NCBI GenBank assembly: GCA_963575745.1 | Contig: CAUYUJ010000335.1 | Location: forward strand, 1-64,000 | DNA from: Prorocentrum cordatum | Lineage: Eukaryota | Reading direction: 5' to 3' | Length of the DNA stretch: 64,000 bases | Part shown: in pieces, positions 1-64,000 of the stretch | How the letters are laid out: each line of letters opens with the position of its first letter | How positions within the stretch are numbered: position 1 is the first letter of the stretch | Notes under the pieces: generated by a model | What the model saw: only the letters and a program-made list of their open reading frames with translations | Database searches by the model: none | Told to the model about the DNA's origin: nothing | Made by a program: the position numbers and the translations under genes

Positions 1-691
1 AGTCGAAAGGCACTTGCACGCTAGTATTCGCTTGAAGAGGGGCGAGGGGGGGGAGGGGGGCGAACGCCATGCAAGTAAACTTGGCTGAATCCAAAAAAAC
101 AGGCTCTGGTCGGTGGGCCTCCGGGCGTGTTCCGCGCCGGTGTTAGACCGGTGCTAGGACGCTGTGTGGGCCTTTTTATTAGCTCTGCGCTCTGCGCGCG
201 GAGCGGGAGGACGGGGGGACAGCAGGAACGGGAGAGCGGGAGCGAATACGGCAGTGAAGACGAGGAGTACTCCAGATTTCGTAATAAAGGGAGGGGGTCT
301 CAACCCTCCCAGACGAGAAGTTTTAGACCCCCCCCCCCCGTGGGAGAACCCAACACGACGTCCTAAACACCGGTCTGACACCGGCGCGGAACGCGCCCGG
401 AGGCCCAGCGACCAGTCGGCAGCGACGTCCAAAGAAGAGCAACCATGTCAGAACAAGAATGCAGGGAGGGCTGGACGCAAGGAGAAGGAACTGAGGACGT
501 GGCAGACAGCAGTGTTAAACCGCGCTGTTGGAATCTGAAGACGCTGCACGCGTGTTCCCAACACGCCACCACGAAACCAGTATGAGAGAAACGCCCAGGG
601 CATATTTAAGAACCAAGTTGTTGGGGCGGTGTGCCGAATTCGAGGGCTGCGGGGGACCCACTGGAACTCGTTTGATAAGGCCCTTTTTGGG

Positions 692-876
692 TATTCCAGA
701 TTTCGTAATAAAGGGAGGGGGGTCTCATTTCGGGGGGGGTCTCTTCCAGGGCATCTTGGAGGGCCTGGGGGGGGTCTGGGGACGATGTTTTGGAGGGTTC
801 TCCCACGGGGGGGGGCCTAAAACTTTTCGTCTGGGAGGGTTGAGACCCCCTCCCTTTTATTACGAAGTCTGGAGTA
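692..876. mobile_element. MITE family A (~180 bp, ~33-bp TIR, TA flanks); mirror copy 5050-5234
   Basis: TA-(C/T)TCCAGATTTCGTAATAAAGGGAGGGGGGTCTCA ... TGAGACCCCCTCCCTTTTATTACGAAGTCTGGAG-TA. TA target duplication is typical of Tc1/mariner-type elements. Confidence 0.8.
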
Positions 877-3800
877 GCCTTTGACAAGAAAGCGAGCAAC
901 GTTGAAATAATACAGATCCACAGCGGCGGGCTTGAAAAGGCCAAGAACACGGTAAGACACGCCAACATTATTAGGCGTGTTTTTGTATCGCTTTTAGCGC
1001 GTCACGAGCCCAAAGTGCAAAACGGTATCAAAGCGCCCAAGGCGCTTTTGAGAAGAATCAAGCCCAACAGAGGAGGCGTTGCGGCGTGTGGTAGGGGCAG
1101 GGATTACGCCCACCCTGGAGGGAAAGAAGGGGCTGTAATAGCTACAGCGCTAAATCACATGCGTCCAGAGGGTTGTGGGCACTTCAGAAGAACCACGGCT
1201 TATTACGAAGACGCCAGTGTCAAACAGGAGGCGCCCAGCTAAAACGAGATTTTTGCCTTTTCTCCGGAGATATAGTTGAGGATGGAAGCTTGAGTTTTGG
1301 GTTGGCTTGCCCTGGAGGTTTTCAGAGCAGCATTGGCAAGCAATCACGCCAGCGTTTTGGTTGGGCTCCCATTGCCATCCAACCTGAAGAGCAAAGCCCA
1401 TAAAGGGCTGGCAGAGGCCCTGGAAGTGGCAGCTGCGCTGCGCGCTATGGCACTGACAGGGTGCCCAGCTGGTATGGCAGTCCAGCACCAAGAGTATCGA
1501 CACCACGCAGTAGGATACTCCAGCAGGCACTTGGTAGGTCCGCCACTCGGGGGGCCACCCGCGTATGACGAATCGGACCTGTCGCCAAAACAAATCCCGA
1601 GACGCTAGCATCGGGATGTTATTGCGCGTCTGTCCAATATCATCCCTGCCCGTGTGCATGTATCTCGGAGATCTGAATTCAATGGCATCCCCATCCCGGG
1701 TCCAATTTCCGAGTATCCGAAGTTCATTTCGACAGTGCGTTAAGATGCAAGTACACGTTTCATGCCTTTGGTTTGGGGGGACACATTATGTTGTATATGT
1801 TTGTTGCCGGGGGTTGGCGGACGCGGGTGGCTCCATAGTTGCGAATAACAGTAGTCGTCACGATCAGGCCATGATAGATACGTTGTCGTGATCTCGATAT
1901 TACTGTCAAGTGCAGGCGCGGAGATCTAGCTCAGAGGTGTCTCATCAAGGAGGAGCGGGGCGAAATGAAAGATATTTGGTTGGCAGGGGGAGGTGGGCAG
2001 GGGTGGGCGTAAAATGCAAATGTCCTGTCGCCGTGTTCGATCTCCCATCAACCAGCTCATTATGTCGCCTACTTCGACTGCCCTGGCGTCGGTGTCGTAA
2101 GGTTTCGACGACAACGTAGTGGTGCGGGTTGAGTTCAAGGAATTTGCAGAATGTTCGAAGAATCAAGAGGGACATTGCCCTTGTGGGTTTTTCCAGGCAC
2201 CGAACGGATGCGGGTCCGACAGATGGCGCCCAGGAAGCGGGTCGTCAACGGAGGGGGCCACACCCTTGGCGAACAGAACCCCCAATGTCGGTCAGCAAAC
2301 GACCGACACGGAAAAAAGCTTACGCACGAGCTGGTATAGCGAACCTGGACATGCAGAATCCGTAGACACGACGGTTGCTGCCAAAACGTCGCTCGACAGC
2401 GAGATGGCTGTGGCCGCGTCGATAGAAGCGTCGCACAGCACGCGCGCTCCATCGAGGGCGGAAGAGGTGTACATGGTGCGTTCTTACGTCTTTTGATGGC
2501 GCTCCTGGTCGGAACCGTCAGAGAAGGGGGGCGCAGGGGCCACCGAGGGGACGCGGGTGAGGCGAACGAGGCGCTGGGGGAAGCAGACAGAAACGTTTTG
2601 CGAGTCGTATAGAACGAGCGCGACAGAGCCCACACATTGTTCGTTCACGATTTGTGGCCATTCGCGCAGAAACGAGCCCGAGGCAGGCGCTGGGGCGACC
2701 GCCGGCGCAGCAACAGCCAGCAACTTCAACGGGCCAGTGCAGGATGGTGCCGCAGTGGGTGCAGTCCCAGAGGCGGATGCAACGCAAGGGATGTTTTTTG
2801 CAGCGCGCGTCAACCCAGCGTCGAATGATCCCCGACGAGCACGGGAAGAAGCGGTGGCAACGGCTGCGAAGCTGTTGCGGGAGATCCTACGTGCCCGCGG
2901 ATCCGGAGGACCCTAATATACCGGTGGGGGGCAAAGCTTTGTCGAGAAGGCGCGGTTGAAGTTCAACCGCGCCGTTCTCGACCAAAGCTGCCCCCCACGG
3001 TATATTAGGGTCCTCCGGATCCGCGGGCACAGTAGGGATCTCCCGCAACAGCTTCGCAACCGTTGCCACCGCTTCTTCCCGTGCTCGTCGGGGATCATTC
3101 GACGCTGGGTTGACGCGCGCTGCAACACAAAAACATATCTTGCGTTGTATCCGCCTCTGGGACTGCACCCACTGCGGCACCATCCTGCACTGGCTTGTTG
3201 AGGTTGCTGGCTGTTGCTGCGCCGGCGGTCGTTTCAGCGCCTGCCCCGGGCTCGTTTCTGCACGAATGGCCACAAATCATGGACGAACTATGTGTGGGCT
3301 CTGTCGCGCTCGTTCTATACGACTCGCAAAAAGTTTTTTCTGCTTCCCCCAGCGCCTCGTTCGCCTCACCCGCGTCCTCTCGGTGGCCCATGCGCCCCCC
3401 TTCTGCTGACGGTTCCCGACAGGAGCGCCATGCAAAGACGGAGACGCACCATGTACACCATCTTCCGCCCTCGATGGCGCGCGCGTTGATGTCGACTCTC
3501 TATCGACGCGGCCCACAGCCATCTCGCTGTCGAGCGACGTTTTGGCAGCACCGTCGTGGTCTACGGATTCTGCATGTCCACGGTTCGCTATACCCAGCTC
3601 GTGCGTAGCTTTTTCCGTGTCGGTCGTTGCTGACGACATTGGGGGTCTGTCGCCCAACGACAGCGGCCCCTCCGTTGACGACGCCGCTTCCTGGGCGCCA
3701 TCTGTCGGACCCGCATCCGTTCGGTGCCTGGAAAACACCACAAGGGCAATGTCTCTTTGATTCTTCGAACATTCTGCAAATTCCTTGAACTCAACCCGCA

Positions 3801-5510
3801 CCACTACGTTGTCGTCGAACCTTACGACACCGACGCCAGGGCAGTCGAAGTAGGCGACATAATGAGCTGGTTGATGGGAGATCGAACACGGCGACAGGAC
3901 ATTTGCATTTTACGCCCACCCCTGCCCACCTCCCCCTGCCAACCAAATATCTTTCATTTCGCCCCGCTCCTCCTTGATGAGACACCTCTGAGCTAGATCT
4001 CCGCGCCTGCACTTGACAGTAATATCGAGATCACGACAACGTATCTATCATGGCCTGATCGTGACGACTACTGTTATTCGCAACTATGGAGCCACCCGCG
4101 TCCGCCAACCCCCGGCAACAAACATATACAACATAATGTGTCCCCCCAAACCAAAGGCATGAAACGTGTACTTGCATCTTAACGCACTGTCGAAATGAAC
4201 TTCGGATACTCGGAAATTGGACCCGGGATGGGGATGCCATTGAATTCAGATCTCCGAGATACATGCACACGGGCAGGGATGATATTGGACAGACGCGCAA
4301 TAACATCCCGATGCTAGCGTCTCGGGATTTGTTTTGGCGACAGGTCCGATTCGTCATACGCGGGTGGCCCCCCGAGTGGCGGACCTACCAAGTGCCTGCT
4401 GGAGTATCCTACTGCGTGGTGTCGATACTCTTGGTGCTGGACTGCCATACCAGCTGGGCACCCTGTCAGTGCCATAGCGCGCAGCGCAGCTGCCACTTCC
4501 AGGGCCTCTGCCAGCCCTTTATGGGCTTTGCTCTTCAGGTTGGATGGCAATGGGAGCCCAACCAAAACGCTGGCGTGATTGCTTGCCAATGCTGCTCTGA
4601 AAAACCTCCTGGGCAAGCCCCCAACCCAAAACTCAAGATCCATCTCAACTAATTCCGAGGGGAAAAGGCAAAATCTCGTTTAGCTGGGCGCCTTCCGGTT
4701 TGACACTGGCGTCTCGTAGTAATAAGCCGTGGTTCTTCTGAAGTGCCCACAACCCTCTGGGAGCCCAATGTGATCCCCCAGCCAGCTATTACAGCCCCTT
4801 CTTTTCCCTCCAGGGTGGGCCGTAATCCCTGCCCTAACACACGCCGCAACACGCCTTCTGTTGGGCTTGATTCTTCTCAAAAGCGCCTTGGGCGCTTTGA
4901 TACCGTTTTGCACGTTGGGCTCGTGACGCTAAAAGCGATACAAAAACACGCCTAATAATGTTGGCGTGTCTTACCGTGTTCTTGGCCTTTTCAAGCCCGC
5001 CGCTGTGGATCTGTATTATTTCAACGTTGCTCGCTTTCTTGTCAAAGGCTACTCCAGACTTCGTAATAAAAGGGAGGGGGTCTCAACCCTCCCAGACGAA
5101 AAGTTTTAGGCCCCCCCCCGTGGGAGAACCCTCCAAAACATCGTCCCCAGACCCCCCCCAGGCCCTCCAAGATGCCCTGGAAGAGACCCCCCCCGAAATG
5201 AGACCCCCCTCCCTTTATTACGAAATCTGGAATACCCAAAAAGGGCCTTATCAAACGAGTTCCAGTGGGTCCCCCGCAGCCCTCGAATTCGGCACACCGC
5301 CCCAACAACTTGGTTCTTAAATATGCCCTGGGCGTTTCTCTCATACTGGTTTCGTGGTGGCGTGTTGGGAACACGCGTGCAGCGTCTTCAGATTCCAACA
5401 GCGCGGTTTAACACTGCTGTCTGCCACGTCCTCAGTTCCTTCTCCTTGCGTCCAGCCCTCCCTGCATTCTTGTTCTGACATGGTTGCTCTTCTTTGGACG
5501 TCGCTGCCGA

Positions 5511-5820
5511 CTGGTCGCTGGGCCTCCGGGCGCGTTCCGCGCCGGTGTCAGACCGGTGTTTAGGACGTCGTGTTGGGTTCTCCCACGGGGGGGGGGGGTC
5601 TAAAACTTCTCGTCTGGGAGGGTTGAGACCCCCTCCCTTTATTACGAAATCTGGAGTACTCCTCGTCTTCACTGCCGTATTCGCTCCCGCTCTCCCGTTC
5701 CTGCTGTCCCCCCGTCCTCCCGCTCCGCGCGCAGAGCGCAGAGCTAATAAAAAGGCCCACACAGCGTCCTAGCACCGGTCTAACACCGGCGCGGAACACG
5801 CCCGGAGGCCCACCGACCAG
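5511..5820. repeat. Fold-back element with ~60-bp IRs enclosing a half copy of MITE A (also ~106-415, ~10387-10696, ~15255-15564)
   Basis: ctggtcgctgggcctccgggcgcgttccgcgccggtgtcagaccggtg ... caccggtctaacaccggcgcggaacacgcccggaggcccaccgaccag. Confidence 0.75.
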
Positions 5821-6025
5821 AGCCTGTTTTTTTGGATTCAGCCAAGTTTACTTGCATGGCGTTCGCCCCCCTCCCCCCCCTCGCCCCTCTTCAAGCGAAT
5901 ACTAGCGTGCAAGTGCCTTTCGACTTGCGTGATTTCCGCGCCCCCCACCCCCCAGGCTTGCTTCAGGCTCAGCCCCCCCCCCCCGTCCATGCAAGCAAAC
6001 TTGCCAGAGTCTAAAAAAACAGGCT
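5821..6025. repeat. Fold-back element with ~39-bp imperfect IRs (repeated in each unit)
   Basis: agcctgtttttttggattcagccaagtttacttgcatgg ... ccatgcaagcaaacttgccagagtctaaaaaaacaggct. Confidence 0.7.
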
Positions 6026-6331
6026 CCCAGTCAGCAGCGAAAAACAGGCTCCCAGTCAGCAGCGACGTCCAAAGAAGAGCAACCATATCAGAACAAGAAT
6101 GCAGGGAGGACTGGACGCAAGGAGAAGGAACTGAGGACGTGGTAGACAGCAATGCTAAACCGCGCGGTTGGAATCTGAAGACGCTGCACGCGTGTTCCCA
6201 ACACGCCACCACGAAACCAGTATGAGAGAAACGCCCAGGGCATATTTAAGAACCAAGTTGTTGGGGCGGTGCGCCGAATTCGAGGGCTGCGGGGGACCCA
6301 CTGGAACTCGTTTGATAAGGTCCTTTTTGGG

Positions 6332-6511
6332 TACTCCAGATTTCGTAATAAAGGGAGGGGGGTCTCATTTCGGGGGGGGTCTCTTCCAGGGCATCTTGGA
6401 GGGCCTGGGGGGGTCTGGGGACGATGTTTTGGAGGGTTCTCCCACGGGGGGGGCCTAAAACTTCTCGTCTGGGAGGGTTGAGACCCCTCCTTTTTAACGA
6501 AATCTGGAGTA
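6332..6511. mobile_element. MITE family A copy
   Basis: Same TIRs and TA flanks. Confidence 0.8.
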
Positions 6512-6792
6512 GCGTTTGACATGAAAGCGAGCAACGTTGAAAAGAATACAGATCCACAGCGGCGGGCGAAAAAGCCAAGACACGTTAAGAAACGCCAAAC
6601 ACTAGTAGGCGTGTGTTGGTATCGCTTTAGCGCGTACGAGCCCAAAGTACTCTTGTGGCCCTGATGGGGCTCTGTAGTGGGCCATGTAACTGGGTGCCCC
6701 TCTCGCAGCTCTACGGGAGACGGTCTGGCGGCCCGATGAGGGCTCTGTGGGAGCCTTGCGGCCAGAGCGGCGCCAAGCCACAGTGGTTCTGC

Positions 6793-6986
6793 TACTCAGA
6801 TTTCGTAGTAAAAGGGAGGGGGTCTGGACCCTCCAAGACAAGCCATTTCAGACCCCCCTCCGTGGGAGAACCCTCCAAGACATCGTCCCCAGACCCCCCC
6901 AGGCCCTCCAAGATAGCCTGGGAGAGACCCCCCCCCCGGGGGGGACCCGAAATGAGACCCCCTCCCTTATTACGAATCTGTGAGTA
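6793..6986. mobile_element. MITE family A copy (opposite orientation, variant interior)
   Basis: TA-ctcagatttcgtagtaaaagggagg ... cctcccttattacgaatctgtgag-TA. Confidence 0.75.
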
Positions 6987-7749
6987 GGCTTTCGCGATTT
7001 TGTTGAACGGTGGCTGGCGGTGCGCTTTGGGGTTTCCTCACGGGGGATCTGTGCCAAACAGCTACCTCGGCAATAACCATCGGCGTGTATGCCCACGTCT
7101 TGGGCCTCCGCAAGGTCAAGGACAAGGCGAGGTCGGCTCCAAAATAGCCACTCAAGGTGGGACGCGATGGTCCCACTGGGCTCGGATCTCCCCTCCAAAG
7201 GCCGATTTCCTCGAAACATTAAAACAGATTCAAAAAGAGCGAACATGGTCAACAATACTAGAACACATCTTCCCAATTATGTTTGACCATTTTTGGATGG
7301 CTCTGTAGAGGGACGTGCCCGAACCAACATGAGCATCCAAAAGGCCTCCAGATCTACTCGAACTCCTTTTGGAGGCCCAGTGTTAAGTCGGGCACGTCCC
7401 TCTACAGGAGGAGTATTCAGAAATAGTAAAAAATAGTCGGGGAAGATGTTTCTAATAGTTGTTTGATCAGTTTTGCTTATTTTGAACATTTCACATGTTT
7501 CGTTGAACATCGGCTGTAGGGGGACATGCCCGACCTAAGCTCCATGACCACCTCGGGCCAAGGTGGAAGGGCTCCCCAGGCTGGCTTCGAGAGGCCACCA
7601 GCTTCGAAGCACGGACGGTCTTACTGATTTTTTCCTCGATTGCAAAAGCGTCCTGCGATGGACAGTTCCTGATATCGAAGTCAGTCAGCCTCGCTGCTCA
7701 TAAACTACTGCGCAACTGAAACAACAAGAACACCTGCTGGAAAACAAGC

Positions 7750-9496
7750 TTAAGCGTATGTTGCCTCTGCAGTCGAGACCGGTCGGTAGCCACTGCCAGT
7801 CCGAAGCGTTTGCAGATCCTGTAGATTCACAAGTTCCACGCACCCAGCCTCTGGCGTGCTCGCGTTGCTGTGGTCGTCCTCGCCTAGAAGACCTCCGACA
7901 GCAAACCCAGCTCGGCCTAAATGCTTGACGTACACGTTCAAGTACGACGTGCCGCCGTCCGTATGCCCGCGAACGACCTTCAGCTCTATCTTACCAAAAA
8001 TAACCCACTTAGGAACCTCAACCTCGCTCTGCGATGCGCTGTAATGAAAACCTCCGACTTGTTCTGCCTCTGCCCAAGATCCGGTCACGTTCAAATCTTG
8101 GAAATATAGATCCGTGCACTGTTTACCCAATCGGCGTGCATCGGCCTGCACGCGAAGCAATGCTTTTTCAGCGCGCTCTCCACGAGGGATGTTGATAAGA
8201 ACATGGTTGCCTGGCGCCATCAAATCAAAACGCTCGCCGTATACATTCTTCATATGGGGATCGCCAACGGCCGAACTCGTCGCCACCGTCCCTGGGAAAG
8301 ACGAGGACGGACTGGAGGTCGGGCTGCTCGTCGGACTTGACGTCGGGCCCGGGGACGCGGTTGGACTAGAGGTCGGGCTGCTCGTCGGGCTCTCGTCGGG
8401 GCCCGCAGTCGCGAAGGCGTCGGACTGGACGTGGGGGACGAGGTTTCGGACTGGGAGGTCGGGTGCTCGGAGGAACTGGCGTCGGGGACGCGAGGTCGGA
8501 CTGGAGGTAGGGCTGCTCTCGGACTGCTCGTCGGGGCCGCAGTCGGCGAAGGCGTCGGACTGGACGTCGGGGACGAGGTCGGACTGGAGGTCGGGCTGCT
8601 CGTCGGACTGGACGTTGGGGACGCGGTCGGACTGGAGGTCGGGCTGCTCGTCGGACTGCTCGTCGGGGCCGCAGTCGGCGAAGGCGTCGGACTGGACGTC
8701 GGGGACGAGGTCGGACTGGAGGTCGGGCTGCTCGTCGGACTAGACGTCGGGGACGCGGTCGGACTGGAGGTCGGGCTGCTCGTCGGACTGGACGTCGGGG
8801 ACGCGGTCGGACTGGAGGTCGGGCTGCTTGTCGGGCTGCTCGTCGGACTGGGCGTCGGGGACGAGGTCGGGCTGCTCGTCGGGGCCGTCGTGGGTGCTGC
8901 AGTAGGACACTGGAACACCAGCGACGGTCTGGTGCTCTCGTCGAGGGCTTCGCGAGACCAAGAACTACTGCCCCCCCCGCCCACATCCATTCTGCAACCA
9001 ACGCAAACGAGATGGTGTTCTTACCGGCGAGTTTCGCCTGTGGAACGGTGCATGCGAACGCCTGCCCGACTGGGCCTGGGTATGCCTGATAATCGCAAAC
9101 CTGCTCCTGCCAGCCAGGGTGGTTGGACCAAATAGTGGTGCTTTCCGACCACGCGTTCTGCACCGTGAAGACGGCCACCTTTGGAAAGGTACCAGCAGCA
9201 TAGTCAGTCGGCCACAGCAGGAGCGTTGCATCCTGAGCATCGCAAGGAACGCTGAATTGCAGGAACGAGTATCGAGTGCCGCACCAGCCGTCGGAGTAGC
9301 GCTTGTTGACCAAAACCTGCTGGGTACCATAATTCGTTGACTGGCAGGACTGAACATAGGTATCCGCGAGTGGCCGCTCGACGGTTGTAGCCTGAGTCGG
9401 GCTTGCAGCCATCTGCATCAGGCAGGAGTCGAAGTCCTTTCCGTTTGCCCCTGAGACTGCCAAAAACGCGGTGGCGAGTTTCACTAGCATGCTCAT
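7750..9496 (-). pseudogene. Copy 1 of the CBM96-like/PT/GDPH gene, frameshifted (pseudogene or sequencing indels)
   Basis: The protein is split over ORFs 8366..9631, 8250..8990 and 7750..8286. Indels fall in a C-run at ~8971-8980 and in the repeat at ~8340-8520. Confidence 0.8.
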
Positions 9497-9596
9497 CAAC
9501 CCGATCCGAACTTGTACGAAATGAGGTCTGAAGGTATCAAGCTGTGTGTATAGTTTTCGGCATTTGCCTTGGACCGCAAACTTGATCCGAAAATGC

Positions 9597-9618
9597 CTTG
9601 AGCCAAAGTGGCTGCGGA
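9597..9618 (-). other. Genomic DinoSL relic, unit 1
   Basis: Same 22-mer upstream of gene copy 1. Confidence 0.92.
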
Positions 9619-9940
9619 CAGAAGATCTCACTGATTTGGGTTGTGTCGTTTTCCCGCTTTCGATGGGTCCTTACGGCCGCAAGATCGCCCCAGAGTGAAG
9701 TCGGGCATGTCCCCATACAGGCGGATCTTGGGCGACACATTAAACATTCTCAAAAAATACTCCCAACATGTTTCAAACAGTACTGTGTTAAAACATGTCC
9801 CCTGACTTGTTTGACTATCATTGAACAGCCCCCCTGTAAGGGACAGTCCCCGACTCTAATCCAAGGAAGGTACCAAAAGGGCCAGAACGGAAGAGGGGTG
9901 GGTGACCGCGCGTTCTATCTGACGGTGCAGGTCCTCCGCA

Positions 9941-10141
9941 TAGTCGGGTCGGGCGAAAGGGGGGGATAGCAAAGGGGGGGGGGGAGAATCAGCTCGCGTA
10001 GCTGAATTTCCTGGCCGCTCCCGCGCCGGGAGGCGCCCATGTATCGAGGAATGGGCCCCTCGGTGGGGCCGAAACCAGCTGCACGCAGCAAATTTCGTAA
10101 CCCCCCCTTTCCCAATCCCCCCCTTTCGCCCGGCCCGAATA
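9941..10141. mobile_element. MITE family B (~200 bp, ~40-bp imperfect TIR, TA flanks); copies ~14805-15009 and 19649-19851
   Basis: TA-GTCGGGTCGGGCGAAAGGGGGGGATAGCAAAGGGGGGG ... CCCCCCCTTTCCCAATCCCCCCCTTTCGCCCGGCCCGAA-TA. Confidence 0.65.
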
Positions 10142-11205
10142 GGGTGCGGACCGAGGTTTCGAAAGGGGTTGGAGCGTCCAAGACAGACCCAAAGGGCTCC
10201 GAGGCGGGTCCGGGGCAGGATGCCCTCCAACATCCGCCGACCCTTCGGCTTGCGCGACACGCTTTTCAGCCTGCGCCGTCGTCGTCGTCGTCGCCAGTTC
10301 CCTCTTGTTCAATAGCACAAACAAGCGGCGCGCGTCGCATACGGTTCACCTGCGCATCGCTCTGCTTCGCATACGGTCGCTGCCGACTGGTCGCTGGGCC
10401 TCCGGGCGCGTTCCGCGCCGGTGTCAGACCGGTGTTTAGGACGTCGTGTTGGGTTCTCCCACGGGGGGGGGGGGTCTAAAACTTCTCGTCTGGGAGGGTT
10501 GAGACCCCCTCCCTTTATTACGAAATCTGGAGTACTCCTCGTCTTCACTGCCGTATTCGCTCCCGCTCTCCCGTTCCTGCTGTCCCCCCGTCCTCCCGCT
10601 CCGCGCGCAGAGCGCAGAGCTAATAAAAAGGCCCACACAGCGTCCTAGCACCGGTCTAACACCGGCGCGGAACACGCCCGGAGGCCCACCGACCAGAGCC
10701 TGTTTTTTTGGATTCAGCCAAGTTTACTTGCATGGCGTTCGCCCCCCGCCCCCCCCGCGCCCCTTTCAAAGCGAATCAATAGCGATGCAAGTGCCTTTCG
10801 ACTTGCGTGATTTCCGCGCCCCCACCCCCCCCCAGGTTGCTTCAGGCCAGCCCCCCCCGTCCATGCAAGTAAACTTGCCAGAGTCTAGAAAAACAGGCTC
10901 CCAGTCAGCAGCGAAAAACAGGCTCCCAGTCAGCAGCGACGTCCAAAGAAGAGCAACCATATCAGAACAAGAATGCAGGGAGGACTGGAAGCAAGGAGAA
11001 GGAACTGAGGACGTGGTAGACAGCAATGCTAAACCGCGCGGTTGGAATCTGAAGACGCTGCACGCGTGTTCCCAACACGCCACCACGAAACCAGTATGAG
11101 AGAAACGCCCAGGGCATATTTAAGAACCAAGTTGTTGGGGCGGTGCGCCGAATTCGAGGGCTGCGGGGGACCCACTGGAACTCGTTTGATAAGGCCTTTT
11201 TTGGG

Positions 11206-11388
11206 TACTCCAGATTTCGTAATAAAGGGAGGGGGGTCTCATTTCGGGGGGGGTCTCTTCCAGGGCATCTTGGAGGGCCTGGGGGGGTCTGGGGACGATG
11301 TTTTGGAGGGTTCTCCCACGGGGGGGGCCTAAAACTTCTCGTCTGGGAGGGTTGAGACCCCCTCCCTTTTATTACGAAATCTGGAGTA
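11206..11388. mobile_element. MITE family A copy
   Basis: Same TIRs and TA flanks. Confidence 0.8.
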
Positions 11389-11668
11389 GCCTTTGACAAG
11401 AAAGCGAGCAACGTTGAAAGAATACAGATCCACAGCGGCGGGCTTGAAAAAGCCAAGAACACGGTAAGACACGCCAACACTATTAGGCGTGTTGTTGTAT
11501 CGCTTTTAGCGCGTCACGAGCCCAAAGTACTCTTGTGGCCTTGCTGGGGCTCTGTCGGGGCCCCCTCTGGGGCCCTCTCGCCGCTCTCCGGGAGCCGGTC
11601 TGGAGCCCGATGAGCGCTCCTGTGGGCAGCCTTGCGGCCAGCGCGGCGCCAAGCACAGGTGGTTCTGC

Positions 11669-11854
11669 TACTCCAGATTTCGTAGTAAAAGGGAGGGGGT
11701 CTGGACCCTGCAAGACAAGCCATTTCAGACCCCCCCCCGTGAGAGAACCCTCCAAAACATCGTCCCCAGACCCCCCAGGCCCTCCAAGATAGCCTGGGAG
11801 AGACCCCCCCCCCAGAAATGAGACCCCCCTCCCTTTATTACGAAATCTGGAGTA
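11669..11854. mobile_element. MITE family A copy (opposite orientation)
   Basis: Same TIRs and TA flanks. Confidence 0.8.
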
Positions 11855-12620
11855 GGCTTTCGCGATTTGTTGAACGGTGCTGGGGGCGCTTTGGGGGTCC
11901 TCACGGGGGCATCTGTGCCAAACCGCTCCTCGGCAATAACATCGGCGTGTATGCCCCCCTTCTTGGCCTCGGCAGGTCAAGACAAGGCGAGGCGGTCTCC
12001 AAAATAGCCACCAAGGTGGGACGCGATGGTCCCACTGGGCTCGGGCATCTCCCTCCACAGGCAGATTTTCCTCGAAACATTAAAACATATTCAAAAAGAG
12101 CGAACACTGGTCAACAAATACTAGGAACATCTTCCCCATATTATGTTTTGACCATTTTTGGATGGTCCTCCTGTAAAGGGACGTGCCCGACCCAACACTG
12201 CGCATCCAAAAGGCCTCCAGATCTACTCGAACTCCTTTTGGAGGCCCAGTGTTAAGTCGGGCACGTCCCTCTACAGGAGGAGTATTCAGAAATAGTAAAA
12301 AATAGTCAGGGGGAGATGTTTCTAATATTTGTTTGATCAGTTTGGGTTATTTTGAATATTTCACATGTGTCGTTGAACATCGGCTGTAGGGGGACATGCC
12401 CGACCTAAGCTCCATGACCACCTCGGGCTAAGGTGGAAGGGCTCCCCAGGCTGGCTTGGAGAGGCCACCAGCTTCGAAGCACGGAAGGTCTTACTGATTT
12501 TTTCCTCGATTGCAAAAGTGTCCTGCGATGAACAGTTCCTGATATCGAAGTCAGTCAGCCTCGCTGTTCATAAACTACTGCGCAACTGAAACAACAAGAA
12601 CACTGACTGGAAAACAAAGC

Positions 12621-14370
12621 TTAAACGTATTTCCCTCTGCAATCGAGAACCGTCGGGAGCCACTGCGAACGTGTGCAGATAACGCCGATTCACCCAATTC
12701 CACGCCCCAAATCCCCGGGCTTGCTCGCGCGCTGTGGCAGTCTTCGCCTAGAAGACCTCCGACAGCAAAACCCAAGCCGACCGAAGCTGTGCCGTACACG
12801 TTCAAAATATTGACATGCCGCCCGTTCCGTGCTGCCCACGAGCGCCCTTCAGCTCTATCTTGCCCAAAGTACCACTTCAGGAAAACTGACCTTCTCTCTG
12901 CGATGCGCTGTATGAAAACCTCGACTTGTTCTCGCCTCTGCCAAGATCCGAGTCACGTTCAATGGGAAATATAGATCGTGCACGTTTACCCAATCGGCGT
13001 GCATCGGCCTGCACGCGAAGCAATGCTTTTTCAGCGCGCTCTCCACGAGGAATGTTGATAAGAACATGTTTGCCTGGCGCCATCAAATCAAAACGCTCAC
13101 CGTATACATTCTTCATATGGGGATCGCCAACGGCCGAACTCGTCGCCACCGTCCCTGGAAAGTGGGGACGAGGACGCGACTGGAGGTCGGGCTGCTGTCG
13201 GACTGGAAGTCGGGGACGAGGTTCGCGTTCGGACTGGAGGTCGGGCTGCTCGTCGGGCTGCCTCGTCGGGGCCGCAGTCGGGCGAAGGGTCGGACTGGAC
13301 GGGGGGACGAGGTCGGACTGGAGGTCGGGCTGCTCGTCGGACTGGACGTCGGGGGACGCGGTTCGGACTGGAGTCGGGATTGCTCGTCGGGATTGCTCGT
13401 CCCGGCCGCAGTCGGCGAAGGCGTCGGAGGACGTCGGGGAAGAGTCGGACTGGAGGCCGGGCTGCTCGTCGGATGGACCTCGGGGACGCGTCGGACTGGA
13501 GGTCGGGCTGCTCGTCGGACTGCTCGTCGGGGCCGCAGTCGGCGAAGGCGTCGGACTGGACGTCGGGGACGAGGTCGGACTGGAGGTCGGGCTGCTCGTC
13601 GGACTAGACGTCGGGGACGCGGTCGGACTGGAGGTCGGGCTGCTCGTCGGACTGGACGTCGGTGACGCGGTCGGACTGGAGGTCGGGCTGCGCGGCTGTT
13701 GCGGGCTGCTCGCCCCCACTGGGGCGTTCGGAGGACGAGGTTCGGGATGAGGATCGGGGCCCCTCGTGGGTGCTGCTTGCAGTAGGACAATGGATAAGGC
13801 TTGGGGCGGAATGGTGCTCTGTAGAGGGCGTCGCGAGACCAAAACCTACTGCCACCCCTCCCACATCCATTCTGCAACCAACGCAAACGAAGATGGGTTC
13901 TTACGGCGAGTTCGCCTGTGAACGGTGAATGCGAACGTCTGCCGACTGGGCTGGGTATGCTGATAATCGCAAACCTGCGCCTGCCAGCCAGGGTGTTGAC
14001 CAAAATTAGTGGTGCTCCGACCACGCTTTTCTCACCGTGAAGACGGCCACCTTTGGAACGGTACCAGCCAGCATAGTCAGTCGGGCCACAGCAGGAGCGT
14101 TGCATCCTGAGCATCGCAAGGAACGCTGAATCGCAGGAACGAGTATCGAGTGCCGCACCAGCCGTCGGAGTAGCGCTTGTTGACCAAAACCTGCTGGGTA
14201 CCATAATTCGTTGACTGGCAGGACTGAACATAGGTATCCGCGAGTGGCCGCTCGACGGTTGTAGCCTGAGTCGGGCTTGCAGCCATCTGCATCAGGCAGG
14301 AGTCGAAGTCCTTTCCGTTTGCCCCTGAGACTGCCAAAAACGCGGTGGCGAGTTTCACTAGCATGCTCAT
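12621..14370 (-). pseudogene. Copy 2 of the CBM96-like/PT/GDPH gene, many indels (probably unpolished read error)
   Basis: The N-terminus is intact (ORF 14077..14505). Dense 1-2 nt indels run from ~12600 to 14090, while the flanks are near-identical to unit 3. Confidence 0.78.
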
Positions 14371-14470
14371 CAACCCGATCCGAACTTGTACGAAATGAGG
14401 TCTGAAGGTATCAAGCTGTGTGTATAGTTTTCGGCATTTGCCTTGGACCGCAAACTTGATCCGAAAATGC

Positions 14471-14492
14471 CTTGAGCCAAAGTGGCTGCGGA
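14471..14492 (-). other. Genomic DinoSL relic, unit 2
   Basis: Same 22-mer upstream of gene copy 2. Confidence 0.92.
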
Positions 14493-16072
14493 CAGAAGAT
14501 CTCACTGATTTGGGTTGTGTCGTTTTCCCGCTTTCGATGGGTCCTTACGGCCGCAAGATCGCCCCAGAGTGAAGTCGGGCATGTCCCCATACAGGCGGAT
14601 CTTGGGCGACACATTAAACATTCTCAAAAAATACTCCCAACATGTTTCAAACAGTACTGTGTTAAAACATGTCCCCTGACTTGTTTGACTATCATTGAAC
14701 AGCCCCCCTGTAGAGGGACAGGCCCGACTCAATCCAAGAGGTACCCAAAGGGCCCAGAACGGAAGAGGGGGTGACGCGTTCTATCTGGGGCAGTCCCTCC
14801 GCAATAGGTTCGGTACGGGCGAAAGGGGGGGATAGCAAAAGGGGGGGTTTGAGAATCAGCTCACGGAGCTGATTTTCCCGGCGCCTCCCGGCGCGGGGAG
14901 GCGCCCATGTATCGAGGAATGGGCCCCTCGGTGGGGCCGAAACCAGCTGCACGCAGCAAATTTCGTAACCCCCCCTTTCCCAATCCCCCCCTTTCGCCCG
15001 GCCCGAATAGGGTGCGGACCGAGGTTTCGAAAGGGGTTGGAGCGTCCAAGACAGACCCAAAGGGCTCCGAGGCGGGTCCGGGGCAGGATGCCCTCCAACA
15101 TCCGCCGACCCTTCGGCTTGCGCGACACGCTTTTCAGCCTGCGCCGTCGTCGTCGTCGTCGCCAGTTCCCTCTTGTTCAATAGCACAAACAAGCGGCGCG
15201 CGTCGCATACGGTTCACCTGCGCATCGCTCTGCTTCGCATACGGTCGCTGCCGACTGGTCGCTGGGCCTCCGGGCGCGTTCCGCGCCGGTGTCAGACCGG
15301 TGTTTAGGACGTCGTGTTGGGTTCTCCCACGGGGGGGGGGGGTCTAAAACTTCTCGTCTGGGAGGGTTGAGACCCCCTCCCTTTATTACGAAATCTGGAG
15401 TACTCCTCGTCTTCACTGCCGTATTCGCTCCCGCTCTCCCGTTCCTGCTGTCCCCCCGTCCTCCCGCTCCGCGCGCAGAGCGCAGAGCTAATAAAAAGGC
15501 CCACACAGCGTCCTAGCACCGGTCTAACACCGGCGCGGAACACGCCCGGAGGCCCACCGACCAGAGCCTGTTTTTTTGGATTCAGCCAAGTTTACTTGCA
15601 TGGCGTTCGCCCCCCTCCCCCCCCTCGCCCCTCTTCAAGCGAATACTAGCGTGCAAGTGCCTTTCGACTTGCGTGATTTCCGCGCCCCCCACCCCCCAGG
15701 CTTGCTTCAGGCTCAGCCCCCCCCCCGTCCATGCAAGTAAACTTGCCAGAGTCTAGAAAAACAGGCTCCCAGTCAGCAGCGAAAAACAGGCTCCCAGTCA
15801 GCAGCGACGTCCAAAGAAGAGCAACCATATCAGAACAAGAATGCAGGGAGGACTGGAAGCAAGGAGAAGGAACTGAGGACGTGGTAGACAGCAATGCTAA
15901 ACCGCGCGGTTGGAATCTGAAGACGCTGCACGCGTGTTCCCAACACGCCACCACGAAACCAGTATGAGAGAAACGCCCAGGGCATATTTAAGAACCAAGT
16001 TGTTGGGGCGGTGCGCCGAATTCGAGGGCTGCGGGGGACCCACTGGAACTCGTTTGATAAGGCCTTTTTGGG

Positions 16073-16255
16073 TACTCCAGATTTCGTAATAAAGGGAGGG
16101 GGGTCTCATTTCGGGGGGGGTCTCTTCCAGGGCATCTTGGAGGGCCTGGGGGGGTCTGGGGACGATGTTTTGGAGGGTTCTCCCACGGGGGGGGCCTAAA
16201 ACTTCTCGTCTGGGAGGGTTGAGACCCCCTCCCTTTTATTACGAAATCTGGAGTA
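16073..16255. mobile_element. MITE family A copy
   Basis: Same TIRs and TA flanks. Confidence 0.8.
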
Positions 16256-16535
16256 GCCTTTGACAAGAAAGCGAGCAACGTTGAAAGAATACAGATCCAC
16301 AGCGGCGGGCTTGAAAAAGCCAAGAACACGGTAAGACACGCCAACACTATTAGGCGTGTTGTTGTATCGCTTTTAGCGCGTCACGAGCCCAAAGTACTCT
16401 TGTGGCCTTGCTGGGGCTCTGTCGGGGCCCCCTCTGGGGCCCTCTCGCCGCTCTCCGGGAGCCGGTCTGGAGCCCGATGAGCGCTCCTGTGGGCAGCCTT
16501 GCGGCCAGCGCGGCGCCAAGCACAGGTGGTTCTGC

Positions 16536-16720
16536 TACTCCAGATTTCGTAGTAAAAGGGAGGGGGTCTGGACCCTCCAAGACAAGCCATTTCAGACCCC
16601 CCCCCGTGAGAGAACCCTCCAAAACATCGTCCCCAGACCCCCCAGGCCCTCCAAGATAGCCTGGAGAGACCCCCCCCCCAGAAATGAGACCCCCCTCCCT
16701 TTATTACGAAATCTGGAGTA
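16536..16720. mobile_element. MITE family A copy (opposite orientation)
   Basis: Same TIRs and TA flanks. Confidence 0.8.
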
Positions 16721-16905
16721 GGCTTTCGCGATTTGTTGAACGGTGCTGGGGGCGCTTTGGGGGTCCTCACGGGGGCATCTGTGCCAAACCGCTCCTCGGC
16801 AATAACATCGGCGTGTATGCCCCCCTTCTTGGCCTCGGCAGGTCAAGACAAGGCGAGGCGGTCTCCAAAATAGCCACCAAGGTGGGACGCGATGGTCCCA
16901 CTGGG

Positions 16906-17057
16906 CTCGGGCATCTCCCTCCACAGGCAGATTTTCCTCGAAACATTAAAACATATTCAAAAAGAGCGAACACTGGTCAACAAATACTAGGAACATCTTC
17001 CCCATATTATGTTTTGACCATTTTTGGATGGTCCTCCTGTAAAGGGACGTGCCCGAC
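16906..17057 (+). mobile_element. ~150-bp 'box' element, tail-to-tail partner; equivalents ~7181-7323 and 12040-12191
   Basis: CTCGGGCATCTCCCTCCACAG ... CTGTAAAGGGACGTGCCCGAC; the core aligns by eye with the reverse complement of 17143-17249. Confidence 0.7.
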
Positions 17058-17121
17058 CCAACACTGCGCATCCAAAAGGCCTCCAGATCTACTCGAACTC
17101 CTTTTGGAGGCCCAGTGTTAA

Positions 17122-17270
17122 GTCGGGCACGTCCCTCTACAGGAGGAGTATTCAGAAATAGTAAAAAATAGTCAGAGGGAGATGTTTCTAATATTTGTTT
17201 GATCAGTTTGGGTTATTTTGAATATTTCACATGTGTCGTTGAACATCGGCTGTAGGGGGACATGCCCGAC
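17122..17270 (-). mobile_element. ~150-bp 'box' element (21-bp terminal IRs, AT-rich core) 3' of gene, unit 3; equivalents 7387-7534 and 12256-12404
   Basis: (TTAA)GTCGGGCACGTCCCTCTACAG ... CTGTAGGGGGACATGCCCGAC(CTAA). Confidence 0.75.
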
Positions 17271-17433
17271 CTAAGCTCCATGACCACCTCGGGCTAAGGT
17301 GGAAGGGCTCCCCAGGCTGGCTTGGAGAGGCCACCAGCTTCGAAGCACGGAAGGTCTTACTGATTTTTTCCTCGATTGCAAAAGTGTCCTGCGATGAACA
17401 GTTCCTGATATCGAAGTCAGTCAGCCTCGCTGT

Positions 17434-19215
17434 TCATAAACTACTGCGCAACTGAAACAACAAGAACACCTGCTGGAAAACAAGCTTAAACGTATGTTCC
17501 CTCTGCAATCGAGACCGTCGGGAGCCACTGCGAACCGTGTGCAGATACCGTAGATTCACAAATTCCACGCACCCAACCTCCGGCGTGCTCGCGTCGCTGT
17601 GGTCGTCCTCGCCTAGAAGACCTCCGACAGCAAACCCAGCTCGGCCTAAATGCTTGACGTACACGTTCAAATATGACATGCCGCCGTCCGTATGCCCACG
17701 AGCGACCTTCAGCTCTATCTTGCCCAAAGTAACCCACTTAGGAACCTCGACCTCGCTCTGCGATGCGCTGTAATGAAAACCTCCGACTTGTTCTGCCTCT
17801 GCCCAAGATCCGGTCACGTTCAAATCGTGGAAATATAGATCCGTGCACTGTTTACCCAATCGGCGTGCATCGGCCTGCACGCGAAGCAATGCTTTTTCAG
17901 CGCGCTCTCCACGAGGAATGTTGATAAGAACATGTTTGCCTGGCGCCATCAAATCAAAACGCTCACCGTATACATTCTTCATATGGGGATCGCCAACGGC
18001 CGAACTCGTCGCCACCGTCCCTGGGAAAGACGAGGACGGACTGGAGGTCGGGCTGCTCGTCGGACTGGACGTCGGGGACGCGGTCGGACTGGAGGTCGGG
18101 CTGCTCGTCGGGCTGCTCGTCGGGGCCGCAGTCGGCGAAGGCGTCGGACTGGACGTCGGGGACGAGGTCGGACTGGAGGTCGGGCTGCTCGTCGGACTGG
18201 ACGTCGGGGACGCGGTCGGACTGGAGGTCGGGCTGCTCGTCGGACTGCTCGTCGGGGCCGCAGTCGGCGAAGGCGTCGGACTGGACGTCGGGGACGAGGT
18301 CGGACTGGAGGTCGGGCTGCTCGTCGGACTGGACGTCGGGGACGCGGTCGGACTGGAGGTCGGGCTGCTCGTCGGACTGCTCGTCGGGGCCGCAGTCGGC
18401 GAAGGCGTCGGACTGGACGTCGGGGACGAGGTCGGACTGGAGGTCGGGCTGCTCGTCGGACTAGACGTCGGGGACGCGGTCGGACTGGAGGTCGGGCTGC
18501 TCGTCGGACTGGACGTCGGTGACGCGGTCGGACTGGAGGTCGGGCTGCTTGTCGGGCTGCTCGTCGGACTGGGCGTCGGGGACGAGGTCGGGCTGCTCGT
18601 CGGGGCCGTCGTGGGTGCTGCAGTAGGACACTGGAACACCAGCGACGGTCTGGTGCTCTCGTCGAGGGCTTCGCGAGACCAAAAACTACTGCCCCCCGCC
18701 CACATCCATTCTGCAACCAACGCAAACGAGATGGTGTTCTTACCGGCGAGTTTCGCCTGTGGAACGGTGCATGCGAACGCCTGCCCGACTGGGCCTGGGT
18801 ATGCCTGATAATCGCAAACCTGCTCCTGCCAGCCAGGGTGGTTGGACCAAATAGTGGTGCTTTCCGACCACGCGTTCTGCACCGTGAAGACGGCCACCTT
18901 TGGAAAGGTACCAGCAGCATAGTCAGTCGGCCACAGCAGGAGCGTTGCATCCTGAGCATCGCAAGGAACGCTGAATTGCAGGAACGAGTATCGAGTGCCG
19001 CACCAGCCGTCGGAGTAGCGCTTGTTGACCAAAACCTGCTGGGTACCATAATTCGTTGACTGGCAGGACTGAACATAGGTATCCGCGAGTGGCCGCTCGA
19101 CGGTTGTAGCCTGAGTCGGGCTTGCAGCCATCTGCATCAGGCAGGAGTCGAAGTCCTTTCCGTTTGCCCCTGAGACTGCCAAAAACGCGGTGGCGAGTTT
19201 CACTAGCATGCTCAT
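17434..19215 (-). CDS. Secreted/surface protein: signal peptide + DNRLRE/CBM96-like domain + PT(SS) mucin-like stalk + GDPH (VWD/root-cap-like) C-terminal domain; intronless
   Basis: The first ATG downstream of the SL relic gives MSMLVKLATAFLAVSGANG (signal-like). Motifs ADTYV..TNYG..R.SFLQF..ATLLL..W.ESTTIW.N.P..SRE..RPSLV are typical of DNRLRE/CBM96 domains. A long PTSS repeat follows, then SAVGDPHMKNVYGERFDL. The last ~30 codons are frameshifted relative to copy 1, whose stop corresponds to 17486. Confidence 0.85.
   Translation of the reverse strand: MSMLVKLATAFLAVSGANGKDFDSCLMQMAASPTQATTVERPLADTYVQSCQSTNYGTQQVLVNKRYSDGWCGTRYSFLQFSVPCDAQDATLLLWPTDYAAGTFPKVAVFTVQNAWSESTTIWSNHPGWQEQVCDYQAYPGPVGQAFACTVPQAKLAGKNTISFALVAEWMWAGGSSFWSREALDESTRPSLVFQCPTAAPTTAPTSSPTSSPTPSPTSSPTSSPTSSPTASPTSSPTSSPTSSPTASPTSSPTSSPTSSPTSSPTSSPTPSPTAAPTSSPTSSPTSSPTASPTSSPTSSPTSSPTSSPTSSPTPSPTAAPTSSPTSSPTSSPTASPTSSPTSSPTSSPTSSPTSSPTPSPTAAPTSSPTSSPTSSPTASPTSSPTSSPTSSPSSSFPGTVATSSAVGDPHMKNVYGERFDLMAPGKHVLINIPRGERAEKALLRVQADARRLGKQCTDLYFHDLNVTGSWAEAEQVGGFHYSASQSEVEVPKWVTLGKIELKVARGHTDGGMSYLNVYVKHLGRAGFAVGGLLGEDDHSDASTPEVGCVEFVNLRYLHTVRSGSRRSRLQREHTFKLVFQQVFLLFQLRSSL
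18030..18625 (-). repeat. Coding 12-bp (PTSS) repeat with 120-bp higher-order unit
   Basis: 18181-18300 and 18301-18420 are identical; the unit encodes a 40-aa PTSS/PTAS/PTPS/PTAA block. Confidence 0.9.
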
Positions 19216-19315
19216 CAACCCGATCCGAACTTGTACGAAATGAGGTCTGAAGGTATCAAGCTGTGTGTATAGTTTTCGGCGTTTGCCTTGGACCGCAAAC
19301 TTGATCCGAAAATGC

Positions 19316-19337
19316 CTTGAGCCAAAGTGGCTGCGGA
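19316..19337 (-). other. Genomic relic of dinoflagellate spliced leader (DinoSL), unit 3
   Basis: Minus strand TCCGCAGCCACTTTGGCTCAAG vs canonical DCCGTAGCCATTTTGGCTCAAG (20/22). It is followed directly by a second relic GCATTTTCGGATCAAG (19300-19315). Confidence 0.92.
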
Positions 19338-19418
19338 CGGAAGATCTCACTGATTTGGGTTGTGTCGTTTTCCCGCTTTCGATGGGTCCTTACGGCCGCA
19401 AGATCGCCCCAGAATGAA

Positions 19419-19573
19419 GTCGGGCATGTCCCCCTACAGGCGGATCTTGGGCGACACATTAAACATTCTCAAAAAATACTCCCAACATGTTTCAAACAGT
19501 ACTGTGTTAAAACATGTCCCCTGACTTGTTTGACTATCGTTGAACAGCCCCCCTGTAGAGGGACAGGCCCGAC
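19419..19573 (+). mobile_element. ~150-bp 'box' element 5' of gene, unit 3; equivalents 9700-9854 and 14574-14728
   Basis: GTCGGGCATGTCCCCCTACAG ... CTGTAGAGGGACAGGCCCGAC; the core resembles the reverse complement of the 17122-17270 core. Confidence 0.75.
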
Positions 19574-20532
19574 TCAATCCAAGAGGTACCCAAAGGGCCC
19601 AGAACGGAAGAGGGGGTGACGCGTTCTATCTGGGGCAGTCCCTCCGCATAGGTCGGGTCGGGCGAAAGGGGGGGATAGCAAAGGGGGGGGGTGAGAATCA
19701 GCTCGCGTAGCTGATTTTCCTGGCGCCTCCCGGCGCCGGGAGGCGCCCATGTATCGAGGAATGGGCCCCTCGGTGGGGCCGAAACCAGCTGCACGCAGCA
19801 AATTTTGTAACCCCCCCTTTCCCAATCCCCCCCTTTCGCCCGGCCCGAATAGGGTGCGGACCGAGGTTTCGAAAGGGGTTGGAGCGTCCAAGACAGACCC
19901 AAAGGGCTCCGAGGCGGGTCCGGGGCAGGATGCCCTCCAACATCCGCCGACCCTTCGGCTTGCGCGACACGCTTTTCAGCCTGCGCCGTCGTCGTCGTCG
20001 TCGCCAGTTCCCTCTTGTTCAATAGCACAAACAAGCGGCGCGCGTGCCCTGGCTCTTGCACCAGGGAGCCGCGAAGGACAGGAGGCTCCTGCTCCCTTCC
20101 TTCAGGAGGGGCTTCCGAGCTGTAGAACACAGCGGGCAAGGCCAGGGGGGCGGCCAGGGGGAGAGCGAGGGGAGCTGGGGAGGGCTGGGTTGAGGAGTCC
20201 AGGGCAGGGACAGGACGGCCAGGGGGGAAGACGAACGGCGAACGAACGAACGAACGACGACGACGAAAACAAAGAAGCCCGAGCTCTCGGACACAGCTGT
20301 GCAAGAGAATGAACGTCGTAGCTGAATCGATGTCATTCCCTCTTTCCCTCCCTTCCCTGACGAGGGGCATGGGGGGCGCGGGAGGGGGCCCTGGTCAGAA
20401 TGCCGCCCCCCCCGAGTTCTCGGCGGGTCTCCGGGGGGGTCGCCCGCGGGGGTCCCAGGGAAGGCCCCGCCTGTGGTGGTGGGGGGGAGCTCCCAATCAG
20501 AATGCCGCCTTCCCCCGGGGCCCCAGCGTTAG

Positions 20533-20667
20533 GTCGGGCATGTCCCGCTGCAGGCAGATTTTGGACGAAACATACAAGTACCCCCCCAAGTATTCCCAGA
20601 AAACTAAAAAATAGTTAAAACAGCGTCCCCAGATTTTTTGTTAGTATTCCCCCTGGACAGGCCCGAC
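20533..20667 (+). mobile_element. Diverged 'box' element outside the array; a further partial opposite-orientation copy starts at 21591
   Basis: GTCGGGCATGTCCCGCTGCAG-gcagattttggacgaaacat...ggacaggcccgac(ttag); at 21569-21640 ccttttggaggtccagtgttaagtcgtgtgcgtccctc. Confidence 0.6.
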
Positions 20668-20747
20668 TTAGCCCCAGCGGGTCCCAGGGGGTGGGGGGGT
20701 GGTCCCGGGTCAGAATGCTGCAACCCCCCGGTGCCCCGGGGAATGAG

Positions 20748-20915
20748 CTGGTTTCGCCCCGCTGGTTTCGCTGGCGCTGGTTTCGCCGGCGCTAGTTTCG
20801 CTGGCGCTGGTTTCGCTGGCGCTGGTTTCGCCGGCGGCTGCTTTCGCCCGCGCTGGTTTCGCCGACACCGTCGTCGCCGTCGGCATTGCCGTTGGCGCCG
20901 CCGCCGCCGCCGCTA

Positions 20916-20996
<81 letters not shown>

Positions 20997-21565
20997 GGCG
21001 TCGGGCGTCGGGCGTCGGACCCGAGCAGACGAGTCGGACTGGGCGGGCGGACCCGAGCGGGCGAACCCCAACGGGCGGGTCGGGTCGGGCGGGCGGGACA
21101 TCCAGAGTGCGGGGCGCGTTCGACCGAACACGCGCGAACCGTAACAGACGGGTCGGGCCGGACGGGCGGACCCTAGCGGGCCGGGTCGGGTCGGGTCGGG
21201 CGGGCGAAATCTAAAGGGCGCGGGCGGGTCGGGTCGAGCGGGGCATCAACATGTTGGGCACGCTCGACCACGCACGCGCGAACCGTAACGGGCGGGTCGG
21301 GTCGGGCGGGCGGACCCACGCGGGTCGGGTCGGGTCGGGCGGGCGGACCCTGACGGTCGGATCGGGTCGGGCGGGACATTAAACATGGGGGCGCGTTCCC
21401 GCGAACACGCGCGAGCCCTAACGGGGAGGTGTGGGTCGGGCGAGCGGACCTTGGCGGGCGGGTCGGGTCGGGTCGGGCAGGCGGACCTTAACGGGTGGGT
21501 CGGGTCGAGGGGTCGGGTCGGGTCGGGCGGGCGGACCCTGGCGGGCGGGTCGGGTCGGATCGGGC
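20748..21565. repeat. Low-complexity block: (GCTGGTTTCGCYGGC)n, (GTC)n at ~20916-20995, and (GGGTC/GGGC)n
   Basis: Read directly from the sequence. Confidence 0.9.
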
Positions 21566-21749
21566 GAGCCTTTTGGAGGTCCAGTGTTAAGTCGTGTGCG
21601 TCCCTCAACCAGAGGACTATTCAAAAGCAGTCAAAACTTATAGCCGGAGTGCAGTATCCCCAAACAGGGCTTTTACCCCCCCGCGGTTTCCAAGGTCGAC
21701 TGCGTCTCCGTATTCTTCGTTCAGACTCACTCCTACGCAAACGCACTCA

Positions 21750-22990
21750 CTCTCAGGCGAAACGGGCCAAACCACCTCGCGAGCGACATCTTGGAGCTCA
21801 GTATTAGAAGAGTGTCTGAAACGAAACGGGCCAGACAACCTCTCGCACACGTTATGACAAGTCACGTCACACTCGCTTCCTGTTAGGTCCTCTCCTGCAA
21901 CTCCCTTTCTTCTCCCTCCTCCTCCTCCTCCTCCTCCCCCTCCTCCTGCCTGCTCCCTCATCTACATCTTTCTTCTTCTCCTCCTCCTCCTCCTCCTCCT
22001 CCTCCTCCTCCTCCTCCTCCCCCTCCTCCTTCCCCCTTCCATATCCTGATCCTTCTTTTCCTCCTCCTCCTCCTCCTCCTCCTCCTCCTCCTCCTCCTCC
22101 TCCTCCTCCTCCTCCTCCTGAACGGCATCTCGGAGCCCAGAGTTGCGAGGATGTCTCCAGCGTAACGGGCTGGACCACCTCGCACGCGGCATCTCGGACC
22201 CCAGAGTTGCGACGATGTCTCGGGCGAAACGTGCTGCGAGGAAGTCTCAGGCGAAACGGGCAGGACCACCTCGAGCGCGGAGTCTCAGAGCTCCGAGTTG
22301 CGGAGGCCTCCTGGATCCTCCTGGGGCCTCCTGGGGACCTCCTGGGGACCTCCTGGTGTTTCCTCCTGGGCCTCCTGTGGCCTCCTGGACCCCACCCGGG
22401 GTTTCCTGAAGTCTCTTCGGGCCCCCAGGGGGGGACATCTAACATGTGGCCGTCTGGGCCCCCCCCACAATGGGGGGGGGCACAAAAGCAGACAAAAATC
22501 AACGAATCGACACCGGATGTGCATTAACTTCACACGTTCTGATAGAGTGCCTCCTGGGGCCTCCTAGGAGCCTCCTGGGAATCTCCCGGGGGCCCCTGGG
22601 GCCTGTCCCGGGCCCCTCTTGCGCGGCATCTCAGAACTCAGCGTTGCGAAGATGTCTCAGGCGAAACGCGCCGGACCACCTCGCGCACGGCATCTCAGAG
22701 CTCAGAGTTTGGAGGATATCTCAGGCGATACGGGCCGGACCACCTCTCGCGCGGCATCTGGGAGCTCAGTGAGTTTGGACGATGTCTCAGGCGAAACGGG
22801 CCGGACACCTCTCGCGCGGCATCTGGGAGCTCAGAGTTTCGAAGATGTCTCAGGCGAAGCGGGCCGGACAACCTCTTGCGCGGCATCTGGGAACTCAGAA
22901 ATTGGAGGGTGTCTCACGCCAAACGCCCAATCCTGGGCAACTCAGAAACGGGAGTTGCGAGGATGTCTCAGGCGAAATGGCCCAGACCGC
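21750..22990. repeat. ~64-bp minisatellite (cggcatctc.gagctcagagttgcga.gatgtctcaggcgaaacgggccggaccacctcgcg) interrupted by (CCT)n at ~21915-22118
   Basis: cggcatc recurs at 22624, 22688, 22752, 22817 and 22881; further copies at 21750-21850 and 22120-22300. Confidence 0.9.
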
Positions 22991-24589
22991 CTTTTTTTTC
23001 GAGGACGCCTCTGTTCGGAATTCCCTCGGCCGGAGTTAGCGTCTATCACAACAGCACCCCGTTCAGCAAGCAAGATGTCTTGCGCGGCCGCCAACTCTAT
23101 TTCTGACGCCGCGGGTCGCACGAGCTCCAACAATGTGCTCTCGTTTGGGCTTTTCGCCAGAATGTCCCCCACGGTTGCGCCCCCTTCCGCATCGTGCCGC
23201 TCTTCCCCTGCCACATCGGCTTTTTCACGTGCACCATCCGCGTAGGTCGGCAATGCCTGAGCGATATCGGATGATGGCGCCGAGGTGCTACCCCCAACCG
23301 CAGAACGCAGCCACGGAGCATGGTCTGCTTCTCCCTCTACAGCGTCGCGCGCGAGCACATATCCCCCGCTGACCACGCGAGCAACGTATTTAGTAGACAT
23401 CCATATAAAATGTTCCTGCGCACACGCCGCGGTTGTCGCCGAGCATCCATCTATGCCGCGACGCGGCTGTCATTACTTCCTGCACGTCCTTCGCTTCATA
23501 CACCCACGCAAACGCGCCCTCATCACACAGCCACGTCTGAACCGATTGGAGATTTTGTCCCTCTATCGACTCGCGACTGCCACCCCCTGACGCCACGTCG
23601 CTGCTACACTCTGTCTCGAATCTTCCCAGTGCACGCCGGCGCCACCGCCCCCCGCGCAGGTTCGCACACGCGACTTGTAAACATGTATTAGCATGGCGAC
23701 CAATGCTAGATGCGTCGCTTCCCAATACCACTGCCGACTCGCTCTCGCCACGCTGGACATGAACTGGCTGCGCGACCTCTGACCGCGATACCCACTCACC
23801 GAGAGGTGTTCTCCAAGCAACAGCACGCGTGTTCCGGCCGTGGGACCAATAAGCTGGGAGCGTTATGCTGTGCCGACGCTTCACGCCCACTCCTGGAAAC
23901 CAGCTATGTGGGCGCAGCTTCGCGCACCCGACTCTCTGCGCCCGCACGTTGGATCCCTGGACTGCAGCACTGCGGGCACATATAGGAGTAGCTGGCCGCG
24001 CCGTGCCCAATAAGAACCTGCGCGTTCGCACCGTGGCATACAACGAAGGCATCGTCGTCTTCGTGTGTCCTCTGGACAACGACGGCAACGCCAATCGGAA
24101 AATTGGCGAGAGTTTCCCCTTGCAGCAAAGTCCATGCACGGACGCATACGGCCGCTGTCGCGTCGGCCACCAATCGCACGCCACTTTCTCTGCCCACGGC
24201 GTAGACCACGCTGAAACGCCAATTGAACAATTTGCGAGCGTTTCCCCCTTCTGCAACTGCCACGTAGGAAGGGATGTAGGCGGCCTGGCGACCGCCACGC
24301 CCGACGTAGAACACCCAGAAACGCAAATTTAAAAATTTGCGAGCGTTTCCCCCTTCTACGACATCCACTTAGCAAAGGATGAACACGCCTACGCGCCCGC
24401 CACGCACGCCATGGCCGAAGGCGCCGCAGTGCCCTACGCCCCCCACCGCGCACCAATTCGCACCGATCCCACTCGCCGCTCTTCGGCGCATATCGTCCAC
24501 CCCCCCCTTATCCTCGCGCCCCGCTTCCAATCTACTCGCACCCGTCGTTTCAAAACCACTTCTCAGACTGGAAGGCACGGCCACCCCGG

Positions 24590-24780
24590 CAATGGCGGGG
24601 CGCCCACCGGATTGCCCCCCGGGAAGGGTCACCCCTGAGATGGCAGGGGGCACCGGTCACCGCAGCAGCGGGCTTCCCACCGGATTTCCCCCCGGGAAGG
24701 GTCGCCCCTGAGACTGCAGGGGGCACGGCGCCGGGTTGCCCCCCGGGAAGGGTCACCTCTGAGAAAGCAGAGGGCACTTT
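24590..24780. repeat. Short tandem repeat, 3 copies of ccccccgggaagggtcrcccctgaga-containing unit
   Basis: Read directly from the sequence. Confidence 0.8.
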
Positions 24781-27350
24781 GGCTTCTTCTTTCGCCATGC
24801 GCCCCCCCCCCCCGCTCGCCCGCCCGCGGGGGCTGGGGGGGGGGCGCACGCAGCTGAGCAATGCTTGAGCCTGAGAGCGGCGCGGAAATATTTGCCCCAT
24901 GTGTCTGGTCTTCTTGCTCCATGTGCCCTTCTTATCGTTATCTCTCACCGCCCCCTCTCAGCCCCTCGCTATCAACGCGTGCCTTACTCGCGGCCCTCTA
25001 GACCAAAACTAGCAGCTCAAATTTGCCGGCACGCGGACACGCCCAGAAGCGTTGAGTTCCTCCTGGATCCAGCCACGCGACAACAGGCCCAATGTCGCAC
25101 CAGGCCCACTCTTAACAGCCGTCGCGCGACTCTTCATATGTCACGTTACACTGCGCATAGCATTGAATATACATATACATATAGTTATGAAAGATATGTA
25201 AACACACACGCGTACTTAACATGGGCAGGCATGCGTGCACGGAGGTGGCACTGCGCGGTGCCACTCGACTGGGGCAAGAACGTGGATGTGGATGACAGAA
25301 GAGGATGTGGCTGAGAACGGCATGTCCGACGCGGAGATGACATGTTGATCCGCTCAAAATTAAAGCACACGCCGCCAACCGATCTGTCCGATACAACTTT
25401 TTTTATCCCTGGATCAGTTGATGTGCCACTTTGCGGCGCCTGTCCAAGTGGGATTCTATATGCAAGAGCAAAAAACGGTGCTGCCTCCCTGCTACGCACC
25501 TAGATGCGTGAGATACCACAGATTCTTTGCTGAGGCTCGTGTCGGAAGCTCCCCGCCCCGACCTCCATCCACACCTGCCACTGTCTACCTATGCCACCTG
25601 CCACTCCACTCCAACACCAGCGTTTCCCACGCGTACCCATGCATCCCCGTCCATCTCCCTCCCCAATCGCGTCGTCCTCTTGTCCACGGAGTTGCCCCTG
25701 TCCTCGCCCCTCCTCTTGGCAGACATGGGAGCTTTTTGGGCCACCGATCACCCCCAACATTGGAGGAGTTGTGAAACTTGGGAAAAGCTCGAGCGGACGG
25801 GCTCACGATGCAATGCCCGTCCAAGTGTCACCACGGCCGAGATCATCAACGATCGCAACAAAAAAAAACTAAAAACCAAAATAAAAAATAGATGTCGCCC
25901 TCGTAGCGGGGGTTTGAGGGTAGGTCTGAAAGACAAACCACCAAGAGAATACAGCAAATACGCGAGGTTAGATAGTGAGGTGGTTGTTGGGAGCTGGAAG
26001 ACCTGTGCACCAAACCGCTGCACGTGGGTCGTCGGAGACGAGGATGACAGTGTCTCTTCGATACAGCCCTCCGCTGCAGCCACGACTTCATCACGCCGAG
26101 TTGGAGGCCTGCATCGGCAGAGGGGCAGGGCACGGCCACAATAAGAATAATAGAAGAGGACATATGGATGGCCGCCCACTGCACCTAGCAATCCCACCAG
26201 TCGCCCTGACGCGTGAGCTCGGCGACGACGTCGCTGAATGGGGACCCTGTGGACGCAGACCTGCGCCTCAGTGGTACGAACGGCGGACGCAAGTGAGGAA
26301 GGCTCTCGGATGTCGGTGTTCTTAGTAAATGAGGATCCCAGCTCGATGCGGCACTCTCTGATGACGTCGACGGCGTGCGCATGAGATAAATACTGAATAG
26401 CGCCAATGTTTCTTGGCGGTCGAACCGAAGACGACGGAAAAATTGGCCACTCCATACTGTCCAGAAAATCCAAAATTTGTCGTCACCGCATACGAACGTG
26501 CCAATGTTGCTGTAGATTTCCTCGGCCAGCAGCAGATGCTCCATTGTGCTGTGAAAATGAATGTGGCATATGCGGTGGCCCTCCCACCAAAGGACCACTG
26601 CTGCCACTGGTCGGAAGAGCCAAAGAATCCACGCACACACCGTGGATCGTAAGCGATGTGTGGAGAGTCTGAGGAGCGGTGACAGAAAGGCTGGATGCTG
26701 CTCGTTTCTCACCAAATAAGGAAGGGTTCGACCTGCGGCCCGCATGTCTGCAGCGATCGCAGTTGGGCAGGCAGTGCTATATTTCCCCCCTGTGTCTTGT
26801 CTTCTTTCTGCCCCATCCCCTTCCTCCTTCTCATCGATACTGTCGCCATGACTTTCTCTCCTCGCGAGCCCACATTATACGCGCGCGCATGCAATGGGCA
26901 GGCATGCGTGCACGGAGAGATGCACGGTGCCACTCGAGAGCGCATCTCGAGTCCAAATCGAGCTTTGGATGGGGATCGCTACGGAAACCACACCCGTCGC
27001 AACAGAAAATAATCAACCCGCCCACACCGACATCCGCTCTGAGTTGATGCACACCCCGATCACAAATTCCCCTTATATGCTTTTTCGTTCCTGGCATCGA
27101 TGATGTGGCACTTTGGGGCGCCTGTCCAGGCTCACTGGTATATGCAAGACTAAAAAATTCGCTGCCAATTTGCATCGCAGCTTGACGCGTGAGATGCCAC
27201 AGTTCTTTGCTGAGGCTCCTGTCGGAAGCTCCAGCACTTCGCAGAACCGACACCTGCCAGTGCCCACCCCAACACTGGAATAGAGAAGTAGAAGGAAGAG
27301 GAAAGAAATAAGGGGGAGAAAAAAAAATGGCACCGTCCCGCACGCATACT

Positions 27351-27680
27351 TCAAGCATCCTCGTTCATCTCCTCTCCGATGCGCTTGATCCGCTTGTCGA
27401 CGGCGTTGTCAACGTCCTCGGCCCTCCTCTTGGCTGACATAGCGGCTTCTTGGGCCGAAGCGACCATCGCTAACATGAGTTCACCACGAGCCTGTTGGCG
27501 GGCCGCCGTCGAGGTGGACGCGAGGTGCCGGTCAAGCTTGTTGATGGTGGCGCCGATCGCCTGCGCGTTCAAGGCGCCCTTCGCTTCCTGTCGAAAAACC
27601 CGCGTGCACAAGAGATCACGCACGAGGGCAGACAAGCATTTCGTTCGAACACCGACTTGCATGCGCGTTTGCACGTTCAT
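27351..27680 (-). pseudogene. Orphan helical/coiled-coil-like ORF; partial paralog at ~41640-41870
   Basis: KGALNAQAIGA(T/A)INKLDR is shared by both loci; the second copy is truncated and frameshifted. Confidence 0.4.
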
Positions 27681-30600
27681 CTCTCTCCTTGCTTTGCCCC
27701 CCGATGCCCATGGTTATATCCACTCTCTACTGCTAGCTGGAGCGCTTGTAGATCCACGCCTTTTTTGGAAGAGGGCGCGGCATTTGTCTTGGACTGCGTC
27801 TCGTTTGTTGGACCAGGAGGGCCCGCAGAGACGAGTCGACGGGAATTCAGCATAGTTTCGGACACCCGGGGAAACCGAACAGGCTACAAGCGCACATTCG
27901 GGGAATCAATGAAATTTCGGGGCCGCGTCCTGTTCCATCTCTTCGCGGCGCGCTGTGGCCTTCGCCGCGCGCTGCTGCAGGCGCCCCGCTGGCATGGCGG
28001 AAACAGCGCCGAGTGCACTGAGGAGCTCTTCCATGGAATCCTTCGCCAAGGCCGAGACTCTGACCACGTTGCCGAGGTTCCCCCAGGAGGACACAGGGGG
28101 GCGCCCTTACGTCAATCAAGGGGGGCGCCCATGTATCATTCCAGGGGGGCGCCCATATGTCATATGCAACATGCAACATTCGTCGAATCTGGTCGCGGCT
28201 GAGCACCTCCCGCGCTGCCCCCCCCTCTTCACGGGCCAGGCTGCACGAGCCCTCGCGACGAAGTCGCCCCTGCGCCAAGCGCAAAAGGAAAGCGCAATCG
28301 TCAGCCCCGACCGCAAGGAGCGATTATCCTGGCGCGTCCAGATTTTTTTCTGCTCGGCGCCGACCTCTCCAAAGCCTCTCACGCGCCTCCGTGGATGAAG
28401 CCCTCCAGGAAGGACGTCCGTGAGGCCCGAGAAAAAAACCGCGCGTGGTTTTCCTAACTGGCTTGCAAATCTCCCGCGACACCTTCGCACCGGCGCCCAT
28501 CACGTCTACATTGATGATGCGCCCGCCGCTGTTCCTGGGCGGCACCACCTTCCCGATGCATTCGTGAAGGTCGTCGGGGAGCTGACCGATAACGCGGCGC
28601 CTCTTTGGGGCACCAGATACGAGAGCACCACGATCAACAGAAGAACCGCAGAAATGAATTGCACGAGAACCTGCTACGTAGATAAAATTCGACGCACCAC
28701 GATAGACAGAAAGAAAGCAGTCTCAAATATACTCACCCGACGTCGTTCCGTCGGCTACGGTTTCGACAACTGTCGACGCGGGCTCTGATTCGCACGACCA
28801 ACGATGTAATGAGAGAGGGGAGCGGCTAGGATTCACTGGCAGCAACACGTGGCGCGGGCGCCTTGCCGCGGCGCGTCCCGATTTGCCGAGGTCTGGCGCG
28901 TCCAAGGGGATGTCCCAGGTGATAGTGCACGAAAGCTCGGGAGTGTACGACGTGGCTCCTCCATGAACCAGGCGGCGCGATGCTTGTCGCTGTCTCGATC
29001 CGCCACGCTCGGGCGATATGTGCCGCTCCACTACTCGCTACCCGTGGCCTCCTGCTCTGCCCGATCTTTTGACGACACATTCGCGATCGTCTGGTCACAA
29101 GGCCTGCCCGCCCGCGGTTATTGGGCCCCTCGCTGCACGACGTCACGAGCCCGACCAAGATATGAGCCAGTACCGACCGAGACGGAGCCGGATCAAAACG
29201 CAAAAAAATGGAAACCGACACACTCGGCGGCCACAAGTTCCGCGCGACACCGCGGCGACGCCGACAGCCACGACGACATCAACGACGACGTTAACGACGA
29301 AAACGACGACGTCGTTTATTGCGCGGGAGTTCCCCTTTGCTTCATCAGAGCTTCCGCCGCCGCAACCAAGCGGGCCCCCCGCCCGAATCTTTGGAGACGA
29401 GAGCCTTCTCAGATAGTTCCCAGGTGTGCTTTGGCAAAATCAGCTACAAAATGCGTCTCGGACGAAAAGGCTCCGCGTTACTCCCTCCCTCCTCCCTCTC
29501 TCCACCCTCGGCTTCCTTCCTCCTATCCGTGCACTTGCCATTCGCTCGTGCTTCCATCGCGGCGAGCTCCACTCGGACGTGCGTGCATCTGCGCACGAAT
29601 GAACCTAGCCGCCGTGCGTCGGCAAAATGCCCTGCGCCGTAGCACACAAGAGGTTCTGGGGGGGGCGCCCCTGTGTATATATACATGTACGCTCAATAGA
29701 CTTAGGTTTGAACTACGCGTAATGGCACATGCTCCTTATCATGCGTTGCGGGGGGTCGCCCCTGCATCGTGGGGCGTACGCGGGTATTACACTGTACATT
29801 CCAACCCTAACTGGAAACTGCTCGCGCCTGGCCACAGGACGCGATGCTGCTCGCTGCTGACGAGCCAACCTGTGCAGACTAACGCACGACACCGCCTTTG
29901 GACAAAACACGACCGTCGGCATGCGCGCGACACCGCGTGAGTGTTAGTGGCCGCACAAACATAGCATTTAGGCGAAGGCCCCGTAAATCGATTGGGTTAC
30001 AAACGTTGACAATACATGCGGCTTGCTCCGCGAGGTTACCTGTACAGGTTACCTTTGGCGCCGCAGTTCGGGCTTTGCAGTTATGCGGCTCCATGCGCAC
30101 TATCATCAAACTACTGCTGTGAGTCTGCAACTCTGAAAAGTATATGGCACAGGCGGGCGATTACAAAAAAAAACCTTGAATGACTGGGCCAGTCCACTTC
30201 CCCCCTCGTTCCTTGTTTCCCTTCCCGTATCGTTCAAACCGCCGAGCGCCAAATTTCATTCCTACGAGTCTTCTGTGGCCTCGTCCAACCTCGCCCGCTT
30301 CGGCGCACCCCCGCTGTCGCTCAGGTCCTCGCCCTCATCCTGCGGGGAATGTTGGGCTTGCACCCGGACGCATTCTTGACGTGACATTTGTGCTGTCCAC
30401 GAATGGCCACGCACCCACTCAGTTTGCGTATGCATCGACACACCCCACCATTACAAGTCCGCCGATCCCATCTTTTTCCTGTGCCTGACAGGCCAAGTCG
30501 GGGGCGAAGTGACGCGCGCGGGTCCGAGTTGATCGAAGGCTGAAGCAAAGTCTGATGACCGATGGAAACGGAGACCCTTGTGCTTTTCCTTTATCCCACT

Positions 30601-33600
30601 CAGTCTGTCGCCCCCGCCCCCCGAACTCCCTTCCAAGTTTTTCCTCTTCGTGCTCATGTGTATTATCCTCTTCCTCCTTTTGCAACTCTTGCTCGCTAGG
30701 CCCGCTTCGAGTCGCGACTAGTCTGGGACAAAGAATGGCCACGTGAGCACTCTGCGCCGTTCTCGCCCCCCCCCCCCCCCTCCCCCTACATCCTTCGGGG
30801 CGCCCATCGGCTGCCGCGCGGCGGCGATCTCTTTTGCGGGCCCAGGCGCCTTGGATCAGTGGTTGCGACCGCCACGCGCGCGCGCCAGTTCTCGCCCCGT
30901 CGTCGTCGTCGTCGAAAGACAAATCAACCTTTATGAGGAGTATACGAAACATCGAGAAACGATAGAGAACCGCACAGGACGCGACAGCGTCAATAGGAAT
31001 CATGCGCTGGGGGATCGTTGAACTAGGAGACGAAGGGGTGGGTTCTCTGATAGGAATGTCTGCCCAACAACTATTTCGAGTGATCAACAAGGGAAACTAT
31101 CGCTCGACACACCGCGCGAGAGCCAATCGCGATGAACTACAGGACAATGCGATACCAACCCAAACCATGCAAAGAAGCCTCGGGTACGTTCTTCTCAATG
31201 ATGCCAGTATCGGGGTATACGTTCAGCACTTATTGGCCTGGTCCGTTGCCGATAAGGTAGACCGACTGTACGCGTCATGATTGACCACAGCGCGAATCAC
31301 GATTCGCCAGCGAGGCGACGCACACGATTACTGGAAACGCACATCGACACTCGGAAATCCCGAGAGAGTGCTGTTGACACGATGCACGCCACAAATGCCC
31401 GTACTCCCGCTCCTTCATCCTCTCCCCCACGCCCCAACCAGCCTGCATTATACTTGCCGTTCTTCACGAGTGCACTGTCGCCCTCCACGAGCTTCAAACC
31501 ACACCTCATCATCGCGGGCACGGGAAAAGCTAGAGTACTTGTCGGACGCCCTGCCCAGTGACTACTCAGATTAAGAACAACACAAAACACGATGCTTGTG
31601 AAACAGACACAGATGCCACACCGCTGTTGCTCGTCAGCTGATCGTTTCGCATTCGAAACTCCGACTGCGAATGAGCTGAGGCAAGCACGTCGCGGCGGCA
31701 AGTTCTCTCCACGCCGTCACCTTGATTGTGGTGTCGTCGAAAATGAGATAGATGCGGAAAAAGGTGCCATCGTTTACGGTCCCGTGCACGATGCCCTCCG
31801 CCGCGTGGATGGCGCCATCCACGTCGTTGCGCAAGTCGTCCGCCCCCGACAGCTGACAAGGTAACAAGCACAAAGATATGAACAGGACCGTCCACAGCAT
31901 CCGACAGCACAAACCGCGCCGTTCGCATCCCTTACGAGTCGCTGCTTCTGTCCATCTTCATCCATCCCCCTCCTTCCCTAAGTCATATTGTTGCCCACTG
32001 CAATACAACATTACTATTTCTTCCGATCCTCGTTGCTCGGTCCATGCAAGCTGTGTCCTCCCGCGCCCTCTGCGTGTACTGACCTGCACTTGCGGCGCTC
32101 TCGCAGCTTCTACTCCCCCCCCCCCCCCCCCCCCCCCCTTCACCCGCCGCATTCTCGTTCTCCTCGTCTTTGCGCCCCCTGCTTCACGTTTTCATGCTCT
32201 GACCCCTGCGAGACTCTGAATTGCGACCACCTTATGTGTTTTCCACTGCGTGTTCCCTCACGTGCATTCTGACTCCGTATAGCATTGCATGTCAGACAAG
32301 ATCGCCCCGCGCATCCCCTGTTGGGATCCTCGACCGTCTCCTGCGCCGGGATGCCCCCCTCTTTGATGTGGGCGGGCCGCATCTCTTTGATGGTGCCCCT
32401 GCGATTCCTCAAGGACAGCTCCACGTTGCCTGCGAGTTCATACAATGTGGCAGATACACGGTGGTCAGAACGTTCCAGCGTTACAGCATTACCCCAACGC
32501 GCATGCGCTAAGGAGCTCGAGCCTTGGCGAGTTCATGCGCAGAATGCCAGCTGCAATGCGCCTCGCTTTCTGCAACCCACAACCCACCCACCCAAAAAAA
32601 AAAACTCCAAGCCCTCCACAGCTCGGGGCCCCCACCACGTTTCGAAATAATGTCCACTGTGCGACTGCGGCGCCCCCCGGACGATCCAATACGCCCTTAG
32701 CTTCAAATTCTGTACTCGCCCAGTCTATATCGACCACCTCTCCCCCCTATGCTTTCCTTCTCCCACCTAGGATTTGTTCTGTCTACCTACTGTCTCCTCG
32801 TCGGTCGCATGTTTCTCCCCCCCCCCCCTCGGGCGAAGCACATTATGCATCCGCACGTTGTTCTGAATGTTTATTGCTTGTTGTACGTCAGGGCTGGCAA
32901 CATGCACCTCGCGGGGTCAACAGCATGCATGACAACGAGCCCCTACGACCCAACAAGACTGAAATCAAATTTAAATCCTTGCCAGCGCTGGATCGTGCAG
33001 TCTTGGAGCAACTACGCATTCCCCTTCTCGACGAGATCGAGAGCTCCCGACCCGAACATATTCGCGACAACCTCCTCCCCCGCCACGTCGAGAAATCCTT
33101 CAGCGCCGATGAGGCACCGCAAGGCTGCGACCATGTGCTTCCCTAGTTCCCCTTCTTCGCTCCTTAGTGGAAGCCCTTTCCTTCCTTTTCCCTGGCCACC
33201 TCTTTGGGAAGGCATGCGCCGAGAGATGCCACGTCATCTCCAGGTTTTCCACCAGGAGTTCCCGCAACACTTCCACCAAATGCAAGACAGACAATCCCAG
33301 GTTGTCCGCAACCGCGGGACCGGCACGGAAAACACGCGACGCCCCAAGACACATTCGGAAACGCATTCACCGCTGTGATGTTCCCCATGCTTCCTCTGGC
33401 GTCCATCGTCGCATCGATCCGAACGAGCGCTAGTTCGGGATGCGCTAATGGGGATGCGCGAAGCGCCAAGAATGTGGCGCTCCTCATGCGTTTGCCGCTC
33501 TTTGTTGCGTATGCCACACGCGTATCCATGCAGCGCAACACGATGGAGTAATTCATCGTCGCGACCGTCAGGTCGGCCACCACGTGCGTCGGCCTTGCCA

Positions 33601-36598
33601 TCTCCGTCGCGTGTGGCACTGCAGCGACAGGTCCTGCCGCGGTTGCACTCGGGCTGGTCACGTGCGCCGCAGACGCTGCGCCTGGCGTCCGACGCCGGCG
33701 TTGCGGCGTCGAAGCGAGAGTGATGGTGGACATTGCCGTCGTGGGACGGCTGCAGGGCTGGGCGGCCGCACAACGTCAGAAAGCCGCAACAAGCCCCGCT
33801 GCAAACGAGCTGCAGTTTTCACGAACTGGTTTCTTGTTCCGTACATTGCACATTGCACATCATCAGAAGTTCCACCTCTGCAGTCCGAACATTGCACACA
33901 AAACTGCACGCGGACAACGACGCAGCATATGGGGGGGCGCCCCAATGTCCATAGTACCCTACGTATGCAAACCCTTTCATGTACGATATGCATAAACTAT
34001 ACGCATTCGAGGGGGGCGCCCTATATCGTATAATTAGAAGGCCACACTACACCGAGAAGGATCGAAATTCCTCCAACTCGCGGGGGAAGGGGAAAGGGGC
34101 AGGGCAGCGCAATATTTTCCCGACAATCATTTGCATCTACGCAAGATCTACACTTTGTCGCCCTCGCGACGGGCACGTACCGCTGTCCTGACCGCACGAA
34201 ACGCGTTGGGGGGAGAACTCGATTGGTGTCGGATCGGGAAAGGGTGGGGAAGGGATAGCGAATGAATGCCCACCTTCATGTCCGCCTTCGTCGCCTGCGT
34301 CGCTGACTAGTCCCGCTCCTGGACCCTCGGAGTCTCTGAGCTCGGAATATGAAGCAGGAAAAGGAAGAAGGGCTGAATGAGTTGAGAAGGAAAGGATGGT
34401 ATATATGACACATAGCTGGGTGTCCAAATGCGGCGCGTCGTATTCGCACAACAACGCCGCGCGTTCGCCCGCCTCCTGGGGCGCAGGGGCGAAAGGAACA
34501 GCGCGCGCCGAACAGTGGCCCATTGCGCGTGCAAACAATGAGACATACATGCCATACGTGCCATACACGCCATACATTACAACGTACACACCATACATGC
34601 CATATATATGTACAGTATCGTATCCATACACAATCTAGGTGTACGCAGCGGCCCCTTTTCTTCGACCTGTAGCGCGTGCAGTACTTCACGGCACGACGGT
34701 GTCGTCCGCGCGTTTCCTGCTTGAAACCATCTAGCTTGCTAGAGGATTCAAAAACTGATCCGAGAAGGATCGAGAGAAAGAGGGGCATATCTATTTTATA
34801 TATACATAAATAATGTATACAAATGTCGGCGAGTCCCGCTCCTGGACCCGCGGAGTCTCTGAGCTCGAACGCGCGCGCATGGGTGACGAAGGATTGTGAT
34901 GCATGTTTTGTGCACCCGCGCCATACGTAAATGATCATAAACGACGCAGTTCCTTGATTTCGTCGCGAGGCTAATCGATGGGGAATCGTCGATCGAGAAG
35001 GATCCAGGATCGACAACTATGAGATCGGGGGCCGAGAAGACGATCGAAGAGTAGAGTCGCGGGAACGAAAAACTGAAGATCAAACGCCCAAACAACGGGG
35101 GACGAGGACAACCCCAGCACGCCCGTTGGCGCATTTTTTCACGCATCATGGATGGAGCTGGCACCGTCAGGCGCACTAGGACTTCCGTCGCTAAGGTGCG
35201 CCGGGACTCCTTTTCGCCAATCGTGGGAAGAATACGAAAAGGGCGGAGCAGGAATATGAAGTAGGAAGATGCAGGAGGGGGCTGAATGAGTTGAGAAGGA
35301 CGGGATGGTATACATGACACATATGAGGATGTCCAAATGCGGCGCGTCGTATTCGTGCAACAACGCCGCGCGTTCGCCCGCCTCCTGGGGCGCGGTGACG
35401 AAAGAGGACAGCGCGCGCCGAACAGTGGCCCATGGCGCGTGCAAGCAAGTGGAACATGAGGAGCCGCCCTCCCCGCTCTCGCAGGGCGGCTATTCGTTGT
35501 GGTTGCGGGAAGGGGGATCGGAGGTGGCGGCCCTCCCCGCCCTCGCGGGGCGGCTCTGCCGCGTTGGGGAGTCATGGAGACACGTTGGGTTTGGGGATAA
35601 GGGTCGATACAGAAAGCCCCGAGGGTGAGGATCGATGGGGATAAGCTTAGAACGGCGGCCCTCCCCGCCTTCGCGGAGCGGCCTTGCACGCGCGAGGCGG
35701 CGGCCCTATCCGCCCTCGCGGAGCGGCCTTGCCGCGCAAATGTGAGCATCGAGGATGCCGGGGAAAAAGTCGAATCGGCGGCCCTCCCAGCCCTTTCGGG
35801 CAAGCCGACCGCGCGGCGCCGACCCCACCGACGCACCACAAACCACTGGAACAGGAAGCCCGGGATGGCAAATTCCTGCCAGATCTTGAGAGACACTGGA
35901 TATTGTCGTGAACGTTACGAACACGCGGCAGTCCAGTTCGATCGTCTGAACATCCCCATGCGCACGTTCTCATCAACGACTGCTCTTTCTGATCCGTCGC
36001 TGTGGCCGGGCAATGGCCGCATATATAGATATAGGTAGACGGCGCCACAGGCACCCGCCCCTGCACGGGCGCGCACAGCGGCCCCATCTCGGGCCAAAAT
36101 TCGTTCAGGCTTCGGGAACCAACTGCGGTCCACTTCGTCATCTTCGATGTCTTCAACCCCACTACATGGGTCACCAATTTTCATGTCCAGATCCAACTTT
36201 TGATCGGAAAAGGCCGCCGAACGCTGCGCGCAAAATGCCGTGCTATTGCATGGGGAGGACTCGCGAGCACATTGAACTACAGTCCCTTCCCCACTCTCCT
36301 ATCCTACACGCATCGCGTGGCACGAGCATAGCACAGGCGATGGCACTCGCAATGCACAGCACAGAAACAACTTACAATGGAGATGTTCTCGGCGTGCAAT
36401 CATGCGTAGTTCCGCTATCACTCTTTCATGCCATAATCCTCTTCGCATACGAGGTCTGAAACATGCCAGAGAACGTTTAGCCAATGAGTCCGTAGTAGTA
36501 TCCCTGGCCACCCCCTCTCGTGGCCCACTCCCTCTTCACTTTCCCATGTCTCCCCTTCCCCCTCCCTCCCTTCTGTATTCGGCTTCAGCCTCGCACCC

Positions 36599-37619
36599 TC
36601 ATTCCGACTCCGACGCCGCTGGCGGCGGGGACGTAGCGCGAGAACTCACTTCAACATACGGCGGGCCGCCGTCAGGCATGCCGCTGTTCAGCGCATCGGC
36701 GTCCTCCGTGGGGATCGCGCGGCCCTTCGCGCTGCTGCCGATGCTCATGCATCCGTCGTGGTCCGTGTCGGTGGCAGCTTCGCCGTCGAGGTCGTCACCA
36801 TCGTCGTCGCTCTTGCAGCTCTCGTAGCCCGTGCCTTCGTCGTAGTTGCCCTTGCCGCCGTCGTAGCCATTGTCACTGTCGTGTGGCCCGTTCTGCTGCT
36901 CCCTTTCACCGAGGTGGCCCTTGCTCCCCGTGCCACCGTCGTAGTAGCCCGTGCCACCGTCGTAGTCGCTTTCGCCATCGTCGTCCTGGTCCATGAACTC
37001 AGAACTCCTCGTCGTAGCCTTTGTCGTGGATCTTGCCGTCGTAGCCCCTGCCGTCGTAGCCCTTGCTCGAACTGCCGTACGGGTCGTAGCCGCTGTCGCT
37101 GCCCTCGCTGCCGTCGTAGCCCTTGTCGAAGCCCTTCCTGCCGCTGTCGTAGCCTGCGTCGCTGCCCGCGCCACCGTCGTGGCCCTTGCTACCGTCGCGG
37201 TCCGTGCCGGTGTCGCCGCCGTCGCTCGACTGGTACCACAAGCCGTAGCGGGCGTCGTAGTTGTACCACGAGCTGTCGCGGGGGTCGCAATACCATCTGC
37301 CGTAGCGGGCGCCTTTGTCGCGGCCCTGGCCGCTGTCGCAGGCCTTGTCGCGGCCCTTGCCGCTGTTGTCGTCGCCTTTGTCGCGGCACTTGCCGCTGCC
37401 GTCGTCGCCCTTGCCGTCGTAGCCCTTGCCACCGTCGCCGCAGTAGCCCTTGCCACCGTAGTAGCCCCTGCCGTCGTAGTCGCTATTGCCGTCGTCGTCG
37501 TAGCCCTTGCCGTCGCCATGGCCATTGCCACCGCAGTGCCTCCTGCCGCGGTAGTAGCCCTTGCCACCGTAGTAGCCCTCGCCGCGAGCACCGCTGAGCA
37601 GCGCACTGGCCATATGCAC
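36599..37619 (-). pseudogene. Gly/Tyr/Asp/Lys-rich repeat protein remnant (GKGYYGG/GKGYDG repeats)
   Basis: ORF 36999..37619 continues in another frame (MDQDDDGESDYDGGTGYYDGG...). A paralogous fragment lies at 42053..42394. Confidence 0.5.
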
Positions 37620-38640
37620 GCACTGCAGCAGCCTTTCGTAGCCGCTTGTCAGCTGCCGCCCCCACGCCAGCTCCTATATAAAAGACCATTAACTCCTCCT
37701 CCTCGTGTGAATCCTCCTGCTCATTCTCCTTCTCACGTGCATCCTCCTCTTCGCCCTCATCCCCCTCTCCCCCCTTCTTCCTCACCATCCTCGTCGCCAT
37801 CATCGTCGCCCTCTTCCTCCCTCATCCTTCTCGTCCAACTCCATCTCCACCTCCCCCCATTATGTTCCTGCAGTCCTCGCGCAGGCGGGCGCAGGCTGCC
37901 GCCTGCGCGCTGGCCCCATCGGCGTCGTCGGCCGCGGCAGCCGCGGCGTCGGGGAGAGCCGCCGTAGCGCGACGGCAAGGGAGACAGCGTGGGCACCCCC
38001 ATCCTCCACTCGACACATGGGACCACGGGACCATGACAACGCTTCCACCGGTACCAAGCCTGATGTGGTCGATGCCCAAACACACCGAAGGCTGCCAGCA
38101 CAAATTGCTGCGGATGACGCTGAGGACGAGGATGACATCACGATGGTGATCAGACAATGCCATGAACGAATCAAGATGACGAAAATGACATTGATGTTGC
38201 CATGATGACCCAGTCTCCGGGCGCGTCCACTTAAGAGACAAGACTTCCGCCGACCTGCCGCCGAGCTTCCGTCGACGGGGCCATTGGCGCGGCCGCGGTC
38301 TCGGTTCAACTCGAGAGGCAGTGCATCTGCGTCGGTCCGAGTCCGCGGAGACAAGACCATCACCAAATAACAGGCCATGACTTGTTTTGTCGGAGTCGTC
38401 CTGCCGTGGCGTCTTGGACGAGAAAGAGCACCGCGTCGCTGAGTCCCTTTCCCCTCTCTCGACCCTTTCTCCCCTGATTGCCCCCATGTCCTGAGCTCCA
38501 CGCGCCCGTGGATGCACCGCGCCCGACAAGCGCGACGGCAGCTACATTACACGGGCGCGCCACTGGCGCCGACTCGCCACGGGCCGAAACAAGTCCACTG
38601 GCGCGAGGCCACAAAGCGGACAGGTTGCCTCTCTGGCGCG
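37480..38640. repeat. Dispersed ~1.15-kb duplication, partner ~42150-43340
   Basis: Collinear diverged sequence, e.g. ccaagcctgatgtggtcgatgccca.acacac and gaggacgaggatg.catcacgatg.tga.cagacaatgccatgaa. Confidence 0.85.
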
Positions 38641-38940
38641 GAGTCCGTTCCCGTGCGTGGGCGTGCGCATGAGATGGAAACTGAATAGCTCCAATGTTTC
38701 TTCGCGGCCCAACCGAAGACGACGGAAAAAATTGCCACTCCATTCTGTCAGATGAATCCGAAATTTTTCGTCACCATATAAAATTATCCCGGCAAAGCAA
38801 CCTAACAGCGATGAGTAGGAGCATATCTGGAAGCATTCCCCTTAAGATTCGGATGAGAATCCAGTTGTCGAATTCTGCTGTTCTCGCAGTCGTAGTCGCA
38901 TTCGCGATGACAGTCGCAGTGGCAACGGCAGTCGCAGTCA

Positions 38941-39610
38941 CAGCCTCAGCCAGCCTGCCTCAGCCTCAGCCTCAGCCTGCCTCAGCCTCAGCCTCAGCCT
39001 GCCTCAGCCTCAGCCTCAGCCTGCTTCAGCCTCAGCCTCAGTCTGCCTTCAGCCTCGGCCTCAGCCTCGCCTGCCTCAGCCTCAGCCTGCATCAGCCTCA
39101 GCCTCAGCCTCAGCCTGCCTCAGCATCAGCCTGCCTCAGCCTCAGCCTCAGCCTGCCTCAGCCTCAGCCTCAGCCTGCTTCAGCCTCAGCCTCAGTCTGC
39201 CTTCAGCCTCGGCCTCAGCCTCAGCCTGCCTCAGCCTCAGCCTGCATCAGCCTCAGCCTCAGCCTCAGCCTGCCTCAGCATCAGCCTGCCTCAGCCTCAG
39301 CCTCAGCCTGCCTCAGCCTCAGCCTCAGCCTGCTCAGCTCAGCCTCAGCCTCAGCCTCAGCCTCAGCCTCAGCCTGCCTCAGCCTCAGCCTCAGCCTCAG
39401 CCCTCAGCCTGCCTCAGCCTCAGCCTCAGCCTGCATCAGCCTCAGCCTCAGCCTCAGCCTGCCTCAGCCTCAGCCTGCCTCAGCCTCAGCCTGCCTCAGC
39501 CTCAGCCTCAGCCTGCTTCAGCCTCAGCCTCGGTCTGCCTTCAGCCTCGGCCTCAGCCTGCCTCAGCCTCAGCCTGCATCAGCCTCAGCCTCAGCCTCAG
39601 CCTGTCTCAG
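38941..39610. repeat. (CAGCCT)n microsatellite with CTGC interruptions
   Basis: Read directly from the sequence. Confidence 0.97.
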
Positions 39611-40045
39611 CATTCAAAATGTGGCCCGGGAATGAAATTCTGGGAACTCGAAGCAACACGAAGTGGCCTACAGTTGGCTCCGGGCATTCAAAATCATGCC
39701 CAGGAATGAAGTACTGGGAAATCGAAGACCACGAAGTGGCTTACAGTTGGCTCCGGGCATTCAAAATGCGGCCCGGGAATGGAGTTCTGGGAACTCGAAG
39801 AGCACGAAGTGGCCTACAGTTGGCTCCGGGCATCCAAAATGTGGCCCGGGAATGGAGTTCTGGGAACTCGAAGAGCACGAAGTGGCCTACAGTTGGCTCC
39901 GGGCATCCAAAATGTGGCCCGGGAATGGAGTTCTGGGAAATCGAAGAGCACGAAGTGGCTTACAGTTGGCTCCGGCTATTCAAAATGTGACCCGGGAATG
40001 GAGTTCTGGGAGGTCGAAGAGCACGAAGTGTGCGACTGTTGGCTT
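39611..40045. repeat. 73-bp tandem repeat, 6 copies
   Basis: Unit starts at 39611, 39685, 39758, 39831, 39904 and 39977; there are no unique spacers. Confidence 0.95.
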
Positions 40046-43000
40046 AAAACGAGCCCGGCTCTGTTCCCGGTTCTCCTCCCCGGCACCCGCCCAGACCCCC
40101 CTGAGGAGTCATGATGCTCTCTTTTGAGCCTACCAGAAACCTATCAGCAAACGCTGTTAGGTAACATTCCAATTGCTGTAGATCCCTCGATCAGCAGCAG
40201 ATGCTCCATGGAGCTGTAAGAGTGAATGTGGCAGATGCGGTGGACCTCCCACCAAACGACAACTGCTGCCACTGGTCTGGAGAACCAAAGATTTCACGTA
40301 CACACCGTTGGCAAGGCAGCACGGGTCGTGTGCGATATGTGGAGAATCTGGGGAGCGGTGCCGAAAGGCTGGATGCTGCCCGTTTCTCACCGAACAAGGG
40401 AGGGGTTCGACCTAAGGCCCGAATAGCTGCAGTGATCGCAGTTGAGCAAGCAGTTGTATAGTTCCCCGGTGTGTCTTATCGATGCCTGTCCTGGTTCCGT
40501 CTCGGCCTAGCGGCCATGCACGGGGCACCGAGCAAGCATGCGCAGAAAGAGCTGTTCCTCTGCGCGGGCCGACAGACCAAAGCGCGCCAACCTACATCAA
40601 ACGAGTGCGCCAGTAGCGCAGGCGGAATCATCCTGCAGTGATGCATGTTGGAAGCGCATGAGCCCCGCGTCACTCAGTCCCATTCCCCCCCCCCCCCCCC
40701 TGATTGCCCCCATATCCTGAGCTCCACTCGCCCGTGGCTGCACCACGGCGGACGCGCCAAAGCGCGCCAAAACTACGTTAAACGGATGCGCCACTGGCGC
40801 CGACGCGCCACGTGCGAACCAAATCCCTGGCGCGAGGCCACAAAGCGGACATTTTGCCCCTCTGGCGCGGCACGCAGGGGGGGAAAAAACACGCGTGGTT
40901 TACCTGCTTCAAAACTTCTGGCCACGCCTTCGACCACTTTTGCGATTGCACGGCATGGCTGGCTGATATAAACAATGGCGGACGAAATTGGCTACTGCAG
41001 ACACCCCGCCACACTGGGCAACTGCAGGGGCGACCCGCCCCCCGCGCATTGCAGTTCCTACGCGGTCGGCCAATTGGGCGTTTAAGAACCGCCATGGTGC
41101 ACGCAGCCAGCCAGATCGTTCAATCGTGCCCCCTCTTCTTCCTCGCCCCTCCTCGTCCTCGCTGCCGTTTCCCCCCTGCCCCCCCCCCCCCCCACGTGAT
41201 GGCATTTCACCTCGGTGTGCATGCGCGAGCGCGCGGTGTCTGCGAGTGAAATCGATACCGAGATCGATCGCGAGATCGAGACTGTGCCCCGATGCGCCCC
41301 GTGGCTTTCCACAATGCGCGATCGATCGCGCGATCGACAGTTGCCCCGTCTCGGCGCGCGCGAACAGGTCGCGCGGCGCGAGGTCGCCGCGCGGACAGGT
41401 TGCCCCCCTGGCGCGGCGCGCCCGCGAGGCCGGAGAAAAAAAAAAAAAAAAACACGCGTGGTATTTTTGTCCCTTCAATGCCTCCCCCGACGACATCGCC
41501 CCTGCGCCCATCCGTCTACATTGATGGCGCGCCCGCCGCTGGCTCTGAGCGACACAACTTCCCGATGGCGCGGCGCCTCTTTGAGGCGCCAGATACGAGC
41601 GCACCGCGAGCAACAGAAACACCGCAAACACTGACATCACAAGATGTGCATTCTACACACCTCTCCGAATCACTTGATCCGCTTGTCGACCGCGTTGATC
41701 ACGTCCTCGGCCCCCCTCTTGGCTGACATGGCGGCCCCCTGGGCCGAAGCGACCATCCCTAACGTGAGTTCACCGCGAGCCTGCGCGGGCCGCCGTCGAG
41801 CTGGACGTGAAGTATCGGTCAAGCTTGTTGATGGCGGCGCCGATCGCTTGTGCGTTCAAGGCGCCCTTCGGGAAAAAGGAGGAAAGAAGAAGGAGAGAGG
41901 TGAAAAAACCTCGTGAGCCTAGACAGGGGGACGCCCGCACATATACATGCGAAGGAGTATGTATAAATGTGCATTTCAATCGACCCATGCATTTATGTAG
42001 CATGATTTTATGCATCGCGGGGGGGCGCCCCGAAATCACAATAAGATATGAATTACATTCCATCTACTACCCCTTGTTCATATCTGCTCATGGCTGGCCA
42101 CTGGACGCGCTGCCGGCCCATGCTGAGTGGTTGGCCTGCACGAGGTGACGCATGGTAGCCCTTGCCGTCGTAGCCCTTACCAGCGTCGTCGTCACCGTAG
42201 TAGCCCTTGCCGTCGTAGAAGCCCTTGCCGTCGTCGTAGTCACCCTTGCCGTCGTCGTAGCCCCTGCCACCGTCGTAGCCCTTGTCGCCGTAGTAGCCCT
42301 TGCCACCGTAGTAGCCCTGGCAGCTAGCACCGTACTGGCCAAATGCACGCACTGCAGCAGCCTCTCGTAGCAGCATGTCAGCTGCCGCTCCCACGCTTCC
42401 TATGCAAAAGACACGTCACTCCTCCTCATCGTGTGCATCCTCCTGCTCATCCTCTTTCTCACGTGCATCCTTTCCTCGTTCTCATCCCTCTCTCCCCTTC
42501 TTCCTCGCCGTCCTCGTCGCCATCGTCGTCGTCCTCTTCCTCCCGTACCCTTCTCGTCCAACTCCATCTCCACCCCCCCCCATTCTCGCCCCCGGTCCTC
42601 GCGCAGGCGGCCGAAGGCCGCCGCCTGCGCGCTGGCCCCATCGGCCTCGTCGGCCGCGGCAGCCGCGGCATCGGGCCGAGCCGCCATGCCGCGACGCAAA
42701 AGGGACAGTGTGGGCACCCCCGTCCTCCACTCGATACATGGGATCACCGGCCCATGACAACTCTTACCAGGACCAAGCCTGATGTGGTCGATGCCCAGAC
42801 ACACGGGAGGCTGCCAACACAGTTGGCTGCGGATAATGCTGAGGACGAGGATGGCATCACGATGATGACCAGACAATGCCATGAATGAATGAAGATGACG
42901 ATGATGACATTGATCTTACCCAGATGACCCAGACTTCGCGCGTGTCCACTAACTCGGCAAAACTTCCCCCGACCTGCCGCCGAGCTTCTGTCAACGGAGC

Positions 43001-44112
43001 CATCAGTGCGGCCGCGGTGTTGGTCCACCTCCAGAGGCGCTGTGTCTGCGTCGGTCCGAGTCCAGGCCATGACACGTTTTGTCGGAGACATCCTGCTGCG
43101 GTGCATCTTGGACGAAAAAGAGCCCCGCGTCACTGAGCCCCTTTCCCCCTTCTCGACCCTTTCTCCCCTGATTGCTCCCATGTCCTGAGCTCCACTCGCC
43201 CGCGGCTGCGCCGCGGCCGACGCGCCAAAGCTCGACGGCAGCTACATTAAACGGACGCGCCGCTGGCGCCGACTCGCCACGGGCGGAACAAGTCCTCTGG
43301 CACTAGGCCACACCGCGGACAGGTTGCCTCCCTAACGCGGAGTCCGATCCCGCGCGCGGGCGAACCTACGCGCACGGTTCCGTCTCGCCCAAGCGGGCAT
43401 TCTCAGAACACCAAGCAAGCCCACGCAGAAAGCGCCGTTTCCTCGGGGGGAAAAACGCCAAGCGCGCCCACCTACATTACACGGGTGCGCCAGAAGCCCG
43501 CAGGCGGAATCATCCTGCAGCGATTCTTCTTCGAAGAACACGAGCCACGCGTCACTCAGTGCCTGTCCCCTCTGTCGACCCCTCCTCCCCTGATTGCTCC
43601 CATGTCCTCAGCCCCACTCGCCCATGGCTGCGCCGGGGCCGACGCGCCAAAGCGCGCCGGCAGCTGCATTAAACGGATGCGCCACTGGCGCCGACTCGCC
43701 ACGAGCGCACAAGTCCTTTGGCGCGAGGCCACGGCGCGGACAGGTTGCCTCCTTGGCGCGGCACGCCCGCGAGGCCGAAGCAAGGTGATGGTGTGCGAAA
43801 GCTCGGGGATGTACGACATGGCTCCTCTATGAACCAGGCGGCGAGATGCTTCTCGCTGTATCGAAAGACATCACAAGATGTGCATTCTACACTTTGCATA
43901 TCATCTTCGAAGAACAGAAAAACAATAACTCATGAGCTTAGGAGGGGGGCGCCCGTGTGTATATACACCTGCAGGGCAATATGTATTAATGTATAGTTCA
44001 TTCAAGCCCATGCATTTATGGTTCTCATGACTCTCATGCAACGCGGGGGGGCGCCCCGAAATCACACTAGGAGATATGTTAAATTCACCTCGAGGCCCTG
44101 TTTCATTTCTGT

Positions 44113-45563
44113 TCATGCCTGGCCACCGGACGCGCTGCTGGCCCTTGCTGGGTGGCCGGGCCGCATAAGGTGACGGGTGACAGTGCCTCTGGGCGCGGGG
44201 GGGGGATTCAGTCGCACCCTTTTCGCCCCTTGCTCCTGCTCGGGATTCCAGCCCCGATCAGGCACGTTCAACGCAATCCTCGTCTTCAGCTTCGAATAGT
44301 GTACCTTGCCGCTCCCAAGCCCGGCTGCGCTTTCCTTCACCAAGAGCTCGTGCGTTTTCAGCGCATAAAATCCAACACTCAGCTTGGAAAAGCCGTCAAC
44401 CAATATGTGTGGGTGCAAATGCAGATGCCTGTACATGATTTCGGACATAGCCAACGGACCTGCAAAAACACCAGGCGTGCCAACTACGTCTTTCCAACCC
44501 TTACGGAACTTGTCTGGATAGGCTCGAATATTTTCACGTACACCCTCAATCACTTGCCACATGAGGGGGTGCTGCCTCGCGGCGCATAGGGGCCCAGCCC
44601 ATTGCATATCTCACCCCGTTTCAGAATTGGAAAGCGATCCAGTTTGCCGTCCCACATGTTTGTCTTGCCACCCCAGGTCGCGAGGCACCGGTTGCGGCAA
44701 TGTGCCCAGCATCTGTGTCCAGCCATCCGGCAAATTCAAAGTAGCTTTGTGATCCGTCCAAATGCCGCCGTAGTCCACCACCTTGTCGCGTTACAAAGAG
44801 CTCGATCATACCCCTTACGAACACACGGCTACATGGACTCGTAACATACCACGGCACAGCCCCACACAGAATGGCATACGAGCTCAGAGCATAACATGCG
44901 TAACCTTGCTTCGTGGCACGCCGACGTTCGTCGTCACGTGTCGTCACTCGTCATCGTCCTCCTCGTCCTCATCCTCCCTCGTCTTCCCGCGTCATCCCTC
45001 ATCGTCGCCCGCCGTTACTCAGCGTCGTCGTGGAAATCCTCAATCGACGCACATTGCGTCAGGAATGAAGGTTCTCCACCGAACGATTCGTGCCTCAGCC
45101 GCGCCACTCACGTCCACGATCAGACATGCATCGCCATCTATACCGACTTACCCGCTGAATTGGATATATACAATTTATACCTACACGAACGTCCGATGGG
45201 TTACCCTATGGATGTCTCTGTCCACACAAGAACGGACATAGCGGACAGCAGCCAAATAATACAGAACATGATGACGAAACAAATCAGCCCTTGCAGCGCC
45301 GTAATCAAACGAAATTATGTAAAACAACTCACACCTCTCCTCGTCAGCCTCACGCTAAAAAAATGGCACACCTCGAAATGTGACCAGAACACCAGCTGAA
45401 ACCCCTCCGAATTATCAATTATACTTAATATGTTCTTCCTGGAAATCTCACCCATTCCATCCCACGCCCCTGCCATAACATGCCACAGTTTGGGGATCTC
45501 TGTCGTGGGATGTTTCTCCCACCCTGATAGTGTAGCGAGATGAGCAGGAAGTGCATGTGCCAC
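44113..45563 (-). pseudogene. Degenerate GT32-like (DxD sugar-binding) glycosyltransferase
   Basis: Motifs occur in the expected order across broken frames: EIPKLWH (~45490), LVWTETSI (~45220), DYGGIWTD (~44765), AARQHPLMWQVIEGVRENI, FAGPLAM. Confidence 0.45.
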
Positions 45564-46330
45564 ATGTCCTTCCCACTAGGATATGAAGCCCATAAGACAG
45601 CTCAAATCATAAACGTTGGGGTTCAGGTGTAGTTGTCCATCTGTGCTATGCCTCGCACACCACATATACCAATGCTCATCGCAAATGGACGATGCCCCCC
45701 TTCGCAGAGAATGCGCTTGTAAATACTGTACGAATTCCACGGCAGCCATGCGAATAGCGCGCTGCTCGGAAAGGGCGGCATTTGGCGATAACGGGCCTGG
45801 ACCCCGCGACTTGGAAGGGAAAGGCGGCGCGCGGTGCATCGTCATACCAACTGGCAACCAGTTCCGGGCAGGAGCCTTCCCCCAAATTCTCGAGCACAAA
45901 CAGCAACATACGGATGCGCAAGGAACGAACGGTCACCTCCACAACCAAACAACCGTGTGCATGACATCGCCGGAAGCACGCAAGACAGCAGCGCGCCCAC
46001 AGCACTTCCGCGTGAAACGCAGTTTTGGTCATGACAGGCAAGGGCCCGCTCTGATATATACTTCGGCTGTCTTCTCGGGGAGGGCCCCGCTTACCATAGA
46101 TGGGTATTACGGGGACCCTTTCGTTACTTTGTGTACCTTTCTTTCCTTGCCGCGATGTACATGGACTCGAAATCATCGCCATCATGCACTGGCACCCTCG
46201 GGCGCGCCTCGGGAAGGGGCTCATGAAGGCCATTCCTTAAGGTGAAAGACGCAGCAACAATTATGGGGCATGCGATTACTCTGCGCAGCGGGCCTAGGCG
46301 ACGCACTACGCTGGATATAACAGGCCCAAT

Positions 46331-47159
46331 TCAGTGCAAAGCCCAACAAACCCTGCCCCTGTGGGGCTGGACAAGTCGACACCGTGCTTCTGCACAGTCA
46401 TTGCATACCACAAGGCTTTGGCAAGTTTTGACGCACAGCCGCACCGAGATGGCATGCCAGAAAAAAAAAGAGCCCGGAACGCGCATGCGTTCACTGCGAG
46501 CCTCTTTGTCCAGGTGGTGAACGAACTGCTGCACTTTGAGGATGATCGGGCCAAGAACCGTTTGTATATGCCAATGCATTGTGGCATCCATGTAGCTGGC
46601 TGAGAATACAAGCTCCACAGTGTCACCAATCCGCTCGCATTGTCGTGGCGTGTCCATCTGCAGCGGCCACCTGGCGCGCAGCGTCCTCATGCACCACAAG
46701 TACGCACGACACTGCCCATGATGCGGGTTGCCCCTCAGCACGCGCCTAGCAGCGAAACCATTCAACAACCGCCATAACGCATGCGCGAAATTCCAAGGAT
46801 CAGTATGATACCAGCCAGTCCCGTTTTTAATGGCAACTGCCCCTTGGTAGCTCATTCGCTTCATCTGGACCTTGTCCACGTGGGTCAGACTGATGGCGAC
46901 GAGCCCGCGAATGTCTCTGAACGCACGGGTCCCCGCGGAGGACAACAGCATGCCGCGTAGCTCCACCAGGTGATTGGCAAAAGATGCTTTGCGATCGTAC
47001 AAGTGAACTACTAGGCACTTTTTGGGAGACCACGCCGAGCTTGTGTGCACGGAAAGCACGATGCTTCTAGTCTCCGCTGCGTCGTCGGCCCAGGCGCGGA
47101 TGCATACGGCGGGTAACGCGATGCTATCTGGCTGCACTGGCGGGGCCGCCGCCGCCATG
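46331..47159 (-). pseudogene. Unidentified ORF remnant, possibly the 5' part of the degenerate gene continuing to 44113
   Basis: Long ORF of normal amino-acid complexity (MAAAAPPVQPDSIALPAV...) on the same strand as ORFs 45576..45899 and 45315..45563; no family recognised. Confidence 0.3.
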
Positions 47160-48827
47160 GCCACCGCGACGTTGCCCACACAACAAAATACTGATGCCAA
47201 AATGGCTATGCATAGTCCTCCTCTGCTTCCCCTTGCCTGAGAACATCCACAACATCCACGTCGCTCAGTCCGCCGGCCTCCTGAAAGGGCCACCAAACTT
47301 CAACTTCAGCATTTGAAGTTGCATCGATACAGGATCTTGAAGATGACCGCAACTAAATCCAAACTGCGGGCAGTGAGGAGGCAGACTGATGGAGACCAAC
47401 CTACGACGGCAGTGCGTTTCCAACGAGATGGGTGACCGAACCCCATCAGTCAGATAAAGCAGGAATATGTCACATACGGGGCGTCGGTCAGTCTCACATC
47501 CTGCGAACTGATCGCAGCTAACCTAGCGCGGAGGGATGTGGGCGACAGAAACAAGGGCGAGGCAAGGTTCTTTCCAACCGATCCCCAGGACCAAGCAAGC
47601 TAGTGGTAGTTGACGGAGTTGTGTTCATACTAGAACCCGTAGTACTAGGCGGTCGTAGTAGGAGGAAGGGTGGGGCGACACACGGACGTAGGTAGATATA
47701 TCTGCACATAGATATACGCATCTTTTGTTCCGCGCTCACCGACCCCCCATCCACCTCCACTTCCAGTTTGGCCTCCCCTTCCAGTCCTGTATAGACGGAA
47801 CTTTGTTTCAGAGGGCTGGCCAACCATGTCTTGCCAGAATCCACTGCAAGTAGCGCTTCGAAAGAAAAAGCTGCACGTCACTCAGTCCTGCTCCTTCTGC
47901 TGTTAACCGCCCCTCACCTCCCTTCGCCCCGTCCGTTGCAGCGCTTCACTCGCTCGTGGTTGCAACGCGGCGAGCTCCGCTCACTCGCGATTGGACCTGT
48001 GCACGACTGAACCTCGCCGCCGTGCGTCGGCAAAATTCGATGTCCCGCCTGCGCGCGCAGGACGGCTCAGCGTCTTCAAAAAGATCACAACGAGAATCAT
48101 TTGAGGGGGGCCGCCCCTTTGCACATGCACACTTACGTTTATGTTTACCTCTTTCTATTGCGCGACGTACTACAGGGCCCCGTAACGATCGGGAGTTACG
48201 GGGGGGCGCCCCCGCGTCGCACGGCGCCCACCCGGACCGCAAAGGCGCGGGCCTCCCAGCGCAATCATGGCGTAGATTGCGAAAAACCGCTGCCATCGAC
48301 ATTACAGCCACAGCGACTGGCTAGAACATCCGAACGAAATCGTGGATGTCTGGATGCCCGAGGATCCTGGATGCCCGAGGATCCGCTGCTGCACGACGGA
48401 ACGTGACCATGCTCGCGCCTTGGCGCCGCCCGCATGGAGAACGACACTCGCCAGCCCAAGCCGCAAGGAGCGATTATCCTGACTTGCCCGAGAAGGCCTT
48501 GATTGTTTGTGTGATTCGTGACCTGTCCGAAGCTTCCAACGAGCCTCTGGGGCTGAAACCGCCCAGAAGGTACCCCCAGCGAGCTGGGGGGGGGGGGGGG
48601 AAGCACGCGTGGTTTGTTTGGCGACTTCGCGGCATCTGAGGGGGACGCCCCGATTTAAATGTATACATTCACATATCTTTACATATATACATATTTGTAG
48701 ATATACATACACGCATGCAATTTAACCTATACACTGCATACATATTTATACATGTATTCCTGCTCTGCGGGGGGACGCCCCTGTGTCAAGTGGGCGTACA
48801 TATGTGCACGCCCTACGCACGCAAACA

Positions 48828-50132
48828 CTAGTTCAAATCTGCTCGCGGCTGGAATACGGACGTTGCTGCTCGCTGCTGGCCAACGATGCGGCACGAGCCG
48901 AAGAACGAAGAGAATTCCCACCACTCTACACAAGAAAGAATGCACTTCACAAAAAATATGCACCCCCTGTTGAGGGCCAATTCGCATCGCACTTTCTTCG
49001 CACCTCGGCCCCTTCCACGCATGAAGGACACGAGGGCCTCGGCAGAAGCGTCGCCGCGAGAACCCGCCAGCGCGATCGACGCCCTTCGGCGCAGTTGCAT
49101 ATCTGCCCCTAGCGCCTCCAACAACTTGTCCCTGCGCTGTTCAGTGCAATGCATGGCCAACACCCGAATCAATTGAGCGCGTCGGTTCGTCTCGTTAGCC
49201 TTGGAGGCCTGGCCCATGGACACACCTGGAAAATCGGATGGCTGGAAACACCCTGCCTCCCGCGCTAGCGCCAACCGAGCGTCGGCCGACTGGGCCAATT
49301 CCTCTACCTTGGTCGCTAGCACCGAAGGGGGGCCACTCGCAGCTGCAACACCACGCGTCAATGGTCGAGCCGAACTGGAAGGCAAAGCGTTGAAGTCTCT
49401 CCGCGCATTGCGCGGGGCGCGCTTCTTTGGCGGGGCCACGGCGCGATCTAATGGCCCCCACTTCCCCATCCACGAAGAGGCGTGGTGCACCGCAACGTAA
49501 GGGCATTCGACATGCAAACTGCACGCCCATAGCGGCTCTGCGCTCCTGCTTTTCTCTCGGTGGAATCTTTTGGTCAAGGGCAGCGCCTTGACGCCGACGT
49601 CTTTGGCCCGCTGCTCCCAAGCCTTCGGCCCCGTGGTGAGCATGGCCCGATGGGACGGAAAGTTGCTTGGTTTGTAGCTTTGAACCCGCGTGCTCTGCAG
49701 CTTCAACAACTCGAGCACGCGCGGGTCGCCCGCAGAAGCCCCGAGAAAGTCTGCTTGAACAGGGGCCGCAGGAGGGCCCTCTGCAACGAGCAAGCCAGCA
49801 CTGAGGAGTTCGTCCAACGGTTTCTCGACCACCGAATCGCGCACATCAAGATAAACGCCGCCAACGTACCACGCCGCCACCACTCGGGCCCCATCCGCCT
49901 GCTGCATCCAAAGTACTTTGCCCGACGGCTTGCACTGCAGCAAAGGAGCCGCCATCTCGCGGACATCGTCGGGCGACGCGCGGGCCATGTCAAGGATGTT
50001 GCGGGGCCTGTAAATGGCACCGCCCCAACCGGGGCACTTCCGCAACCAGGCCGTAAAATTCTAAACCACCTGGTCGGATATCTCTGCGTCCAAATAACCC
50101 CAAACAGCAATGAAGAATGAAGGAATCGGCAT
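48828..50132 (-). pseudogene. GT32-family (OCH1/Gly_transf_sug-like) glycosyltransferase, intronless, one in-frame TAG at 50061-50063
   Basis: MPIPSFFIAVWG...*NFTAWLRKCPGW...QADGARVVAAWYVGGVYLDVRD...FLGASAGDPRVLELL...MLTTGP...YVAVHHASSW matches the GT32 motif series (ADxxR...GGVYxD, P..l, TGP, H..SW). Confidence 0.7.
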
Positions 50133-50379
50133 CCAGAATTTCAGTTTTGGGCGCCGCGGGCGTGCGGTTATGCACTTGCAGTGCTGGGATCCGCAAGTCG
50201 CCGGTGCCTGAATGGCTATGGGAGAGAAGATGAGAGGGAGGATAATAATCAACATGGCATGGAGTTGGAACATAGCCCTCGTTGGATGGGTCGCTCTCCT
50301 TCGGGCCCCGAGAACACCCAAGTTCGCGATGTACCGAAACTTCAACGCGCTTTCGGGGATAACGCCGGTTCAGATCACC

Positions 50380-51240
50380 CCCGTCATGCCGCAGGAAAAA
50401 ACCGCGCGCGTTTTTCTCATAATTGTTTTGCAAGCTTCCACCGCCGATCGCCGGCACACCCGCACGCTGCCAGATTGCTCTCGCGCTCGCCCCCCAGGGC
50501 CCATGGCAGGTCAAAGCTCCCTAGCACAGGCCGCAAGACGCGAGCGTCCTGGCGCAACCGCGACGGGGCGAAGGGAAACCGCTGACGTCGGTATTTTGAC
50601 CACAACATCACTGCAGCAACCCTGCCAAACAAAAACAAAAAAACACATGCTGGCGCGGATGGGCGGGAGAGGGGAGCCTCGCTGCCAGACAACAGTTGCC
50701 GCGCGACGCGCGCCCATCCTCGCGCCCCCGGAGTTCGCCGCGTGCGAAACCACACTCGCCAACTCAGCCAGCAAGGAACAATCCTGGAGCGGCCATTGAG
50801 GGCTTCTTCTTTTTTTTGGGTTTGATGCTCGACCTGTCCAAAGCCTCCCGCGCACTCGCGTCAAGTCGGAAAAAAAACCGCGCGTGATTGTTTTTACTGG
50901 CTTCAAAACCTCCACCGCCTCGTGCTGGGACATCCTCACGCTGCGAGTTCCCCTGCAGTGTTGCGGCTTGGACGGGGCAGCGATCCGCATCACTAATCCC
51001 ATCCCTTCTCTAACGCCCCCTCATCCCTCCCCCTTTCACCACGGGTGCATCGCGGAACCTCAACTTGCGGGCGCACGACTCCGCGCGCGGGTGAGACTCG
51101 CCGCCGCGCGTCGGCAATGCGGTATTTACCTGTGCTTGCAAGACGCTGCGCACTTTCTTCGACACGGACACCACAAATGAACATCTGAGGGGGGCGCCCC
51201 ACGTATATAGCCATGTGTCTATGTATATATATATATATAG

Positions 51241-51274
<34 letters not shown>

Positions 51275-51300
51275 ACGGGGGGACGCCCCTGTATCATCTG
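50380..51300 (+). repeat. Dispersed ~0.7-1.1-kb degenerate repeat family; other copies at approx. 28240-28480, 48230-48790, 52830-53900, 55060-55720, 57770-58925
   Basis: Shared ordered motifs: cgcaagga.c.at(t)atcctgg, aaaaaaccgcgcgtg, ctcgccgccg.gcgtcggc.a, caagacg.tgcac, and a terminal GGGGGGCGCCC-(TA/CA)n-GGGGGGACGCCC block. Confidence 0.7.
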
Positions 51301-51359
51301 AGTGCACATATGTCCATCACCGCACAAGCAAAAACTAATTGAAAGATGCTCGTGGCCGG

Positions 51360-51825
51360 GAACAGGGCGCGTTGCAGCTCGCTGCTCCTCAGTCTTCGGC
51401 CCCGTGGTGGACATAACCCGATGGGGCGGAAAGTTGCCTGGTTTGCATCCGCGCGCCCGCGTGCTCTGCTGCTTCTATAACTCGAGCAAGCGCGGGTCGC
51501 TCGCGGAAGCCCCGAGACAATCTGCTTCAAAAAAGGCCGCGGGGGAGCCCTCTGTAACGAACAAGGCAGCACTGAGCAGTCCGCCCAGCCGAATCGACCA
51601 CTCAGGGCAGACGCCCGCGCCATATCCGCCTACGGCATCGAGAGAACGCGGACGCCGTCGGGCAACGCGCGGGCGAAGGATGGCGCTGGGCGCGTCAATG
51701 GCACCAGCCCGACCAGACAATTCTGAACCAGGCCGTAGAATTCGAGACCCTTGGGCGGGCATCTCTGCATCCAATAACACACAAAAGAAATGAAGAATGG
51801 AACAATTGATAATAATCAACATGAT
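51360..51825 (-). pseudogene. Internally deleted paralog of the GT32 gene
   Basis: LDAEM, LLSAALFVTEGSPAAFFEADCLGASASDPRLLEL align to the 48828-50132 product. Confidence 0.7.
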
Positions 51826-51858
51826 ATGGAATATCCCAGCCCACGAGGCTCAACGTTG

Positions 51859-51860
<2 letters not shown>

Positions 51861-51951
<91 letters not shown>
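51861..51951. repeat. (TC)n microsatellite
   Basis: Read directly from the sequence. Confidence 0.97.
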
Positions 51952-51955
<4 letters not shown>

Positions 51956-52142
51956 CATTCTCTCGCGCTCTCGCCAGCGCGTGGCCACGGTCGCGGCGAG
52001 GCAGGCGCAGAGCCGAGCTCGGGGCAGGAGGGGGGGGGGGGGCAGGAGGTGGAGGAGGGGGGGGGACGGGGGAGGCGATGGAGGCAGAGGGGGGCGAGGA
52101 GGAGGAGAGATGCTGGAAAAGGCGCTGCACCTCGAGCCAGCC

Positions 52143-52658
52143 TCACTCCACGCGTTTCGGGTCGCCCTCCTCGGATGTCAAGTCCTTCTCGTCGCCTTTG
52201 GAATCCTTGCAAGGCGGCGGGGGCTGAGAACTAGCCCTCTCGCGCGGGCAGCGCAAAATCTTGCGTTCGGGCAAGCGCACATTCACAGCCATCTCAAGAT
52301 AACCCACCCGACATGTTAAGTCAAATGCAGCTTTCTTCAGCTCACGGTTCTGCCTCGCGGATTCGCCCACGTCTTTCATTGCCTGCGACATCTCCAAGCT
52401 TGAGCGGCTGCGCGCTGTGAACGTAGCCTCCAGCGCTGGCTGCAAGCAACCCTCAGGACCATCGTCCATGCTCTTGTCCTTGCCTGTGTCCTTGTCTGCG
52501 CCTTTCTCTGCCTGCATGTTGTCATTGCCTGCGCCTTTCTGTGCTGTTGGCGAGCGGGATCGGTCGCGGTGACCATCGGGCATCGATAACAATGGTTTCG
52601 AACGAGGCCCTGACATGCGCGCTGAGCGCGCGGAGAGTACTCGTGCCCATTCGGCCAC
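52143..52658 (-). pseudogene. Orphan ORF, truncated paralog of 54256..54960
   Basis: MAE(W/L)ARVL.ARSARMSG...RQNREL.KA..DL.CRVG.LEM is conserved in both. Confidence 0.5.
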
Positions 52659-54255
52659 TCACGAAAGGGGTCTGAGAATCAACATCATATTGATTCTCAG
52701 CCCACGAGGTTCAACGTTGGGACATCGCTCTCGTTGGATGTTTTCGCTCTCCTTCGGCCCCAGTTCCACGTTCGCGACTTGCCCGATGGCTCCAACACGC
52801 GGTCGGGCATGAATTCCCCCAGGACACCCCCGTGACGCCGAAGGAAAGAAACGCGTGTGGTTTGTTTTTCCATCGCGCACCTACGGCCGCCGATCACTGG
52901 CACACCCGCAAGGTGCGAGACTAGTCTCGCCCCCCCCCCCCCCCAGGGCCCAGGGAAGGAGATAACTCACCAACAGAGGCCGCGAGACGCGATTGCCCTG
53001 GCGCAACCGCGGAGTGGAGTGCGGGAACGCCGCAGGCATCGATATGCCCACCACAACAGCAATGGAGCAACCCAGCAAATAAAAAACAAGTGGTTTCTGA
53101 TAGGAGGGAGAGTGTACCCTCGCTGCCAGAGGGCAGCCGCCGCGCGAAGCGCGACCATCCCCGCGCCCCTGGAGCCCGCCGCGCGCCGGAACCACGCGCG
53201 CCAACCCAGACCGCAAGGCGCGATCCTCTGGGCGCAACCTTGGAGTAGACTCCGAAAAGCCGCTGCCATCGAAATGCGCAGCCACAGCAGACCTGAAGCA
53301 CCCCAACGATTTTCGCGAGGACGGTCTTGTCGGGGAAGGTCTGCGCGCCAGGGGATCTACCGCCAACCGCATAAAGAAAGCACATTCGATAACCCAGACC
53401 GCAAGGAACAATCCTGGAGCGGCCGTTGGGGCGTGGACTTCTTTTGGGATTGATCTCACCCTGCCCACACTCCCCCACGGGCCCCCAGAGATGCAGCCCT
53501 CCAGGAGGCACTCGCGTTGGCGGAAAAAAACCGCGCGGTATTTTGTTTACTGGATTCAAAAGCTCCACCGCCGCGCGCTGGGACATCCGCCACTGCGGGT
53601 TCAGCCTCGCATGGCTGTTTTGTCGGAGTCCCCCGGCAATGTTGCGGCCTGGACGAGGCAGCGCTCCGCGTCACATTCCCCCTCCTTCTCTAAATCCCCC
53701 TCATCCCCCCCCTCTTCCCCCTGCGTGCATCGCAGAACGTCAACTCGCGGGCGCATGATTCCGCGCGCGGGTGAGCCTCGCCGCCGTGCGTCGGCGAAAT
53801 GCAATGTTTACCTGTGCTTGCAAGACGTTGCACCGCATCTTCGAACAGGGTAGCACAAACCAACATATGAGGGGGACGCACCCACGTATATATGAATATA
53901 TATATATATATACATACATGGATATACATATGTGTACCTATCAATATACACCTATATATATATACATGCACATACGCATATATATATATATACATATACA
54001 TATACATATACATATAAATTCACACATAATCGGGCTATATTGGTGTCCACTGCTCGAGTCGAACTTGTATAAAGATGAAGTATATATGTACATATGCATA
54101 TACAAATCTACATATACATCTATATGTACATGTACCTCTACATGTATATCTATATGTTCATGTATAGTCGGGTTATATTGGTATTCGGTGCTCGAGGCGA
54201 ACTTGTATGAAGATAAAGTTCAAGCCAATTGAACATGGCCTCGCGGCCAACACAA

Positions 54256-54960
54256 CTACGAAGCGCCTGTCAGGTAGAACCTGTGGCCCCAAATCATGTG
54301 GCCATCGATCCCGACGAAGCTCGTCGCACAGGTCGCCCAAATTGTACTTGGGGTCCAGCCGTGGAATCGATCGTTGTACTGTAAGTCGCGGATGTATACG
54401 AACTCGTCGTTGTTCTCCGCGATGTACGTCCAGCACTTGACGTAGTAGCTCCAGCACCTTGGGCCCGATTGGGTGTCCTCCAGGTCCTGGCGCCACCACG
54501 TTGCGCAGCCCTCTTTCGTGCGCGCCCGCATGGAGCGCGGGCAGTTCAAAACCTCACGTTTAATTTGATCGGAAAAGCAAACCTTCACGACCATCTCGAG
54601 GCACCCCACCCGACATGCTAAATCCAATCCAGCTTTTCTCAGCTCGCGGTTCTGCCTCGAGGCTTCGCCCATGTCCTTGATTGCCTGCAACATCTCAAAA
54701 TTTGAGCGGCTGCATGCTGTGGACGCGGCCTCCAGCGCTGACTGCAAGCATTCCTCAAAACCATCGCCCGTGCCCTTGTCCTCGTCTTTCCCCTTGCCCG
54801 CGCCTTTCTCTGCCTGCAAGTTGTCCAGGCCCGCGCCTTTCTCTACTGGTGGCGAGCGGGGTCGGTCGCGGAGACTATCGGGCATCGATGCGAATAGTTT
54901 CGAGCGCAACCCTGACATGCGCGCTGAGCGCGCGGGGAGTACTCGAGCCAATTCGGCCAC
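54256..54960 (-). CDS. Hypothetical protein (RSRSP/KGKG low-complexity N-terminus, coiled coil, aromatic-rich C-terminus)
   Basis: 234-aa ATG ORF with the frame conserved against the 52143..52658 paralog; family not recognised. Confidence 0.4.
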   Translation of the reverse strand: MAELARVLPARSARMSGLRSKLFASMPDSLRDRPRSPPVEKGAGLDNLQAEKGAGKGKDEDKGTGDGFEECLQSALEAASTACSRSNFEMLQAIKDMGEASRQNRELRKAGLDLACRVGCLEMVVKVCFSDQIKREVLNCPRSMRARTKEGCATWWRQDLEDTQSGPRCWSYYVKCWTYIAENNDEFVYIRDLQYNDRFHGWTPSTIWATCATSFVGIDGHMIWGHRFYLTGAS

Positions 54961-55314
54961 TCACGAGAGAGCTGCGAATCGTCGTTGTCCTCTTCCTCGC
55001 CCTCCTTTCTCCCTGCCTCCTCCTGCGTCCTCTTTGGCGCGCGCACGCCCCGCTCTCGATATCTTGCGCTGCCCGTTGCGAACGCGGAATCTGCCGCCGC
55101 ACGACGGGGCGCGACCACCCTCGCGCCCCCCGCGCCAGACGCATGAGAAAGCACACTCGCTAACCCAGACCGCAAGGCGCGATTATCCCGGCGCGGCCGT
55201 TGGGCGTGGATTTGTTTCTGCCCGCTGCCCGCCCGGCCCAAAGGCCCCAACGCGCCTCCGCAAAGGAAGCCCGCCAGGAGACACGCCCGTTGGGCCGGGG
55301 AAAAAACCGCGCGT

Positions 55315-55315
<1 letters not shown>

Positions 55316-55412
<97 letters not shown>

Positions 55413-55421
55413 ATATATATA
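55316..55421. repeat. Poly-T (~52 nt) followed by (TA)n
   Basis: Read directly from the sequence. Confidence 0.95.
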
Positions 55422-57563
55422 ATTCTTGCGGCCTTCACCGCCGCACGATGAGACATAACCCCCCTCGCCCCTCCTCCGCCCCCCATGCGCGCATCGCGGC
55501 AACTCAACTAGCCAGCGCATAATTCCGCACGCGCGTGGGCCTCGCCGCCGTCCATCGGCGATGCGCGACGTTGACCTGCGCAGCAAGACGCTGCACTATA
55601 CGTTCCACAAGGATACCATCAGGAAGCATGCGAGGGGGGCGCCCATGCGCATTCCTGCGATGCGGGGGGGGGCGCCCCCGCATCATCTGGGCGCGCAAAG
55701 GCGGCGCTGCGCGCGCAAAAAAAAAACTGGAAGTCTGCTCGTGGAGCGGCAACAGCCACAAGCCACTGGCCGAACGCCTGCCACCGCTGACGCACTACAA
55801 GAACCCCTCACAAATCCGTTTTGCCGTCGCATTCGGCTCCTCCTGGCGCTCGGGGCCGTTCGCAACGCTAGAAGTCGAAGCCGCGGCGGCGTCGATCATC
55901 TTGGACAGGCTGCCGGCGATTATCTCGGGGCCCTCTCAGACCGGTTCGAATGGCGGGATGCAATTGGCAACATGCAAGATGAAACCGCAAAATCCAATAC
56001 TGGACATTCTTCACAATTCCGCCCCCCCCCCCCTGTCTTGCATCAAGTCCCTTTTGCATTCCTTTAAGTACCTTCTTCCCCCGTGGGGCACCCCCCTCCG
56101 TCATGTATCCTTATTTCTTTTCTTCTGTCTCATCCTTCCGCCGTATTTTCCGCCCTCCTTGTGTCGCCCTTCCTTCTTCCCTCCTTGCCGGCCCTTCTCC
56201 TCACTTTCTTTTCCCCATCCTTCCTTTCTTCCCTTGCTGATGCGTTCCCCAACCCCTTTTCGACAAAGATGCCCGTCTCCGCCGTCGGGAACGAGCCGAT
56301 CTCCCGGGCGACCTGGGTCGCCATGGCCTCGAACCCTCCAGGCGGCACAGCTGGAGCTACACCATGCCAGCTCGCCCACTTCTGCCGCTCCTCGCTGGGC
56401 TGCAGTTCGCTCAGAGTTTGTTCAGAGTCTGATCAGGCAAGTAACCGGGATAATAAAGAGAGAGATAGAGAGGGAAAGAGGAGAGGGGATAACACCTAAC
56501 ACAACGCAAGGACAAGACATATGGAACATCAGAAACGAATGAGTTCATAAACCCAAATCTCCTTCATCACACCAGCGAGGGCGCCACACTTCTCCCCGCT
56601 CTCGAATCCAAAACTGACGCCGTCCTGGAAGCCCTGCGCGTAGGCACTGTGCCACGCCGCCGATTCGCTGGACGTCCGCGTTTTTGTCACCACTGCCGTT
56701 GTTGCACCCGTTGCTGAGTCCGTCGTTGCTGCATTCGCTGGGGCCGCTGCATCTGCGGAGGCTGCCGCCGCCACTGCATCTGACGCTGCTGCCGCCCCCA
56801 CTGCAACTGAAGCTGAGGCTGCAGTTCGTTTTGGGGCGCTTCCTTTCCGGAGGACTGGGGGTCTTTGGGGCCCTGGGCAAGCCCTGGGCCTTGTGGTCAC
56901 CTGGCGGCGGCGCGGGCGGCGCTGGCACAGGCGCTGGTGGCGGCGCCTCTGCTCGCCCGCCACGCTGCCCATTTGGCAGAACCCAAGTTGACGTTGGCCG
57001 CGCCAGCGCTGGGGGTGGCGGCGCTGGGGGGCGCTGGCGGAAACTGCGGAACTGCCCAGCGCAGCTCACCGCGCGGCTGCCCCAACTGCGATTGCGGTGG
57101 CGGATGCTGCGGAAATGTTGGCTGCAACTCCACAATCAGCCGCGCGGATTGTAGTTCTGATGGGGGCGGATGCAGCGGAGGCTTCGGCTGCCGCTGATCG
57201 CGCGGGCACGCTTTCTCTGGCCGAGGTGCCTGTTGTCTCCGAGGCGATGGCTGCAACGGCGGCGCCCTGTGGCAAGGCGCTCTCTTTTCTCGTATCGGCT
57301 GTCGCAGCGGAGCCACTGACTGAGGTCGGGGCGTCTGCTGTGGCCCCGGGTGCGGCTGTGGCGTCGCTGTCTGTGGCTGCGCCGCGCGAGTGCCCCCATC
57401 CGCTGCAGACAACGTCCGCGGCCCCCAGTTCTCATCATCATCGGCAGCAGCAGCATGCGGCGGGGTCACTTGCACATCGGCAACGGCTGCCGAAGCCGAC
57501 GCCGACGCGGCGCCCAACGCCGCCTCATCACCCATGCGTCGCTACCCCCGCGGGGGCCGAGAG

Positions 57564-57651
<88 letters not shown>
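57564..57651. repeat. Poly-A tract (~88 nt)
   Basis: Read directly from the sequence. Confidence 0.95.
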
Positions 57652-57652
<1 letters not shown>

Positions 57653-59162
57653 GCTCCTCATGGGCTGCGCGCTGGAGCCGCAACGGTTTCGGCATTGGGG
57701 AGTTTCCGAAGGAGGGCCTGCGTCGAGCATGGCATCGCGACACCTCAGCGCTCGTCGTGCAGGAGACAAAAAAATCACACGTTTTTTTACTGGCGTCGCA
57801 GATTCCACCGCCGATCGCTGAGACCTCCGCGCGCTGCAAGATCATTCTCGCGCCCCCCCCCCCCCAGGGCCCATGGAAGAAGATCGCTCTCCAACGCGGG
57901 CCGCGAGGCGCGATTATCCTGGCGCAACCTTGGAGTGGGCTGCGGGGGCGACCCTGCCATCGGCATCCGAAGCCACAGCAACACTGGAACAATCCTGCAA
58001 AAAGCTGGCGCGGGAAAGGGGGCCTCGTTGCCCAAGGAGCAGCCGCCGCGCGAAACGCGCCCTTCCTCGCGCCCCTGGAACAGCCGCACGCAATGCACAT
58101 TGCCAACCCAGGCCGCAATGCACGATTCTCTTGGGGCAACTTTGGATAGATTGCGGAAAAGCCGCTGTCATCGAAACTTAATGTCACAGTGACACCCGAG
58201 CATCCCAACGAAACTCACATGAACGGTCTTGTCGGAGGAAGGCCTGGCTGCCAAAGGATCTTGCACCGAGCGAGCGTGACCATCCTCAAGCCCCTACAAC
58301 GACCGCATAGACAATGCACACTCACCACCAGACAGCAAGGAGCGATTATCCTCACACGACAATTAGGTTTGGACTTGTTTTGATCTGGTCTCGATCTATC
58401 CAAAGCCTCCAACGCGCCTCCGAGGATGACACCCTCCAAGAGGCACCCTCGTTGGTCCGGAAGACAGAAACCCGGTTTCAAAACCTCCACCCTGCGCGGT
58501 GGGACGCCCGCGCGCTGCGAGATCATCCTCGCAGGGTTTTTGTCGGAGTCCTCCTACAATGTTGCGGCTAAGAAGAGACAGAATCTGCATCACTAGTCCC
58601 TCCTCCTTTTTCTGAACCACCTCATGCCTCCTCCTTTCCCCACACTTGCGTCGCAGCAGCTCAACTCGCCGACGCTTGATTCCGTGCACGCGTGAGCCTC
58701 GCCGCAATGCGTCGGCGACGTCCGATCAGCACCTGTGTTTCAAAGACGTTGCACCATATATTCGGAAAAGAAGCCCACAAGCCAGCATATGAGGGGGGCG
58801 CCCCTACGTATGTAAACATTAATATATACATGCGTATAGACATGCACACATATGTATATATATATATATATACTTGCGTTGCGGGGGGACGCCCCTGTAT
58901 CATCTGGCTTATATCTGCACATGCCCGGACACACAAAAACTAATTGAGATTTGCTCGTGACCGCTGTCGCTGACGCCTCATCATCATCCGCTGTCGCTGG
59001 CGCCGAATGAACACACCACGAGCCAATTCTTGAGCCCAAAGACACGTTGTCGAATGGCACCGCGCAATGCCACCTCTGTGCGCGCATGCCTGCCCATGTT
59101 ATGTACGCGTCTGTGTACAATATCAGATTGCATGTGTTTCTGTATATATAAACATATGTTAT

Positions 59163-59217
<55 letters not shown>

Positions 59218-59439
59218 TAGTACATACAAACGAACCAAGTTGCTGGGGGTGGACCTGATGCGAGGCCGCAGCAGCCGGCGGCAAATTGGCGCGGCGACAT
59301 GGGGGGCCAGTGCAGAAGAAAAAACCACGCGCGAGATAGAGAGAGCCAGATTGGTAATGTTGCACGGACCCCCCCCCACCCAAGGCCTTCCCTGATATCC
59401 CAAGGGGTCGGCAGTGTGGCGTAAGCCCATGAATCACCG

Positions 59440-59690
59440 ACATCATAACAAGCATCATCATCACCACCACCATCAGCATCATCGTCATCATCAAAATCAG
59501 CACCATCAGCATCGTCATCACCAGCATCATCATATTGCGCACCACCCTCAGCATCATCGTCATCATCATCATCAGCATCGTCATCATTATCATCATCATC
59601 AACATCATCATCATGTGCATCATCATCATCATCATCATCATCATCAGCATCATCAGCATCAACGTCATCATCACCATCATCGTCACCACC
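59440..59690. repeat. Degenerate (CAT)n microsatellite
   Basis: Read directly from the sequence. Confidence 0.95.
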
Positions 59691-60145
59691 GTAAGAGTCA
59701 GTTCGTTTATTCCGGCCGATCCACGCGCGTGATCGGGGGGGGCGGGGGGTCCGTCGCGCCGATCACGTCACGGTTGGGGTGCGCTTGCGGTGCTGCAAAA
59801 TGCCCGCAAGCACCGCCATGCGCCTGCGAAAAACAATCCCCTGCGACCTGGCAGTCGCGACGTGCCTGCGACCAGAGCCACAAAAACGTGCGAGCCGACT
59901 CACGCGACACGCCTGTGAAGAACTCAATGCTTTTGAAAAGCACAGATTCCGTGAGCACCACGGAGCCTGTGAACATCTAGGCGCCTGTGAACACAACGCC
60001 TGCGAGCACCACGACACATGTAAATGTACATCGCCTGCGCACACTACACAGCCGGAACACGATTGCGTTTGTGAACGCCACAACGCCTGTGAACGCAGCG
60101 CACGCGAGCACCGAAAACCTGCGGTCCAGCGGCACTGCGCAAGCA

Positions 60146-60238
60146 CTAGCAGGAGCAATAGCAGTAGCAGTAGCCGTAGTGGTAGTAAAGGAAGTAGCGG
60201 TGGTAGTAGTAATAGCCGTAGTAGTAGTAGTAGTAGTG

Positions 60239-60278
<40 letters not shown>

Positions 60279-60452
60279 AAGTAGTAGTAGTAGTGGTAGT
60301 AGTAGTAGCAGGAGCAGTAGTAGTAGTAGTTGTTGTTGTTGTAGTAGTAGTAATATTAGTAGTAGCAGTAAAAGCAGCAGCAGTAGTAGTAGCTGTGGAA
60401 GTGGCAGTGATAGTGGTAGCGGTAGTAGTAGTAGTAGTAGTAGTAGTAGTAC

Positions 60453-60509
<57 letters not shown>

Positions 60510-60664
60510 TAGTAGTAGTAGTAGTAGTAGTAGTATAAGTAGTAGTAGTAGTAGAAGTAGTAGTAGTAGTAGAAGTAGTAGTAGTAGTAGTGGTGATAGT
60601 AGTAGTAGTAGTGGTAATAATAGAAGTAGCCGCATTAGTCGTAGTAGTAGTAGTAGCAGTAGTG

Positions 60665-60698
<34 letters not shown>

Positions 60699-60755
60699 CA
60701 GCAGCAGCAGTACTCGTCGCACCCGAAGTAGCAGCAGTAGTAGTGTAAGTAGTAA

Positions 60756-60811
<56 letters not shown>

Positions 60812-62304
60812 ATAGTACTTCTACTAGCCGTAGGATTCCCAATCGTAGTCGTAGCACTGGTAGTAGTAGTTGTAGTAGTAGTAGCAGTAGTAGTAGTAGT
60901 AATACAACTCCTACTGGTTCTCGTCGTGGTAGTAGTAGTAGAAATCGTATTATGCACAAGTGGTAATAGTAGTAAGAGTGGTGTGGTAGATGTATCAGTA
61001 GTATGAAGAGTAATAGTAGTGGTAGCATTCGTAGTAGTAGTAGCAGTACTAGTAGTAGTAGTAGTAAAAGTAATGGCAGTGGTAGTGGTGATGGAAGTCA
61101 TGGTAGTAGAGGCACGACGAGTCGTCAGAGTAATAACACTAGTGACAGTATAGTCCTAGTAGTAGGAACATCAGTAGCACTCGTAGTAGTCATAGTAGTA
61201 CTACTACTGGTAGTAGTAATAGCAGTAGTAGTAGCAGCCCTGGTACAATTAGCAGTAATAGTGATAGTGGCACTGGAAGTAGTAGTAGCCGAGAATTGTA
61301 CTAGCAGTGGGAGTAGTAGTAAGAGTAGTAGTAGTAGTAGTAGTAGGAGTAGTGGTAGTAGTAATAATCGTAATAATAGTAATAATAAAAGATTTGCGAG
61401 TAGCAGTACTGGTAGTAATTACACGGGTGGTCGTAGACCAGTGATAGTAACAGTAATGATAGTGATACAGGTAGTAATCGTAGTAGTATGCGCAGTCGTA
61501 GTCCTACATGTATGGTAGGGCTGGTGATCGTAGTACAGGTAGTACTAGTGATAATACTGGTAGTACGTGTAGATGTAGTACTAGTATTACTAGTTAACAG
61601 TAGTAGTCGTAGTCGTGGTGGTAGCAAAACGAGTAGCAGCAGTAGTAGTAGTAGTAGTAGTAGTAGTAAAAAAGAGGTAGTAGGAAAGCAGTGGTAGCCG
61701 TGGTAGTAGTGGTAGCAGTAGTAGTAGTAGTAGTAGTAGTACTACTAGTACTAGTACTAGTACTACTAGTAGTAGTTGTCGCATTAAAGTTCGCAGCATT
61801 AGCTTTAATGTTTGTAGTCCTGGTTGTACGAGCTGTACTAGTAGTAGTAGTAGCATTAGTAGTAGCATGCGTCGTCGCACTAGCTTTACGAGTAGTAGTA
61901 GCGATGGTGTTGGTAGTAGTCGTAATAAATCTAGTAGTAGAAGTAGTAGTAGTATTAGCCGTAGCATTCGAATAGTGGTGGTAGTACTGGTAGGGGTGAT
62001 AATGCTAGTCGTCACCGTAGAAATGGTCGTAGCAGTAGTGATCAGCAGTAGTAATGGTCATACTAGTAGTAGTAATAACCATACTAAATATGTGAAGAAA
62101 GAATAACAGCAACAGTGGTGAAGTCATAATAAGACTTGCAGCTGTAGTAGTGGCAGTCGTAGTCGTAGTACGAATAACACTGGTACTGGTAGTAGTGGCC
62201 GTAGTAGTAAAACTGGTGGTAGCAGCAGCAGTAGTGGTAGTGATAGTAATAGTACTACTCGTAGAAGTAGCAGTAAAGGTAAGTGTGGTGGTAGTAGTAG
62301 TAGC

Positions 62305-62348
<44 letters not shown>

Positions 62349-62422
62349 AGATAATAGTAGCAGTAGCAGCAGTAATCGTAGTCGTAGCCGTAGCAGTAGT
62401 AGTAGTAGTAGTAGTAGTAGTC

Positions 62423-62453
<31 letters not shown>

Positions 62454-62497
62454 TAGTACTACTAGTAGTACTGGTAGTAGTAGTAGTAGTAGTAGTA

Positions 62498-62533
<36 letters not shown>

Positions 62534-63150
62534 CGAGTACTAGCGGTAGCAGTAATAGAGGTCGAAGCCATCGTGGTAGTATAATAAATACGAGTGGTAG
62601 TAGTAATACGAGTAGCAACAGTAGTAGCAGTAGTAGTAGCAGTAGTAGTAGCAGTAGTCGTAGTAGTTATAGTAGTAGTAGTAGTAGTAGTAGTACATCG
62701 TAGTAGTAGTAGTAGTAGTAGTAGTCGTAGTAGTAATAGTAGTAGTAGTAGTAGTAGTCGTAGTGGTAGTAGTAATGAAGGTAGTAGTCGCAGTAGTAGT
62801 AGTAGTAGTAGTAGTAGTAATGTAGTAGTAGTAGTAGTAGAGTAGTAGTAGTTAGTAGTAGTAGTAGTAGTTACAACTGTCGTAGCCGTATAGTAGTAGT
62901 AGTAGTAGTAGTAGTGGAAGTAGCAGTAGTCAGTAGTAGTAGTAGCAGCAGTAGTAGTAGTAGTAGTAGTAGTCCGTAGTAATAGTAGTAGTAGTAGAAA
63001 TAATCGTAGTAGTAGTAGCCGTAGTAGAGTAGTAGTAGTAGTGGTAGCAATAGTAGTAGCAATAGTAGTAGTAGTAGTAAGTAGTAGTAGTAAGTAGTAG
63101 TATAGTAGTAGTAGTAGTAGTAGTGGTAGTAGTAGTAGTAGTAGTAGTGA

Positions 63151-63182
<32 letters not shown>

Positions 63183-63225
63183 AAAGTAGTAGTAGTAGTA
63201 GTTGTTGTTGTTGTAGTAGTAGTGA

Positions 63226-63293
<68 letters not shown>

Positions 63294-63320
63294 CTTGTCG
63301 CAGTAGCAGTCGTAGTGGTA
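60146..63320. repeat. ~3.2-kb degenerate (TAG)n trinucleotide satellite
   Basis: Read directly from the sequence; it accounts for the poly-S/V/T/L ORFs. Confidence 0.97.
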
Positions 63321-63664
63321 GTATCACTCGTTTTAGCAGTGGCCGCACTCATACGAACAAACATCGTCGACACTGGCTTGACACCCATAAACGGAACATT
63401 TCAGAACCATTCCCTCCCATGGGTTTCGGGTCCTCAATCGGCTGTCCAGCGGCCGTTCGGGACGATCCGGGCGGCCCCGCACGCCTCCCGGTGAGGCGCA
63501 GCTCCTGGGAATCATCCCGAAGCGGGGGAACCCTGCAGAAAACGGCGAAACCCTGGAAACCAGCGGAACCTTGCCCTCAGCTTGACGTTGCATCCTCACG
63601 TTGTCTTCGTGATGATTGGGCGATTGAGAATGGGAGAAGGTCGTCATCGTTCTCTTCGTCCGAA

Positions 63665-63810
63665 TCTTCCTCGTCATCGTTGTCCTCCTCTTCCTCCTCC
63701 TCTTCATCCTCCTCCTCCTCCTCTTCCTCCTCCTCCTCGTTTTCCTCCTCCTCCTCTTCCTCCTCCTCCTCCTCCTCCTCCTCCTCCTCCTCCTCGTCCC
63801 CATCCTCCTC
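63665..63810. repeat. (CCT)n microsatellite
   Basis: Read directly from the sequence. Confidence 0.95.
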
Positions 63811-64000
63811 GTTTTCTTTTTCCTTGCCCTTTGCATTTGAAATCAGTGCCCGCGCGCGCCACAATGAGTATGAACACCGCAACGTTCACATAATTACTAC
63901 ACAAGGCCCGCGTGCGCATTCAGTGCCCGCATACACCCCCCAGCGCCTGCAACTGCGAGCGCCGCGCTCCGACCGCCGCGCCAATGCCTGTCAGCAACAG

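What the first reader, a model, noticed from the sequence alone, without database searches (positions are those of the whole stretch)
17122..19573. SL-capped retrogene boxed by inverted ~150-bp elements: candidate mRNA-capture / gene-cassette system
Seen: a complete mRNA-like unit (22-nt DinoSL relic at 19337, 5' UTR, intronless CDS, short 3' UTR with an A6 at ~17364-17369) fills almost the whole gap between two oppositely oriented copies of one ~150-bp element. The inner ends are a perfect 21-bp inverted pair: CTGTAGGGGGACATGCCCGAC (17250-17270) and GTCGGGCATGTCCCCCTACAG (19419-19439). The SL begins only 81 bp inside the upstream box. The outer ends lie next to TTAA/TCAA. The layout is the same in all three units, but they arose by duplication, so this is one independent event. 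Established: genomic SL relics mark retroposed mRNAs in dinoflagellates. Inference: the boxes may be integration or recombination sites for cDNA, long TIRs of a Pack-type non-autonomous transposon carrying a retrogene, or portable promoter/terminator modules. No cognate enzyme is visible in the window.
Basis: partly seen in the sequence, partly recalled or inferred. Interest (0 to 1): 0.82.

Follow-up and report, generated by a model that had tools for sequence, protein, structure and literature searches.

The report
Retrogene inserted between foldback repeat copies
A dinoflagellate gene copied back from its messenger RNA sits between small hairpin-forming repeats, but its own flanking duplication shows it arrived by ordinary retroposition, so the repeats look like bystanders and not a gene-capture device.

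Summary
A minus-strand, intronless gene (17434-19215) carries a 22-nt DinoSL relic (19316-19337, 20 of 22) and an A6 run (17364-17369). It lies between two inverted ~150-bp boxes with identical 21-nt inner ends, and the pattern recurs in three ~4.87-kb tandem units.

Two things change the reading.
- **The retrocopy has its own junctions.** A 19-bp direct repeat (17348-17366 and 19338-19356, 17 of 19) abuts the SL 5' end and the A run. This is the target-site duplication expected from LINE-type retroposition. It lies 62 and 77 bp from the boxes.
- **Each box is a complete foldback element.** Each has its own pair of 21-nt terminal inverted repeats. The locus holds five independent copies (C, A, B, D, partial E). 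RNA-type contigs carry the same arms around other, shorter loops.

The tandem duplication is not box-bounded, and 71 long ORFs show no RT, transposase or recombinase.

Best reading: an ordinary SL-tagged retrogene that lies in a cluster of MITE-like repeats and was then tandemly triplicated. No whole genome was available, so a genome-wide link between boxes and retrogenes is untested. Interest is modest. The duplication itself is the most useful detail.

The parts
5500..20045 (.). Tandem array of three ~4.87-kb units. Each holds boxes C and A, the retrogene and box B.
   Evidence: unit 2 vs unit 3 is 96.0% identical over 5048 nt, and unit 2 vs unit 1 is 92.0% over 4734 nt. One search gives spacings of 4842-4876.
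17367..19337 (-). Retrocopy of unit 3, from the SL relic 5' end to the non-templated A remnant
   Evidence: The bounds are set by the 19-bp direct repeats.
19316..19337 (-). Full-length DinoSL relic, 20 of 22 identical
   Evidence: The DinoSL sequence is as printed in PMC5585692 (passage seen).
19300..19315 (-). Second, 5'-truncated SL relic. It matches SL positions 9-22 at 13 of 14 with one gap, and marks an earlier round of retroposition.
17434..19215 (-). CDS as assembled (593 aa): signal-peptide-like N-terminus, CBM96, PT repeats and a C-terminal GDPH domain. The real stop is probably the TAA at 17486-17488, because the assembly lacks 1 nt near 17514.
   Evidence: (CBM96 at 2.8e-14, PT at 5.6e-16), table 4
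19338..19356 (.). Target-site duplication, copy next to the SL 5' end
17348..17366 (.). Target-site duplication, copy next to the A run (17 of 19 identical to the other copy)
   Evidence: The 19-mer occurs with up to 3 mismatches at 6 places in the window, exactly two per unit.
17364..17369 (-). A6 run. Three A belong to the duplication and three are the poly(A) remnant.
17122..17270 (-). Box A, a foldback element with 21-nt TIRs at both ends
19419..19573 (+). Box B, a foldback element with 21-nt TIRs at both ends
   Evidence: (z -3.42)
16906..17057 (+). Box C, a third copy. It sits with box A right end to right end.
   Evidence: (I22: 68-nt arms, 84% complementary)
17058..17121 (.). Palindromic C-A linker. 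It carries the conserved flank that extends the element beyond the 21-nt TIR.
   Evidence: Rfam gives only a sub-threshold hairpin hit.
20533..20667 (+). Box D, a copy outside the tandem array, flanked by TTAG on both sides
21568..21640 (-). Box E, a right-end fragment that has the same conserved flank
   Evidence: D20; profile positions 127-199, E 1.4e-12
7612..9637 (-). Unit 1 retrocopy with its two duplication copies (7612-7630 and 9619-9637). The ORF is broken by frameshifts.
12482..14511 (-). Unit 2 retrocopy with its two duplication copies (12482-12500 and 14493-14511). It has many indels.

Best explanation
This is a processed retrogene in a dinoflagellate genome; the best protein match is to Prorocentrum cordatum.

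A mature mRNA that was SL-capped and polyadenylated was reverse-transcribed and integrated by target-primed reverse transcription of the LINE type. The mRNA already carried one truncated SL relic from an earlier round of retroposition. It encodes a secreted CBM96 / PT-linker / GDPH-domain protein. The staggered cut produced a 19-bp target-site duplication whose first bases are AAA.

The ~158-bp interval that took the retrocopy is now bounded by two oppositely oriented copies of a ~150-200-bp MITE-like foldback element. The locus holds five such copies. I read the boxes as bystanders. They are non-autonomous DNA-transposon-like repeats, of the general kind already reported as abundant in this genome. 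Whether they were there before the retrocopy or came later is not determined.

After the insertion, two substitutions accumulated in the duplication and two in the SL relic. A ~4.87-kb segment, which includes the boxes and ~2.4 kb of other repeats, was then triplicated in tandem.

Shown: the anatomy, the duplication, the self-contained box structure, the extra box copies, the array limits and the RNA cover. Inferred: the LINE enzyme, the order of box and retrocopy arrival, and the lack of any role for the boxes.
For: - **SL relics.** The full relic is 20 of 22 identical and is followed directly by a truncated one.
- **Duplication.** A 19-bp direct repeat abuts the SL 5' end on one side and the A run on the other, in all three units. 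The two differences between its copies are shared by all units. The 19-mer occurs nowhere else in the window, on either strand, with up to 3 mismatches. Only 16 of 20000 random 19-mers had such a partner in a 60-nt zone 2 kb away.
- **RNA cover.** RNA-type contigs from four runs, one of them on record as poly(A) RNA, cover 17371-19299 colinearly. One 722-nt contig has 0 differences. In X1 and X2 the bin depths show no cover over 19300-19381.
- **Box structure.** Each box folds on its own TIRs. Boxes C, A, B and D are 56-70% identical overall but keep their TIRs.
- **Box distribution in the window.** nhmmer finds 11 places, which are 3 each of C, A and B plus D and E. None lies outside 7157-21640.
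- **Other family members.** Contigs join box arms across other or shorter inner sequence, with 10 joint rows. One has 18 other letters between the arms at depth 910 in X11 (tables 5 and 5c).
- **Array ends.** They are not at boxes.
- **Literature.** Passages of PMC10666404 report non-autonomous DNA-transposon-like elements with short inverted and direct repeats in P. cordatum. Passages of 10.1101/2020.10.14.339549 describe 3-8-nt duplications for such elements in other dinoflagellates.
Against: - All five independent box copies in the 64-kb window lie within about 5 kb of the retrogene locus, and none lies in the other ~44 kb. The association is therefore not shown to be random.
- The retrocopy sits near the middle of the A-B interval, with 77 nt on one side of the 19-nt target and 62 nt on the other.
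- The box joints have sides of 22-27 letters at 90% likeness. The tool itself warns that this class is often repeats or other organisms. They show that similar arms exist elsewhere, not how many copies there are or where.
- The kind of runs X1, X2 and X11 is not on record.
- Contigs cannot show transcript ends.
- No LINE reverse transcriptase was seen in the window.
- Only one independent event was examined.
Confidence: 0.72

Rival explanations
1. A and B are the long terminal arms of one foldback or Pack-type non-autonomous DNA transposon of about 460 bp before the insertion. The retrogene sits in its loop, and the composite can be moved as a cassette by a transposase encoded elsewhere.
For: A and B are inverted copies of one family with identical inner 21-mers. 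The outer flanks TTAA and TCAA match at 3 of 4 positions. The insertion is near the centre of the A-B interval.
Against: Each box has both of its own TIRs and similar 4-nt flanks, and so do single boxes C, D and E. The retrocopy has its own 19-bp duplication inside the interval, so it was not acquired by transposase action. The three copies arose by a 4.87-kb tandem duplication whose ends are not at boxes. No second composite and no transposase appear in the window.
Confidence: 0.07
2. The boxes act as portable regulatory modules, such as a start region, a terminator or pause hairpin, or an insulator. They allowed the newly arrived retrocopy to be expressed and kept.
For: Box B lies 81 nt upstream of the SL relic, and box A lies 93 nt downstream of the A run. 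Both form stable hairpins. RNA contigs identical to this copy exist.
Against: In X1 and X2 no contig covers 19300-19381, so no transcript reaching from box B into the gene is seen. This is weak, because contigs drop rare forms. Boxes D and E flank no gene. Trans-splicing by itself can rescue a retrocopy from any read-through transcript; this is established knowledge, discussed in PMC6050394 passages. No test of promoter activity was possible.
Confidence: 0.1
3. The boxes are site-specific integration or recombination sites for cDNA, in the manner of attachment sites of a cassette system.
For: Only the flanking layout.
Against: The junctions lie 62 and 77 bp from the boxes and carry a 19-bp duplication typical of staggered nicking. 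No recombinase, integrase or RT reached a Pfam cut-off in any of 71 long ORFs.
Confidence: 0.02
4. The 19-bp repeat is not a target-site duplication. It could be chance or part of a local repeat. The cDNA would then have entered by break repair, or the SL-like sequence would have arisen otherwise.
For: Only one event was seen, the two copies differ at 2 of 19 positions, and the A tail is very short.
Against: The repeat is positioned exactly against both ends of the retrocopy. It is absent elsewhere in the window, and the flanks beyond the 19 nt are dissimilar.
Confidence: 0.05

Closest known systems
DinoSL-tagged processed retrogenes of dinoflagellates (Slamovits and Keeling 2008, recalled; Song et al. 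2017, PMC5585692; Song et al. 2018, PMC6050394)
   Same: A genomic relic of the 22-nt spliced leader lies upstream of an intronless gene. A second, older relic sits directly behind the first, and the copy lies in a tandem gene array.
   Different: Here the copy also shows a 19-bp target-site duplication and an A remnant. The terms 'target site' and 'direct repeat' occur 0 times in PMC5585692, PMC6050394 and PMC12014239 (find). No paper in the searched library holds 'target site duplication', 'dinoflagellate' and 'retrogene' together.
LINE-1-type processed pseudogenes and retrogenes of animals (target-primed reverse transcription; established knowledge, recalled)
   Same: The cDNA is full length, ends in an A tail, and is flanked by a 7-20-bp class direct repeat that begins with A.
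   Different: The enzyme is unknown here and no LINE is visible in the window. The 5' end is marked by a spliced leader, and the A tail remnant is only 3 nt.
MITEs and introner-like non-autonomous DNA transposons of dinoflagellates (PMC10666404 passages; 10.1101/2020.10.14.339549 passages)
   Same: The elements are small (~150-200 bp) and non-coding, with an AT-rich interior (31-41% GC against ~58% around them). The terminal inverted repeats are conserved while the interior diverges, and the flanking direct repeats are short, possibly 4 nt.
   Different: They are intergenic here and not in introns. The conserved sequence runs about 20 nt beyond the 21-nt TIR in 3 of 5 copies, so the true ends are unclear. 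Copy number and transposase are unknown. The TIR strings appear in no searched paper.
Pack-MULE or Pack-MITE gene-carrying transposons (recalled)
   Same: A gene lies between inverted repeats of one family.
   Different: Here the 'arms' are two complete elements, the cargo is a whole retrocopy with its own duplication, and no transposed copies are known.

Membership tests
Processed retrogene made by LINE-type retroposition | 5' end corresponds to the mature mRNA 5' end (spliced leader) | tested here: met
   20 of 22 DinoSL relic at 19316-19337
Processed retrogene made by LINE-type retroposition | No introns | tested here: met
   One ORF. RNA contigs are colinear over 17441-18066 and 18578-19299. 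The parent's intron content is unknown.
Processed retrogene made by LINE-type retroposition | Poly(A) remnant at the 3' end | tested here: met
   A6 at 17364-17369, of which 3 A lie outside the duplication. An X11 contig stops matching at 17371 with 22 unaligned letters that I could not see.
Processed retrogene made by LINE-type retroposition | Target-site duplication abutting both ends | tested here: met
   19 bp, 17 of 19 identical, in all 3 units
Processed retrogene made by LINE-type retroposition | Parent gene elsewhere, and a reverse transcriptase source | tested here: inconclusive
   A paralog, P0002, is 97% and 90% identical in the two domains, but its DNA could not be fetched. No RT in 71 ORFs of the window.
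MITE (non-autonomous TIR DNA transposon) | Terminal inverted repeats on a short non-coding element | tested here: met
   21-nt TIRs on 134-155-bp boxes
MITE (non-autonomous TIR DNA transposon) | Target-site duplication of fixed length | tested here: inconclusive
   Flanking 4-mers, left/right in element orientation: D TTAG/TTAG, A TTAG/TTAA, B TGAA/TCAA, C TGGG/CCAA (1 of 4 positions match). Sequence beyond them is also conserved in C, A and E.
MITE (non-autonomous TIR DNA transposon) | Many dispersed copies | tested here: inconclusive
   5 independent local copies and none in the rest of the window. Arms occur in other contigs with other loops. No genome is held. The metagenome scan gave 120 single-arm chance hits, and viral contigs gave 0.
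MITE (non-autonomous TIR DNA transposon) | Related autonomous element with a transposase | not testable with these tools
   None in the window; the genome is not available.
Pack-type gene-carrying transposon | Cargo lies inside one element, bounded by that element's only TIR pair | tested here: not met
   Each box has both TIRs. The cargo has its own 19-bp duplication between two complete boxes.
Pack-type gene-carrying transposon | Composite found at several unlinked sites with its own duplication | not testable with these tools
   The only copies are tandem duplicates with non-box ends.
Site-specific cassette system (integron-like) | Cargo joined at the recombination site, and a recombinase nearby | tested here: not met
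   Junctions lie 62 and 77 bp from the boxes. No recombinase family passed in 71 ORFs.
Introner element | Lies in an intron and supplies or recruits splice sites | tested here: not met
   The boxes are intergenic. The joints over them carry other letters between the sides, so they are replacements and not splices (table 5c).

The most novel reading that the evidence does not exclude
The inverted A/B pair is a foldback element whose loop is a preferred landing pad for retroposition, for example through cruciform or hairpin extrusion that exposes the interval to the LINE nuclease. The resulting box-retrogene-box composite can then be mobilised as a cassette. If so, dinoflagellates would have a two-step route, first retroposition into a foldback and then DNA transposition, for spreading expressed genes.
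Probability: 0.06. Interest if true: 0.75.

Novelty: new member of a known kind. Interest (0 to 1): 0.3.

Why it matters
Retroposition is thought to have shaped dinoflagellate genomes on a large scale, yet the enzyme route is still described as presumed (PMC5585692 passages; PMC12014239 passage).

A full-length SL relic with an exact 19-bp target-site duplication and an A remnant is sequence-level evidence for LINE-type target-primed reverse transcription. It also suggests a simple genome-wide test: look for direct repeats that abut SL relics and A runs.

The gene-cassette idea would have been far more striking, but this locus does not support it.

Tried and rejected
- **Whole-genome scan for the TIR.** No genome is held for this window.
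- **Metagenome scan with a degenerate TIR pattern.** None has a second arm within 400 nt at up to 4 mismatches (0 of 120). BLAST with the whole boxes matched only 23-39 nt, in 4 loci.
- **Viral contigs with the exact 22-nt pattern.** 0 hits.
- **Rfam over 16300-21900.** 3 hits, all miRNA-precursor models far below their gathering scores. The best was 37.7 bits against 94, on the C-A palindrome. I rejected these as plain hairpins.
- **Earlier-findings index.** By place, by sequence and by words it returned nothing.
- **Literature search for the four TIR strings.** 0 papers.
- **Other copies of the target.** The A-B interval flanks, the C-A linker and the outer flanks have no copies in the window beyond the tandem units, apart from the 22-nt flank shared with E.
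- **Pfam on the C-terminal domain alone.** Nothing useful: NIR_SIR at E 0.16.
- **Parts without RNA cover.** The relic SL and the region up to box B have no cover in X1 and X2. I take this only as weak, because contigs drop rare forms.
- **Transcript 5' and 3' ends.** I could not see the unaligned letters of the contigs that end at 17371 and 17387, so the present-day poly(A) site and trans-splice site remain unshown.
Full report
**What is there**

The window is GC-rich nuclear DNA, about 0.54-0.66 GC over most of its length. The only protein relative found for the gene is an unnamed Prorocentrum cordatum protein: 1 protein with E <= 0.001 among 243 candidates, 97% identical over the N-terminal domain. 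It differs from all three local copies and is therefore a paralog.

Positions 5500-20045 are a tandem array of three ~4.87-kb units. Unit 2 is 96.0% identical to unit 3 and 92.0% to unit 1.

Each unit holds a minus-strand gene. In unit 3 the ORF at 17434-19215 is continuous and 593 aa long. It has a signal-peptide-like start, a CBM96 domain (2.8e-14), PT repeats (5.6e-16) and a C-terminal domain with no Pfam match.

**Check of the observation**

- The DinoSL relic at 19316-19337 matches 20 of 22. There are 3 matches in the window, one per unit, against 0.00 expected.
- The A6 run is at 17364-17369.
- The two boxes are at 17122-17270 and 19419-19573. Their inner 21-mers are exact reverse complements. 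The TIR pattern has 17 matches with up to 3 mismatches against 0.02 expected, all between 7303 and 20553.
- The 81-nt gap between SL and box B, and the outer TTAA and TCAA, are as stated.

**First new point: the retrocopy has its own junctions**

A 19-nt direct repeat lies at 19338-19356 and at 17348-17366.
- The first copy touches the 5' end of the SL relic. The second touches the A run.
- The two copies agree at 17 of 19 positions.
- The same pair occurs in units 1 and 2, and the two differences between the copies are shared by all units.
- With up to 3 mismatches the 19-mer occurs at 6 places in the whole window on both strands, exactly these.
- Among 20000 random 19-mers, 16 had a partner with up to 2 mismatches in a 60-nt zone 2 kb away.
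- The flanks beyond the 19 nt are unrelated.

Read on the gene strand, the repeat starts with AAA and follows three further A. This is the anatomy of a target-site duplication made by target-primed reverse transcription. That mechanism is established for LINE-mediated retrocopies in animals, and I cite it from recall.

The junctions lie 62 nt from box B and 77 nt from box A, so the boxes are not the integration sites.

Directly behind the full relic sits a second relic that matches SL positions 9-22 at 13 of 14 with one gap. This fits the published idea of repeated rounds of retroposition (PMC6050394 passages). The detail that a relic is truncated by re-splicing at its internal AG is recalled, not read here.

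**Second new point: each box is a complete element**

- Every box carries the 21-nt repeat at both ends and folds on it. Box B scores z = -3.42 and box A z = -1.82.
- The unit holds a third box, C (16906-17057), 64 bp from A and inverted to it.
- Two more copies lie outside the array: D (20533-20667) and a right-end fragment, E (21568-21640).
- A profile built from the boxes finds 11 places in the window: three each of C, A and B, plus D and E. None lies outside 7157-21640.
- C, A, B and D are 56-70% identical to each other over box plus 25-nt flanks, yet they keep the TIRs. The interiors are 31-41% GC.
- Left-end and right-end TIRs differ at two fixed positions. The 'perfect inverted pair' is therefore the family's left end seen in two oppositely oriented copies.
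- The 4-nt flanks, left/right in element orientation, are TTAG/TTAG at D, TTAG/TTAA at A, TGAA/TCAA at B and TGGG/CCAA at C.
- About 20 nt beyond the right end is also conserved in C, A and E. The true element may therefore be ~200 bp, and the 4-mers cannot yet be called duplications.

**Evidence from sequencing runs**

Twenty listed runs hold part of the stretch, and 14 of them hold half or more of the sampled words. I laid four runs: X1, X2 and X11, whose kind is not on record, and X15, a poly(A) metatranscriptome.
- Contigs cover 17371-19299 colinearly. One 722-nt contig has 0 differences.
- Depth over flanks is near zero. In X1 and X2 the bin depths equal what the listed contigs ending at 19299 and 19266 give, so nothing covers 19300-19381.
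- This fits an expressed gene whose mature RNA lacks the relic SL. Contigs cannot prove transcript ends.
- All four runs carry one extra letter near 17514, and so does unit 1. The assembled unit 3 is therefore out of frame for its last ~25 codons, and the likely stop is the TAA at 17486-17488.
- Ten joint rows show contigs in which 22-27 letters of each box arm flank other or shorter inner sequence. The letters between number 2, 10, 18 and 19, and one such contig has depth 910 in X11.
- The tool warns that such short-sided joints at 90% likeness are often repeats. That is how I read them: other family members exist elsewhere in these samples. Their number and location are unknown.

**What could not be tested**

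- No genome is held.
- My single metagenome scan used too loose a pattern and gave only chance hits. Of 120 loci, 0 had a paired arm.
- Viral contigs gave 0 hits.
- In the window, 71 stop-to-stop ORFs of 180 aa or more outside the array gave no family above its Pfam cut-off, and no RT, transposase or recombinase.

**Most likely history**

- An SL-capped, polyadenylated mRNA was inserted by LINE-type retroposition into a ~158-bp interval that is now bounded by boxes A and B.
- Whether the boxes were already in place, or came later, is not shown.
- Two substitutions then accumulated in the duplication and two in the relic.
- A 4.87-kb segment was later triplicated, and its ends are not at boxes.
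- I put this bystander reading at 0.72.
- The rivals are a foldback or Pack-type composite (0.07), regulatory modules (0.10), site-specific cDNA integration (0.02) and a non-duplication origin for the 19-mer (0.05).

**Comparison with what is known**

- SL-relic retrogenes and tandem arrays are well described in dinoflagellates (PMC5585692, PMC6050394 and PMC12014239; passages only).
- I did not find any mention of target-site duplications around SL retrogenes. 'Target site' and 'direct repeat' occur 0 times in the three retrogene papers. No paper holds 'target site duplication', 'dinoflagellate' and 'retrogene' together. By their titles and abstract openings, the 20 listed of the 23 papers that hold 'dinoflagellate' and 'target site duplication' deal with introners, viruses or other transposons (listing only).

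**Verdict**

The retrogene reading is supported, and the capture or cassette reading is not. This is a new member of known kinds. Its one useful extra is a clean target-site duplication that points to the retroposition mechanism.

Noticed in passing
window 17500-17940 (minus), residues ~425-570 of P0001: The C-terminal domain carries a GDPH motif. Its ESM Atlas look-alikes are VWD/VWFD clusters, with feature scores of 0.93 and 0.91 and model TM of 0.57-0.60. This is a lead only. Pfam finds nothing. That GDPH is an autocleavage motif of VWD-type domains is recalled.
   Followed up: partly
window 17774-17907: Contig depth peaks here, at 142,498 in X11 and 7,885 in X1, with many variant contigs and loose ends. 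A large, highly expressed paralog family appears to share this short stretch around the GDPH motif.
   Followed up: no
window ~17514; units 1 and 2 at 7750-9496 and 12877-14291: All three assembled gene copies are frame-broken compared with the RNA contigs. Unit 3 lacks 1 nt, unit 1 has shifts in the PT repeats, and unit 2 has many indels. These may be assembly errors in repeats or real decay.
   Followed up: partly
window 57564-57651: An uninterrupted run of 88 A on the + strand. It could be the tail of a recent retroelement or retrocopy, or an assembly artefact.
   Followed up: no
window 60203-63323: A ~3.1-kb degenerate (GTA)n array, which explains the GC drop to 0.42-0.45 and the GC skew of +0.47.
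   Followed up: no
window 5153-5514 / 6052-6413, and 9 copies of a 48-nt unit between 5187 and 16720: The spacer of the tandem unit is packed with other inverted and dispersed repeats, including 362-nt arms that are 97% complementary. Being 'boxed by inverted repeats' is therefore common at this locus.
   Followed up: no
window 20747-21557: GC-rich minisatellites and a (TCG)27 run lie between boxes D and E.
   Followed up: no
window 1-1016 and 4912-5514: Segments of the tandem unit (10376-10803 and 10926-11528) recur here, both direct and inverted, at 96-98% identity. This lies outside the array proper, so the array's left border is rearranged.
   Followed up: no
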